A stretch of DNA of 64,000 nt. It comes from Ranitomeya imitator. Lineage: Eukaryota. The first letter of the stretch is position 1; each line of letters starts with the position of its first letter. The translations under genes were made by a program, and so were the position numbers. Location of the stretch: contig NC_091287.1 of assembly GCF_032444005.1 (NCBI RefSeq), positions 353,338,001 through 353,402,000 on the forward strand, read 5' to 3'. Below are positions 1 through 64,000 of this stretch, piece after piece. Below the pieces are notes generated by a model, which was not told where the DNA came from, ran no database searches, and saw only the letters and a program-made list of their open reading frames with translations.

Positions 1-407
1 CTTTAGGGTTTTGTGTAGACCGCAAAGTTACCTTTTCTGTCCTCGCTCTGTTAAGAAAGTCGGGCCTCACTTTCCTGAATCTATTTCATCTCTACGTTTG
101 TCTTTTCATCTTAACTCACAGTCATTATATGTGGGGGGCTGCCTTTTCCTTTGGGGTATTTCTCTGAGGCAAGGTAGGCTTATTTTCTATCTTCAGGCTA
201 GTTAGTTTCTCAGGCTGTGCCGAGTTGCATAGGCAGAGTTAGGCGCAATCCACGGCCGCCTCTAGTGTTGTTTGGAAAGGATTAGGGATTGCGGTCTGCA
301 GAGTTCCCACGTCTCAGAGCTCGTTCTATGATTTTGGGTTATTGTCAGATCACTGTATGTGCTCTGACCGCTATGTCCATTGTGGTACTGAATTGCCTTT
401 CATAACA
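1..407 (-). mobile_element. Gypsy-family LTR, partial (runs off window start)
   Basis: Reverse-complement homologue of the LTRs at 25152-25922 and 50987-51757; ends in ...CATAACA (rc TGTTATG, the LTR terminus). Confidence 0.85.
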
Positions 408-411
408 CTAA

Positions 412-1120
412 GGGTACCGTCACACAGTGGCACTTTGATCGCTAGGATGGCACGATCCGTGACGTTCCAGCGATATCCTAACGATCTCGCTGTGTCTGAC
501 ACGCTACTGCGATCAGGGACCCCGCTGAGAATCATACGTCATAGCAGATTGTTTGAAACTTTATTTCGTCACTGGATCTCCCGCTGACATCGCTGAATCG
601 GCGTGTGTGACGCCGATTCAGCGATGTCTTCACTGGTAACCAGGGTAAACATCGGGTTACTAAGCGCAGGGCCGCGCTTAGTAACCCGATATTTACCCTG
701 GTTACCAGTGTAAATGTAAAAAAAAAAACACTACATACTTACATTCCCGGTGTCTGGTCATGTCCCTCGCCTGCTTCCCGCACTGACTGGTGAGCGCCGG
801 CCGGCCGTAAATTACAGCGGTGACATCACCACTGTGCTTTCCGGCTGTCCGGCGCTCACTGTCAGTGCAGAGAAGCACAGCGCCGAGGGACGCGACAGGA
901 ATGTAAGTATGTAGTGTTTTTTTTTTTACGTTTACGCTGGTAACCAGGGTAAACATTGGGTTACTAAGCGCGGCCCTGCGCTTAGTAACCCGATGTTTTA
1001 CCCTGGTTACCAGGGGACTTTGGGAGCTGTGTGACAGCTCTCCAGCGACCACACAGCGACGCTGCAGCGATCAACATCGTTGTCGTATCGCTGCAGCGTC
1101 GTTTTAGTGTGACGGTACCC
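412..1120. mobile_element. PIF/Harbinger-type MITE with internal ~70-bp palindromes
   Basis: TIRs GGGTACCGTCACAC / GTGTGACGGTACCC; TAA TSD at 409-411 and 1121-1123; same family as 27931-28654. Confidence 0.85.
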
Positions 1121-1619
1121 TAATAAGCTACAGCGTTGATGCACAAAAATATAAGCTCCACTGTCCCTGCAAAGAAGAGGTGGTGTTAGACAGTGGAAAT
1201 CGCTACAGCACAAGCAGTTTCAGGGTTAATCTTCCCTCCTTAACTATATCCCTTCTTCTGATGCAGCTGCAGCAACCTCTCCCTATGCTAAGATTGGCAG
1301 AAGTAAGATGGCGGTCGGTGTGCATGCACGCCCCTTTATAGCCCCTGTGACGCCGCAGAAAGCAAGCCAATCCCTGTCATGCCCTTCTCTTAGATGGTGG
1401 GGACCGAGACCTATGTCATCACGCTGCCCACACTCTGCGTCCTCCTTCATTGGATGAGAAATGGCGCTGAAAACGTCATACGAAACGTGACTTTGGCGCG
1501 CTAATCGCCGACCTCATGGCCGATCCCACACTAGGATCGGGTTGGGTTTCACGAAACCCGACTTTGCTGAAAGTCGGCGATTTTTTTAATTTGTCCGATC
1601 CATTTCGTCCAACCCTATG

Positions 1620-2860
1620 TATGACTAATTGAATCCATAAAAAAAAATTGGAATTTTTTTGGGAATGTTATGTACCACCAAAATTGAACACAAAGCATGT
1701 AAGACTGTATAGATGAGTAATTGAATCCAGACAAATTTTTCAATGCTTTTTTGGAGTCTTGTATACCATCGAAATTTCACAGAAAGCACCTAATACTGTA
1801 TGGATGACTAATTGAATCCAGACAAATTTTTCAACACTTTTTTTAAGTGTTATATACCACTGAAATGTCACAGAAAGCACCTAATACTCTATTTATGACT
1901 AAATGATTCCAGACATTTTTTTTCAACGCTTTTGTCAGGATCCCCAGGACTGCTATACTGGTCAGTACCTGGGTCCCGATGAGCACGCGACTATATGGGG
2001 GCTTACCGTAGACAGTAGAGAAGTTAGAATGTCCCGGAATGGCAGTTGGCATGCAGGACCTGTGGCACGTGACTGTCGGTGTGGAGCCGGAGGTGGAGTC
2101 AGCTGCGGGCCTCCCAGAGGGAGCAGCAGCTGTGAGAACTGGCGACCAGGAGCCGGAGCCAAGGGCAACAGGTAACCCAAATGGGCAAAGGTGCAAATGA
2201 GCATCGAGTATAAGGGGAGTCCTAAAACAGAGCCAAGGGTCAAAAGCTGAGAGGTACAAAACATACTCAGGAGTGAAGACAGTAGCATAGCCGGGAAACA
2301 AGCAGAAGTCAGACACCAAGAAGTCAAATAGATGGAACCGAATCAGTGGGTAGATGCACAATGGGGACAGACTGGGTCAAAAAACAGAGATCAAACAAAG
2401 CAGCAGGCACATCGCACAAATACAAAATGCACAGGCGTCACTTAAGTAAGCCAAGGGCACAAGTATAACTGATGAAGATGGAGGTCTGCAGTGGCTATAA
2501 AAACCCTCCCTATGCCCAAACTGAGGCCACAGTGTTAACCCCCGAGGCTCCAGCTCGATCTTAACCACAGGATCATTACAGCTTTTTTGGGGTGTTATAT
2601 TCCACCTTAATGTCATACAAAGCACCTAATACTCTATGGATGACTAATTAAATGCAATCAAATTATTCAACTCTTTTTTCAAGTGTTATATACCACCAAA
2701 ATGTAACAGAAAGTACCTAATACTGTAGGGAGGACTAACTGAATCCAAATTTCAACACTTGTTTGGAGTGTTATATAACACAGAATTTTAACACAAAGCA
2801 TCTAATACTGTATGGATGAGTAATTGAATCCAGAAAAAAGTTTTGAACGTAGACCCCTGA
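1620..2860. repeat. ~90-bp tandem satellite, interrupted by a solo LTR
   Basis: Recurrent unit GATGACTAATTGAATCCAGACAAATTTTTCAACAC...AAAGCACCTAATACT on both sides of 1933-2580. Confidence 0.8.
1933..2580. mobile_element. Solo LTR (648 bp)
   Basis: TGT...ACA ends; 5-bp TSD GCTTT (1928-1932, 2581-2585); shares CATGCAGGACCTGTGGCACGTGAC with 57907-58516. Confidence 0.8.
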
Positions 2861-2864
2861 ACGG

Positions 2865-2994
2865 NNNNNNNNNNNNNNNNNNNNNNNNNNNNNNNNNNNN
2901 NNNNNNNNNNNNNNNNNNNNNNNNNNNNNNNNNNNNNNNNNNNNNNNNNNNNNNNNNNNNNNNNNNNNNNNNNNNNNNNNNNNNNNNNNNNNNN
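2865..2994. other. Assembly gap (130 N)
   Basis: Run of N. Confidence 1.
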
Positions 2995-4895
2995 ACTCTC
3001 ATAAGAAAGTGTAGAAAGTGTCTCCTGAAGCATGAGCTAAAGGCACAACGTTTCTGGAAAACACCCATGGAGTAGAAATCGTCACTACAGGTAAATTCCC
3101 AAGGGGGTGTAATTTCCAAAATGGGGTCACTTGAGGGGGGATTCTGCTTTTCTTGCAATTGTCTATGATATGGGGTCCGCAAAATATTCTAGGAGAATCT
3201 GCGCTCCAAGAGGCAAATAGCGCTCCGTCCCTCCTGAGTCTCGCCGTGTGGTCAACAGTACTGTACAGCCACATATGGGGCATTTCTACATTGAGCAGAA
3301 ATTGTGGGACACATTTTGGTGCCATTTTTACCCATTTCTCAGTATGAAAATGTAAAATCTGTGGCTAACACAAAATCTTGGTGGTAAAAATGTAAATAAT
3401 TTTTTCTTCACTGCCTAATCGTATAAAATTCTGTGATACACTTGTGGTGATAACATGATTACATGTAGTTTGTAAAATGGGGTCACTCATGGGGTGTTCT
3501 GCTGTTCTGGCACCTCATGGGCTCTACCAATGTGACATGTCACACTCAAACCAGTGCAGCAAAATCTGCACTGTAATATAGCGCTCCTTCCCTTCTGAAC
3601 TTTGCATCAAAAGTAGTTTTTGACCACATATGGGGTATCGATGTACTCACGAGAAATCGCAAAGCAATTTTTGGGGTACATTTTCTACTGTTACCCTTGT
3701 GAAAATGCAAAATTGGGGCTCAAAAACATTTTTGTGGAAAAAATGTGATTTTTTTTTTTAATTTTCACGGCTCAACGTTATAAACTTACATAGTAACATA
3801 GTAACATAGTTAGTGAGGCCGAAAAAAGACATTTGTCCATCTAGTTCAGCCTATACCATACTATACTATACTTCTGTGAAGTACCTGGGGTCGTGCTCAA
3901 CACACTATATATCTTCCCAGAAAGGTCTAGTTTCCAAAATGGTGTCACTTATGGGGGATTTCTATTGTTTAGGCACACCAAGGGCTCTCCAAACATGACA
4001 TGGCATCCACTAATTATGCCAGCAAATTTTACATTCAGAAACTCAAATGGCGCTCCTTCCCTTCTGAGCCCTGCCGTGCACACAAACAGTGCTCACGACA
4101 AATTGCACAACAAATTGTATGGTGCAGTTTCTCCTGTTACCCTTAAGAAAATGCAAAATTTGGAGCTAAAAAACATTTTCGTGAGAAAGATTAGATTTTA
4201 TTATTTTAACAACTCAACGTTATAAACTTCTATGAAACACCTGTTTCATAGATAAGTGGCGTCCGCTAATTATTCCAGCAAATTTTACATTCAAAAAGTC
4301 AAATGGCGCTCCTTCCCTTCCCAGATCTGCTATGCGCCCAAACAGTTGTTTTACCCCACATGTGGGGTATCGGTGTGCTCATTAGAAATTGAACAACAAA
4401 TTGTATTGTCCATTTTGTCCTGTCTAAAAAATGTATTTAAAAAAAATGTAAATGTTTATTTTTTTCCATCCACATTCCATTAATTCCTGTGAAACACCTG
4501 AAGTGTTAAAAACTTAATGAATGTGGTTTTGAGCACCTTGATGGGTGCAGTTTTTAGAATGGAGTCACTTTTGTTTATTTTCTGTCATATATGCCCCTCA
4601 GAGTCATTTCAAAAGTGATGTGGTCCCTAAAAAAATGGTTTTGTAAATTTTGTTAAAAAATGAGAAATCGCTGGTCAACTTTTAACCCTTCTAACTCCCT
4701 AGCAAAGAAAATTATGTTTCAAAAATTGTGATAATGTAAAGTAGACATGTGGGAAATTATATTTATTAACTATTTTATGTAACATGACTCTCTGATTAAA
4801 GGGTATCAAAATTAAGTTTTAAATGTGCAAAAATTTTAAAATTTTCACCAAATTTCAATTTTTTTTCTCAAATAAGCGTGTCATATCGAAGAAAT
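2995..4895. mobile_element. Truncated copy of the large non-autonomous piggyBac-like family with ~390-bp internal units
   Basis: Homologous to 12610-13200 and, in reverse complement, to 14214-16990; repeated AAATGG(G/T)GTCACT units. Confidence 0.7.
3788..3870 (-). mobile_element. Probable CR1-type LINE 3' end fragment
   Basis: ACATAGTA octamer repeats (rc TACTATGT tail) interrupting the host repeat; family assignment is inferred. Confidence 0.45.
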
Positions 4896-5008
4896 ACTGG
4901 GTCATTTACATATTATAATATTCAGTTCTTAATATTGCTGATTGTTGGCTAAGCACTATATTTACGTTTTCTTTTAAAAGGTGCTGAAATCTTTCTGTAC
5001 TGGATATA

Positions 5009-6604
5009 CAGCACAGAGCAAAAGTTTGGACACACCTTCTCATTTAAAGATTTTTCTGTATTTTCATAACTATGAAAATTGTAAATTCACACTGAAGGCA
5101 TCAAAACTCTAAATTAACACATGTGGAATTATATACTTAGTGTGAAAAATATGTCTAATATTCTAGGTTCTTCAAAGTAGCCACCTTTTGCTTTGATGAC
5201 TGCTTTGCACACTCTTGGCATTCTCTTGATGAGCTTCAAGAGGTAGTCACCGTAAATGGCCTTCCAACAATCTTGAAGGAGCTCCCAGAGATGCCTAGCA
5301 CTTGTTGGCCCTTTTGCCTTCACTCTGCAGTCCAGCTCACTCCAAGCCATCTCCATTGGGTTCAGGTCTGGTGACTGGAGGTCAGGTCATCTGACGTAGC
5401 ACCCCATCCCTCTCCTTGGTCAAATAGCCCTTACACAGCCTGGAGGTGTGTTTAGGGTCATTGTCCTGTTGAAAAATAAATGATGGTCCAAGTAAACGCA
5501 AACCAGATGCAATAGCATGCCGCTGCAAAATGCTGTGGTAGCCGTGCTGGTTCAGTATGCCTTCAATTTTGAATAAATCCCCAACAGTGTCACCAGCAAA
5601 GCACCCCCACACCATCACACCTCCTCCATGCTTCACGGTGGGAACCAGGCATGTCCATCCGTTCACCTTTTCTGCGTTGCACAAAGACGCGCTGGTTGGA
5701 ACCAAAGATCTCAAATTTGGACTCATCAGACCAAAGCACAGATTTCCACTGGTCTAATGTCCATTCCTTCTGTTCTTTCGCCCAAACAAGTCTCTTCTGC
5801 TTGTTGCCTGTCCTTAGCAGTGGTTTTCTAGCAGCTATTTTACCATGAAGGCCTGCTGCACAAAGTCTCCTCTTAATAGTTTTTGTAGAGATATGTCTGC
5901 TACTAGAACTCTGTGAGGCATTGACCTGGTCTCTAATCTGAGCTGCTGTTAACCTGTGATTTCTGTGGCTGGTGACTTGGATAAACTTATCCTCAGAAGC
6001 AGAGGTGACTTTTGGTCTTCCTTTCCTGAGGCGGTCCTCATGTGAGCCAGTTTCTTTGTAGCGCTTGATGGTTTTTGCAACTGCACTTGGGGACACGTTC
6101 AAAGTTTTCCCATTTTTTTTGACTGACTGATGTTCATTTCTTAAAGTAATGATGGCTACTCGATTTTCTTTACTTAGCTGCTTTTTTCTTGCCATAATAC
6201 ACATTCTAACAGTCTATTCAGTAGGACTATCAGCTGTGTATCCACCAGACTTCTGCACAACTGATGGTCCCAACCCCATTTATAAGGCATGAAATCCCAC
6301 TTATTAAACCTGACAGGGCATACCTGTGAAGAGAAAACTATTTCCGGTGACTACCTCTTGAAGCTCATCAAGAGAATGCCAAGAGTGTGCAAAGCAGTCA
6401 TCAAAGCAAAAGGTGGCTACTTTGAAGAACCTAGAATATGAGACATAATTTCAGTTGTTTCACACTTTTTTGTTACGTATATAATTCCACATGTGTTAAT
6501 TCATAGTTTTGATGCCTTCAGTGTGAATGTACAATTTTCATAGTCATGAAAATACAGAAAAATCCTTAAATGAGAAGGTGTGTCCAAACTTTTGCTCTGT
6601 ACTG
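5009..6604 (-). mobile_element. Tc1-family DNA transposon (full length, decayed)
   Basis: Long TIRs starting CAG...AGAGCAAAAGTTTGGACACACC; TA TSDs at 5007-5008 and 6605-6606. Confidence 0.95.
5129..6204 (-). pseudogene. Tc1 transposase (DD34E type), frameshifted
   Basis: Three ORF pieces: HTH and WSDESKFE (5590-6204); VMVWGCF...FQQDNDPKH (5382-5726); MEMAWSELD...KAKGGY (5129-5356). Confidence 0.92.
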
Positions 6605-6628
6605 TACTTGCATAAACAATGTACATAT

Positions 6629-7384
6629 TGCTAGGGCTGTCGGAACGCACCGAGTAAATATCGAGATGATATAGGTGCGTTCGCAGCCCGGGGTCCACCG
6701 TGCAGGAGTGGAACCTTCTGCTAGTAAATGACAACACGTTATGGCGGTACTATGCCTGAATAGACACGGGTTCCATCACCCGGTCTGTATAGGAGTGAAT
6801 TCTGTTGCTTCACAGAGTCGCCGTGATTAGAGATAACGCTGTGCTCTGTTAACCTCACAGAGGATCACAGCTCACAAATGGAGCAGGTAGCTTACAGTGG
6901 TCATATAGTCAGCAATAGCCCACAAACAACTCCTCTCCGGAGGTGCTGGAATTCTAGTGGCTTTACAGCCGACCCTGAGCACATGCTGACACAGACAACA
7001 AGGTAGCTAAGCTCATAGACATAAGTTGATACTAGCGCATGGCCGTGAGGCCATGCGAACCTTTTATAGAGAAAGCTCTCCAGGACCTTCCTAGTGATCC
7101 AATAAGAACTGCTTCAGGACCTGAGCATGTGACCCCCGACCTCCAATCAGAAGTCGTGCCTTGGGCATGCTCAGTAGCGGAAAAGCAGGACTTAGTCCCA
7201 GGAGCATCTGCTCGCCGCTGAACAGTGCTGGTTACAATGGCTGAGCCTGGAAGATCAGCAGTAACCAAGCGCACAGTATGTGACTGAGCCAGATGCTGGG
7301 ACCGACGTCTCCGCTGAGCAGGCTCCACTGCTGCTGTGAAGATTGGGAGACTGCAGCGGAGGTGGCTCGAGATTGCACCTAACA
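6629..7384. mobile_element. Solo LTR (756 bp)
   Basis: TGCTAGG...CCTAACA ends; 5-bp TSD CATAT (6624-6628, 7385-7389); related in reverse orientation to 21623-22475. Confidence 0.8.
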
Positions 7385-7479
7385 CATATTCTACTAATTG
7401 CTTTGACTGCTGCCCATCTATCACTCACTTGTCGCATATTAAATCTATATATCTAAGCAACTGTTTTTTAACTAATCAT

Positions 7480-8140
7480 ACATAATAATAATAATCTTTA
7501 TTTATATAGCGCCAACATATTCCACAGTGCTTTACGGTTTAACAGTTTCAAATGCAAGTCATAAGAAACAACGTTAACAATACAATAATTAAAGCAAAAT
7601 AAGCTGACCCTGCTCGTGAGAGCTTACAATCTTCATTGAGGTGGGGGAGATACAAAGTACTGGTGTGTATTTACAATGATGTATTTACAATGATGGTCCA
7701 CTCATCTTGAGGGAGTGGGAGATAGATGGAGATAGTGAATGGGCTACACATTCACACTTACACATAAAATGACTTTGATTCGGGAACATGATAGGCTGCT
7801 CTGAACAAATGTGTTTTGAGGGAGCGCCTAAAACTATGCAAATTGTAGAAGGTCCTAATTTCTTGGGGAAGAGCATTCCAGAGGATTGGCGCCGCGCCGC
7901 AGAAGTCTTGGAGTTGGGAGTGGGAGGTACGGATTAGTGCAGAGGTTAATCGAAAGTCGTTTGCAGAGCGCAGCAGTCGGTTAGGCTGATAGACAGAGAT
8001 AAGGGAGGAGATTTAAGGGGGTGCCGCATTGTGGAGAGCTTTGTGGGTGAGAACAAGTACTTTTATTTGGACCCTATAATGAATGGGCAGCCAGTGTAAC
8101 GATTGGCGAAGAGCGTATGTGTCTGAATACCGATTAGCTA
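7480..8140 (-). mobile_element. L2-clade LINE 3' fragment
   Basis: (AAT)n then CTTTATTTATATAGCGCC, the rc of an L2 3' tail; homologous in rc to 9500-10170. Confidence 0.75.
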
Positions 8141-10177
8141 GATGGATCTTCATGATCCTACAACACAAAACAACTGTTCAGCACATTCAACTCTCTCCTC
8201 AGCCCACCACTGTCACCTGCAACTCCCCTCAACTCTGCCAAGGACTTTGCCACCTATTTAAAAAATGAGATTGACCAAACAAGGCAAAACTTTACTGTTC
8301 CACCAACCCAACCACCCATATACCTGACTTCTGCCATTCCCTAATAACCTCCCTCTCCAACATCACTGAAGGAGAGCTCACTCACCTCCTTTCCAAATCA
8401 CACCTCACCACCTGTGCATCTGACCCCTTCCCTTCCCACCTGCTCCCCATCCTCACTAACAAGCTCATTCCAGCCCTTACCCATCTCTTCAAACTATTGC
8501 TATCTTCTGGTACCTTCCTCACTGCCTTCAAACATGCCACCATCACACCAATCCTCAATAAAACTAACCTTGACCCAACTGCTATGCCCAGCTATCACCC
8601 CATATCACTGCTCCCATTTGCTTCCAAACTCCTTGAGCAAGATGTCCATGCTCAACTTTCCAACCACCTCTCATCTAACTCTCTCCTTGACAACCTTTAA
8701 TCTGGCTTCTGCCCCATCACTCCACCGAAACTGCCCTGACCAAAATTACTAATGACTTACAGCCAAAGCTAACAGACAGTTCTCCATCCTCCGCCTTCTC
8801 GACCTGTTCTCTGCCTTTGACAGTCGACCACTGCCTACTGCTACAGATTCTTTCTTCCCTTGGCATCAAAGACCTTGCCCTGTCCTGGATTGCCTCATAC
8901 CTTGCTTCATACTTTCCGCCTGCACATTCAGTGTTTCCCACTCCCACACTACCTCCTCATCCCACCCTCTCTCTGTTGGAGTCCCTCAAGGCTCTGTCCT
9001 GGGGTCCCTACTTTTTTCCATCTATACCCTTGGCCTAGGACAACTCATAAGGTCCCATGGCTTTCAGTACCACTTGTATGCGGACAACACTCAGATCTAC
9101 CTCTCTGGCCCAGATGTTACCTCTCTGCTGTCCAGAATCCCATAGTGTCTATCAGCCATATCCTCCTTCTTCACCTCTCGCTTCCTAAAACTCATTGTAG
9201 AAAAAACCAGACTCATCATATTTCCTCCATCTCACGTACCTCCCCTACCCAACTTATCTATTATGGTAAATAGCATCACGCTCTCTCCCTCACCTGAAAT
9301 CCACTGCCTTGGAGTAACTCTAGATTCTGCCAAGTCCTACAAACCGCACGTCCAAACTCTTGCCACCTCCTGTTGCCTCCAACTCAAAAATATTTCCAGA
9401 ATCCGTACCTTCCTCAGCCCTCAATCTACTAAAACTCTTGTGCATGCCCTCATCATCTCCCACCTCGATTACAGTAAAACCCTCTTCTGTGGCCTCCCCG
9501 CTACCTCTCTTGCACCACTCCAGTCTGTCCTCAACTTCGCTGCCCAACTAATCCACCTCTTTCCTCCCTACTCCCCTGTTTCTCCCCTCTGCAAATCCCT
9601 CCACTGGCCCCTAATTCCCCAACGAATCCAGTTCAAACTACTAACACTGATTTACAAAGCCATCCACAACCTGTCCCCTCCCTATATCTCTGAACTAGTC
9701 TCCCAATATCTTCCCTCACGTAACCTTCGATTCTCACAAGACCTCCTACTCTCCTCCACACTTATTCTTTCCTCACACAACCGCCTCCAAGATTTCTCCC
9801 GAATATCCTCCATCCTCTGTAATTCCATGCCTCAACACGACCGATTATCCACCAACCTCGGATCCTTCAGATGGAAACTGAAAAAGCATCTCTCTAGGAA
9901 AGCTTACAGCCTGTAATAACAATTCTGCCGCATCACCACCACCCGAGCTGCCGCCTCACCACCACTGGAGCTGCTGCACCCCGACCTCCTGTCTCTTCCC
10001 CATTATCCCATAGAATGTAAGTCTGCAAGGACAGGGTCCTCTCCCCTCTGTACCAGTCTGTTATCGTAAATTTGTTTACTGTAAACGATATCTATAACTT
10101 TGTATGTAACCCCTTCTCATGCACAGCACCATGGAATTAATGGTGCTATATAAATAAATAATAATAATAATAATAAT
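8140..10177 (+). mobile_element. L2-clade LINE, 5'-truncated, decayed ORF2 (RT)
   Basis: ORF pieces with [43 protein letters not shown]; 3' UTR ends in (AAT)n. Confidence 0.9.
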
Positions 10178-10585
10178 GGACAACCCTGGCTGCTGCATTA
10201 AGGATAGACTGGAGAGGGGAAAGTCGAGTGAGGGGGAGGCCAATTAATAGAGCGTTGCAATAATCCAGACAGAAGTGGATCTAGGCGACAGTGAGAGTTT
10301 TTGTTGTTTCCATAGTGAGAAAAGGGCAGATTCTAGAGATTTTTTTAGGTGTAAGAGACATGAGTGGGCAAGAGATTGTATTTGGGATGTCAAGGAGAGA
10401 TTGGTGTCAAACGTAACACCCAGACAGCGCGTCTACTGCCGGGGTGTTATTATGGTGCCACCCACGGAGAGGGAAATGTCAGATTTAGGGATGTTAGTAG
10501 ACGGTGCGAGCAGAAGAAGTTCAGTTTTGGATAGGCTGAGTTTCAGATAGAGAGCGGATGTGATGTCGGAGACTGCGGACAGACA
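10178..10585 (-). mobile_element. L2 ORF2 fragment, inverted
   Basis: Reverse-complement similarity to the C-terminal L2 ORF2 region (9200-9600). Confidence 0.65.
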
Positions 10586-12410
10586 GTACATATATAGTTC
10601 AGAAGATACAAATTAATAGAAATCATAGATATTATTTGGTATTATTCCAATGTATACTCGATTATATGTACAGCAGGAAAAATAATCAAACACATCATGC
10701 CAAGCACAGAGGAGTCGTGGTGCTGTCTACCGATAGTCTGTAGTTGATATAGCGCCTACTCCAATTAGCTAATTATAATGAAATTCTGAATACAGAGATT
10801 AGTGTTAAGACATCTGCCAGACCATGTGGTGTTATCTTAAAGCCACAGCAAATAATAATGACAGTGCCCATACGAAGTTGAGACAGTTAACGGAAGATCC
10901 ACAAATTTCTTGTTAAATGACATATGGTAATAAGTCATAATAATTACATCCCTAGCATTGTTGTATCAGTATTAGAAGTGGATTCTACTAATCTGTTGTC
11001 CACAAAAGACACCAAACATCTAAATGTTCTCTGCATGCCTCTGAATATAGAATCATGCCTTCTGTGATATAGAAAATCTTATTTCCTAAAAAAAAAATCC
11101 TTATTAAATTAAGGATTAGGACCAAAGCACACTGCCGTATTACAGCTCCATGCAGTTCTCAAGCTAGAATGCTATAGGGCTCTCTTTAATGTGAAATGAA
11201 TATTTTATACATTTTATAAATTTAAAAATCTGAATACTGTTTGTTCACAATATTGACGAGTAGTCTGCCAGTTTATTCAATTCCATAAAAAACACATAAG
11301 TGTATACTTTGGGTTTTTTTTTAGGAATAAATTTAAAGAAATTCATATTTGAATCTTTCGGCTGTGAATAAAGCCTCACTGATTTTGTGTCAATTTAAAA
11401 AATAGTTTCAACACTGACGTCCTCCATACTTATCATATAATACAACTGCTCTTTGTCTTTTTTTTTTCTAGCTTGTTCATTTATCCACTGCACAAATTAT
11501 TCTCTTTGCTACTGCGACCCTCCACCCTCAATGTAAAAACGTATAACAGGTATTATGGTTCTTCATATAAAATTTATATTTAGGTTTGTGGATAAAAGGT
11601 CGATTTTAGGAGAATCTGTCACCAGGTTTTTGCTATCCCATCTGAGAGCAGCATAAAGTAGTAGCAGAGATCCTGAATTTAGCAATGTATCACCGGGTTT
11701 CTTATGCACAATGTAGACAGAAATCTATCAATCAAAGAAAAGGGTGAGGATATACAGAGCTCTTCAGTGAGAAGACTAGCAGATAAATCAGTCATAATAT
11801 TCTCTCTATCCCTATTGATGCTGCCCTTGAATTTGGAAGCATAATCCTTTTAAACGGTAGCGGTTAAGCGGCCTTATTCCTTAGCACCGCTTTTTAACGG
11901 TTCTGAGAAATAACTGTATAGCGCCTCTGAGCCTCGGAAAATCTCCAGGATCTCAGCTACCAGCTGAGACCCCGGAGAACATGTTTTGGGCCAATTTTTA
12001 CCATCCCTGGCACGTGATAACCATTATTCACTGAATAATGGCGATAAAACAAGTCTGATTTTCCATTTATTTCTCTCTCCTCTGATATGATCTAGCATAC
12101 CAGAGGAGAGAGAAATGGTGTCCCTCAAGTCCCCCCTACACCATGCCTGGACCTTCCTGATCCATCTCGTGGTCCTCCACATCATCTTCCAGGAAGAAAA
12201 TGGCGGGTGCATGCACAGTGCGACCACCGAGATCTGCCGGCTGGTACCTGGCAACAATAGGACATTTTTCCTATTGGTTAGTTTTTATCACTGTGATAGA
12301 CTTTATCACAGTGATCAAATTAAAAAATAGTAAATCAAATCGCCCTTTGTCACCACCTTAGTTAGATAAAAATAATAAAATAAAAAAGTTATAATTTGTT
12401 CCATTCATTG

Positions 12411-12610
12411 CAGTTAGGGTTGGGGTTATTGTTAGAGTTAGGATTGGGGTTAGGGTTGGGTTCAGAGCTGGGTTAGAGCTGAGATTAGGGTTGTGGTTAT
12501 GGTTGGGGTTGTGTTGGAGTTAGGGTTGTGCTGAGTTTAATGTTGGGTTGGGGTTAGAGTTGGGATTAGGGTTAGGGTTATGTTAGGGTTAGGGTTGGAG
12601 TTAGAATTGG
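12411..12610 (+). repeat. Degenerate telomere-like (TTAGGG)n tract inside the transposon
   Basis: TTAGGG, TTGGGG and TTAGAG variants. Confidence 0.85.
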
Positions 12611-13203
12611 GGGGGTTTCCACTGTTTTGGCACATCAGGGGTCTCCAAACACGACATGGTGCCCACCATCGATGCCAGCCAATCTTGTGTTCAAAAAGTC
12701 AAACAGTGCTCCCTCCTTTGTGAGCCCTGCCGTGCGCCCAAACAGTGGATTTCCCCCACATATGGGTTATCGGTGTACTCAGTAGAAACTGCACAACAAA
12801 TTTTGGGGTCCATTTCCTCCTGATACTCTTGTGAAAATAAAAAAGTTTGGGTCTAAAGTAATTTTTTTGTGAAAAAAGTTAAATGTTATTTTTGTCCTTC
12901 CACATTGCTTTAGCTCTCGTAAAACACCTGGCTAATAAACTTCTTGAATGTGGTTGTAAGCACCTTGAGAGGTGCAGTTATTAGAATGGTGTCACTTTGG
13001 ATATTTTCTGTCATTTTCTGACCCCTCAAAGTCACTTGAAATGTAATGTGGTCTCTAAAAAAAAAGTGTTTTGTAAATTTTGTTGGAAAAATGAGAAATC
13101 GCTGGTCAACTTTTAAGCCTTATAACTTCCTAACAAAAAAATGATGTTTCCAAAATTGTGCTGATGTAAAGTAGACATGTGGGAAATATTATTTATTAAC
13201 TAT

Positions 13204-14089
13204 TGTACAATTATGTGGGTACTATGGAATCTGATTGCATGGGATAAAACGAGTCTGAGACCAAAGCTGAGACTAATGAGTGTTTTTCACAAAGCAAGAA
13301 GTAGGACATAAACAAGCAGAGATTTTCCTGCAATTGCAACGAAGTGACAGCACAAAACAGAAATGTCAGCAAACTTAGTAGCAGGTGCGACCGCTCATAC
13401 AAACAAGTCCAGCAGTAATATGCAGCAAGAGTGTGAACGGCACTTATACGTGGAAGCCCAGCAGTAGAATGCAAACAAGAGTGCGACGGCACTTATAAGT
13501 CGAAGTCCAGCAGTAGTATGCAAACAAGAGTGGGGCCTGCACTTATATGTGGAAGTACAGCAGTAGTATACAACAAGAGAGCGAGGGGCACTCATACGTG
13601 GAAGTCCAACAGTAGTATGCAAACTAGAGTGCGACGGACACTTATACATGGAAGTCCAGAAATACATGGAGATGACACCTTCATGGAAGTCCAGAAATAC
13701 ATAGGTGGAGCATAACAGTGAGTAGGTCCTTAAATGTACCTTTTGGGCTGAGAAGTCCCACTCAAGTCCCACAATGCAGCCTGCAACAGGACAAAGTCTC
13801 AGAAGTCAGGACAGGTAACCCCAGCCAGGATCCGGAAGGAGCTTAGAAGACTGAAGGCAACTGGAAGTGGTGAAGCAGAGCACCGAGTAACGAGCAGCAG
13901 CAGGAACTTCAGAGGCAAGCCAGGAGGAAGCACAGAAGCAAACAGCAACAAAATACTCAGGCAAGGAGGGTCTCCCTACCTGGACTTAAATAGCAGGGCA
14001 GACAGGAAGCTCCAGGGCAGGACGAAGTACCAGACTCCATCTTGGACAAGGGCAAAACAAGCTCTATGGAGACATCTGGAATCCTTACA
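13204..14089. mobile_element. Solo LTR (886 bp) with internal ~50-bp tandem repeat
   Basis: TGTAC...TTACA ends; 5-bp TSD ACTAT (13199-13203, 14090-14094); AAGTCCAGCAGTAGTATGC units at ~13405-13700. Confidence 0.75.
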
Positions 14090-14779
14090 ACTATTCTGTG
14101 TGACATGACTCTCTGACTTAAGGGCACAAAAATTTAAAAGTTTGAAAATTGCTAAATTTTCAACATTTTTTGCCAAATTTTTGTTTTTTCCATAAATAAA
14201 CACACAGATTTAACCCCTTAGTGACAGAGCCAATTTGGTACTTAATGACCAGGCCAATTTTTGCAATTCTGACCACTGTCACTTTATGAGGTTATAACTC
14301 TGGAAGGCTTCAACGGATCCTGCTGATTCTGAGATTGTTTTTTCGTGACATATTGTACTTCATGTTAGTGGTAACATTTCTTCGATATTACTTGCGATTA
14401 TTTATGAAAAAAACGGAAATATGGCGAAAATTTTTAAAATTTTGCAATTTTCAAACTTTGTATTTTTATGCCCTTAAATCAGAGAGATATGTCATAAAAA
14501 ATAGTTAATAAATAACATTTCCCACATGTCTACTTTACATCAGCACAATTTTGGAAACAAAATTTTTTTTTGTTAGGGAGTTATAAAGGTTAAAAGTTGA
14601 CCAGCAATTTCTCATTTTTACAACACCATTTTTTTTTAGTGACCACATCACATTTGAAGTCATTTTGAGGGGTCTATATGATAGAAAATAATGAAGTGTG
14701 ACACCATTCTAAAAACTACACCCCTCAAGGTTCTCAAAACCACATTCAAGAAGTTTATTAACCCTTTACATGCTTCACA

Positions 14780-17010
14780 GGAACTGAAACAATGTGGAAG
14801 GAAAAAATGAACATTTAACTTTTTTTTGCAAACATCTTAATTCAGAACCATTTTTTTTATTTTCACAAGTGTAAAAACAGAAATGTAACCATAAATTTTG
14901 TTATGCAATTTCTCCTGAATACGCCAATACCCCATATGTGGGGGTAAACCACTGTTAGGGCGCACCGCAGAACTTAGAAGTGAAGGAGCGCCGTTTGACT
15001 TTTTCAATGCAGAATTGGCTGGAATTGAGATCGGACACCATGTCACATTTAGAGAGCCCCTGATGTACCTAAACAGTGGAAACTCCCCACAAGTGACACC
15101 ATTTTGGAAACTAGACCCCTTAAGGAACTTATCTAGATGTGTGGTGAGCACTTTGAACCCCCAAGTGCTTCACAGAAGTTTATAACGTAGAGCCGTGAAA
15201 ATAAAAAATCGCTTTTGTTTACACAAAAATGATTTTTTTGCCCACAAATTCTTATTTTCACAAGGGTAACAGGAGAAATTAGACCACAAAAGTTGTTGTG
15301 CAATTTCTCCTGAGTACGCTGATACCCAATATGTGGGGGTAAACAACTGTTAGGGCGCACCGCAGAGCTTGGAAGAGAAGGAGTGCCGTTTCACTTTTTC
15401 AATGTAGAATTGGCTGGAATTGAGATTGGACGCCATGTCGCGTTTGGAGAGCCCCTGATGTGCCTAAACAGTGGAAACCCCCCACAAGTGACACCATTTT
15501 GGAAACTAGACCCCTTAAGGAACTTATCTAGATGTGTGGCAAGCACTTTGAACCCCCATGTACTTCACAGAAGTTTATAACGTAGAGCCGTGAAAAAAAA
15601 AAATTGCATTTTTTCTACAAAAATGATCTTTTTGCCCACAAATTTTTATTTTCACAAGGGTAACAGGAGAAATTAGACCACAAAAGTTGTTGTGCAATTT
15701 CTCCTGAGTACGTCGATACCCAATATGTGGGGGTAAACCACTGTTTGGGCGCACCGCAGAGCTTGGAAGAGAAAGAGTGCCGTTTTACTTTTTCAATGTA
15801 GAATTGGCTGGAATTGAGATCGGACGCCATGTCGCGTTTGGAGAGCCCCTGATGTGCCTAAACAGTAGAAATCCCCCACAAGTGACCCCATTTTGGAAAC
15901 TAGACCCCCATGGAACTTATCTAGATGTGTGGTGAGAACCTTGAATGCCCAAGTGCTTCACAGAAGTTTATAATGCAGAGCCGTGAAAATAAAAAATATT
16001 TTTTTTTTCCACAAAAAAGATTTTTTAGCCACCAAATTTTTATTTTCACAAGGGTAACAAGAGAAACTGGACCCCAAAAGTTGTTGTCCAATTTGTCCTG
16101 AGTATGCTGGTACCCCATATGTGGGGGTAAACCACTGTTTGGGCGGACGGCAGAGCTCGGAAGGAAGGAGCGCCGTTTTGGAATGCAGACTTTGATAGAA
16201 TGGTCTGCGGGTATTATGTTGCGTTTGCAGAGCCCCTGATGTACCTAACCAGTAGAAACCCTCCACAAGTGACCCCATTTTGGAAACTAGACCCCCCAAG
16301 GAACTTATCTAGATGTGTGGTGAGAACTTTGAATGCCCAAGTGCTTCACAGAAGTTTAGAATGCAGAGTCGTGAAAATAAAAAATATTTTTTTTTCCACA
16401 AAAAAGATATTATAGCCCCCAAGTTTTTATTTTCACAAGGGTAACAGGAGAAATTGGACTGCAATAGTTGTTGTCCAATTTATCCCGAGTACGCTGATGC
16501 GCCATATGTGGCGGTAAACCACTGTTTGGGCGCACGGCAGAGCTCGGAAGGGAAGGAGCGCCTTTTTGGAATGCAGACTTTGATAGAATGGTCTGTGGGC
16601 ATTATGTTGCGATTGCAGAGCCCCTGATGTACCTAAACTGTAGTAACCCCCCACAAGTGACCCCATTTTGGAAACTAGACCCCCCAAGGAACTTATCTAG
16701 ATGTGTGGTGAGAACTTTGAATGCCCAAGTGCTTCACAGAAGTTTAGAATGCAGAGTCGTGAAAATAAAAAATATTATTTTTTTCACAAAAAAGATTTTG
16801 TAGCCCCCAAGTTTTTATTTTCACAAGGGTAACAAGAGAAATTGGACCCCAATTTATCCCGAGTACGCTGATGCCCCATATGTGGGGGTAACCCACTGTT
16901 TGGGCGCACGGCAGAGCTCAGAAGGGAGGGAGCACCATTTGACTTTTTGAGCGCAAAATTGGCTGTCGTATTTGGAGACCCCCTGATGTACCTAAACAGT
17001 GGAAACCCCC
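14780..17010. repeat. ~390-bp tandem array (5-6 units)
   Basis: GGAAACTAGACCCC...GGAACTTATCTAGATGTGTGG recurs at about 15108, 15502, 15896, 16284 and 16672. Confidence 0.9.
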
Positions 17011-17019
17011 CAATTCTAG

Positions 17020-17929
17020 CTCCAACCCTAACCCCAACACACCCCTAACCCTAATCCCAACCTCATCCATAATCCTAATCACTAACCCTAACCATAATCA
17101 CAACCCTTACCCCAAAACAACCCTAATGTCAACCCTAACCATAACCCTAATCAAAACCCTAAATCCAACACACCCCTAATCCTAATCTCAACCCTAACCT
17201 CAAACCTAACCCTAATCCCAATACACCCCTAATCACAACCCTAACCTTAACCCTAATCCCAAACCTAACCCTAATCCCAAGCGTAACCCTAATGCCAACC
17301 CTAATCCAAACCCTAACCCTAATACGAACCCTAATCCAAACCCTAACCCTAATCCCAGCTCTAACCCTAACTTTAGCCCCAACCCTAGCCCTAACTTTAG
17401 CCCCAACCCTAACCCTAGCCCTAGGGCTACTTTCACACTTGCGTCCTTTGGCATTACGTCGCAATCCGTCGTTTTGGACAAGAAACGGATCCTGCAAATG
17501 TGCCCGCAGGATGCGTTTTTTGCCCATAGACTTGTATTGCCGACGGATCGTGACGGATGGCCACACGTCGCGTCCGTCGTGCACTGGATCAGTTGTGTTT
17601 TGGCGGAGCGTCGGCACAAAAAAAGTTCAATGAAACGTTTTTTTGTACGTCGCATCCGCCATTTCTGATCGCGCATGCGTGGCCGTAACTCCGCCCCCTC
17701 CTCCCCAGGACATAGATTGGGCAGCGGATGTGTTGAAAAACTACAGCTGCTGCCCACGTTGTGCACAATTTTCACAACGTGCGTCGGTATGTCGGGCCGA
17801 CGCATTGCGACGGCCCCGTACCGACGTAAGTGTGAAAGAAGCCTAACCCTAAGTTTAGCCCCAACACTAACCCTAAATTTAGCCCCAACCCTAACCCTAA
17901 ATTTAGCCCCAACCCTAGCCCTAACCCTA
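17020..17929 (-). repeat. Degenerate telomere-like (CCCTAA)n tract, interrupted by a MITE
   Basis: CCCTAA, CCCCAA and CCCTAG repeats at 17020-17424 and 17844-17929. Confidence 0.9.
17425..17843. mobile_element. Harbinger-type MITE (419 bp)
   Basis: TIRs GGCTACTTTCACACT / AGTGTGAAAGAAGCC followed by TAA; same family as 33813-34233. Confidence 0.85.
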
Positions 17930-18219
17930 NNNNNNNNNNNNNNNNNNNNNNNNNNNNNNNNNNNNNNNNNNNNNNNNNNNNNNNNNNNNNNNNNNNNNNN
18001 NNNNNNNNNNNNNNNNNNNNNNNNNNNNNNNNNNNNNNNNNNNNNNNNNNNNNNNNNNNNNNNNNNNNNNNNNNNNNNNNNNNNNNNNNNNNNNNNNNNN
18101 NNNNNNNNNNNNNNNNNNNNNNNNNNNNNNNNNNNNNNNNNNNNNNNNNNNNNNNNNNNNNNNNNNNNNNNNNNNNNNNNNNNNNNNNNNNNNNNNNNNN
18201 NNNNNNNNNNNNNNNNNNN
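17930..18219. other. Assembly gap (290 N)
   Basis: Run of N. Confidence 1.
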
Positions 18220-19439
18220 CTGTTCTCCTGCCGGCCGGCAGATGGAGACAGATGGTGGGCGCACTGGGCATGCGTCCGCCATGTTCTGCTGCCGGCGGCC
18301 AGGAGGAGCAGCAAGAGGATCCAGGGACCTAGGTGAGTATGCTAGGGTCCCCGAATCCCCCTATTTCTCTGTCCTCTGATGTGCGATCACATCAGAGGAC
18401 AGAGAATTACACTTTACTTTTTTTTTTTTGCGGTCGCCGGTAAACAGTTAATTACCGGCGATCGCAAAACAGGGGTCGGTAATACCGACCCCGATCGTGC
18501 TCTTTGGGGTCTCGGCTACCCCCGGCACCGGAGACCCCAAAGATTCTCCCGGTGCCAGCCGGCGGGCGCACTGCGCATGCGCCCGCCATTTTGAAGATGG
18601 CGGCGCCCACCGGGAGACACGAGGAGCATCGGGGGAGCTAGGTGAGTATTGGGGGGCCACCTGGGACCCCTTTTCTCTGTCCTCCGATGTGCGATCACAT
18701 CGGAGGACAGAGAAATTAAAAACAGATCGCTTTTTTTTTTTTTTTTTGCGATCGCCGGTAAATGGTTAATTACCGGCGATCGCAAATGCGGGGTGGGTTA
18801 AAACCCCCCCGAATCATGTTCTCTGGGGTCTCTGCTACCCTCGGCAGCCGAGACCCCGGAGAAAATCGGCCTCTGGGGGGCGCTATGGACTTTTTCCACA
18901 GCGCCGTTAATTAACGGCGCTGTGGTTTAAGTACCCTTAGCGGCCGCCGTTAAAAGGCGTATCGGCGGTCGCTAAGGGGTTAAACACTATCATGAAGTAC
19001 AATATGTTCATGAAAAAACAGTCTCAAAATCAGTGGGATACGTTGAAGCGATCCAGAGCTATAAACTCATAAAGTGACAGTGGTCAGAACTGTAAAAATT
19101 GGCTTGGCCACTAAGGTCAAAATTGGCTCAGTCCCTAAGGGGTTAATATGTAATAATTAAGCAAACCATTAATAAATGATCCCAGACACATTTCAATTAT
19201 TGCAACTATTGTACGCCTGCTGCAATTTTTGAATACAAATTAATTTGTTCCCATAATTTACTTGTGCAACAACATTGAAGTTTACAAATGAAATACCAAT
19301 TTTAATAAATAATACATGAAATACAATCTTATTGTTTTGTTAAAGTATACAGGGTACCTGGAAATGTTAAAATGGTAGCAATAAGCAGCGCACTATTGAT
19401 TATTGCCACTGTTAGTATCTTCATTCCTCGGCAATAAAT

Positions 19440-19750
19440 GTAGAAACTTGGCACTGAAAAATTTGTAGAAAATGAAACTAAATTTATTGGCAATCCATTT
19501 GGTCAATTTAGTTCACACTTTCATCAGAATTGATTGCCATATGTGATGTTCTTACGACAAGCACAAGGCAGCGCTGTGTATTCGCCATTCCACGGTGGCG
19601 AGATCGCACTAACACAGCGCTGCCTTGTGCTTGTCGTAAGAACATCACATATGGTATCAATTCGGATGAAAGTGTGAACTAAATTGACCACATGGATTGC
19701 CAATAAATTTAGTTTCATTTTCTACAAATTTTTCAGTGCCAAGTTTCTAC
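19440..19750. repeat. ~310-bp near-perfect inverted repeat (foldback)
   Basis: GTAGAAACTTGGCACTGAAAAATTTGTAG... and ...CTACAAATTTTTCAGTGCCAAGTTTCTAC; arms ~140 bp. Confidence 0.9.
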
Positions 19751-20190
19751 GTTCTATGGGTTGGAACTCCACTTGGGAACCTCATCTTCTTACCAGAAGT
19801 GCTGTATGTCTTCCTTAGTTCATTCCTTGACAATGTCATGAATGAACTACATTGCCTTTCAGATTTGTCAGTTTTGGAATTGCACAATCTTTTAACTGGC
19901 TGATGGAGTTGGGGCTTTATTAAGAATAGTGTATCAGGTTGAAGTTTTCTGTACTTTCTAACTTGCACCATATTTATAATTTGTTGTAGACACATTCTGT
20001 GACTTGTCTAATAAGGAGGCATAGTCTCGCTAGAAAGAGCATGGTGTACCGGAAAGGCATGGCCTAGTATAAGCCACCATACACCAAAAAAATGGCAGCA
20101 TTGTGGCATACATTACACACCTATCTCGTTTACAGGGCCGAGCTCTGCTCTATTACCGTGTGGTCACTCACAAGTCTTGTGCATCTTTAA

Positions 20191-20492
20191 GGCTACGTTC
20201 ACATTTGCGTTGTGCGCTGCTGTGTCGGCGACGCAACGCACAACGCAAACAAGAACACATGCAGAAACGCATAGTTTTGTGACGCATGCGTCCTTTTTTC
20301 CCGGATTTTGGACGCAAAAAAAATGCATCTTGCTGCGTCCTCTGTGCCCTGACGCTTGCGGCAAAAAAGATGCATGCATCGCAAAACGCATGCAAACGCA
20401 TGTCCATGCGCCCCCATGTTAAATATAGGGGCGCATGCGTCGCCGCGGCTGCGCCCGACGCAGCCCGGCAGAACGCAAATGTGAACGTAGCC
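20191..20492. mobile_element. Harbinger-type MITE (302 bp)
   Basis: TIRs GGCTACGTTCACAT / ATGTGAACGTAGCC; TAA TSDs; same family as 63698-63996. Confidence 0.9.
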
Positions 20493-20621
20493 TAACTGTA
20501 CAGAAATTGAAATATTCTCTGTCTTGTGCTAATTTCTGGTGTGAGAATACATCTGTTTGTCCATGACTGCAGGAGTGAGTGTGGCTGCTGTATCCCAGCA
20601 CTAACGTGTAAGGAAATTTAA

Positions 20622-20862
20622 AGGGAACCTGTCACCTGAATTTGGCGGGACCAGTTTTTGGTCATATGGGCAGAGTTTTCGGGTGTTTGATTCACCCTTT
20701 CCTTACCCGCTGGCTGCATACTGGCCGCAATATTAGATTGAAGTTCATTCTATGTCCTCCGTAGCACATGCCTGCGCAAGGCAATCTTGCCTTGCACAGG
20801 CGTGTACTACGGAGGACATAGAATGAAAACCGGTCACGCCAAATTCAGGTGACAGGTTCCCT
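20622..20862. mobile_element. Kolobok/T2-type MITE
   Basis: TTAA then AGGGAACCTGTCACC ... GGTGACAGGTTCCCT; right-hand TTAA is missing. Confidence 0.75.
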
Positions 20863-21622
20863 CTCTTCGATATAAGAAGACCAATACTAATAAAGACCAA
20901 TAATACTTAGGGGCCCTGTCGGAGATTTTGTATTGGGGCCTAATAGCGTCATGTCAAACAACAATGCAGGGGTATTTATGCTCAATTTTCTTGATACTAT
21001 TAAAAAGTGCTGTGATCTCTGAAAAATCATTAATTATGGTGAATGCCTTTGGCATGTCCATAATTTTCAACTTTCCAACAAAAAGGGATCTTAAAGCCTT
21101 TGATAAATTCCTTCAATATGTATGAATTCTTATCTTCACTTGTATTTTTATTGCAAATCAGCTTAGTCCACGCTGTTATGGGCTTGTAGTAGTTGAGTGC
21201 TGAGTCTCCTTCTGTTTTCTTTTCATATGTTATCACACAATTGTGGTTTGGTACTCTGTAATCTTTATGCTGATGAAATTTTAACTGTTCACTTCCACAA
21301 GTGAAATTTATTCTGGTTTAAATGAGACCACCTCCCCATATCGGTCAACTACATCTGTTATGTTCATGCTGCACCTAATATTGATCCTTTTAGAAGGGAG
21401 CTCTTGTTTACTTCATTTTCTGAATCTCATGCTTAAATTTATATGTGCATGATAACATTCTTTACTACTGTGCAAAAAATTTTTACGCGAGTGTGCAAAA
21501 TACTGCAAAGTAAGAATGCTTTCAAGAATAGACAATAATAGAAGTATTAATATTTATATTATTCAACAAAATGCAAAGTGAATGAGCAAGAAAAAAATGT
21601 AAATGTAATCAATATTTGTTGT

Positions 21623-22475
21623 TGTTAGGGGTCGAGTTCCTGCCTCTGCACAGGGGGAATCTGGAGCCATCTCCACTGCGGTCTCCCATTCTTCTCCTGC
21701 CGCAGTGGAGCCTGCTCAGTGGAGGCGTCGGTCCCAGCGTCATGCTCAGTCTGACACTATGCGAAGGGTTACTGCTGTCCTTCCAGCTTCTGCCATTGTG
21801 GCCAGTACTGGTCAGCAGTGAGCAGACGTCTTTGGGACTAAGTACTACTTTTCCCCTTCTGAGCATGCCCAGGGTAAGACCTCTCATTGGAGATCAAGGG
21901 TCACATGCTCAGGTACTGCAGCAAATCTTATTGGTCCTCTAGGAAGATCCTGAAGGTGTTCAACGTCTGTGGCAGCCTCTCATTGGTCCTTCTAGGAAGG
22001 TCCTGTACTTGCTGCAGCTATAAGAGGTGCGCATGACCTCACGGCTGTGCGCTAGTATCAATTTATGTATGAGCTCAGCGCCAGTGTGGTCATGTTTGTA
22101 TGCAGTCAGGGACCCGGCTGAAATAAGCCCCTAGAATGCTGGCACCTCCGGCGAGGAGTTTCGTGTGTGTGTATTCAGGGACCCAGCTGAAATAAGCCCC
22201 TAGAATGCTGGCACCTCTGGCAAGGAGTTTCATGTTTGCATTTGACTGCATGACCACCATCTGCTCTACTAAGTAGCTGTGTTCCTCTGTGAGCCAAACA
22301 GGGCACAGCGTTATCTTCGCTAACAGACTCTGTGAAGTAACAGAGTCTGTTTATACTACTATATTGTACCGCCATATCTAGCAGCAGGTGCTTTCCTGCA
22401 CGGTGGATCCCGGGTTGCGAACGCACCAACTTCTTCTAATAAATATATATTCGGTGCGTTACGCCAACCCTAACA
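21623..22475. mobile_element. Solo LTR (853 bp)
   Basis: TGTTAGG...CCTAACA ends; 5-bp TSD GTTGT; internal ~40-bp duplication (CAGGGACCC...CTAGAATGCTGGCACCTC). Confidence 0.85.
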
Positions 22476-23842
22476 GTTGTGACCACCCTTTTCCTTCAAA
22501 ACAGTATCGAAGCATCAATTTTTCTAGATACACTTTCACAAAGTTTTTGAAGAAACTCGGCAGCAAGGTTGTTTCAAATATCTTGGGGAAATAGTCAGAA
22601 ATCGTCTGCGAATGTAGATTTGCACAAATATTTCTGTGTCTCCTTTCTGTGCTTTCATGTAATTTCTGACAGACTCATTGATTTTGTGACCAGTGCTCTG
22701 TGAGGAGCATATCCTCACTACCAGGACTCCTTGTTATTTTTTACTCTTCAGATAATTACTAATTATATTTTTTGTATGCTCAGGGGCGTTGGGCTGCTGC
22801 AATATGATTATGGATATAATCAGTGACCTCCCTGATGTGTTACATGATGAAGAAATATCTGCCTTTCCAACATTGAGGGTACTGAGAAATGGGCAATGTG
22901 AAGGACTGCACATGCAGTGGTCAGCCCAAAAAAAGTTAGTGTAGTAGATGAGAAACATCATGCTTACTTCCCTTCACAACTGCAAGATGCCCAGCAGTGT
23001 CATCAGCTCAGAAATGGCAGCAACCAGTGGGAACCAGCTAAACCCATCTACTGCTCAAAGAAGTCTGGTCAGAAGTGGTCTTATGTAAGAATTGTGGCCA
23101 AAAACCATACCTTTGACATGGATACCATGCCATGAGATTCAACTTTGCTTGAAAACATAGGAACTGAGTGCTAAAAATCGCCACAGGTGCTCTGTACTAA
23201 TGAGTCAAAATTTTAAAATATTTTTCTGTAACAGAAGGGTAGTATCTAGGGGGAAGGTGATTAGGGCATTTACCCCAGGCACTGTTGGCAGGGTATGCTG
23301 TCAGGATGCATGCATCTCCTTAGTGACTGCATTTTGCCTACCCCCAGAGTGGGAGTTGACCTCTCTCTACCGACTGTCAAGCTGACAGCCAACTCAAAGA
23401 AGCAATCAATTGTACGTGCGTCTACTCGCCTCTCTCAGACGTGAGTACAATTGTAGCCCTGAGCTCGTCAGGGCGACATCAGCAGCATGACCAGGTCAAC
23501 TGATCACGCTGCTGATGTCCCTCTGCAGCACCACAGTTCTTGTTCTGCTGATGTATTCTTGTACTTATGGTGGCTCTAGTGATGTATTTCTCTGATGGTG
23601 GGTTGGGTGGCATATTTCTGTACTGATGGTGGTGCTGGTGATTAATTTTGGTATTGTTGGTGGTTCTGGTGATGTATATCTGTACTGCTGGTGATGTATT
23701 CTTGTGCTGTTATTGGTTCTGATCCTGTACACATATAAGAATACATAACTTATAAGATTACATGATAGATGGCTATGTTAATAAATTATTGGCTGTCTGA
23801 GAAGTTAAGGGTTACTGTTTTTATTTAACTTAGGAGCATTAA

Positions 23843-24238
23843 AGGGGTTGTCCATGTTTGTAATGGAAGTCAGCAGTCTTTCTATGTGACTTCGGACTTC
23901 TGAATCCTTACAGTGAACGCATTCCACACTGTCAGGATCCTCTGGTGCCGGTAGTGAAAGCAAGAGGTCATGCAACCGCAAGTAGGCAATTTGCATACAT
24001 GCAGTTATGTGCCAACTAGACATGCGCTGCCTCACTCAATACAAGTGAATTGAGCGAGGCCAGACACGTCTAGTTGGAATGTGGCCGGAAGTATGCAAAT
24101 CGCATACTTGTGCTCACATGACCATCCACTCTTGCCGCCGGCACCAAAGGATCCTGAGAGTGTGTGGGGTGCATGCATTGAGAGAATTCAGGAACCTAGA
24201 GTGACTACAGACCTTCATTACAAATCTGGACAATCCTT
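23843..24238. mobile_element. Kolobok/T2-type MITE
   Basis: TTAA-AGGGGTTGTCCA ... TGGACAATCCTT-TTAA. Confidence 0.75.
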
Positions 24239-24818
24239 TTAAATATAACATTAAGCACTGTAGCATGTCCAATCGTAAAAGCGTGTCAGATGCTCACAGT
24301 CAGGACTCAGCTCTGCTTCCTAGTTCCAGTATTCATCACATGATCACTCATATGCGATTTTCATACTTACAGTCATGTGACAACGAGCTTCTCTTACTTC
24401 TTCTCTCAGTGAAGTAGGAAAAGCAGCTGATCAGCATATAAGTGTTCACATGACAACTACTCAAACTGAATTATTGCGCCTAGGTACACCTCAACAGAAG
24501 GCTGTAGAGCTGGAGTGCGATACAATAATGAGTGTCTTTAGACAAGAGTGACGCATGGTGGAAGATCCATGCAATTTTGTTACTGAATTTCAAGATTAAT
24601 GCTGTTATCAATGGTAAAAATACAGGCAGATTGCTATCAATTATGTAATACCATCAGGGAGATCTAATTAGCTCCAAATTTGATATCCAGCAGTATGACA
24701 TTAAAATTGCAATGTTAATAAGTACTATCTTCAGAGTAGAACAAGGCATCCTGGAAATGATGATATGATCTCCACAGAGCCATAATCTCAACATCATCGA
24801 TTCTGTTTTGGTTTACAT

Positions 24819-25150
24819 CAGGGGTGGGGAACCTCAGGCCCGTGGGCCGTTTATGGCCCTCGGTGACTTTTCTCCAGCCCCAGGACAGATTCCCAGAGAC
24901 CGCAGTGCTTGAGCCGGCAGCTGTATTTTGACAACCATTGGCCCATTAATTTCTTCTTGCTCTGTGAGCATGCGCACACAATGTTCACTACTGAACACTG
25001 AGGAGCGTGCAATGAAAGATTACATCATGACACCAATGCCAGCATCAGAATATACTTAATTGGTGCAGGTAGCATGCAATTTGTATGGCCCCCGAAGGAA
25101 AGTATGAATGCCCAAATGGTCCTTGGCAGAAAAAAGATTCACCACCCCAG
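24819..25150. mobile_element. Short hAT-type non-autonomous element
   Basis: CAGGGGTGGGGAAC ... ATTCACCACCCCAG termini; degenerate 8-bp TSD GTTTACAT/TCTTACAT once the adjacent LTR is removed. Confidence 0.6.
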
Positions 25151-25151
25151 T

Positions 25152-25922
25152 TGTTATGATTAGCTAATTCAGAACCACAATGGACCTTGAAGTTCAGAGC
25201 ACACAAAGTGACCTGACAATAACCAAAAGACATAGGACAAGCTCTGAGACGTGGGAACTCTGCTGACCGCAATCCCTAATCCTATCCAACCACACTAGAG
25301 GCAGCCGTGGATTGCGCCTAAAGCTCCCTATGCAACTCGGCACAGCCTGAGAAACTAGCTAGGCCTAAGATAGAAGAATAAGCCTACCTTGCCTCAGAGA
25401 AATACCCCAAAGGAAAAGGCAGCCCCCCACATATAATGACTGTGAGTAGAGATGAAAATACAAACGCAGAGATGAAATAGATTTAGCAAAGTGAGGCCCA
25501 ACTTACTGAACAGACCGAAGATAGGAAAGATAACTTTGCGGTCAACACAAAACCCTACAAACAACCACGCAGAGGGGCAAAAAGACCCTCCGCACCGACT
25601 AACGGTACGGAGGTGCTCCCTCTGCGTCCCAGAGCTTCCAGCAAGCAAGAAAAACCAATTAAGCAAGCTGGACAGAAAAAAATAGCAAAACAAAAATAAC
25701 ACAAGCAAAACTTAGCTTATGCAGAGCAGACGGCCACAGGAACGATCCAGGAGGAAGCAAGACCAATACTAGAACATTGACTGGAGGCCAGGAGCAAAGC
25801 ACTAGGTGGAGTTAAATAGAGCAGCACCTAACGACTTCACCACATCACCTGAGGAAGGAAACTCAGAAGCCGCAGTACCACTCGTGACCACAGGAGGGAG
25901 CTCTGCCACAGAATTCACAACA
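25152..25922 (-). mobile_element. Gypsy solo LTR (771 bp)
   Basis: TGTTATG...CACAACA ends; 6-bp TSD CCCAGT; same length as, and near-identical to, 50987-51757; strand assigned by analogy with the full element. Confidence 0.92.
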
Positions 25923-27930
25923 CCCAGTCTTACATGTGCAAGCATACCAAGAAAAATTGATGCTTTAATGCTGTTGTGAAGGCAAAGGATGGTCACATCA
26001 AATATTGATTTCATTTGATTGCTCTTTGTTCAGTTTCTTTTCATTTAACTGATAAAAAGAAATAATTAAGATATCTATTTTTGAAAGCATTCATACTTTT
26101 TCTACACCTCTTTTTGGCACAATGCAGTATAGGGTTACATTTATCAAGCTTGCACCATATTTATTTATTTGTTTTATACACTTTTTATGACTTGTTAAGC
26201 AAAGAGGCATGGCCAGGCAGAAACGAGCATTCTTTACTGGAAAGGCATGGCCTAGTGTGAGACACCATATACCAAAGCTGTGGCATACATTTATGGTGCA
26301 AATTAAGAGTTATGCCTCTTCAACGCCGATCTCCTCTCTATTACCCTATGGCCATCGCCCTTTGTTGTGCTTTATGTCAGGTCTAACAAGTGGCTTGACA
26401 TTCCTCAGTGGCATCATCTGCCAAGTCCTTTTAATGTCGATGTGGACACAACTCTTTGTCTAAAAATTGAGACAGTAATGTGTTTAGATTCTCTTACAAT
26501 CATCTTTTCAAACTCCTGTGACTTCTACAAACCCACTGACCTGCTGGTTAACCCTCTGCTTGCTAGCTCTTGGTTAACCCATTGTTTGCAGTAAGCATCA
26601 CGGACTGATATTTATAGACTATTCATACTACACTGCATTCATCTTTGCAAACTTCTGTGATTTCTACAAACCCACAGATCTGCTGGTGAACCTGTCATTT
26701 TTTTATAATTATGTTTTAAGTGTGCATTGAAAACCCACCTTTTTATGAGATACCTAGTATGTTTAATTATATTGCAATTACTACCACAGCAAATTAAGCC
26801 TGTGATGGTCAATTCAAATTATTGTGAGGGTCCTAAATTCAGTCATTGACAGCATAAAATGGAGAAACATCACTTTTAGCTAAGATCAGGTCAGGAAGTA
26901 GACGCACACATTTTATTTTTGTAACTAAACATTTTTGGCAATCTAAAGCGGATCCCAAACTTAATTTAATATTTTGGCAAAGTACATATGGAAGGGACCC
27001 AGACCACAAATATATTAAAAACCCCACATAAAGATATACCATCATATAAATATTCCCCAAGGGCCACCAGTTTGGCATTAGACTCCTATAAACTGACCTA
27101 CTTATTCCAGACCTTTATACCTTTTCAGGTAGCATAGCTATGGGCTGATTGATTCTTGCATCACTCATTGTAGTGGCTGAGCCAGATGACAAAATCTGTA
27201 TTTTTTTGAATAGTTTTGTGTATTGTGTTTATTTCTTCATAACATGTAATTTTATATACCGTATATATATACTATATTATAACATGATGTGGAAAATGTT
27301 AATGCATATTGGTACTAGAATTCTTTCAGCCGCACTGTGTCTTTTTAAATCACCTTCATTTAAGTTCCACCGCATGCCATTTAGTATAGACTTGACCTTT
27401 CCTGCCATCGTATAGCATATTTTATTTTATGTGTAGTATTATTGCACCAACAAAACAAGAAAGTTATTTAAAGCCTGTAGAGCTTCTTGGCTTTCAAAAT
27501 GTCATCTGTATGTAGCAGAAGATCAGGCCAAGTTGCTATAGTTTCTCCAGCTTATATATTGCATCTGCCTCACAGCTGAATGCAGGCTCGTACTGCTGGA
27601 AACTGTGCACATACCATCAAGGCTGCTGAAAGACTACATGAGCTTTTACAGCTGTCCCCAGCAAGCCTCCCTGAACTAGCTTCAAAGGTGAATTAGCCAA
27701 CCTACCATGCTGCCCTGACCTGTGAAACTATAGATTCTGTGTAGAATAAAGTGTTTCAGCCATTAGTGCAGAGCCAGATTAAATCTGCTAAAACAGACAA
27801 AAGCACATCATCTCTAAGTACAATGTGTTGTTTTAGGCATCAATATTGCAAACACATGCAAGAGATGTCAGTTTGGAATCAGATTACCATCTCTAAGCCA
27901 AACGTCTTCTGACTGACTACCGCAGTTTAA

Positions 27931-28654
27931 GGCCCCTTCACATTAAGCGACGCTGCAGCGATACCGACAACGATCCGGATCGCTGCAGCGTCGCTGTTTG
28001 GTCGCTGGAGAGCTGTCACACAGACCGCTCTCCAGCGACCAACGATGCCGGTAACCAGGGTAAACATCGGGTAACTAAGCGCAGGGCCGCGCTTAGTAAC
28101 CCGATGTTTACCCTGGTTACCATGCTAAAAGTAAAAAAAAACAAACACTACATACTTACCTACAGCTGTCTGTCCTCCAGCGCTGTGCTCTGCTTCTCTG
28201 CTCTCCTCCTGTACTGTCTGGGAGCCGGAAAGCAGAGCGGTGACGTCACCGCTCTGCTTTCCGGCTCACAGCCAGTACAGGAGGAGTGCAGAGCGCAGCG
28301 CTGGAGGACAGACAGCGGTAGGTAAGTATGTACTGTTTGTTTTTTTTTACTTTTAGCATGGTAACCAGGGTAAACATCGGGTTACTAAGCGCGGCCCTGC
28401 GCTTAGTTACCCGATGTTTACCCTGGTTACCAGTGAAGACATCGCTGGATCGGTGTCACACACGCCGATCCAGCGATGTCCACGGGAGATCCAGCGACGA
28501 AATAAAGTTCTGGACTTTCTTCAGCGACCAACGATCTCCCAGCAGGGGCCTGATCGTTGGTCGCTGTCACACATAACGATTTTATTAACGATATCGTTGC
28601 TACGTCACAAATAGCAACGATATCGTTAACGATATCGTTATGTGTGAAGGTACC
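27931..28654. mobile_element. Harbinger-type MITE with two inverted ~70-bp palindromes
   Basis: TAA-GGCCCCTTCACA ... TGTGAAGGTACC; same family as 412-1120. Confidence 0.8.
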
Positions 28655-28696
28655 TTTTTTACATACACTAAAAAGGTGAGCTTTTATATTATTCAA

Positions 28697-28888
28697 AGGG
28701 AATCTGTCACCCCAAAAATCGTATATGAGCTAAGGCCACCGGCATCAGGGGCTTATCTACAGCATTCTGTTTTTCTTATCTTTCAGGGTATATTGGGGGC
28801 TTATCTACAGCATTACAGAATGCTGTAGATAAGCCCCTGATGCCTGTGGCCTTAGCTCATATACGATTTTTGGGGTGACAGATTCCCT
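28697..28888. mobile_element. Kolobok/T2-type MITE (192 bp)
   Basis: AGGGAATCTGTCACCCC ... GGGGTGACAGATTCCCT-TTAA; almost fully palindromic. Confidence 0.85.
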
Positions 28889-29897
28889 TTAATTTTTTTT
28901 TTACATTAAAGTGAGTCTGACAGACTAAAATGAATTAAACTATGCATATAATAATGAAGCCCTTAAAAAAGACCCATATCTTTAATGGTCTAATCACTGA
29001 CTCCATGAAGAAGCTGAAATTTAACCAAATATGAGAAAGCGCCACTCCAATGGGTATTTTGTTAATGCAATGTTGAAGTGGTGCTACTAATGAAAGTTTC
29101 CTGCGCTTAGTCTCATACTTACAAGCCATCGTCTTCACCTTTTATCCACGCCGCTCTGGTTGATCTCCAGCAGTTTGTCACCTGCTGGATTTCTCCAGTG
29201 TTTGCTGGGTGAGCAGGAGGTCACAAATTAGTGTAAGTCTTTGAGAGCCAAACCGAGGCCAGAACTTGGTTCTTAGAGCCTTACAAAGAAAGATTGTGAC
29301 CGTTACCTCTGACTTTCAAGTAGTGGTCACAAGATATGGTCACTGGATCGGAGGAGTGCCAGGAAGAGCTAAAGACGGTGGGTGGGGAGTATAATGTTAA
29401 ATGCAGGGACCTTACATTAATAACACCACTCCCGCCCTGAAAAACCAGACGCTGGAGTGGTACTTTAATTAGGGTGTTCGGTGCACCCTTAGTGTAGCCA
29501 AGAGGCTCAATGTACTGATTCACCCCCTGATTTTGCATGCCCGCCTTCTTCACTAGTGAATGACAGTGCTGGCTTGCCCGAGCTTTATTTGCAAATAGTG
29601 CTGACACCAGGGAAGCTAGTGCTGCCAATCACCAGTGAAGTAACTGAGGCATGACAAACCAGTGGGCAGAACAGGTCACTGAGCCTCTTGGCGATGCCAA
29701 GGGTGCACTGAGCATCATAATTGGCTTGTTAGATTAACTTTCTGCTTCTCCAGTACTTAGGAGGCAATTAGAACAATGGTGGCTATAGCCCCTACAATGC
29801 TGTGTGTTTAGGTTATACTGTTATTTTGGGCCGACAGACTCCCTTTAAATGAAAATGTATTATTTTTACTCCTTACGACCTTGAGTGAACCACAATT

Positions 29898-29899
<2 letters not shown>

Positions 29900-29971
<72 letters not shown>
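29900..29971. repeat. (TA)n microsatellite
   Basis: About 36 TA units. Confidence 0.98.
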
Positions 29972-29974
<3 letters not shown>

Positions 29975-30459
29975 AATTCTGTTTTCATCCATTTTAGTGA
30001 TAGAGAAAGGCTAGAGCACCAGATCACGTTAAATAGCAAAGTAAAATTAATTGGTTGCACAATTTAGAGTATATAAAATTGTTTCCTTATTAAAATACTC
30101 AAATTTGTATCTATAATAAAAATGCAGACAAAGTGTGATCCAGAGCCCCACAGTAGTTGGTGAGATTAAACAGCCCATGATGACAAATTAAAAAATGTAA
30201 TATGAAAATAGAAAACTTAGATAGAAATGATCTGATTGGTTTGTTTTGCTCCAGTGTTTATCAGCTAGTTTTTATATGTAATGTATAATGTATTGTTGCT
30301 ATAGGCACATGCTGTGATCTCCATAGGGAGGCAAGTGCTTGGTGACCAAGCAACCTAAAGCAGCAATGAGCAAACAGCTGGGGAGACAAGCTAGTGCTTC
30401 CGAAATTCCAAGAAAAGCTGACACATATTTGCACATTTCAAGATTAATTAATACACAAT

Positions 30460-30600
30460 AATAATAATAATAATAATCTTTATTTTTATATAGCGCTAAC
30501 ATATTCCGCAGCGCTTTACATTTTTTTTTCACACATTATCATCACTGTCCCCGATGGGGCTCACAATCTAAATTCCCTATCAGTATGTCTTTGGATTGTT
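30460..30600 (-). mobile_element. L2-tail-like short retroelement fragment
   Basis: (AAT)n-CTTTATTTTTATATAGCGC...; a related plus-strand piece lies at ~37550-37665. Confidence 0.55.
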
Positions 30601-31142
30601 GACAGCTACACTTTTATTAGGACTTGCATCCATTTAACTTATTTAGTAAAGACAGCAAAGTGCTATGCACTAAAATAGAAAAACTAAAAAATCCAGAGCC
30701 AGCACTTCAGAAAAATACACATTCTTTAACTATTGACTTGAAATAAATCTAAGTATACCAGATAAGAATGAACTCACTTGTCAATCTCTAATTTCAATAT
30801 GTATTTGTGATTTCAGGGTATTTGCATGAAATGTATAGATATATCTTTTACTCCATTATAGACAGTTAACAAGATTCACACATCTTAGTGCGGAGCTAAA
30901 ACAATACTGGAGGCAGGTTACACCATGTATTCAAGAAGTAAAACTGACATAAAAGTATTTACATTTATCAAACAGCTGCAACATTTTCTTTTAACTCTCA
31001 ATATGAATTTATTATGACTTGTTCAGGGTACAATCTATAATATACCCATGGAGGGTAAAACTAGTGCTGTGAAAAGGTTCTACCATCCAACAAGTAAAAT
31101 ACATAAACGCAACAAAAACTTATAAAAAACGCATGTGTTTTA

Positions 31143-31477
31143 GGCTATGTGCACACGTTGCGGATTAGCCTCTGGAATTTTTTGTGCGGATTCTGCATCT
31201 CTTGGCAGAAAACGCAGGTGCGGATTTTTTGCGGATTTGCTGTGGATTTCATGCCTTTTTACCCCTGCGGATTTATATAATGGAATGGGTTCAAAAACGC
31301 TGCTGATCTGCACAAAAGAAGTGACATGCTCCTTCTTTTAATCCACAGCTTTTCCGTGTGGAATTTTTTTTTTCATTAATTTACATTGCACTGCAAATCA
31401 CTTGTGGATCTGCGGCGTTTCTGCACGGTTAAAAATCCTGCGGATCCGCAGTAAATCCGCAACGTGTGCACATACCC
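31143..31477. mobile_element. Harbinger-type MITE
   Basis: TTA-GGCTATGTGCACACGTTGCGG ... CCGCAACGTGTGCACATACCC-TTA. Confidence 0.85.
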
Positions 31478-31605
31478 TTACATTGTGTTTTTCCTGCCAA
31501 TACTCTGCTTTTTAGTGCAGAGAAATTGGGTGCAAATACTTGATGTATGCACATACCCTTAAAGTATTAACAATATAAGTAATGTTGGCATCATAAGTAA
31601 TCACA

Positions 31606-33048
31606 ACCAGAGTGATCACAAACAGTGATCTATTTCAAGTGTTTATTTCTGTTAATGATGATGATTACGGCTTACAGCCAATGAAAACTCAAAAGTCATT
31701 ATCTCAGTAAATTAGAATACTTTATAACACCAGATTGAAAAATGATTTCAAAATCCGAAATGTTGGCCTACTGAAATGTATGTTCAGTAAATGCATTCAA
31801 TACTTGGTCGGGGCTCCTTATGCATCAATTACTGCATCAGTGCGGTGTGGAATGGAGGCGATCAGCCTGTGGCACTGCTGAAGTGTTATGGAAGCCCAGG
31901 CTATATTGATAGTAGCCTTTAGCTCATCTGCATTGTTGGGTCTGGTGTTTCTCATCTTCCTCTTGACAATACCCCATGGAGTCTCTATGGAGTTAAGGTC
32001 TGGTGAGCTGCTGACAAATCAAGCACAGTGATACTGTTGTTTTTAAACCAGGTAAAGGTACTTTTGGAAGTGTGGACAGGGGCCAAGTCCTGCTGGAGAA
32101 TGAAATTTCCCTCTCCGAAAAGCTTGTCGGTAGAGAGAAGCATGAAGTTCTCTAATATTTCCTGGTAGACGGCTGCGATGACTTAGGTCTTAATAAAACA
32201 CGGTAGACCTATACCAGCAGATGACATGGCTCCCCAAACTATCACTGATTTTGGAAACTTCACACTAGACCTCAAGCACCTTGGATTGTGTGCCTCTCCA
32301 CTCTTCCTCCAGACTCTGAAACCTTGATTTCCGAATCAAAGGCAAACTTTACTTTAATCTGAAAACAACACCTTAGAACAGTCCAGTTCTTTTTCTCCTT
32401 GGCCCAGGTAAGACGCTTCTGGCGTTGTCTATTTGTCATGAGTGGATTGACACAAGGATGGCGACACTTGTAGCCCATGTCCTGGAAACGTCTGTGTGTT
32501 TTGGCTCTTGAAGCAATGACTCCAGCAGTAGTCCACTCCTTGTGAATATCCCCCAAATTTTTGAATGGCCTTTTCTTAACAATCCTTTCAAGGCTACGAA
32601 TCCTCTCTGGTTGCTTGTGCACCTTTTTCTACCACAGTTTTTCCTTCCACTCAACTTTCCATTAATATGCTTGGGTACAGCACTCTGTGAACAGCCAGCT
32701 TCTTTAGCAATGACCTTTTGTGGCTTACCCTCCTTGTGGAGTATGTCAATGACTGTCTTCTGGACATCTATCAAGTCAACAGTCTTCCCCATGATTGTGT
32801 AGCCTGCTGAAACAGACTAAGGGACCTTTTTAAATGTTTAGGAAGCCTTTGCAGGTGTTTTTTTGTAATTACTTTTGGGTTTTCATTTGCTGTAAGCCAT
32901 AGTCATCAACATTAACAGAAATAAACACTTGAAATAAATCACTCTGTTTGTAGTGACTCTGTATAATATATGAGTTTCACTTTTTTCATTGAAGAACTGA
33001 AATAAATTAACCTTTTTATGACATTCTAATTTAGTGAGAAGCACTTGC
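31606..33048 (-). mobile_element. Decayed Tc1 transposon
   Basis: ORFs MGKTVDL...GCSQSAV (32436-32792) and ...RLTWAKEKKNWT (32272-32622); inverted-repeat arms at ~31606-31700 and ~32870-32960. Confidence 0.85.
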
Positions 33049-33701
33049 ATATATTATGGTAGATCAGCTCACTCAGCTGCACACAGAGGTAGACACAGGT
33101 ACACTGTCTCTTTAAATCTTCCATTGGTTTATTAGATATGTGGCATAAACCAATGGAAAGTGAAAATGAACACAGCCCTTTGGACAAAAACAGAAAAAAA
33201 CAAAACAAAATGGTACACAGTCTCTGCTCTGGATAATAACCACTCACTGGTTCACTTTTTCCTTCTCAAGACACAAAACGCTGGCGTTCCTCTCTCCCGT
33301 CCTACTGAACACTGAATGCTTCTGGAGGCCAACTATTTAAACCCCAGACCACATCCTGGTGTGGAGATAAGGTGGACAATATCCCATCCCCTCTATTGTT
33401 GTCCACAAATCAGTGAAGCTAACAGTTTAACAGTTTGAAACATATCTCCCCTCCAGCACTTTGCCAGTGACTTTTTCACAATAGTCATAAATTGATGTAT
33501 GACTCCTAGGATGTCCTTGTTAAGCCTGGTAATGTTTTGGTTCAGCTGTTACACTCGTGTTTCAGTGCTTTTGTTTGAGGTGCTTGCTCTCCTCCATCAC
33601 ACAAACAACATCAGCTTAGACGAAAAAGCTTACAAATTGGAAAGCTACAGTAGAAAACAGTGATTTTATTAGTCATTGGCATAGTGCCATGTTTACATTA
33701 A

Positions 33702-34233
33702 GGCTTCTTTCACACTTCCGTCTGCAAAGGGCCATCACAAAGCGTCGGCGCAACGTACCGACGGACGTTGTGAAAATTCAGCACAACGTGGGCAATGTGG
33801 GCAGAAGCCTAAGGCCTCTTTCACATTTCCGTCTTTTGCTGTCCGTCGCAATGCGTCGTTCTGTGCAAAAAACGCATCCTGCAAAGTTGTCCGCAGGATG
33901 CGTTTTTTGCACATAGACTTGTATTACCAACGCATTCCGACGTATGGACACACGTTCCATACGTCATGCACTGGATGCGTCAGTATGTGGTGGACCGTCG
34001 TAGCGAAAAAACGTTCAAGGGAACGTTTTTTCGTACGTCGGGTCCTGCAATTCCTACCGCGCAAGCGCGGCCGGAGCTCCGCTCCCTTTCTCCCCGGGAC
34101 TTTAGAATGGGCAGTGGATGTGTTGAAAAACTGCATCCGCTGCCCACGTTGTGCCGAATTTTCACAACGTCCATCTGTACGTCGTGCCGATGCTTAGCGA
34201 CGGCCGCGTACCGACGAAAATGTGAAAGAAGCC
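33702..34233. mobile_element. Two tandem Harbinger-type MITEs (33702-33809 deleted copy; 33813-34233 full copy)
   Basis: GGC(T/C)TCTTTCACA TIRs separated and flanked by TAA/TTA. Confidence 0.8.
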
Positions 34234-34465
34234 TTAGTGCTATTTTCTCTGGAAAAGAAAAGACAAAAGCAGTTATAAACCACTTCTGTCTTCATCATTG
34301 GGTCCTAGAAAAAATAATTAAGTTTTCTAGGCTGTCTTTTACTGCCCGAGAATCTGACTTTCTTATGATAGATTGCAAACGTTTTACATGCAACTTATAG
34401 CTAATACATGCTGCCCAATCCATGGGTATCATGTATCAGACACAGGCTGCATGATTTCAGCTATA

Positions 34466-36102
<1,637 letters not shown>

Positions 36103-36642
36103 TATATGTCTAACTCTAAAATGCTGCAAAAAAGGAAATATAGTTTAATATAGCCACACTGAAGAATAGTCGATCGAATGGGCAGATCCCCTGCTGTTTC
36201 TCCTTGCTCGCTGTCCTTGAGTGATAGGTCTCTCCCTATACAGGAATGAAATGAGAAAACTGTCACTCAAATGCAGTGGCCGTTGAGAAGCTACTGGGAA
36301 AAGGCCTGTCCGACTAGATGTTTGGTACCTAGTTTCTCTGAAACGATACAGTGTTTCATAATTAGACATATATGGTCGACATCATACAGCCAGTTTCTGA
36401 TGCATGTCAATGATCAGTGAACAAAGGGTCAAAAGAACGCTTGTTACCGATTATCAACCTTCATAAACATGGCACCATCAGCCAGCTAATTTGATCATTC
36501 ATGACAACATAAACAATCTAAGCAGTGTTATTGTTTATGAAGGGGGTCCGGATAGATAGTGATCTCCTGTTCATCCACCAACTATTTCCTGTTTAACTCC
36601 AGCTAGCCCTGAATTGGGCAGCATGGTTGCTCAGTGGTTACC

Positions 36643-37438
36643 TGTTGTGAATTCTGTTGTCGAGCTCCCTCCTGTGGTTGTGAATGGTACTTCGGCGAGT
36701 TCTGTCTATGGGCTCCCTCTGGTGGCTATGAGTGAAGCTGCTGCTTCTGAGGTTCCTTACACAGGTGACGTGGTTTATCCTTTGGTTGGCTGCTCTATTT
36801 AACTCCTCTCAGATCGTTACTCCATTCCAGCTGTCAATGTTTTTTGCATTGCTTCAGTTCGCTCCTGGATCTCTCTGGTGACCTGCCTTCTCCTGCAGAA
36901 GCTAAGTTCCTGATAGTCTTTATTTGTTCACTGTTTTCTTGTCCAGCTGGTTATCGTGATTTTGTCTTGCTAGCTGGAAGCTCTGGGATGCAGAGTGGCC
37001 CCTCCGCACCGTGAGTCGGTGCGGAGGTCCTATTTGCACACTCTGCATGGTCTTTTGTAGGTTTTTGTGCTGATCGCAAAGTTACCTTTCCTATCCTCTG
37101 TCTATTTAGTAAGTCTGGCCTCCCTTTGCTGAAACTTGTTTCATTTCTGCGTTTGTGACTTTCATCTTTACTCACAGTCAATATATGTGGGGGGCATCCT
37201 TTACCTTTGGGGAATTTCTCTGAGGCAAGGTAGGCTTTATTTTCTATCTCTAGGGCTAGATAGTTCTTAGGCTGTGACGAGGCGCATAGGTCTGGTCAGG
37301 AGCGCTCCACGGTTATTTCTAGTGTGTGTGATAGGATTAGGGCTTGCGGTCAGCAGAGCTCCCACATCCCAGAGCTCGTCCTGTATGAGGTTTAACTATC
37401 AGGTCATTCCGGGTGCTCCTAACCACCAGGTCATAACA
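36643..37438 (+). mobile_element. Gypsy solo LTR (796 bp), opposite orientation to 25152-25922
   Basis: TGTTGTGAATTC...TCATAACA ends; 6-bp TSD GTTACC. Confidence 0.9.
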
Positions 37439-39189
37439 GTTACCACGGTAGACTTGAAGCGCTGGCATCCTTGGTTTAAAAACCACCAAGGACAACATCT
37501 ACACAGTTTGTTCTCCTTGTGTTTGCATGGGTTTCCTCGGAGTTCTCCAGATTCCTCCCACACTTGAAATACATACTGATAGGGAATTGACAATGTGAGC
37601 CCCAAGGGGACACAGCGATGCTGATGTCTGTAAAAAGCTGTGGAAATAATGACGCTATATAAGTGACTAAAATAATTAAATACTTTGTATAGTATACTGG
37701 TTTGTTATCGGGTTGATGTTTTTGGCAAAGGTTCATTTAGATGGGCCAATAATTGGGGAACAAGCGTTCACGGGAACGTGCAGTCAATCGCCCAACGATT
37801 GAGCCAAGTGCTTGTTTATCATATGTGCCAATTATGATACTTACTGAAAAATCATTATTATTGCCAGCACATCTTCCTGTGTAAATAGGAGACGTGCTGC
37901 CGAAAACATGACATTCTATGTGAGCAGAAATATGGTATTAACAATTGTTCCATGTGCACAAAACATTCATCGGCCTGTGTAAGCGGTCGGCAAGAATATA
38001 TGTTCCATGACTGAGGTCATCTGTTGAAAATAGGAGGGTGTTTGTCCAACTTTGCCTAGGGGCTAATACAGCTTGTGAAGCCAGTGAGTCGGCCATGTAA
38101 GATTACAAGCTCAATTTACATAAATTACATCAGCAGGCATAAGAGTTGAGCTTGATGGGCGTTTTCATAATCAACCTGACTCCTTATAATAACTGAATTT
38201 ACCCAAGCCGAGTTCTTTCCACTGTTAAGTGCATATGTGTTAGATGAAATCTTTAGCGGTACAGGCAGGGCCGTATTTGCCACTAGGCACTCGAGGGCAC
38301 GTGCCTAGGGCGGTAAGGAAACGGGGGGCGGCACCCGAGCAAGGCAAGATTTTTATTTTTTTTTTTTTATTTAAATCCGGGTCCGACTGCCCGTTCACCC
38401 TCCTCGTACTTCCCGCCCTCCTCGTCCTCCTCCCCGCCCACCCCAGTCTTCCGGCTGCTGCTGCAGTCTCGGATCCAGTCCTGTCACATGTACGGCGCAG
38501 GGGGCCGGAAGCGGAAACAAGTCACACCGCAGGCCCCACCCCCTCCTCGTTGAAGCGCCAAGTTCAATTCCGTCCTGAGTCCTGTGTCGGCCGCTTACCC
38601 GCATCTGTCTGCTGTTGGTGTCTCGGATGGATCCCACCAGGGGCGGGCAGGGTGCAGATGCCCCCGGGCCAGTCCCCCAGCAGCCGGTTCAGGCCGTTTG
38701 CAGACGCCCACACTGTGTGCAGTAGTCAGTGTGTGCTAAAGTCACCTGGCTGGCCTGGAAGGAGGAGATCCAGAGCGGCACAGCGCCCCCGGTCCAGATC
38801 ACTGCCAGCTAGGGAGGTCCTGGGATCTAACAGTGACAGCCAAAGAGAAAAGGGAGGAAAAAAAAGCATCTTGGAAAGGTATGTGGAGAACACTGGGCCA
38901 GAGCGAGGCCTCAGCCTGCAGGGAGGCACTCTTGCCAGCTGGCAGCACATACCTCTCGACAGTCCTGGATTCAGCGGATCCACATCCGTCCACCTGCAGA
39001 GCCGTGCACTGCACATAACATATGTGGCTGCACTGTGCGCACAGGACCTGTGATGAGGTCACAGGAGGGGAGGAGTCAGGGGGTCACATGATCAGGGCCT
39101 CAGTGTATGCAGGACTCTGCTGTGCTGGTTGTCATGGTGATGGACGAGGGTAAGTTTATGTGTGGGGTAAGGAGGGGTTTACAGTGTGG

Positions 39190-39830
39190 ATGGAGCAGAG
39201 CCGGGTGTGTACGGAGCGGAGCCGGAGGTGTACGGGTGTGTACGAGGTGTACAGAGCAGAGCCAGGTGCGAACGAGGTGTATGGAGCAGAGCCGGGTATG
39301 TACAAGGTGTACGGAGCAGAGCCGGGTGTGTACGAGGTGTACGGAGCAGAGTCGGGTGTGTACGAGGTGTACTGAGCAGAGTAAGGTGTGTACGAGGTGT
39401 ACGGAGCAGAGCCGGGTGTGTACGAGGTGTACGGAGCAGAGCCGGGTGTGTATGAGGTGTACGGAGCAGAGCCGGGTGTGTACGAGGTGTACGGAGCAGA
39501 GTCGGGTGTGTACGAGGTGTACGGAGCAGAGTAAGGTGTGTACGAGGTGTACGGAGCAGAGCCGGGTGTGTACGAGGTGTACGGAGCAGAGTCGGGTGTG
39601 TACGAGGTGTACGGAGCAGAGCCGGGTGTGTACGAGGTGTACAGAGCAGAGCCGGGTGTGTACGAGGTGTACAGAGCAGAGTCGGGTGTGTACGAGGTGT
39701 ACAGAGCAGAGCTGGGTGTGTACGGAGCAGAGCCGGGTGTGTACGAGGTGTACGGAGCGGAGGTGTACGGGGGTGTATGGAGCGGAGCTAGGTGTGTACG
39801 AGGTGTACAGAGCGTGTCGGCATGTGTGCA
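39190..39830. repeat. 30-bp minisatellite inside the hAT element
   Basis: GTGTACGAGGTGTACGGAGCAGAGCCGGGT repeated roughly 18-20 times. Confidence 0.95.
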
Positions 39831-40394
39831 AGGTGTACGGTGCGGAGTTGTATGTGTGTGTGTGTGTGGAGCAGAGTTGTGTGTGAGGTGTACGGAGCGG
39901 AGCCGGGTGTGTGTGCGGAGCCACATGTGTACGGAGCACACATGTGGAGCCATTATACAGTATGGAGCACTGTGTGGTGTATATATGTGTGTATACTGTG
40001 CCCCCCTGTGCAGTGTATCTGTGATACATATACATGTCCCTGTCCTGTAATAACGTCCCCTGTCCTGTAATAACGTTTCCAGTCCAGTGATCCCATCCCC
40101 CGTCCTGTAATAATACCTTGTCCTGTAGTAATGGTCTGTCTTGTAAGTAGGATCACAGGAGGCCGAGTCCCTTCCTCTGGAAGTCTGCAGTGGCAGAAGT
40201 GGGACAATGCAGCGGGCCCTGAATGGGAGGAGGGGGTGTCCCAGCGGTGCAATGCTGCGGGCTTGATGTTGGCGGTGAGCTAAGTGGAGTGCATTCCTTT
40301 CCTGGCGGACATATTTCTGAAGCTGTGGGCCAATGGAGGCAGCGCATGTGGAGATTGTGATCTTGGTCCAGATGCGATCTCAGTCTGTGGGGGA

Positions 40395-40668
40395 CGTGAC
40401 AGACATCAGAATGTAAGTATGTAGTGTTTTTTTTTTTTTTTTTAACTTATGCAATGGTAACCAGGGTAAATATCGGGTTACTAAGCGCGGCCCTGCACTT
40501 AGTAACCCGATGTTTACCCTGGTTACCCGGGGACTTCGGCATCGTTGGTCGCTGGAGAGCTGTCTGTGTGACAGCTCCCCAGCGACCACACAACGACTTA
40601 CCTACGATCACGGCCAGGTCGTATCGCTGGTCGTGATCGTTGGAAAATCGTTTAGTGTAACGGTACCT
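40395..40668. mobile_element. Truncated Harbinger-type MITE (412-1120 family)
   Basis: Carries the GGTAACCAGGGTAAA...GGTTACC palindrome and the right TIR GTGTAACGGTACCT followed by TTA. Confidence 0.75.
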
Positions 40669-41816
40669 TTAGTCATACTCACCAATGGGGGAGGCAGCAC
40701 GAAAAGTGCCTAGGGCAGCAGAGACTCTAAATACGGCCCTGGGTACAGGGCATGGATAGTGGAAGCAGTGGAAACATGAAATGTTTCTTTTTCTCACATC
40801 AAAATAAAAAACTAGAAATATAGTTATATGAAACTAATGTTTATGTGAGAACAAATGTCATTGAGCAACAAAATCCAAGTTCACTCAACCAGCAAATTTT
40901 TCCTTTTGTTTTTTGATCGAGTCAACAATGCATATCTTCAGTATGGAAATAAGTAATTTTCAAAAAAGGCACAGATTTGGCATACTTCTTTCCATAAACA
41001 TCTATGAACACAGGTTATTTGTCCAGGATATACACATAATGAGCATCACATATATAGGGTAGATTTATTAATTAATTTGCTGAACGTTTCTGGTGGAATA
41101 AAAAACAAATTTTGAAATTTCATTTATCAGTTTTGTGCAAAAATTAGTGTCGTTATTTGAACTGCTCTCATTTATTTTTTAAAAAAGTGGGTGGGATCAC
41201 TAGTCACCTGACAGATTTAATATAATTTATGGTATAACTTGGCTTAAAGTGAAGTACATATCCATGTCTGCTCATAGAAAATATAAACATGCCGGTCGCA
41301 GTAAATTATGAATATGAAAATTTATGCAAGTTTCCAATATTCATCCTGTACCAATAAAATTTACAGATTTCATAATCTTTATAGAAATCTTCAATGTTTC
41401 CCTAGGGGGTTATGCATACACCTTGTTTTGGGCTCACCTGTGGAGTTGAATTCTCTGAGCTGCAGTTCAGGGTGGACAACACAGACCAAAGATGATGGTG
41501 TAGCTGGCTGACTTACTGGATGCCATGTGGAACAGCATGACTGGGATGGTAAACAAATGGAGCAGGAAACACCAGAAAATACTGAGTCATGAGAAACTGA
41601 AGATGGGAAGATTTATAGTGAATGCAGTGTGTCTAATTTGAACAACTCCTGAGCAGAGTGTATTATGCTTACAGCAGATGAAGGGTTAACCAGTAAACAA
41701 ATGGAGAGCCACTAACAGCAGTGATGAAAAGACAAACTAGTTTATAAAGAAGACACAGTCTGATGCATTTATAATGTGAACAGCGCTAGGGAATAGTTTG
41801 TAATTGTTAAGCTTAA

Positions 41817-42259
41817 AGGGAACCTGTCACCTCAAATTGGCGGGATATTAAAATGAGTTTTTACCGGTTCGATGGGCGGCGTTTACTCTTCATTTTTCCA
41901 CTACATCCGTCCCTGTTTCCTGCAATATTTTAGTGAATTAGAGTATGTCTGCGCCATAGTTGGCGTGTGCGCAATGCAATCTATGTTCCAGAAGTATTTT
42001 GCTGTGTTCTGGGACATAGTGCGCGGGCGCTTGCGCAGTAATGCTTTTGTAATGCCCGCAGTTGGGCAAAGCATACTGCGCGTGCGCCACCGAAGATTGC
42101 ATTACGCACGCGCCAACTATGGCGCACACATACTCTAATTCACTAAAATATTGCGGAAAACAGGGACGAACGGGGTTTAAAAATGAAGAGGAAACGCCGC
42201 CCATCGGACCCGTAAAAACTCATTTTAATATCCTGCCAATTTGAGGTGACAGGTTCCCT
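41817..42259. mobile_element. Kolobok/T2-type MITE (443 bp)
   Basis: TTAA-AGGGAACCTGTCACC ... GGTGACAGGTTCCCT-TTAA; long palindrome. Confidence 0.9.
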
Positions 42260-44363
42260 TTAAAGCAGACGTCGGCTTAGCAGCAGGTCTGAAGCAGAAA
42301 ACAATGGCGATTGAATAATCAAAAAAAGATTGCAGAGATGATAGCCAGCTGTGAGCAAACACCAAGGCACATGGTAACCGGGTACAAAGCTTGCTGAAGA
42401 CACACATGTGTGTCTTAATTGGTATAAAAGGCTGGGGGGGATTGTATCACTGGAGCTCATCCTACAACTTGAGAGACCCAACATGGATGATAGCAAAGGA
42501 CAGTGGCCATAAAAGAAAAGAGCAGGGCTAGGCAATAAAGCCAAGAGAGTTGAGGAGCATGCCAATATTACTGCTTTGTTTTGTATACCTCAGATTTGCA
42601 GTCTCCATAGAGCAGGCCTTCACAATTGTGGACCACATGCGGTCCACCGAAGTATGTTGTGCGTACCGCGAAGCTGCCAGAGAGACCCCACTCTGTTCTT
42701 CTTAAATTCAAATGTATTCATGCCTTTCAGGCACAAACACATTTCCAAACAGGGCAGAACAGCACTTGTCTGTCCTGGCCCTGGTGTGCAGTGGCGTGAT
42801 GAGATCATCACACTGCTGACGTCATTACACTGCTTCTGGCGCCAGGCCGCATAGGTGCCAAGGACACCAAGGGTAAGTGTAAAGGTAAGTGCTCCAGAAG
42901 CGAAGGTTACTTTTTTTGTGCTTGGTGTTACTTTTCAGGGGGCATTGTGGAGCAATGGGTAACACAATGGAGGCAGTTATGGGGGACATTATGAGACAAT
43001 GAGGAAAATTATAGAGGCCATTATGGGGCACATTATGAGGCAATGGAGAACCTTATGTAGCAGTGGGGGACATTATAGGGCAATGGGTGACATTATGGAG
43101 CAATGGAGGCCATTAAGGGGCCATGGTGGACATTATGGGCCAGTCTGGGACATTATGGGAGAATTAATGAATGGAGTCTTAGTACAGTATAATGGTTGTC
43201 AATGGGGTCTTAATATAGTGTACAGTGGGGGGGAGATATTATGCCTGTTGAGGGCAGAGCAAAGTACTGCAGTGCGCAGGCGCCAGGAAAGGTCCGAGAA
43301 GCCCAGCGCCTGCCCACTACAGTACTTTGCGCTGCCGGCAGATAAAGTACGCCTGCGCAGGAGCCACGACAGGAAGCAAGGAAGAGGATGCCATCGCATG
43401 AAGATGGGAAGCGCCGGACCCAGACAGTGACGCCCATCGGAAAGGTCTGCACCCGGCCGCCCCCCCCCCCCCAGGTGAGTATAATATAACTTGTTTTTCA
43501 GGTTACATCGGGGGCTTATCTACAGAATTACAGAATCCTGTAGATAAGCCCCTAATGGTGGTGGCCGCCGCTTATGTACGGAAAAGTAAGTGACAGATTC
43601 CCTTTCAGTTTGGCAATATGGCCCTTAGACCAATAAATGTTGTGCACTTCTGCCTTAGAGGTACATGGAGACTCTGCTGTATTTTTAAATGTATCTAACC
43701 CTTAGGTTTTTTTTCTTTTTCTGTGCACGTCTGTTTGAATCAGATAAAAAATATAACAGTTGCATAGTCCAATGGACTCAAAATAATTGAGTGTATTTTC
43801 TCTAGAGGCATTGTTTCTTGGTGAGGATATCTTTGTGCATATGACACCATGTAAAAGCCTGCATGTGCACCAACCCCTAGTGAATTAGAGCATTGCCTTT
43901 AAAGAAGTCATACACCTGTGTAATCATCACATTACCATAGAGAGATTTCTATCCCGGAGGTATAATGAGAGTTCCTATTAAATGCTTGCAAGCAGAATCT
44001 TCAAAACTACAAGCAATTCATATAGATTATATTAGAAATGGATTTAGTTACTAATACACTTGTTTTATAACCAGAATAACCATTGAATATTAAAATCAAA
44101 CAGTATGAGGCAAAAAAAAAACAAATCAGTATCTTCATTCTGCAGCTGAACAGGTAAGATTGGAAGAGTTTCCATGGAAAGGCATAATTAACTTTTTCTC
44201 CCCATTATAAACCAGATGCAATTTTATGAACTGGAAAATGCATTTATTTACATCTTTCTTCACATGTACAACTCCAACCAGACATTTTATTATTTCTGGA
44301 AGAAACTCTTTTTATTATCTATTTTTTCACATGTATGGCATCTTTAGGCCGGGATCACACATA

Positions 44364-46504
<2,141 letters not shown>

Positions 46505-46806
46505 TACGCGAGATATGGCCGAGTCTCACAGGTGAAAACCCAGCTCTGGCGCCGGCACTCCGGAGCGGTGCGTGCAGCTCCATGTATTGCTGTGCGGCTG
46601 CACGCTCCGCTCCGGAGTGCCGGCGCCAGAGCTGGGTTTTCACCTGTGAGACTCGACCGTATCTCGCGTATGTGTGATCCCGGCCTTACAATTGTTTTTA
46701 CATGCGATGTCTGTGTGCCATCCATATGTCCATTTGTACCTGCGTTCTTTTTTTACATAAACAATTTAAAACATAATAAAAGTCAAATTCACTTTACTAT
46801 CTTTTA

Positions 46807-47001
46807 GGCCACTTGCACACGTTTAGTATTTGGTTAATTTTTTTACCTCAGTATTTGTAAGCCAAAATTAGGAGTGGAATAATCAGAGGAAAAGTATAAT
46901 AGAAACACAACACCACTTCTGTATTTATCACCCACTCCAGGCTTTGGCTTACATATACTGAGGTAAAAAACTCACCAAATGCTCAACATGTGCACGAGGC
47001 C
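46807..47001. mobile_element. Short Harbinger-type MITE
   Basis: TTA-GGCCACTTGCACA ... TGTGCACGAGGCC-TAA. Confidence 0.7.
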
Positions 47002-47968
47002 TAATAGTAATGTATCCATGAAAAACACGACAGATGGCAAACTGCATGTGATCCATTATTTCCGCATATGAACTATAACAATGACTTGCGTTGGTCAGTG
47101 TGCCGTCCTGTGCTTCCTGTTTTGCATATGGGCAGCAAACGGACATTTTTATACACTCATCTGAACAAGCCCTAAAGGAACTAAAAATAGTCCTTCTGTT
47201 TCATAAGAAGACACCAATATTAGAAATAGCTATGAAAGGTATACATTTTGCACTGGGCCCAGAAGATTTTGCAACATACTGACACACAAAAAATTGAATA
47301 AACAGTGATCTAAAGTCCATATGTAGAAAAACAAATTGTATAAATGTGAACGCCAAAGCAGTCTTATCACTTGCACTGCACGAAAAACGGCATAAAAAAC
47401 CTTCTTGTTCTGCTGTTTTTCTTCATTCTGCTTCCCAAAAATCGGAATAAGGCTCGGGTCTATGTGGGGTTTTCTTTGTAAATCCCAAAAAACACAATTC
47501 AAACAAAACCTTTGATTGAACCACTCACGTATGAGGCAGATGGAGTCACCTTGGACTCCATCAGACTCCTGTTCCATCAATGTCCTATTATTTTAGGTGT
47601 CTTTTTAGCATATAAGTGTGGACGACCATAGGTAGATGAACACCATAGAAAAGACTCCAAACAACCTTCAAAGTTACTTTTTATGCCTCATTATAGTGAG
47701 TTGTTCTCAGTGTACAGAATGTGATCCCAGACTTATGCCGAAAGCAATAAAAAATGTTATGTATCATAGTCTGTTCTGTAATGTTGATGCCTTGATTTGA
47801 GTCTGATATCCCAAATCTCTTAGTTAATCTCTATATTTTAAGCAGAACCTTATGACTCCCTACCCTTCCCTTTCCTTCCTGTGTCCCTCCTCCCACCACT
47901 GGCCCTTGTTTTTTAAATTCTTCTTACAACCATTTTGGTTCGCAAATCCGCTGCCTTGTAGCGTTATC

Positions 47969-48780
47969 TGTTATGATCTGGTGATTAGGGAGCGACATGC
48001 GTCTAGCTCTGAGCAGGTGGCAACTATACTGACCGCAGTCCCTAAGCTCAACACAACACTAGAAGTAGCCGTGGAATGCTCCTAACTCGGCCTAGGCATC
48101 TCGTCACAGCCTAAGAGCTAACTACCCCTAAAGATAGAATGAGGAAAACTATCTTGCCTCAGAGAAAATCCCCAAAGGATAGATTAGCCCCCCACAAATA
48201 ATGACTGTGAGAGGAGAAGGAAATGACATACGTAGTATGAAACAAGATTTAGCACAGGAGGCCACTTCTAGCTAAATAGAAATAGTACAGAACAGAACGC
48301 TGTGCGGTCAGTAAAAAAAACTAGAAAAAGTCCACCGCAGAGAAATGCAAAAATCTCCACACCTGACTAAAGGTGTGGAGGGCAAACTCTGCTGCCCAGA
48401 GCTTCCAGCTTAGCTGAATAGATCCATACTGAAAAGCTGGACAAATGAACAAAAACAAAGAAAGTGCTGAACAACAAGTCCACAACAAGAGAACCGCAAA
48501 AGGACAAGCAAGGACTTAGCTTTTGATGAACTGGTCAGAGTGTCAGGAAAGTCCTAAGAGCAATGACTCCAGGCAGGAACAATTGACAACTGGCATTGAA
48601 TGAGGGATAAGGCCAGACTAATATAGCCGAGCCAGAAAGACGATCAGTGAAAACAGCTGCTGAAGCTAAATCCAAGAAGCAGCCATACCACTAAAAACCA
48701 CAGGAGGGAGCCAAAGAGCAGAACTCACAAAAATGCTACTTACAACCACCGGAGGAAGCCCAAGAGCGGAATTCACAACA
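47969..48780 (-). repeat. 3' LTR (812 bp)
   Basis: TG...CA ends; adjacent to the PPT (minus-strand AAGGGGGGGTAC). Confidence 0.95.
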
Positions 48781-48790
48781 GTACCCCCCC

Positions 48791-51700
48791 TTAAGGAGGG
48801 GTCACCGAACCCTCACCAGAGCCCCCAGGCCGATCAGGATGAGCCAAATGAAAAGCACGAACCAAATCGGCGGCATGAACATCGGAGGCAACAACCCAAG
48901 AATTATCCTCCTGGCCATAACCCTTCCACTTGACAAGATACTGAAGCTTCCACCTCGAAAAACGAGAATCCAAAATTTTCTCAACCACATATTCCAACTC
49001 CCCCTCAACCAACACCGGGGCAGGAGGATCAACAGATGGAACAACGGGCACCACATATCTCCGCAACAAAGATCTATGGAAAACATTGTGGATGGCAAAA
49101 GAGGCTGGAAGGGCCAAACGAAAAGACACAGGATTGATAATCTCAGAAATCTTATAAGGACCAATAAACCGAGGCTTGAAGTTAGGGGAAGAAACCTTCA
49201 TAGGAACATGACGAGAGGACAACCAAACCAAATCCCCCACACGAAGCCGAGGACCAACACACCGACGGCGGTTAGCAAAACGCTGAGCCTTTTCCTGGGA
49301 CAACGTCAAATTGTCTACCACATGAGTCCAAATCTGCTGTAACCTGTCCATCACAGAATCAACACCAGGACTATCAGAAGGCTCAACCTGCCCTGAAGAA
49401 AAACGAGGATGGAAACCAAAATTACAAAAGAAAGGCGAAACCAAAGTAGCCGAACTGGCCCGATCATTAAGGGCAAACTCGACCAACGGCAAGAAAGTCA
49501 CCCAATCATCCTGATCAGCAGACCCAAAGCATCTCAAATAGGTTTCCAAGGGCTGATTAGTTCGCTCAGTTTGGCCATTGTTCTGAGGATGGAACGCCGA
49601 AGAAAAAGACAAATCAATACCCATCCTAGCACAAAAGGCCCGCCAAAACCTGGAAACAAACTGGGAACCTCTGTTAGACACAATATTCTCCATGCAAACG
49701 AACCACATGCTGAAAAAGCAATGGAACCAAATCAGAGGAGGAAGGCAATTTAGGCAAAGGTACCAAATGGACCATTTTAGAGAACCGGTCACAAACCACC
49801 CAGATAACAGACATCCTCTGGGACACAGGAAGATCCAAAATAAAATCCATGGAAATATGCATCCAAGGCCTCTCCGGGACGGGCAAAGGCAAAAGCAACC
49901 CACTAGCGCGGGAACAGCAAGGCTTGACTCGGGCGCAAGTCCCACAGGACTGCACAAAAGCACGGACATCACGCGACAAGGAAGGCCACCAAAAGGACCT
50001 AGCAACCAAATCTCTGGTACCAAAAATCCCAGGATGACCAGCCAACACTGAACAATGGACCTCAGAAATCACCTCACTCGTCCATCTATCAGGAACAAAC
50101 AGCTTCCCCACAGGACAGCGGTCAGGCCTATCAGCCTGAAATTCCTGAAGCACCCGCTGCAAATCAGGGGAGATGGCAGAAAGAATCACCCTTCCTTAAG
50201 AATGCCAACCGGCTCAAGGACTCCAGGAGAATCCGGCAAAAAACTCCTAGAGAGGGCATCCGCCTTAACATTCTTAGATCCTGGAAGATATGAGACCACA
50301 AAATCAAAACGGGAGAAAAACAGGGACCACCAAGCCTGTCTAGGGTTCAGCCGCTTGGCCGACTCAAGGCAAATCAAATTCTTATGATCGGTCAAGACCA
50401 CAATGCGGTGCTTGGCTCCCTCAAGCCAATGTCGCCACTCCTCAAATGCCCACTTCATAGCCAACAACTCCCGATTGCCGACATCATAATTGCGTTCCGC
50501 AGGCGAAAACTTTCGGGAAAAGAAGGCACATGGCTTCATCAAGGAACCATCAGAATTCCTCTGTGACAAAACGGCCCCTGCCCCAATCTCAGAAGCGTCA
50601 ACCTCAACCTGAAAAGGTGGAGAAACATCCAGTTAACGCAACACAGGGGCAGAAGTAAATCGGCGTTTAAGCTCCTGAAAGGCCTCAACAGCCTCAGAGG
50701 ACCAATTAGTCACATCAGCGCCTTTCTTCGTCAAATCGGTCAGGGGTTTAACCACACTAGAGAAGTTGGCAATGAAACGGCGATAAAAATTAGCAACGCC
50801 CAAAAATTTCTGAAGGCTCTTCACAGATGTGGGTTGAATCCAGTCATGAATGGCTTGGACCTTAACAGGATCCATTTCTATAGACGAAGGTGAAAAAATA
50901 AACCCCAAAAAAGAGACCTTCTGAACTCCAAATAGGCACTTAGACCCCTTCACAAATAGAGCATTATCACGAAGGATCTGGAATACTGTTATGAATAGGT
51001 AATTCAGAACCACAATGGACCTTGAAGTTCAGAGCACACAAAGTGACCTGACAATAAGCAAAAAACATAGGACGAGCTCTGAGACGTGGGAACTCTGCTG
51101 ACCACAATCCCTAATCCTATCACACCACACTAGAGGTAGCCGTGGATTGCGCCTAACGCTCCCTATGCAACTCGGCACAGCCTGAGAAACTAGCTAGGCC
51201 TGAAGATAGAAAAATAAGCCTACCTTGCCTCAGAGAAATTCCCCAAAGGAAAAGGCAGCCCCCCACATATAATGACTGTGAGTTAAGATGAAAGTACAAA
51301 CACAGAGATGAAATAGATTTAGCAAAGCGAGGCCCGACTTACTGAATAGACCGAGGATAGGAAAGATAGCTTTGCGGTCAACACAAAAACCTACAAACAA
51401 CCACGCAGAGGGGCAAAAAGACCCTCCGCACCGACTAACGGTACGGAGGTGCTCCCTCTGCGTCTCAGAGCTTCCAGCAAGCAAGAAAAACAAATTAAAG
51501 CAAGCTGGACAGAAAATATAGCAACAAAAGTAACACAAGCAGAACTTAGCTTATGCTGAGCAGACAGGCCACAGGAACGATCCAGGAGGAAGCAAGACCA
51601 ATACTAGAACATTGACTGGAGGCCAGGATCAAAGCACTAGGTGGAGTTAAATAGAGCAGCACCTAACGACTTAACCTCATCACCTGAGGAAGGAAACTCA

Positions 51701-52819
51701 GAAGCCGCAGTACCACTTGTGACCACAGGAGGGAGCTTGATCACAGAATTCACAACAGAATACCATCCTGACCTGCTTCACATGAGACTCCCAATCATCG
51801 GAAAAAATCAAAATATCATCCAAATACACAATCAGGAATTTGTCAAGATAATTGCGGAAAATATCATGCATGAAAGACTGGAACACAGATGGAGCATTAG
51901 AGAGCCCAAATGGCATCACAAGGTATTCAAAATGGCCTTCGGGCGTATTAAATGCAGTCTTCCATTCGTCACCCTGTTTAATACGAACAAGATTATATGC
52001 CCCTCAAAGGTCAATCTTGGTAAACCAACTAGCCCCCTTAATCCTAGCAAACAAATCAGAGAGCAAAGGTAAAGGATATTGGAATTTGACCGTGATCTTA
52101 TTGAGAAGGCGATAATCAATACAGGGTCTTAAGGAGCCATCCTTCTTGGTAACAAAAAAGAATCCCGCTCCCAATGGTGACGAAGACGGCCGAATATGCC
52201 CCTTCTCTAAAGACTCCTTAACATAGCTCAGCATGGCGGCATGCTCTGGCGCAGACAGGTTGAAAAGTCGGCCCTTAGGGAACTTACAGCCAGGAATCAA
52301 GTCAATAGCACAATCACAGTCCCTGTGTGGTGGAAGGGAACTGGACTTGGGCTCATCGAATACATCCTGGAAATCTAACAAAAATTCAGGAACATCAAAA
52401 GAGGGGGAAGAGGAAATTGACATCAAAGGAACGTCACTATGTACCCCTTGACAACCCCAACTAGTCACAGACATTGATTTCCAATCCAGCACTGGATTGT
52501 GTACTTGTAACCATGGAGAACCCAGTACAACAACATCATGTAAATTATGCAACACCAGAAAACGGCAATCTTCCTGATATGCAGGAGCCGTGTACATAGT
52601 CATCTGCGTCCAGTACTGAGGTTTATTCTTGGCCAATGGTGTAGCATCAATACCCCTCAAGGGTATGGGACTCTGCAAAGGCTGCAAAGAAAAACCACAG
52701 CGCCTAGCGAATTCTAAGTCCATTAAGTTCAGAGCAGCGCCTGAATCCACAAATGCCATGACAGAAAAAGATGACAATGAGCAAATCAAGGTCACAGACA
52801 GGAGAAACTTAGGCTGCAC
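48791..52819 (-). pseudogene. pol: Gypsy pol (protease, RT, RNase H, integrase, chromodomain), frameshifted and interrupted
   Basis: AFVDSGA (PR); [25 protein letters not shown] (RT); CAFFSRK (RNase H); H..GHPG...C..C, SMDFI, NGQTER (IN); FIGPY; EYVVEKILDSR...YLVKWKGYGQEDNSWV (chromodomain). Confidence 0.95.
50987..51757 (-). mobile_element. Solo LTR of a related subfamily inserted into the RT coding region
   Basis: 771 bp; TG...CA ends; 6-bp TSD GAATAC; RT sequence resumes across it. Confidence 0.93.
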
Positions 52820-52963
52820 AGTACTAATGGTAACAGATCTAGCAACCCTCTTAACCCTGCTGTTCTGTTGGTCAAAAATGACCGACTTTGAACTTCAATA
52901 TTCTTTAAAATATTCAAGATGCGGCTCTGAAACCCGTGGCCGACCGACCCATTCTCATTTAAG

Positions 52964-53877
52964 TCAATCAACCACAAGTTTCAGAACCGCATCTTGAACA
53001 CCCCCAAAAATACCAAAGTTCAAAATAGGTCTCCCCAGACCGAACAGAACAGCAGGGTTAATACGCTTAGGGCAATCAGAAATAGTATGAACAGAATCAC
53101 CACAGTAAAAACACAGCCCATTCTGACGTCTGTATCCCCTCTGTTCCGCTCTAGTCAAAATCCTATCACATTTCATGGGCTCAGGACTTTGCTTAGAGGA
53201 CACTGCCATATGGTGCACCACTTTGCGTTCGCGCAGGCGCCGATCAATCTGAATGGCCAGAGACATAGATTCGCTCAAACCAACAGGCGTGGGAAACCCC
53301 ACCATAACATCTTTAAGGGCTTCAGAAAGACCCTTTCTGAAAATTGCTGCCAGAGCGTTCTCATTCCATTTAGTGAGCACAGACCATTTTCTAAATTTCT
53401 GGCAGTATAATTCTGCCACTTCCTGACCCTGACACAGGGCCAACAGTGTTTTCTCAGCATGCTCTACAGAGTTAGGTTCGTCATACAATAATCTGAGCGA
53501 TTGAAAAAATGCATCTACATTAAGCAATGCCGGATTCCCTGACTCAAGTGAGAATGCCCAGTCCTGAGGGTCGCCACGCAGTAGAGAAATAACTATCTTT
53601 ACTTGCTGAACGGGGTCACCAGGGAACGGGGTTTCAGAGAAAAAAACAATTTGCAGTTATTTTTAAAGTTCAAAAACTTAGATCTATCCCCGTAAAACAA
53701 ATCCGGAGTAGGAATTCTAGGCTCTAAGGCCGGAGTCTGAACCACATAATCTTGAATAGTCTGTACTCTTGCAGCAAGCTGATCCACATGAGAAAGCAAA
53801 CCCTGAACATCCATGCCTGCATCCAAATCCCGAATCACCCAGAGATCAAGAGGAAGGAAAAAGACAAAACAAACCAA
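52964..53877 (-). pseudogene. gag: Gypsy gag with CCHC zinc knuckle, frameshifted
   Basis: PTPDLFYGDRSKF; LAIQIDRRLRER; LCFYCGDSVHTISDC. Confidence 0.9.
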
Positions 53878-53930
53878 AGAAAAAAAAATGGCTCAGAACT
53901 CTTTTTCTCTTCCTTCTTTTGAGAGGCATT

Positions 53931-53954
53931 CAGCTCATTTTTGGCCAGTTGTAC
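53931..53954 (-). promoter_or_regulatory. Primer-binding-site region, apparently self-priming
   Basis: Minus-strand GTACAACTGGCCAAAAATGAG next to the 5' LTR is complementary to an LTR-internal segment. Confidence 0.55.
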
Positions 53955-54769
53955 TGTTATGGTCTGGTGATTAGGGAGCGACATGCGTCTAGCTCTGAGC
54001 AGGTGGCAACTATACTGACCGCAGTCCCTAAGCTCAACACAACACTAGAAGTAGCCGTGGAATGCTCCTAACTCGGCCTAGGCATCTCGTCACAGCCTAA
54101 GAGCTAACTATCCCTAAAGATAGAAGCAGGAAAACTATCTTGCCTCAGAGAAAATCCCCAAAGGATAGATTAGCCCCCCACAAATAATGACTGAGAGAGG
54201 AGAAGGAAATGACATACGTAGTATGAAACAAGATTTAGCACAGGAGGCCACTTCTAGCTAAATAGAAATAGTACAGAACAGAACGCTGTGCGGTCAGTAA
54301 AAAAAAAAACTAGAAAAAGTCCACCGCAGAGAAATGCAAAAATCTCCACACCTGACTAAAGGTGTGGAGGGCAAACTCTGCTGCCCAGAGCTTCCAGCTT
54401 AGCTGAATAGATCCATACTGAAAAGCTGGACAAATGAACAAAAACAAAGAAAGTGCTGAACAACAAGTCCACAACAAGAGAACCGCAAAAGGACAAGCAA
54501 GGACTTAGCTTTTGATAAACTGGTCAGAGTGTCAGGAAAGTCCTAAGAGCAATGAGTCCAGGCAGGAACAATTGACAACTGAAATTGAATGAGGGATAAG
54601 GCCAGACTAATATAGCCGAGCCAGAAAGACGATCAGTGAAAACAGCTGCTGAAGCTAAATCCAAGAAGCAGCCATACCACTAAAAACCACAGGAGGGAGC
54701 CAAAGAGCAGAACTCACAAAAATGCTACTTACAACCACCGGAAGGAGCCCAAGAGCGGAATTCACAACA
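53955..54769 (-). repeat. 5' LTR (815 bp)
   Basis: Direct repeat of 47969-48780. Confidence 0.95.
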
Positions 54770-54779
54770 GTTATCATTG

Positions 54780-55560
54780 TGGTTTATTACTATTGTATTT
54801 TTGTTTGTTTTTCTATACTTTTACTATTTCTGGAAAATATTAACCCTTTTTTCCTTTCCTGTTATATTATTGAAATTTTCTAAATAAAGAATATATCCAA
54901 AAAAAAAATTTATGTATCAAAAAATGATACCAATAAAAACCCTAAGTTATAAAACACAAACAAGCCATCACTCATGTCTGTCATTTGTCACTGGAACTAC
55001 ACCCCTAGATAGCAATGAAGTTTCCAAAATAGGGGTCACTTGAGGGGGTTTCTGCTGTTTTAGTACCTCTGGGGCTCTGCAAATGAGACATGGTGTCTGC
55101 AATCTATTCCTGCCAAATTAACGCTTCAAAATCCAAATACCGCCTCTTCCCTTCCAAGCTCTGCCATGTGCCAAACAGCAGTTTTTGACCAAATATGTGA
55201 TATTGTCAAATTCAGGAGAAATTGTGTAATACATTTTAGGGTCCATTTTCCCGCATTACCCCTTGTGAAAATTAAAAATTTGCAGCTAAAGCAATAATCT
55301 AGTAGAAAAAATGTAATTTTTCCATTTTGTCAATCCACTTTGCCTCAATTCCTGTATAGTACCTGAAGGGTTAGCAAATTTACTAACTGCAGTTTAGAAT
55401 AAACTGAGATGTGCAGTCTTTAAAATGTTATCAACTTTGGGTGTTTTCTGATATAAAGGGCCCCTCAAAGTCCCTTCAAAACCAAATTGGAAATGGATTT
55501 GTAAATTTTCTTGACTTTTTTAAATTGCTGCAAAATTTTAACCCTTCTAATAGAAGAAAA
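54780..55560. mobile_element. Decayed fragment of the ~390-bp-unit piggyBac-like family
   Basis: TTTCCAAAATAGGGGTCACTTGAGGGGG and downstream motifs shared with 3100-4700. Confidence 0.6.
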
Positions 55561-55599
55561 GAAAACAGCAACAACAAAAGCAACAATAGCAGAAATTGG

Positions 55600-56986
55600 T
55601 GTTTTCCCCTCAAGCTTTAAACATGCCTCCATCACACCTATCCTCAAAAAGCCCTCCCTTGACCCATCCTCTGTATCTAGCTATCGCCCTATATCACTTC
55701 TCCCCTTTGCCTCAAAACTACTGGAACAACATGTCCATCTTGAACTGTCCTCCTATCTATCTTGCTGCTCCTTCTTCGACCGCTTTCAATCAGGCTTCCG
55801 GTCACACCACTCCACTGAAACTGCCCTAACTAAGGTCACCAATGACCTATTAACTGCCAAGAGCAAGCGACTCCTCCTGGACCTGTCCTCTGCCTTTGAC
55901 ACAGTGGACCATTCCCTGCTGCTACAGACCCTCTCATCCCTTGGCATCACAGACTTGGCCCTATCCTGGATCTCGTCATACCTAACTGACCGGACATTCA
56001 GCGTCTCCCACTCACACACCACCTCCTCACCTCGCCCCCTATCTGTCGGAGTCCCTCAAGGTTCAGTTCTAGGACCCCTGCTCTTCTCCATTTACACCTT
56101 TGGCCTGGGACAGCTCATAGAATCTCATGGCTTTCAGTATCATCTCTATGCTGACGACACACAGATCTACATCTCTGGACCAGATATCACCTCCCTACTA
56201 ACCAGAATCCCTCAATGTCTGTCTGCTATTTCATCCTTCTCCGCTAGATTTCTAAAACTTAACATGGACAAAACAGAATTCATCATCTTTCCCCCATCTC
56301 ACACGACCTCCCCAACGAACCTATCCATTACAGTAAACGGCTGCCCACTCTCCCCAGTCCCACAAGCCCGCTGTCTTGGGGTAATCCTTGACACTGATCT
56401 CTCCTTTAAACCACATATCCAAACCCTTTCCACTTCCTGCCGCCTCCAACTCAAAAATATTTCACGGATCCGTACATTCCTAAACCAAGAATCTGCAAAA
56501 ACCCTAGTCCATGCCCTCATCATCTCCTGCCTCGACTACTGTAACCTCCTGCTCTGTGGCCTCCCCTCTAACACTCTTGCACCCCTCCAATCTATTCTAA
56601 ACTCTGCTGCCAGACTAATCCACCTGTCCCCCTGCTATTCCCCGGCCTCTCCCCTCTGTCAATCCTTGCACTGGCTCCCCATCACCCGGAGACTCCAGTA
56701 CAAAAGCCTAACCATGACATACAAAGCCATCCACGACCTGTCTCCTCCATACATCTGCGACCTCGTCTCCCGGTACTTACCTACACGCAACCTCCGATCC
56801 TCACAAGATCTCCTTCTCTACTCCCCTCTTATCTCCTCTTCCCACAATCGTATACAAGATTTCTCTCGCCTATCACCCCTACTCTGGAACTCTGTACCAC
56901 AACATATCAGACTCTCACCTACCATCGAAACCTTCAAAAAGAACCTGAAGACGCACCTCTTCCGACAAGCCTACAACCTGCAGTAA
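55600..56986 (+). pseudogene. L2 ORF2 reverse transcriptase and C-terminal domain (no endonuclease)
   Basis: [48 protein letters not shown]; the ORF-track start at 55511 lies in unrelated flank. Confidence 0.92.
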
Positions 56987-57216
56987 CCACCGATCGACCA
57001 AACCGCTGCATGACCAGCTCTACCCTCACCCACTGTATCCTCACCCATCCCTTGTAGATTGTGAGCCCTCGCGGGCAGGGTCCTCTCTCCTCCTGTACCA
57101 GTTGTGACTTGTATTGTTCAAGATTATTGTACTTGTTTTATTATGTATACCCCTCCTCACATGTAAAGCGCCATGGAATAAATGGCGCTATAATAATAAA
57201 TAATAATAATAATAAA
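55600..57216 (+). mobile_element. L2 LINE, 5'-truncated, relatively young
   Basis: Stop-free ORF2 segment; 3' UTR ending in (AAT)n. Confidence 0.92.
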
Positions 57217-57906
57217 TTTGTTGATTCACATCTTAAGTCATATTGCAAGACTCGTTAAAGTGTTGACTGTGACTTGTAGGATCGCTACTTCCAACAGGTG
57301 GCGCTATAGAGTTCAAGTCCTCTTTTTCTCTGAAGAAGCAATTTGCATATTGATTCACGACTGTAATGCACTTAGATTTCTTTCCCCATTTTTTAGTAAA
57401 TTATATTATAATATGAATGGTGCTCATAATTGGAAATAAAATCAAGGCCCATCAACTTGTTATCATGTCCTGCAGAGTCGCCTTTGTGCTTCAGACTGTA
57501 AGGAAGAACTAATGCAGAGTGCTGAATCACTTTGACTCCGTTGTTCAAAACTACAACCCGGTCCCAAAAAACAAGCCCTCATACCGCATTGTTAATAGAA
57601 AAATAAATAAAGTTATGGCTCTTGGAAGAAGTGAAGAAAAAAAATAAAAAGTGGAAAAGAGAAACTGTTATTGTTAAAGCGTTAAATTATCTGGGAAAAA
57701 GGTACTAAACATGTCTTAAAATTAGATGGCTACCAAATTTATCAGAGTGACTCATGGTGGATGATAGATTTGGCACATCTTTATATTGTTAAGTCTGACA
57801 TTACAACACCTATTAGTTGGCTATATTCAAATTAACAGATTAATATACAGTCATGAGGAAAATTAAGTACACCCTTTTTTAACTCTATGATTTCATACAT
57901 CAAGAC

Positions 57907-58516
57907 TGTCACAGACCGCATGACCGACCTGTCGAAGACAGTACACGAGTCCGGTATGGTGCAACGCTGGACGTGGATGGCGGCACCCAAAGAATGTGGT
58001 AGACTGACCGCCGACATGCAGGACCTGTGGCACGTGACCGCAGGGGGAAGGGCTGAGGCGGGGCAAACCATGGGAGCTCACGGATAGCTGAGTATAATGC
58101 AGCAGAGACTAACGGGAAAGGTAAGTAGTGAGGAAGCCGACAAGCACACAGAGGAGTAAACCGGTACAGGCAGAGGTCAGAAAACCGAGCGGGCAAAACG
58201 GGTACCAAGGGCAGAGACAGAAGGGTAGTCAAGGATCAAGCCTGAGTCAATCAACCATAGAACCAAACAGCACAGTACCAAATCAACAGGCAAGAGCAAT
58301 GTGGGGGACAGACCAGGTCAGCAACAGGATATAATCTCACAGAGCAGGCACAAGCACTCAAATACACCAGGGTCAACTATCTCAGCCGAGGGCAGGAGTA
58401 TAACTCACAAGGATTCGAGCTAATCGAGGCTATAAAAAGCCCTCCCAGATCCAGAGAGAGGCCACAATAATTAACCCCTGGTGCGTCAGTCCAAAAGCTA
58501 CCATAGAATCATGACA
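57907..58516. mobile_element. Solo LTR (610 bp), related to 1933-2580
   Basis: TGTCA...TGACA ends; near-TSD AAGAC/ATGAC; GCTATAAAAA motif. Confidence 0.75.
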
Positions 58517-59896
58517 ATGACATAATATAAAAATATATGGCCTTGATAGGCTTAAAATTAGGCAATTCCTGGCAACCATCCGAACAACTTATGCTCGAAA
58601 TACCCTTCTCCAAGTTCATTACTGATGTCTTTTCCCCTTGGCATCGTGATAACACATGCCTGAATGTTCCAGACCAGCAAATTGACAAAACTTCTGCTTT
58701 TATACAGGTGCTCATACTTACCAATGAACAATTAAGGGCATTTAATTTGAAGAACTTGGCTGCTAATTACTTTATTAATTACTATTGAAGCAGCAAGGGT
58801 TTACTTAGCTTTTAACACACTGTCATGTATACAGTTGTGCTTAAACGTTTACATATCTCAGCACAATTTTTACTTTCCTGGCCTTTTTTCAGAGATTATG
58901 ATTGACAACACCAAAACATTTTCTCCACTCATGGTTAGTGGTTGGGTGAAGCCATTTATTGTCAAACTACTGTGTTTTCTCTTTTTTAAATCATAGTGAC
59001 AACCCAAAACATCCAAATGACCCTGATCAAAAGTTCACATACCCTGGTGATTTTGGCCTGATAACATGCACAGAAGTTGACACAAATGGGTTTGAATGGC
59101 TACTAAAGGTAACATGCTCACCTGTGACCTGTGTGTGCATAAAAGCTGAGTGAATTTCTGTGATCCAGACAGACTCTTGCATTATTTCATCCAGCCACTG
59201 ACATTTCTGGATTGTGAGTCATGGGGAAAGAAAAAGAATTGTCAATGGATCTACGGGAAAAGGTAGTTGAACTGTATAAAACAGGAAAGGGATGCAAAAA
59301 GATATCCAAAGAATTGATAATGCCAATCAGCAGCGTTCAAACCGTGATTAACAAATGTAAAATCAGGGGCTCTATAAAAACAAAACCACGGTTAGGTAGA
59401 CCAACAAAAATGTCATCCACAACTGCCATGAAAATTGTTTGGGATGCAAAGAGAAAAACTCCACAAATAACATCAGCTGAAATACAGGACTCTCTGAAAA
59501 CTAGTGGTATGGTTGTTTCAAATTGCACAATAAGGAGGCACTTGAAGAAAAATGGACTGCATGGTTGAGTCGCCAGAAGAAAGCCATTACTGCACAAATG
59601 CCACAAAATATCCCGCCTACAATACGCAAAACAGCACAGAGACAAGTCTCAAAGCGTCTGAAACAAGGTAATTTGGAGTGATGAGACCAAAATTTAACTT
59701 TTTGGCCACAACCATAAAACCCTACATTTGAAGAGAGGTCAACAAGGCCTATGATGAAAGGAAAACCATTCCTACTGTAAAGCCTAGAGGTGGATCACGG
59801 GTGTTTGAGCTAAAAAGGCACAGGAAACTTGGTCAAAGTTGAAGGAAAGATGAATGCAGCACGTTATGTAGCGTTTCCCTTACTTCGGGTCTTGGG

Positions 59897-60309
59897 TCTC
59901 TCCCTAAGGTGGCTAGCATATATGTATCGCTTGCTCACCGAGCCCCACTCCATACAGCCAACCAATTCCAGCCCTGTGCTGATGAGGGCCTAAAGCCCGA
60001 AACACGTGTCCACAGGTAGGAATTGGTTGGATGTGTAAATTTAGAAACTAATCCGCAGCATTGCACGCTTGGCGGTTCCAAGCGCTGTGGATTAGACAGG
60101 GGTGGAAAGAGATGATTTGCATAGTTCCGCCTACTGCAAAGGATTCTGGGTAAACCTGCTATTCTTTGTATTATGCTGCTTGCAAGTACTTTCCGTTTCA
60201 GGAAAGCATCCACTATGTATTTCCTTTAAGTAGAGGGCTTTTCGGTCTCTTTCGTCCCGCTACATTTAGCCCAACTTGGGTCTCTCCCTAAGGTGGCTAG
60301 CATATATGT
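59897..60309 (+). mobile_element. Retrozyme-like / Penelope-mobilised non-autonomous retroelement (384-nt period)
   Basis: 13-bp TSD TTCGGGTCTTGGG (59884-59896, 60310-60322); identical 35-nt repeat at 59891-59925 and 60275-60309; contains a hammerhead ribozyme. Confidence 0.75.
59973..60016 (+). ncRNA. Type I hammerhead ribozyme
   Basis: Stem I CCTGTG/CACAGG; core CTGATGA; stem II GGGC-CTAAA-GCCC; core GAAA; stem III AC-ACGT-GT; cleavage triplet GTC at 60008-60010. Confidence 0.92.
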
Positions 60310-62989
60310 TTCGGGTCTTGGGGACACTCGCTTTGCACGGGAATAACGCATACAGGCACGATTTTCTCACACAAATTAAGTCCGTTCCGGTTTTTTAAAG
60401 CATCATAAACTGCACCATAAGCCAGGCTACACACAGTCTGTTACTTTAACACATGTGGCTTTACAAAACATTCGGTAGTCACGTCTTTTCTCTCCATTAC
60501 AGTTCATTAGATGCATCAATGGAACATATTAAACCCTGACAGTCTGTTCCAATGGGAGATACGTCTCTGCCGTATATTACAGGTTTTTCCCACACCAGGG
60601 GTTACCTCTCAGGAGCTTCAGCTCCACACACTGACTCCTGCCAGTGCTGGTTCACAGGGAAACTGCATCACTGGGATCACTGTCCTTGTGACCAGGGCAC
60701 CTCTGATAGTCCAGACCCACAGTAGGAACTGTAGCTTCCCAACACAGAAACCATCTCAGGCTCTGCAGTTGCAGCCTTTCCATGCGCTTCCAGGAAGTCC
60801 AATCACAGGCACATCCAACACACAGGCCATCAGTCCATGATCTTACCAAGTGCTTACAGGACTCCAGTCCATCCCAGGACAATCCAACACTCTGACCATT
60901 GCAGGACTCACACTCTTACCAGGTGCTTGCAGGACTCCAGTCCATACCAGGACAATCCAACACCCTCGAGCATTCAGTCCATAGCCTCAGCAGTGCTTCC
61001 AGGACTACAGCCCTCTTCAGGACAATCAAACACTGACCGTCCACTAGGTCCACAGTCTCAGGTGCTTGCAGGAGTTCTCCAATTGTCAGGAGACTCCAAC
61101 ACCAACCGTCCAGGACCTTGTACATGGAACAAACAGATCCATACACAGGGACCATGTGACCCACACCCTGGTCACATTATCTAGGTGTAACCACTCCCCT
61201 GGGTGGGTGTGGATGTGTGTGCCTAGTTCGACCCTCCTATCTCTCATATCTAGCCATGCCAGTCTCCCATTAGCATTACACAATTACTTGTGGGACTACA
61301 GGTCCCAGCACACCAAATTAACTTCAGACTAACAGCGCAGAGTGTCTTCCTCTGCAACACACACACCGGCCATTTACACTCCTGCCGGACTTTGTCTCAT
61401 CACATTTATGCCTCCAAGCGCATCTTGAAGCACACACACAGCACCCCCTGGCTGTAACGTGGGTCACTGCACCACAGTTGTCAGCAAATAATGGCGGAAA
61501 ATTTGCAATCATCAGCCTGGAAGCTACACATGGGACGTACTTGGACATTCCAACATGACAATGATCCAAAACACAAGGCCAAGTCCACCTGTCATTGGCT
61601 ATAGCAAAACAAAGTGAAGGTTCTGAAGATGCCATCTCAGTCTTCTGACCTCAATATCATTGAACCACTCTGGGGAGATCTCAAGCAGTTCATGCTAAAC
61701 AAACCAGGAATTTACAGGAACTGGAGGCTTTTTGCCAAGAAGAGTGGGCAGCTTTACCAGCTGAGAAAATAAACTACCTCGTCCACAACTACCACAAAAG
61801 ACTTCAAGCTGCCATTAATGTTAGAGGGGGCAATACACGGTATTAAGATATGGGGTATGTGAACTTTTGATCAGGGTCATTTGGATGTTTTGGGTTGTTA
61901 TTATGATTTAAAAAGAGAAAACACAGTAGTTTGACAATAAATGGCTTCACCCAACCACTAACCATGAATGAAGAAAAAGTTTTCGTGTTCTCATTCATGT
62001 TCTCTGATAAAAGGCCAAGAAAGCAATAATTCTGCCAGGGTATGTAAACTTTTGAGCATAACTGTATATGAAATGTAAAATCTCTCCTCCATTCAAGTGA
62101 AAAAATTAAACACCTTTAATAATGCATATCCAAACAGCAATGTTTCAGTTCCTCCTGGAACCTTACTCAAGCCAGCTTCAGAAAGGTTCCAGGAGGAACT
62201 GAAACACTGTTGTTTGGATATGCACTAATAAAAGCATTTTTTTTTTCATGAAGGAAGGAGTGTTGTTTTTTGATTTTTTGTGGACCTGGTTGAGGTCTGC
62301 AGAGGATTTATACCCTATAGTACTTTGATGTTGCTTCTAGTCGTTATGTATTTATAGCTATACAGTAAACGTTTTAGGCAGGTGTAAAAAAAAAAGTCTA
62401 GATGGTAATGATGCTTTAAAAAAATAGAAGTGTTAATAGATTATTTTGTTATCAATTAATAAAATGCAAAGTAATTGCACAAGATAGAAATCTAAATCAC
62501 ATCAATATTTGGTGTGACCACTCTTTGCCTTCAAAACAACATCAAATCATCAATTTTTTTAAGAACAACTGCATACAGAGTTAAAGAACTTGGCAGGGAG
62601 CTTATTCCAAATATCTTGAAGAACAAACCATAGATCTTCTGTGGATGTAGGCTTGCGGAAATTCCTGTTTCTTAATGTAGTACCAGACAAACTCTGTGAT
62701 GCTGACATCAGAGCTCTGTCAAAGCTATATGTTGTCCTGCTACAAAATGTGATTATAGCCAATCAGAGACTACCATAATTTTTTTATAATTTTATAGACA
62801 ATCATCTTGGCTATCTCATACATAAATTTGACTTATAACTGTTTAAAATATAGTGAGCTATGCAGATTCTTGTCATGTCACTGTATTGTTATTGTTTTGC
62901 TTCTGGTGGTGGAAAAATCTTTTTCTTTCTGTATACTACAAATTACAACCTGTTCTCAAATTCTCTAATAGCTCAGGTCAATGGTTCGC

Positions 62990-63697
62990 ATCAAGCTGCA
63001 GCCATGAAGGACATTTCCCAAGAAAAGAGAAACAGCATCTTCCAGGTCATCGATAGTGGTCTCTCGGGCAAGAAAATTTCCAAATTGCATCATGTGAATG
63101 CAATGACAGTTGAAAGAATACAAAATTTTGTCCATCCATCCATTCAAAAGCCAAGAGATGAACGTCCAGGCAAAATATCGAAGTCAACAAATTGATTCAT
63201 CACAACATCTACAAATTCTAGAGCAACAAACATGGCAATGGAGGGTGGCTTGTATGTTTTATAATAATGAGATCACAGATGTCCATGCAAACACTGTGCG
63301 ATGCATTTAACATAAATCTGGAATTGTGGCAAAGAAACCTCAACTTCAATATCATAGGAAGTGTTGGTTCGAGCTTGAATAAAAGTAGAAGATTGGAAAT
63401 GGGCGATTTGGAGGGAAGAGAGGGTTCAAATTAATCTGGAAGAAACAAAGGAAACAGGGGCTAACAAATCAAAAATGGAACGAACTGTCAAGTTGGATGA
63501 AGTCTGATGATATGGGGTTGTTTCACAGTCAAAAGCATTGGATACTTGACCCGGATCGATGGTGGTCTCAACGCTGAAATGTATGTGAGTATCCTACAAG
63601 ACAAGTTACTTCGTACACTCATGTTCCATGGGTATGAAAAGGACACCATTGTTTTTCAGCAGGACAACGACCCGAAGCAAAAACTGAGAGTGGCTAA
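62990..63697 (+). pseudogene. Decayed Tc1 transposase
   Basis: MKDISQEKRNSI...; MIWGCFTVKSIG...FQQDNDPK; cut by the MITE at 63698. Confidence 0.8.
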
Positions 63698-63996
63698 GGC
63701 TACGTTCACATTAGCGTTGCGTCGGGCGCAGCCACGGCGACGCATGCATCATGCGCCCCTATATTTAACATGGGGGCGCATGGACATGCGTTGTCTTGCG
63801 TTTTGTGATGCATGAGTCATTTTTGGCACAAGCGTCAGGGCGCAGAGGACGCAGCAAGTTGCATTTTTTTTGCGTCCAAAAGCAAGCCAAAAATGGACAC
63901 ATGCGTCACAAAACCATGTGTTTTTGCATGCGTTTTGCATGCGTTGTGCGTTGCGTCGCCGACGCAACACACAACAACGCAAATGTGAACGTAGCC
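63698..63996. mobile_element. Harbinger-type MITE (299 bp)
   Basis: TAA-GGCTACGTTCACAT ... ATGTGAACGTAGCC-TAA; inverted copy of 20191-20492. Confidence 0.9.
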
Positions 63997-64000
63997 TAAA

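Follow-up and report, generated by a model that had tools for sequence, protein, structure and literature searches.

The locus described here is probably a solo copy, 1.08 units long, of a metazoan non-LTR retrozyme-type repeat that was placed by target-primed reverse transcription, as judged from the features of the sequence. The copy is a non-coding insert within an older insertion, hereafter X, which itself lies in a DNA transposon (Table 1). Non-LTR retrozymes of metazoans include satellite 2 of newts and the HHR_Amex repeats of the axolotl (Cervera & de la Pena 2020, PMC7229834) as well as 57 families from Xenopus (Li, Clavereau & Pollet 2026, bioRxiv 10.64898/2026.07.22.740005). These repeats have units of 150-450 bp, a GC content below 50% and TSDs of more than 4 bp (PMC7229834). 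They were present in all seven of the seven amphibian genomes surveyed, solo monomers included, with family consensus lengths of 316 bp on average (bioRxiv 10.64898/2026.07.22.740005). The locus resembles them in its non-coding 384-nt unit with less than 50% GC, its TSD of 7-13 bp (hence above 4 bp) and its canonical type I hammerhead, in which helix III is weak and palindromic and depends on a dimer; LTRs, a primer-binding site, a polypurine tract and poly-A are absent from both. It differs from retrozyme arrays in that we found 1.08 units and one hammerhead, whereas the tandem definition asks for at least two ribozymes; solo monomers are nonetheless counted as members of retrozyme families, where they are regarded as non-mobile offspring (bioRxiv 10.64898/2026.07.22.740005). 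Because solo monomers, TSDs above 4 bp, the circle model and amphibian retrozymes have all been published already, the locus adds a tidy instance of a known element class and not a new kind. The LTR retrozymes of plants are likewise non-autonomous and hammerhead-bearing, with putative spread through circular RNA, but carry type III hammerheads, LTRs of ~350 bp, PBS and PPT sequences and 4-bp TSDs (Cervera et al. 2016, PMC4918200), none of which are present here.

Table 1. Positions of the insert, its parts and the surrounding elements within the window (the whole 64-kb stretch of DNA that was analysed).
Feature	Position	Strand	Basis or remark
Tc1/Sleeping-Beauty-like DNA transposon enclosing X	58828-62068	+	
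X, older non-coding 1.6-kb insertion holding the 413-bp insert	59868-61467	.	
Left TSD copy, TTCGGGTCTTGGG	59884-59896	.	100% identity to right copy
Terminal redundancy, 5' copy, exact 35-mer	59891-59925	+	
413-bp insert, 1.08 units of a 384-nt non-coding repeat	59897-60309	+	
Canonical type I hammerhead ribozyme	59954-60036	+	Rfam HH9 match and fold
Long imperfect hairpin (12 + 6 bp), piece of a strongly structured RNA	60048-60095	+	Predicted fold
Terminal redundancy, 3' copy, exact 35-mer	60275-60309	+	
Right TSD copy, TTCGGGTCTTGGG	60310-60322	.	100% identity to left copy
73-bp minisatellite within X	60849-61033		

An earlier sequence-only reading of this DNA had described a 13-bp TSD around the insert, and exact copies of TTCGGGTCTTGGG do flank it on either side. 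A 13-mer matches at a given fixed position by chance with p ~1.5e-8 (4^-13, our own arithmetic), so this agreement is not random. The same reading held that the insert ends by repeating its own start, and this was confirmed by an identical 35-mer that recurs at a spacing of 384 nt, the match stretching to 39 nt at 97% identity. The insert is made up of 29-35 nt of a preceding unit followed by one full unit at 59926-60309. While the right 13-mer directly abuts the second 35-mer, the left 13-mer and the first 35-mer overlap by six nucleotides (CTTGGG) which are also the unit's own sequence, in agreement with the proposed microhomology, which lies at the 5' junction. As these 6 nt could belong to either side, the target duplication is 7-13 bp long and the redundancy 29-35 nt. 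Homology to the target is virtually absent at the 3' junction (one mismatch followed by 3 nt), and the insert terminates in ...ATATATGT. Local alignment of the flanks with the unit scored 20, as against a shuffle mean of 19, and thus showed no homology; a BLAST search of the 64-kb window for a second copy of unit or flanks returned only self matches. The cleavage site of the ribozyme sits unbroken inside the insert, which is moreover longer than one unit; the template was therefore not a ribozyme-cut linear monomer.

The ribozyme reported within the insert was recovered as a type I hammerhead; its best Rfam match over the full model is HH9 at 59961-60033 (31.1 bits, E=1e-5 for the 801-nt stretch searched), a score below the gathering score of 52, so that there were zero matches at the gathering threshold. 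Its cores are CUGAUGA and GAAA, and cleavage is predicted after C60010 of the triplet GUC (GUC|C). Helix I consists of 6 bp, an internal loop and 12 bp. Helix II, 4 bp long, ends in a loop of 5 nt, and helix III, with 2 bp, is closed by the palindromic tetraloop ACGU. The predicted fold of the monomer has -36.3 kcal/mol and that of the dimer -83.3 kcal/mol with an intermolecular helix III of 8 bp, and by this modelling the hammerhead is of the dimer-dependent type, helix III being predicted to form only between two ribozymes. A lone copy could consequently not release unit-length RNA and would be a dead-end offspring; with its single hammerhead the copy described here is probably inert. No other hammerhead-like motif was found in the 64-kb window, where a loose descriptor gives 0.11 matches per shuffled window. 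HH9 (RF02275) itself describes a conserved intronic hammerhead of amniotes with the same type I layout, interrupted helix I and 4-bp helix II. In contrast to HH9, the ribozyme studied here scores under the family's gathering score and resides in transposon debris instead of a conserved intronic locus.

The unit has a GC content of 47.9% (whole insert 47.7%) and contains at least two stops in every reading frame. No Pfam domain was detected in its ORFs, and a protein search with a spurious 92-aa ORF inside the unit gave 0 matches. We also found no coding domain, poly-A tail or TIR on the 413-bp insert, all of which had been described as lacking. The stops in all frames together with the zero Pfam matches rule out a coding element, and the stops likewise rule out an endless ORF on a circle of 384 nt (3 x 128). 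A SINE, for which we would expect a head derived from tRNA, 7SL or 5S plus a partner-LINE 3' tail or poly-A, was rejected too: there was no tRNA-like head and no poly-A, and neither the adjacent L2-type LINE nor any other part of the window resembled it.

For the insertion we propose the following course. The bottom strand would have been nicked at the left border of TTCGGG..., and from there cDNA synthesis would have been primed at an RNA position practically without homology to the target. The RT would then have copied one full unit plus ~30 nt, and the end of the cDNA would have been joined to the top strand via the 6-nt microhomology CTTGGG. The template would have exceeded one unit and been uncut at the copied site, either as a re-ligated circle or as an uncleaved concatemer from a tandem array. 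Going by the literature alone, the most likely enzyme is a Penelope-like RT/GIY-YIG endonuclease that acted in trans; no PLE was seen in the window. The single characterised PLE endonuclease prefers an AT-rich site (PMC11167929), which the target is not. Against the proposed retrozyme insertion stands that it is a single locus.

One locus cannot decide whether circular RNA or an uncleaved multimeric transcript served as template. The proposal that RT had gone slightly more than once around a 384-nt circle or multimer holds insofar as the template was longer than one unit with its site uncut, but leaves the circle as only one candidate, as an uncleaved multimer gives the same product. A plausible if tentative reading is that a linear, uncleaved transcript of a multimeric array was copied from a defined internal start site as in PLEs. 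The 29-35 nt redundancy might, with the same tentativeness, be a miniature of the partial tandem (pseudo-LTR) of PLEs or correspond to their 30-40 bp 'tail'. In a typical PLE insertion a full copy follows one that is truncated at its 5' end, and the optional tail equals the spacing of two start sites of the RT (PMC8557442, PMC11167929, PMC3846280); the 3' junction nearly without target homology would also fit PLE internal initiation. However, the agreement in size with the tail may be a coincidence, tail and start sites being definable only from several copies, and no tandem source array is present in the 64-kb window. We regard as possible, though on the doubtful side, a monomeric circular RNA that had been cut and ligated, around which RT would have gone once before displacing ~30 nt of its own cDNA start and stopping. 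Here the cleavage site is spanned and the 35-nt redundancy exact, as if both copies derived from one physical sequence. A stop at most 35 nt past a full turn would be natural with limited strand displacement, while a random 5' end of a concatemer would give such a stop with a prior of only ~9% (35/384, our own arithmetic), an argument that is biased because the locus was picked for its near-unit length. The unit is predicted to be strongly structured when folded as a circle (-132.9 kcal/mol, z ~-5.9 versus mononucleotide shuffles), and a model of multimeric cDNA templated by circles is in print for non-LTR retrozymes (PMC7761336). On the other hand, there is no scar that would tell a ligated junction from an uncut one, and in vitro PLEs mainly use unprocessed multi-copy RNA as substrate, with ribozyme mutants inserting equally well (PMC11167929).

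Views still differ on how animal retrozymes return to DNA. Reviews draw a circular template, whereas linear, unprocessed RNA with internal initiation is favoured by the one biochemical study on the presumed partner enzyme. A young insertion such as this, its junctions still intact, offers a picture of the fresh product, and the traits of this product would be a template of more than one unit, an uncut ribozyme site, a 3' junction without target homology, a 5' junction with microhomology and a TSD of 7-13 bp. If the template was a circle, the overlap of 29-35 nt would mark the point where RT met, and briefly displaced, the start of its own cDNA. The same junction analysis across all genomic copies would make the question of circle versus concatemer testable; should most solo copies end in short overlaps at permuted positions, this would be the first sequence-level evidence for circles over concatemers.

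An isolated pseudo-LTR, i.e. the 3' end of a strongly 5'-truncated autonomous Penelope-like element, had been named as an alternative, and we consider this origin rather improbable after the present results. The pseudo-LTRs of PLEs and their tails (Arkhipova 2006/2013; Craig et al. 2021; Frangieh et al. 2024) recall the locus: the terminal repeat carries a hammerhead, a truncated and a full copy make up the insertion, TSDs vary and 5' junctions show microhomology. The redundancy of 29-35 nt might also correspond in size to the optional terminal tail of 30-40 bp. In PLEs the 5' junctions arise by microhomology and TSDs are 8-10 bp long (PMC3846280). Most PLE insertions are furthermore 5'-truncated to one terminal repeat, and retrozyme families of Xenopus are sister to PLE pseudo-LTRs (bioRxiv 10.64898/2026.07.22.740005). 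Unlike in PLEs, no RT/GIY-YIG ORF is attached, the period is 384 nt instead of several kb, and the ribozyme is canonical. With a helix I of 6 bp, a helix II of 4 bp and a helix III of 2 bp closed by a palindromic tetraloop it follows the metazoan architecture and not the minimal PLE type with 7-8 bp in helix II, 4-5 bp in helix I and no loop 3 (both as defined in PMC4209133). A remnant of RT or GIY-YIG was absent within ~4 kb of the insert, and a return to its own start after 384 nt would not be expected of a truncated PLE, except where the repeating template is the 384-nt unit itself. Pfam scans of the 37 ORFs between 48.8 and 64 kb recovered only L2-type RT, Ty3/gypsy and Tc1 domains, the nearby RTs being limited to a Ty3/gypsy remnant and a LINE of the L2 type. 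By its LINE proteins the DNA appears to come from a dendrobatid-like frog and not from Xenopus. Neighbouring ORFs matched no record in an exact-protein look-up.

The host of the insert had been taken for an LTR, which we have to correct, as it is the 1.6-kb non-coding insertion X within a Tc1-like DNA transposon. The transposase frame of the latter is interrupted after ...MNAARY (59867) and picks up again at QQIMAENL (61482). A candidate 13-bp TSD of X lies at 59855-59867 and 61468-61481 (p ~0.02) and has decayed by two substitutions and one indel in 13. Between X and the 384-nt unit there was no homology, and the idea that the flanks in X represent an older copy of the same repeat was rejected for this reason.

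By comparison of these layers the insert is younger than its surroundings. Its repeated positions are identical (48/48), whereas the 217-bp terminal inverted repeats of the enclosing Tc1-like element share 89.4% identity, a divergence at which zero changes would be expected with p ~0.005 (our own arithmetic). CpG o/e is 0.55 in the insert versus 0.21-0.30 in the flanking old transposon sequence. Perfect inner repeats next to a decayed candidate outer TSD and CpG twice as well kept both point to two events of different ages. These observations also bear on whether the unit entered in one event with X, as a chimera. For this RT on the RNA of X would have switched to an abundant retrozyme RNA and then back to a point 13 nt behind, the '13-bp TSD' being a template-switch artefact. 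Such an origin is very improbable in our estimation, although microhomologies exist at both switch points and the unit is close to the 5' edge of X. It demands two switches and a 13-nt backtrack, and it is at odds with the contrast between the perfect inner repeats and the changes in the candidate TSD of X as well as with the better preserved CpG. The insert begins 29 nt inside the 5' edge of X, a mildly suspicious distance which we estimate to occur by chance in ~5% of cases.

The assembly scaffold has N gaps, and a longer tandem array (n + 0.08 units) might have been collapsed to 1.08 units by unequal recombination or by the assembler. The fractional part and the TSD would survive, so the outcome would look identical, and metagenome contigs with the same ribozyme type do show terminal overlaps in the manner of assemblers. 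We nevertheless hold a collapse to be unlikely, since there is no sequence sign of it and solo monomers are common in Xenopus (bioRxiv 10.64898/2026.07.22.740005); it would in any case be compatible with retro-insertion and not opposed to it.

Relatives were also sought beyond the window. A hammerhead pattern specific for the family gave 0 matches in the metagenome collection and 0 in the collection of bacterial and archaeal genomes, and a helix-I-specific pattern gave 0 as well. Searches of full-text literature for the ribozyme and terminal-repeat strings yielded unrelated matches only. A general hammerhead pattern had 0 matches in viral contigs and 62 loci in metagenomes, of which ~38 were real hammerheads. 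The latter were rejected as members of the family because only the ~33-nt ribozyme core matches the window, and two long ORFs on metagenome contigs, considered as PLE proteins, were found not to be PLE. The architecture of the ribozyme is shared with 29 environmental hammerheads.

The hammerhead-bearing sequence is a young and discrete insert that has a staggered-cut duplication at its flanks, and it spans the ribozyme's uncut cleavage site and exceeds its own period by 29-35 nt. The second 35-mer abuts the right 13-mer without a base between, and 6 nt (CTTGGG) are common to the left 13-mer and the first 35-mer. This leaves no ambiguity in the pre-insertion site, …CCCTTAC TTCGGGTCTTGGG GACACTC…; depending on where these 6 nt are assigned, the duplication measures 7-13 bp and the redundancy 29-35 nt. 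By our own arithmetic the chance of a 13-mer match at a fixed position is ~1.5e-8. The sequence-only reading had described a 413-bp insert bounded by an exact 13-bp target site duplication (TSD), identical 35-mers 384 nt apart as its end repeating its start, and the CTTGGG overlap, all of which were recovered here.

Features of the insert and its surroundings (positions within the window)
Feature	Position	Strand	Details
TSD, left copy	59884-59896		exact 13-mer TTCGGGTCTTGGG
TSD, right copy	60310-60322		exact 13-mer TTCGGGTCTTGGG
Insert	59897-60309		413 bp, between the two 13-mers
Terminal redundancy	59891-59925 and 60275-60309		exact 35-mer, spacing 384 nt
Type I hammerhead fold	59954-60036	+	CUGAUGA and GAAA cores
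Hairpin in the unit's predicted fold	60048-60095		18 bp
Tc1/Sleeping-Beauty-like DNA transposon	58828-62068		217-bp inverted ends, 89% identical
Minisatellite in X	60849-61033		73 bp, 2.6 copies
Second Tc1-like remnant	62860-63815		
L2-type LINE reverse-transcriptase ORF	55511-56986	+	open, 491 aa, upstream of insert
Ty3/gypsy-type remnants	48791-53527	-	integrase with SH3 and chromodomain, aspartyl protease, RT start, gag-like ORF; upstream of insert

The same reading had placed the insert in an LTR; we found it instead in another insertion, X, inside a Tc1/Sleeping-Beauty-like transposon. The transposase frame ends after …MNAARY (59867) and picks up at QQIMAENL… (61482), thus the 1.6-kb non-coding X (59868-61467) interrupts the transposon. 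What may be a decayed 13-bp TSD borders X (59855-59867 / 61468-61481, p ~0.02). The hammerhead unit lies 29 nt inside X, and the remaining X sequence showed no relatedness to it. All 48 of the 48 repeated positions of the insert are identical and the Tc1 ends are 10.6% diverged; zero changes at that divergence would have a chance of ~0.005 (our own arithmetic). CpG observed/expected ratios were 0.55 for the insert, 0.30 for X and 0.21-0.28 for Tc1. Judged by these sequence comparisons, the insert looks younger than the enclosing sequence.

The unit has no open frame, with at least 2 stops per turn in every frame though 384 = 3 x 128, and its ORFs matched no Pfam family, which agrees with the absence of a coding domain, poly-A and terminal inverted repeat noted before; neither end feature is present in the insert. 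The unit's spurious ORF, used as a protein query, gave no matches, no tRNA-like head was found in the unit, and neither the neighbouring LINE nor any other part of the window resembled it. In a fold computed for a circle starting at the cleavage site, the unit reached -132.9 kcal/mol (z ~ -5.9 vs mononucleotide shuffles). Non-LTR retrozymes, non-coding hammerhead-bearing retroelements, carry canonical type I hammerheads in units of 150-450 bp with GC <50% and TSDs >4 bp (PMC7229834). They occur in 7/7 amphibian genomes surveyed (mean consensus 316 bp), with widespread solo monomers and, in Xenopus, 57 families, and are related to the terminal repeats (pseudo-LTRs) of Penelope-like elements (PLEs) (bioRxiv 10.64898/2026.07.22.740005). 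The insert resembles them in ribozyme, size, composition and TSD, and only a tandem array is missing at this site. It is a new instance of this known kind and possibly a new family, from a dendrobatid-like frog. Its value is modest, as a clean junction example. Inside the terminal redundancy a TATA-like CATATATG is followed ~18 nt on by an initiator-like TCAC (window 59917-59939), resembling the TATA and Inr layout of a rotifer Penelope pseudo-LTR (PMC3846280); to regard this as a putative promoter of the unit is pure speculation.

The hammerhead has a helix II of 4 bp with a 5-nt loop, a helix I of 6 bp followed by an internal loop and 12 further pairs, and a GUC triplet with the predicted cut after C60010. 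Helix III is just 2 bp, capped by the palindromic tetraloop ACGU, and is absent from the predicted fold of a single copy, whereas two copies are predicted to form an 8-bp intermolecular helix III (-83.3 vs 2 x -36.3 kcal/mol). This dimer-dependent architecture is that of canonical metazoan and amphibian hammerheads (PMC4209133; PMC7229834) and differs from the minimal variant of Penelope elements, in which helix II is long, helix I short and loop 3 absent (PMC4209133). No Rfam family reached the gathering threshold, the best being HH9 (31.1 bits, E=1e-5 on a local stretch; gathering score 52). A scan of both strands of the window gave no second hammerhead-like motif, and a loose descriptor matched 0.11 times per shuffled window. 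Because a single ribozyme of the dimer-dependent kind cannot release unit-length RNA, this copy is most likely inert; solo monomers were interpreted likewise in the 2026 amphibian survey (bioRxiv 10.64898/2026.07.22.740005).

In unit phase the insert ends 85 nt upstream of the cleavage site, which lies within it, and a ribozyme-cut linear monomer is therefore impossible as template. This leaves either a ligated circle or a concatemer that had not been cut, in line with the earlier suggestion of copying slightly beyond one turn of a circle or multimer. Target-primed reverse transcription would have started from a bottom-strand nick at the target's left edge. At the 3' junction the unit reads on as ATCG and the target as TTCG, so there was essentially no priming homology, which fits the internal, non-homologous initiation reported for a PLE reverse transcriptase (PMC11167929). 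The cDNA would then have been joined at the 5' junction through the 6 nt of microhomology, as described for LINEs and a rotifer Penelope (PMC3846280). A circular RNA would account for the exact redundancy and for a product ending just past one turn, for which a random concatemer end gives a prior of ~9%, and a circle-templated model has been published (PMC7761336). For a concatemer speak the in vitro preference of a PLE enzyme for unprocessed multi-copy RNA (PMC11167929), the general insertion of a truncated plus a full copy by PLEs, and the tail of 30-40 bp that they may carry, a length matching the 29-35 nt redundancy. The two are not separable on one locus, and the question needs genome-wide counts. 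A longer array since collapsed, whether in the genome or by the assembler, would also look the same, and N gaps are present in the scaffold.

Pattern scans of metagenome, viral and prokaryote-genome collections gave no family-specific match. A general hammerhead pattern hit 62 metagenome loci, ~38 with real hammerheads; we rejected these loci as family members because similarity to the window was limited to the ribozyme core. The hammerhead layout is common to 29 distinct environmental hammerheads carrying the same GAAACACGUGUC segment, an agreement partly built in since these were chosen for pairing. Eleven whole metagenome contigs with this kind of type I hammerhead (L003, L004, L006, L008, L028, L038, L039, L047, L048, L053, L061) showed exact terminal overlaps of 99-127 nt, which makes them circular or tandem units of ~0.9-2.1 kb, and four (L023, L052, L054, L056) consist of tandem units of 1.16-1.42 kb that have diverged to 93-99% identity. 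They may represent large repeats of a retrozyme-like kind or else eukaryotic circular RNAs with a ribozyme. Metagenome contig L032 codes for an animal Ig/Unc5-like protein (27-2471, +), with a hammerhead-like match downstream of the ORF (3528-3560, -) whose weak helices (3 and 4 bp) failed the stricter filter of the 29-hammerhead alignment.

No PLE RT or GIY-YIG fragment turned up in a scan of 37 ORFs from the 48.8-64 kb interval, and exact-protein look-ups of neighbouring ORFs returned no record. Best matches of the LINE protein were in Dendrobates tinctorius (85%), Phyllobates terribilis (83-89%) and Ranitomeya imitator (71-78%), and reached 65% for Xenopus, which suggests a fairly young LINE copy and, probably, a host of dendrobatid-like type. 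Near-perfect palindromic hairpins at 28202-28288, 28729-28856 and 62144-62204 matched assorted miRNA families below threshold, on either strand; they are most probably MITE-like inverted repeats, not miRNA genes.

What the first reader, a model, noticed from the sequence alone, without database searches (positions are those of the whole stretch)
59958..60030. Complete type I hammerhead ribozyme with a palindromic helix III and extended helix I
Seen in sequence: CCTGTG-CTGATGA-GGGC(CTAAA)GCCC-GAAA-C-ACGT-GTC-CACAGG places every conserved hammerhead core nucleotide correctly, with predicted cleavage after C60010 (GUC). Helix III has only 2 bp, but 60002-60009 (ACACGTGT) is a perfect palindrome. 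Helix I continues past a 3x2 internal loop (AGC/TA) into a perfect 12-bp stem (59958-59969 with 60019-60030). Established: type I hammerheads with a tiny palindromic helix III are typical of Penelope-like elements and of amphibian satellite or retrozyme repeats, and cleave as dimers. Inference: the internal loop may dock with loop II (CUAAA), so this copy may still be active.
Basis: partly seen in the sequence, partly recalled or inferred. Interest (0 to 1): 0.9.

Follow-up and report, generated by a model that had tools for sequence, protein, structure and literature searches.

The report
Solo hammerhead ribozyme retroelement copy
The sequence is a real, complete self-cleaving hammerhead RNA motif, but it sits in a single stranded copy of a small mobile element buried inside other transposons, which is the ordinary, well-described home of such ribozymes in animal genomes.

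Summary
Window 59958-60030(+) holds every conserved hammerhead core nucleotide, a 6-bp helix I, a 4-bp helix II, a 2-bp helix III inside the palindrome ACACGTGT, and a 12-bp distal stem. The predicted cut is after C60010. Chance gives about 0.005 relaxed matches per window.

Rfam does not call it at gathering score; the best match is HH9 at 31.1 bits against 52. A model built from 41 independent environmental relatives with the same helix III scores it 65.9 bits. Those relatives show strong covariation in helices I and II, and 10 of the 20 scanned pass Rfam Hammerhead_1.

The ribozyme lies in a 413-bp non-coding insert (59897-60309). The insert is one 384-bp unit plus a perfect 29-bp terminal redundancy, flanked by a perfect 13-bp target-site duplication. 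It is nested in an unclassified 1.17-kb insert, which is nested in a Tc1 transposon; a related Tc1 copy gives that element's empty site.

This fits a monomer copy of an animal non-LTR retrozyme (Penelope-related). With one ribozyme and no partner in cis, the locus is probably a dead-end copy. Activity, genomic copy number and host species were not testable. It is a new member of a known kind, of low interest.

The parts
59958..60030 (+). Complete type I hammerhead ribozyme: distal helix I, internal loop, proximal helix I, core, helix II, helix III
   Evidence: Sequence read directly; R1 model 65.9 bits, E 4e-21; Rfam HH9 31.1 bits, below gathering; fold z = -5.45.
59979..59985 (+). Core C3-A9 (CUGAUGA)
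59986..59998 (+). Helix II GGGC/GCCC with 5-nt loop CUAAA
   Evidence: Helix II covaries in relatives: 3 of 4 pairs change on both sides and 99.4% of cells are paired.
59999..60010 (+). G12 A13 A14, then the helix III palindrome ACACGUGU (60002-60009), then C17. The predicted cut is between 60010 and 60011.
   Evidence: In the monomer, forming the 2-bp helix III costs about +1 kcal/mol. In the dimer the palindrome forms an 8-bp intermolecular helix.
59973..59978 (+). Proximal helix I, 5' strand (CCUGUG); it pairs with 60011-60016 (CACAGG)
   Evidence: All 6 helix I pairs change on both sides among relatives.
59897..60309 (+). 413-bp non-coding hammerhead element: one 384-bp unit plus a 29-bp perfect terminal redundancy (59897-59925 = 60281-60309; 38/39 identity over 59891-59929 / 60275-60313)
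   Evidence: (D3). Unit GC is 0.48. The unit folds at -137.6 kcal/mol, z = -4.9, with hammerhead helices I and II kept. No Pfam domain in its ORF.
59884..59896 (.). Left copy of the 13-bp target-site duplication TTCGGGTCTTGGG
   Evidence: Identical to 60310-60322; these are the only two occurrences in the window.
60310..60322 (.). Right copy of the 13-bp target-site duplication
60041..60097 (+). Strong hairpin just 3' of the ribozyme, inside the unit
   Evidence: Seen in the sequence and in the MFE and centroid folds of the unit.
59868..61481 (.). Whole 1.6-kb insertion in the Tc1 transposase gene. It consists of host element X (59868-59896 plus 60323 to about 61468-61476, about 1.17 kb, non-coding, with a 73-bp tandem repeat at 60849-61033), the nested hammerhead element, and X's right target-site duplication. 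That duplication is GTTAT/GTTGT, or possibly 12-13 bp: GCAGCACGTTAT / GCACCACAGTTGT.
   Evidence: Empty site from the related Tc1 copy L046: L046 1-960 aligns to 58931-59867 and L046 956-1392 aligns to 61477-61909. Tandem repeat. No homologues or domains.
58832..62054 (+). Tc1/mariner DNA transposon (CAGT...ACTG ends, TA flanks, about 217-bp inverted terminal repeats). Its transposase ORF is interrupted at 59867/59868.
   Evidence: I1, I3; HTH_SB and HTH_Tnp_Tc3_2 homologues.

Best explanation
This is a genuine canonical metazoan type I hammerhead ribozyme. It is carried by a single, slightly longer-than-unit copy (413 bp, 1.08 units of 384 bp) of a small non-coding retroelement of the animal non-LTR retrozyme kind; these are thought to be non-autonomous relatives of Penelope-like elements. 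Shown: the motif, its fit to a class of covarying relatives, the terminal redundancy, the perfect 13-bp target-site duplication, and the nesting in element X and then in a Tc1 transposon. Inferred: the copy was made by target-primed reverse transcription of a template longer than one unit, either a circular RNA or a multimeric transcript. Under this reading, synthesis started at ...AUAUAUGU|AUCG on a TCG microhomology with the target. It ran through the ribozyme and 29 nt past its own start, and joined the upstream target end at a CTTGGG microhomology. Also inferred: in master tandem arrays, two ribozymes pair their ACACGUGU segments into an 8-bp helix III (a double hammerhead). They cut after C17 to release 384-nt monomers with 5'-OH and 2',3'-cyclic phosphate ends, which a tRNA ligase circularises. 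At this locus there is only one ribozyme. At most it could cut a read-through transcript once, weakly as a monomer or in trans with RNA from other copies. The locus is therefore most likely a dead-end copy with no host function.
For: All core nucleotides and the three helices are present. A chance match is very unlikely. Model R1, built without the window from 41 sequences, gives 65.9 bits, E 4e-21, and this is the only hit in 64 kb. Those relatives were selected only on the core plus helix III. In helices I and II they are 94.8% paired against 63.7% in shuffles, with a covariation score of 0.78 against 0.17. Nine of the 12 pairs change on both sides, and slid controls give 23-47% paired. Ten of the 20 relatives scanned pass Rfam Hammerhead_1 at gathering score, including L029, which shares the window's CC-AGC bulge. 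The dimer MFE is -76.7 against 2 x -33.0 kcal/mol, and its structure is the double hammerhead with an 8-bp helix III. The 13/13 target-site duplication and the 29/29 terminal redundancy are exact. The 384-bp size, GC of 0.48, lack of coding capacity and a duplication longer than 4 bp match published retrozyme features (PMC7229834; bioRxiv 10.64898/2026.07.22.740005, amphibian mean 316 bp, monomers dispersed). A 30-40-bp 'tail' is a signature of Penelope-type insertion (PMC11167929, PMC8557442). The unit folds compactly, z = -4.9. The outer nesting is proven by an empty site.
Against: No Rfam hammerhead family reaches its gathering score; HH9 gives 31.1 against 52. No second copy of the unit exists in the window, and no homologue of the unit outside the ribozyme core was found anywhere. 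Repetitiveness in the source genome is therefore unproven. There is no empty site for the 413-bp insert itself. The 13-mer could instead be part of an internal repeat of one composite 1.6-kb element. Loop I (AGC/UA) and loop II (CUAAA) depart from the consensus of the relatives, so tertiary docking and activity are uncertain. No Penelope RT or GIY-YIG ORF is present in the window. Cleavage was not tested.
Confidence: 0.75

Rival explanations
1. The ribozyme segment and the 1.17-kb sequence to its right are one composite non-autonomous element of about 1.6 kb. It would be a Penelope-derived or SINE-like element with the hammerhead near its 5' end, inserted once into the Tc1. The 13-mer and the 39-mer would be internal repeats, not a target-site duplication plus terminal redundancy.
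For: The whole 59868-61481 block is one insertion relative to the Tc1 empty site. The 13-mer overlaps the 39-nt repeat at both ends, so it can be read as partial tandem copies of a roughly 42-nt box. No empty site for the inner insert is available.
Against: A perfect 13-bp direct repeat exactly bracketing a unit-plus-redundancy block is the standard signature of a separate insertion. Removing the block leaves a continuous sequence with one copy of the 13-mer. The outer duplication is degenerate while the inner one is perfect, which suggests two events of different age. The rest of the block has no second hammerhead or pLTR-like repeat.
Confidence: 0.13
2. It is a solo pseudo-LTR fragment of an autonomous Penelope-like element, a truncated insertion, rather than a retrozyme monomer.
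For: Penelope pLTRs carry hammerheads, and insertions are often truncated with a 30-40-bp tail (PMC4209133, PMC8557442, PMC11167929). Retrozyme consensus sequences in Xenopus are sister to pLTRs (bioRxiv 10.64898/2026.07.22.740005), so the two classes blur into each other.
Against: Metazoan Penelope hammerheads are usually minimal: no helix III, a longer helix II and no loop contacts (PMC4209133). This one is the canonical 6/4/2-bp type found in retrozymes and satellites. There is no RT or GIY-YIG coding remnant in or next to the insert. The redundancy closes a 384-bp circle, which fits a small unit and not a 3-4-kb element.
Confidence: 0.1
3. It is a domesticated, host-functional hammerhead like the amniote intronic HH9/HH10 ribozymes, acting on a host transcript.
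For: The best Rfam match is HH9 over the full model length. The core is intact.
Against: The score is far below HH9's gathering value (31.1 against 52). The motif sits in a young insertion with a perfect target-site duplication, nested inside two other transposons. No host exon is evident nearby.
Confidence: 0.02

Closest known systems
Canonical type I hammerheads of amphibian satellite 2 / axolotl non-LTR retrozymes (HHR_Amex1, HHR_Amex2; PMC7229834)
   Same: Type I topology, 6-bp helix I, 4-bp helix II. Helix III is 2 bp capped by a tetraloop, as in HHR_Amex2. The helix III segment is palindromic, which allows dimeric action. The unit is 330-390 bp, non-coding, with GC below 50%.
   Different: This is a single 1.08-unit copy, not a tandem array. 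Loop II has 5 nt (CUAAA) and the helix I bulge is AGC/UA rather than the usual UAC/U. The distal helix I is 12-16 bp, against a median of 3 bp in 42 relatives. No sequence similarity outside the core could be tested against the published units.
Rfam Hammerhead_1 (RF00163) and Hammerhead_HH9 (RF02275), clan CL00010
   Same: Same core and type I architecture. The window aligns end to end with the HH9 model. The nearest relatives, such as L029, pass Hammerhead_1.
   Different: The window sequence is below the gathering score of both families. HH9 is a conserved intronic element of amniotes, whereas this motif is in a transposon insertion.
Minimal hammerheads in pseudo-LTRs of Penelope-like elements (PMC4209133)
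   Same: A hammerhead carried by a retroelement. Dimeric action through a palindromic core-adjacent segment. Partial-tandem or tail structure of insertions and a variable-length target-site duplication.
   Different: Penelope motifs lack helix III and the loop contacts, and they flank an RT/GIY-YIG ORF. Here the ribozyme is canonical and no such ORF is present.
Schistosoma Sm-alpha hammerhead (crystallised full-length type I ribozyme; PMC6155905)
   Same: 6-bp helix I followed by an internal loop and a distal stem, a 4-bp helix II, and residence in a non-autonomous retroelement.
   Different: From memory, Sm-alpha has a UAC/U bulge and a 6-nt loop II. The window has an AGC/UA bulge and a 5-nt loop II, so the known loop-loop contacts cannot simply be transferred.

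Membership tests
Hammerhead ribozyme, type I | Conserved core: C3 U4 G5 A6 N7 G8 A9, G12 A13 A14, the A15.1-U16.1 pair, and H17 (not G) at the cleavage site | tested here: met
   CUGAUGA 59979-85, GAA 59999-60001, A60002-U60009, C60010.
Hammerhead ribozyme, type I | Three helices around the core, with helices II and III closed and helix I open | tested here: met
   Helix I has 6 bp plus a 12-bp distal stem. Helix II has 4 bp with a 5-nt loop. Helix III has 2 bp with a 4-nt loop.
Hammerhead ribozyme, type I | Covariation supporting helices I and II among relatives | tested here: met
   In 41 environmental relatives plus the window, 94.8% of cells are paired against 63.7% in shuffles, and 9 of 12 pairs change on both sides. 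These relatives are of the same class, not copies from the same genome, which could not be searched.
Hammerhead ribozyme, type I | Score at or above the Rfam gathering threshold of a hammerhead family | tested here: not met
   No gathering-score hit in the window. HH9 gives 31.1 bits against 52, so Hammerhead_1 must be below its 34. Only 10 of the 20 clear relatives scanned pass, so the threshold is conservative for this class.
Hammerhead ribozyme, type I | Site-specific self-cleavage | not testable with these tools
   Needs in vitro transcription of monomer and dimer constructs.
Hammerhead_HH9 (RF02275) | Gathering score of 52 bits and a conserved intronic position in amniotes | tested here: not met
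   The score is 31.1 bits. The locus is a nested transposon insertion.
Animal non-LTR retrozyme | Small non-coding unit (about 170-400 nt; 51-972 bp in the 2026 survey) carrying a canonical type I hammerhead, with GC below 50% | tested here: met
   384-bp unit, GC 0.48, no protein domain, canonical ribozyme.
Animal non-LTR retrozyme | Head-to-tail tandem arrangement of two or more units, so that two ribozymes delimit a monomer | tested here: not met
   Only 1.08 units and one ribozyme are present. This matches the published 'monomer' derivatives, not an active array.
Animal non-LTR retrozyme | Target-site duplication longer than the 4 bp of plant LTR retrozymes, when one is present | tested here: met
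   A 13-bp perfect duplication.
Animal non-LTR retrozyme | Many copies in the genome; expression as linear and circular RNA | not testable with these tools
   The source genome and transcriptome are not available. There is no second copy in the window, and no homologues in the searchable collections beyond the core.
Penelope-like element (pLTR) | Adjacent ORF with a telomerase-like RT and a GIY-YIG endonuclease | tested here: not met
   No such ORF or Pfam hit in or near the insert, nor among window ORFs of at least 130 aa.
Penelope-like element (pLTR) | 30-40-bp 'tail' extension or partial-tandem structure of insertions | tested here: inconclusive
   The 29-bp perfect (39-bp near-perfect) terminal redundancy has the right size. 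It could equally arise from any reverse transcriptase copying a circular or multimeric template.

The most novel reading that the evidence does not exclude
The 1.08-unit copy, with a perfect target-site duplication and microhomologies at both junctions, may be a clean genomic footprint of reverse transcription that ran more than once around a circular retrozyme RNA. That would be sequence-level evidence for the proposed circular-RNA (rolling-circle) retrotransposition route in a vertebrate. The ribozyme, with its unusual AGC/UA bulge, 5-nt loop II and very long distal helix I, would then define a distinct and still active retrozyme family.
Probability: 0.25. Interest if true: 0.45.

Novelty: new member of a known kind. 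Interest (0 to 1): 0.2.

Why it matters
Hammerhead ribozymes in small tandem retroelements of animals have been described since 1987. They have been surveyed genome-wide in vertebrates, so one more copy adds little. There are two modest points of value. First, Rfam's curated thresholds miss this copy and about half of its clear relatives, so annotation pipelines undercount this class. Second, the exact junctions of this solo copy (13-bp duplication, 29-bp redundancy, microhomologies) give testable start and end points for the reverse transcription step of retrozyme mobility, which is still only hypothesised.

Tried and rejected
1. The Rfam gathering scan of the whole window found nothing. Only the permissive scan shows HH9 below threshold.
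2. An exact-pattern scan of viral contigs for the core gave 0 hits.
3. Literature and supplement searches for the ribozyme sequence found nothing relevant.
4. I tried to fish same-family copies through spurious ORFs across the ribozyme unit (92 aa) and across element X (109 and 115 aa). There were no homologues. The one hit, to a 1688-aa repetitive protein with 15 stretches, I regard as compositional.
5. Outside the roughly 33-47-nt core, blastn found no significant similarity between the 44 metagenome loci and the window; the only other matches were 20-24 nt at E of 0.04 or worse. Their larger ORFs are metazoan host genes (Ig, Neur_chan_LBD), not Penelope RT.
6. The source organism could not be identified. 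The closest Tc1 relatives are at most 83% identical and come from anonymous assemblies, and the sample accessions appear in no paper. The transposon content (Tc1, chromodomain gypsy, non-LTR RT) suggests a non-mammalian, non-avian vertebrate, but this is an impression and not a result.
7. No tRNA or other RNA family lies in the 3.3-kb neighbourhood.
8. The 394-bp satellite at 14854-16965 contains CTGATGT...GGAAAC. I checked it as a possible second ribozyme repeat and rejected it.
9. My first reading, a single insertion with a 12-13-bp duplication containing an internal 39-nt repeat, was replaced by the nested-insertion reading once the perfect 13-mer was found.

Full report
**Observation.**
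- Distal stem: CCAACCAATTCC (59958-59969) pairs with GGAATTGGTTGG (60019-60030).
- Internal loop: AGC/TA.
- Proximal helix I: CCTGTG with CACAGG.
- Core: CTGATGA.
- Helix II: GGGC/GCCC with loop CTAAA.
- Then GAA, and A-C/G-T around ACGT.
- C17 is at 60010.
- ACACGTGT (60002-60009) is a perfect palindrome.
- The distal stem extends to 16 bp with one mismatch (I5).

The bare core pattern is not rare; 0.34 matches are expected per shuffled window. A relaxed full descriptor occurred only twice in 400 simulated windows, before asking for the 12-bp distal stem or the palindrome. The 91-nt region folds at -38.8 kcal/mol, z = -5.45, with helices I and II in the centroid.

**Is it a hammerhead by model-based tests?**
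Rfam at curated thresholds reports nothing in the whole window. A permissive scan gives Hammerhead_HH9 end to end at 31.1 bits against a gathering score of 52, E 4e-6 for the 301 nt searched. Only the best clan member is listed, so Hammerhead_1 must score lower, below its 34 bits.

To get an independent test I scanned metagenome contigs for CTGATGAG-N9-14-CGAAACACGTGTC and obtained 44 loci. Those loci were selected on the core and helix III only. Even so, nearly all have a complementary helix I and helix II.
- In the 42-sequence alignment A1, 94.8% of cells pair, against 63.7% in shuffles and 23-47% when partners are slid.
- All six helix I pairs and three of four helix II pairs change on both sides.
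- The covariation score is 0.78 against 0.17.

A covariance model built from the 41 relatives without the window scores the window motif 65.9 bits, E 4e-21. It finds nothing else on either strand. Part of that score is by construction, since the core was the selection pattern. Ten of the 20 relatives scanned pass Rfam Hammerhead_1 at gathering score. They include L029 at 50 bits, which shares the window's CC-AGC bulge. Rfam's threshold therefore misses about half of this class, and the window copy is one of the misses.

**Architecture compared with the literature.**
Canonical metazoan type I hammerheads have a 6-bp helix I and a 4-bp helix II whose loops interact. Their helix III is 1-2 bp capped by a 2-4-nt palindromic loop, which makes them poor monomers but active dimers (PMC4209133). 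Axolotl HHR_Amex2, with 2 bp plus a tetraloop, cleaves 22% in 1 h as a monomer and much better as a dimer (PMC7229834). The window motif has exactly this 6/4/2 layout.

Thermodynamic prediction gives:
- Forming helix III in the monomer costs about 1 kcal/mol (-30.8 against -31.8).
- Two copies cofold at -76.7 against 2 x -33.0 kcal/mol.
- The dimer structure is the domain-swapped double hammerhead with an 8-bp ACACGUGU helix III.

The window departs from the class in three ways.
- The 5' bulge is AGC; among the 41 relatives it is UAC in 14, UGC in 4, and AGC in only one (L029).
- Loop II is the 5-nt CUAAA, unique in the set, where most have a 6-nt CAANAA loop.
- The distal helix I is 12 bp, against a median of 3 and a maximum of 7.

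**Context.**
The ribozyme lies inside a Tc1/mariner transposon (58832-62054; CAGT...ACTG ends, TA flanks, about 217-bp inverted repeats at 89% identity). The transposase reading frame stops making sense after ...KMNAARY at 59867. A related Tc1 copy from a public assembly (L046, found through the N-terminal ORF) aligns at 1-960 to 58931-59867 and at 956-1392 to 61477-61909. This is an empty site. Everything from 59868 to 61476-61481 is inserted, with a GTTAT/GTTGT duplication that may extend to GCAGCACGTTAT / GCACCACAGTTGT.

Within that block, a perfect 13-mer TTCGGGTCTTGGG occurs at 59884-59896 and 60310-60322 and nowhere else in the window. Between the two copies lie 413 bp whose first and last 29 nt are identical. 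Identity is 38/39 if the flanking microhomologies are counted (D3). This amounts to one 384-bp unit plus a short terminal redundancy. Removing 59897-60322 leaves a continuous sequence with a single 13-mer.

The simplest reading is three nested events. A Tc1 transposon received an unclassified 1.17-kb non-coding element X, which received the 413-bp hammerhead element. X carries a 73-bp tandem repeat at 60849-61033. It has no domains or homologues and might be a solo LTR. The inner event looks younger, because its duplication is perfect and the outer one is degenerate.

**What the element is.**
The unit is 384 bp, non-coding and has GC of 0.48. It folds compactly (-137.6 kcal/mol, z = -4.9) while keeping hammerhead helices I and II. 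It carries a canonical type I ribozyme and is bracketed by a 13-bp duplication. These are the published features of animal non-LTR retrozymes:
- units of about 170-400 nt, GC below 50%, and duplications longer than 4 bp (PMC7229834);
- a mean consensus of 316 bp in amphibians, with dispersed monomers beside clustered multimers, and sequence kinship with Penelope pseudo-LTRs (bioRxiv 10.64898/2026.07.22.740005).

The 29-39-nt redundancy matches the size of the 30-40-bp 'tail' typical of Penelope-type insertions. That tail has been traced to alternative reverse transcription start sites on a tandem template (PMC11167929, PMC8557442).

A copy longer than one unit needs a template longer than one unit, meaning a circular RNA or a multimeric transcript. 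I infer that synthesis began at ...AUAUAUGU|AUCG on a TCG microhomology with the nicked target. It then went once around plus 29 nt, and the cDNA end joined the upstream target at a CTTGGG microhomology. This is inference from the junction sequences and was not shown.

**What it does here.**
There is one ribozyme only. There is also no second copy of the unit in the window. The locus therefore cannot release a unit-length RNA or form a dimer in cis. At most, a read-through transcript would be cut once after C60010, weakly or in trans with RNA from other copies. I regard the locus as a dead-end monomer copy with no host function.

**What could not be done.**
The source genome is not searchable with these tools, so three things are untested: copy number, tandem master arrays, and an empty site for the inner insert. 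No homologue of the unit beyond the ribozyme core was found in viral or metagenome contigs, or through ORF-based searches. The host species is unidentified. The window holds Tc1 copies, a chromodomain gypsy element and a non-LTR RT, but no Penelope RT. Cleavage is untested.

**Verdict.**
This is a real, complete, canonical type I hammerhead in a solo retrozyme-type insertion. It is a new member of a well-known kind, and interest is low (0.2). The most novel reading still open is that the junctions record reverse transcription around a circular RNA and that the unusual loops mark a distinct active family (probability about 0.25).

Noticed in passing
window 14854-16965: A 394-bp tandem satellite with 5.4 copies and 88% matches. 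Its unit contains CCCCTGATGTRCCTAAACAGTGGAAAC, which superficially recalls a hammerhead core. But A9 is U, no helix II is possible, and neither the class model nor a permissive Rfam scan gives a ribozyme hit.
   Followed up: yes
window 17022-17929 (then N gap 17930-18219): Degenerate interstitial telomere-like (CCCTAA)n arrays lie directly after the 394-bp satellite and run up to a masked or gap stretch.
   Followed up: no
window 59868-59896 + 60323-61476: Unclassified non-coding insertion of about 1.17 kb (element X) that hosts the hammerhead element. It has a 73-bp tandem repeat (60849-61033), no protein domains, no homologues found and no second copy in the window. It may be a solo LTR, but it starts GT rather than TG.
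   Followed up: partly
window 62101-62246: A 72-nt-arm inverted repeat (85% complementary, 2-nt spacer) lies just outside the right end of the Tc1 element. It may be a MITE-like hairpin.
   Followed up: no
window 48791-53527(-), 55511-56986(+), 5590-6204(-), 34730-35760(-), 44581-45660(-): Dense transposon landscape: a Ty3/gypsy element with integrase zinc-binding, SH3 and chromodomain regions plus protease/RT; a non-LTR RT ORF of 491 aa; and several Tc1/mariner copies with long ORFs. No Penelope RT or GIY-YIG was seen.
   Followed up: partly
window 39100-40050: Long GC-rich minisatellite (a repeat of about 30 nt) that gives open reading frames on both strands. It is repeat-generated, not coding.
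   Followed up: no
L040:930-962 and 2345-2377 (-); L022:3528-3560 (-): Among the environmental relatives, one contig carries two identical-type hammerheads 1415 bp apart in direct orientation. Another hammerhead lies on a metazoan contig next to ORFs with Ig and neurotransmitter-gated channel domains.
   Followed up: partly
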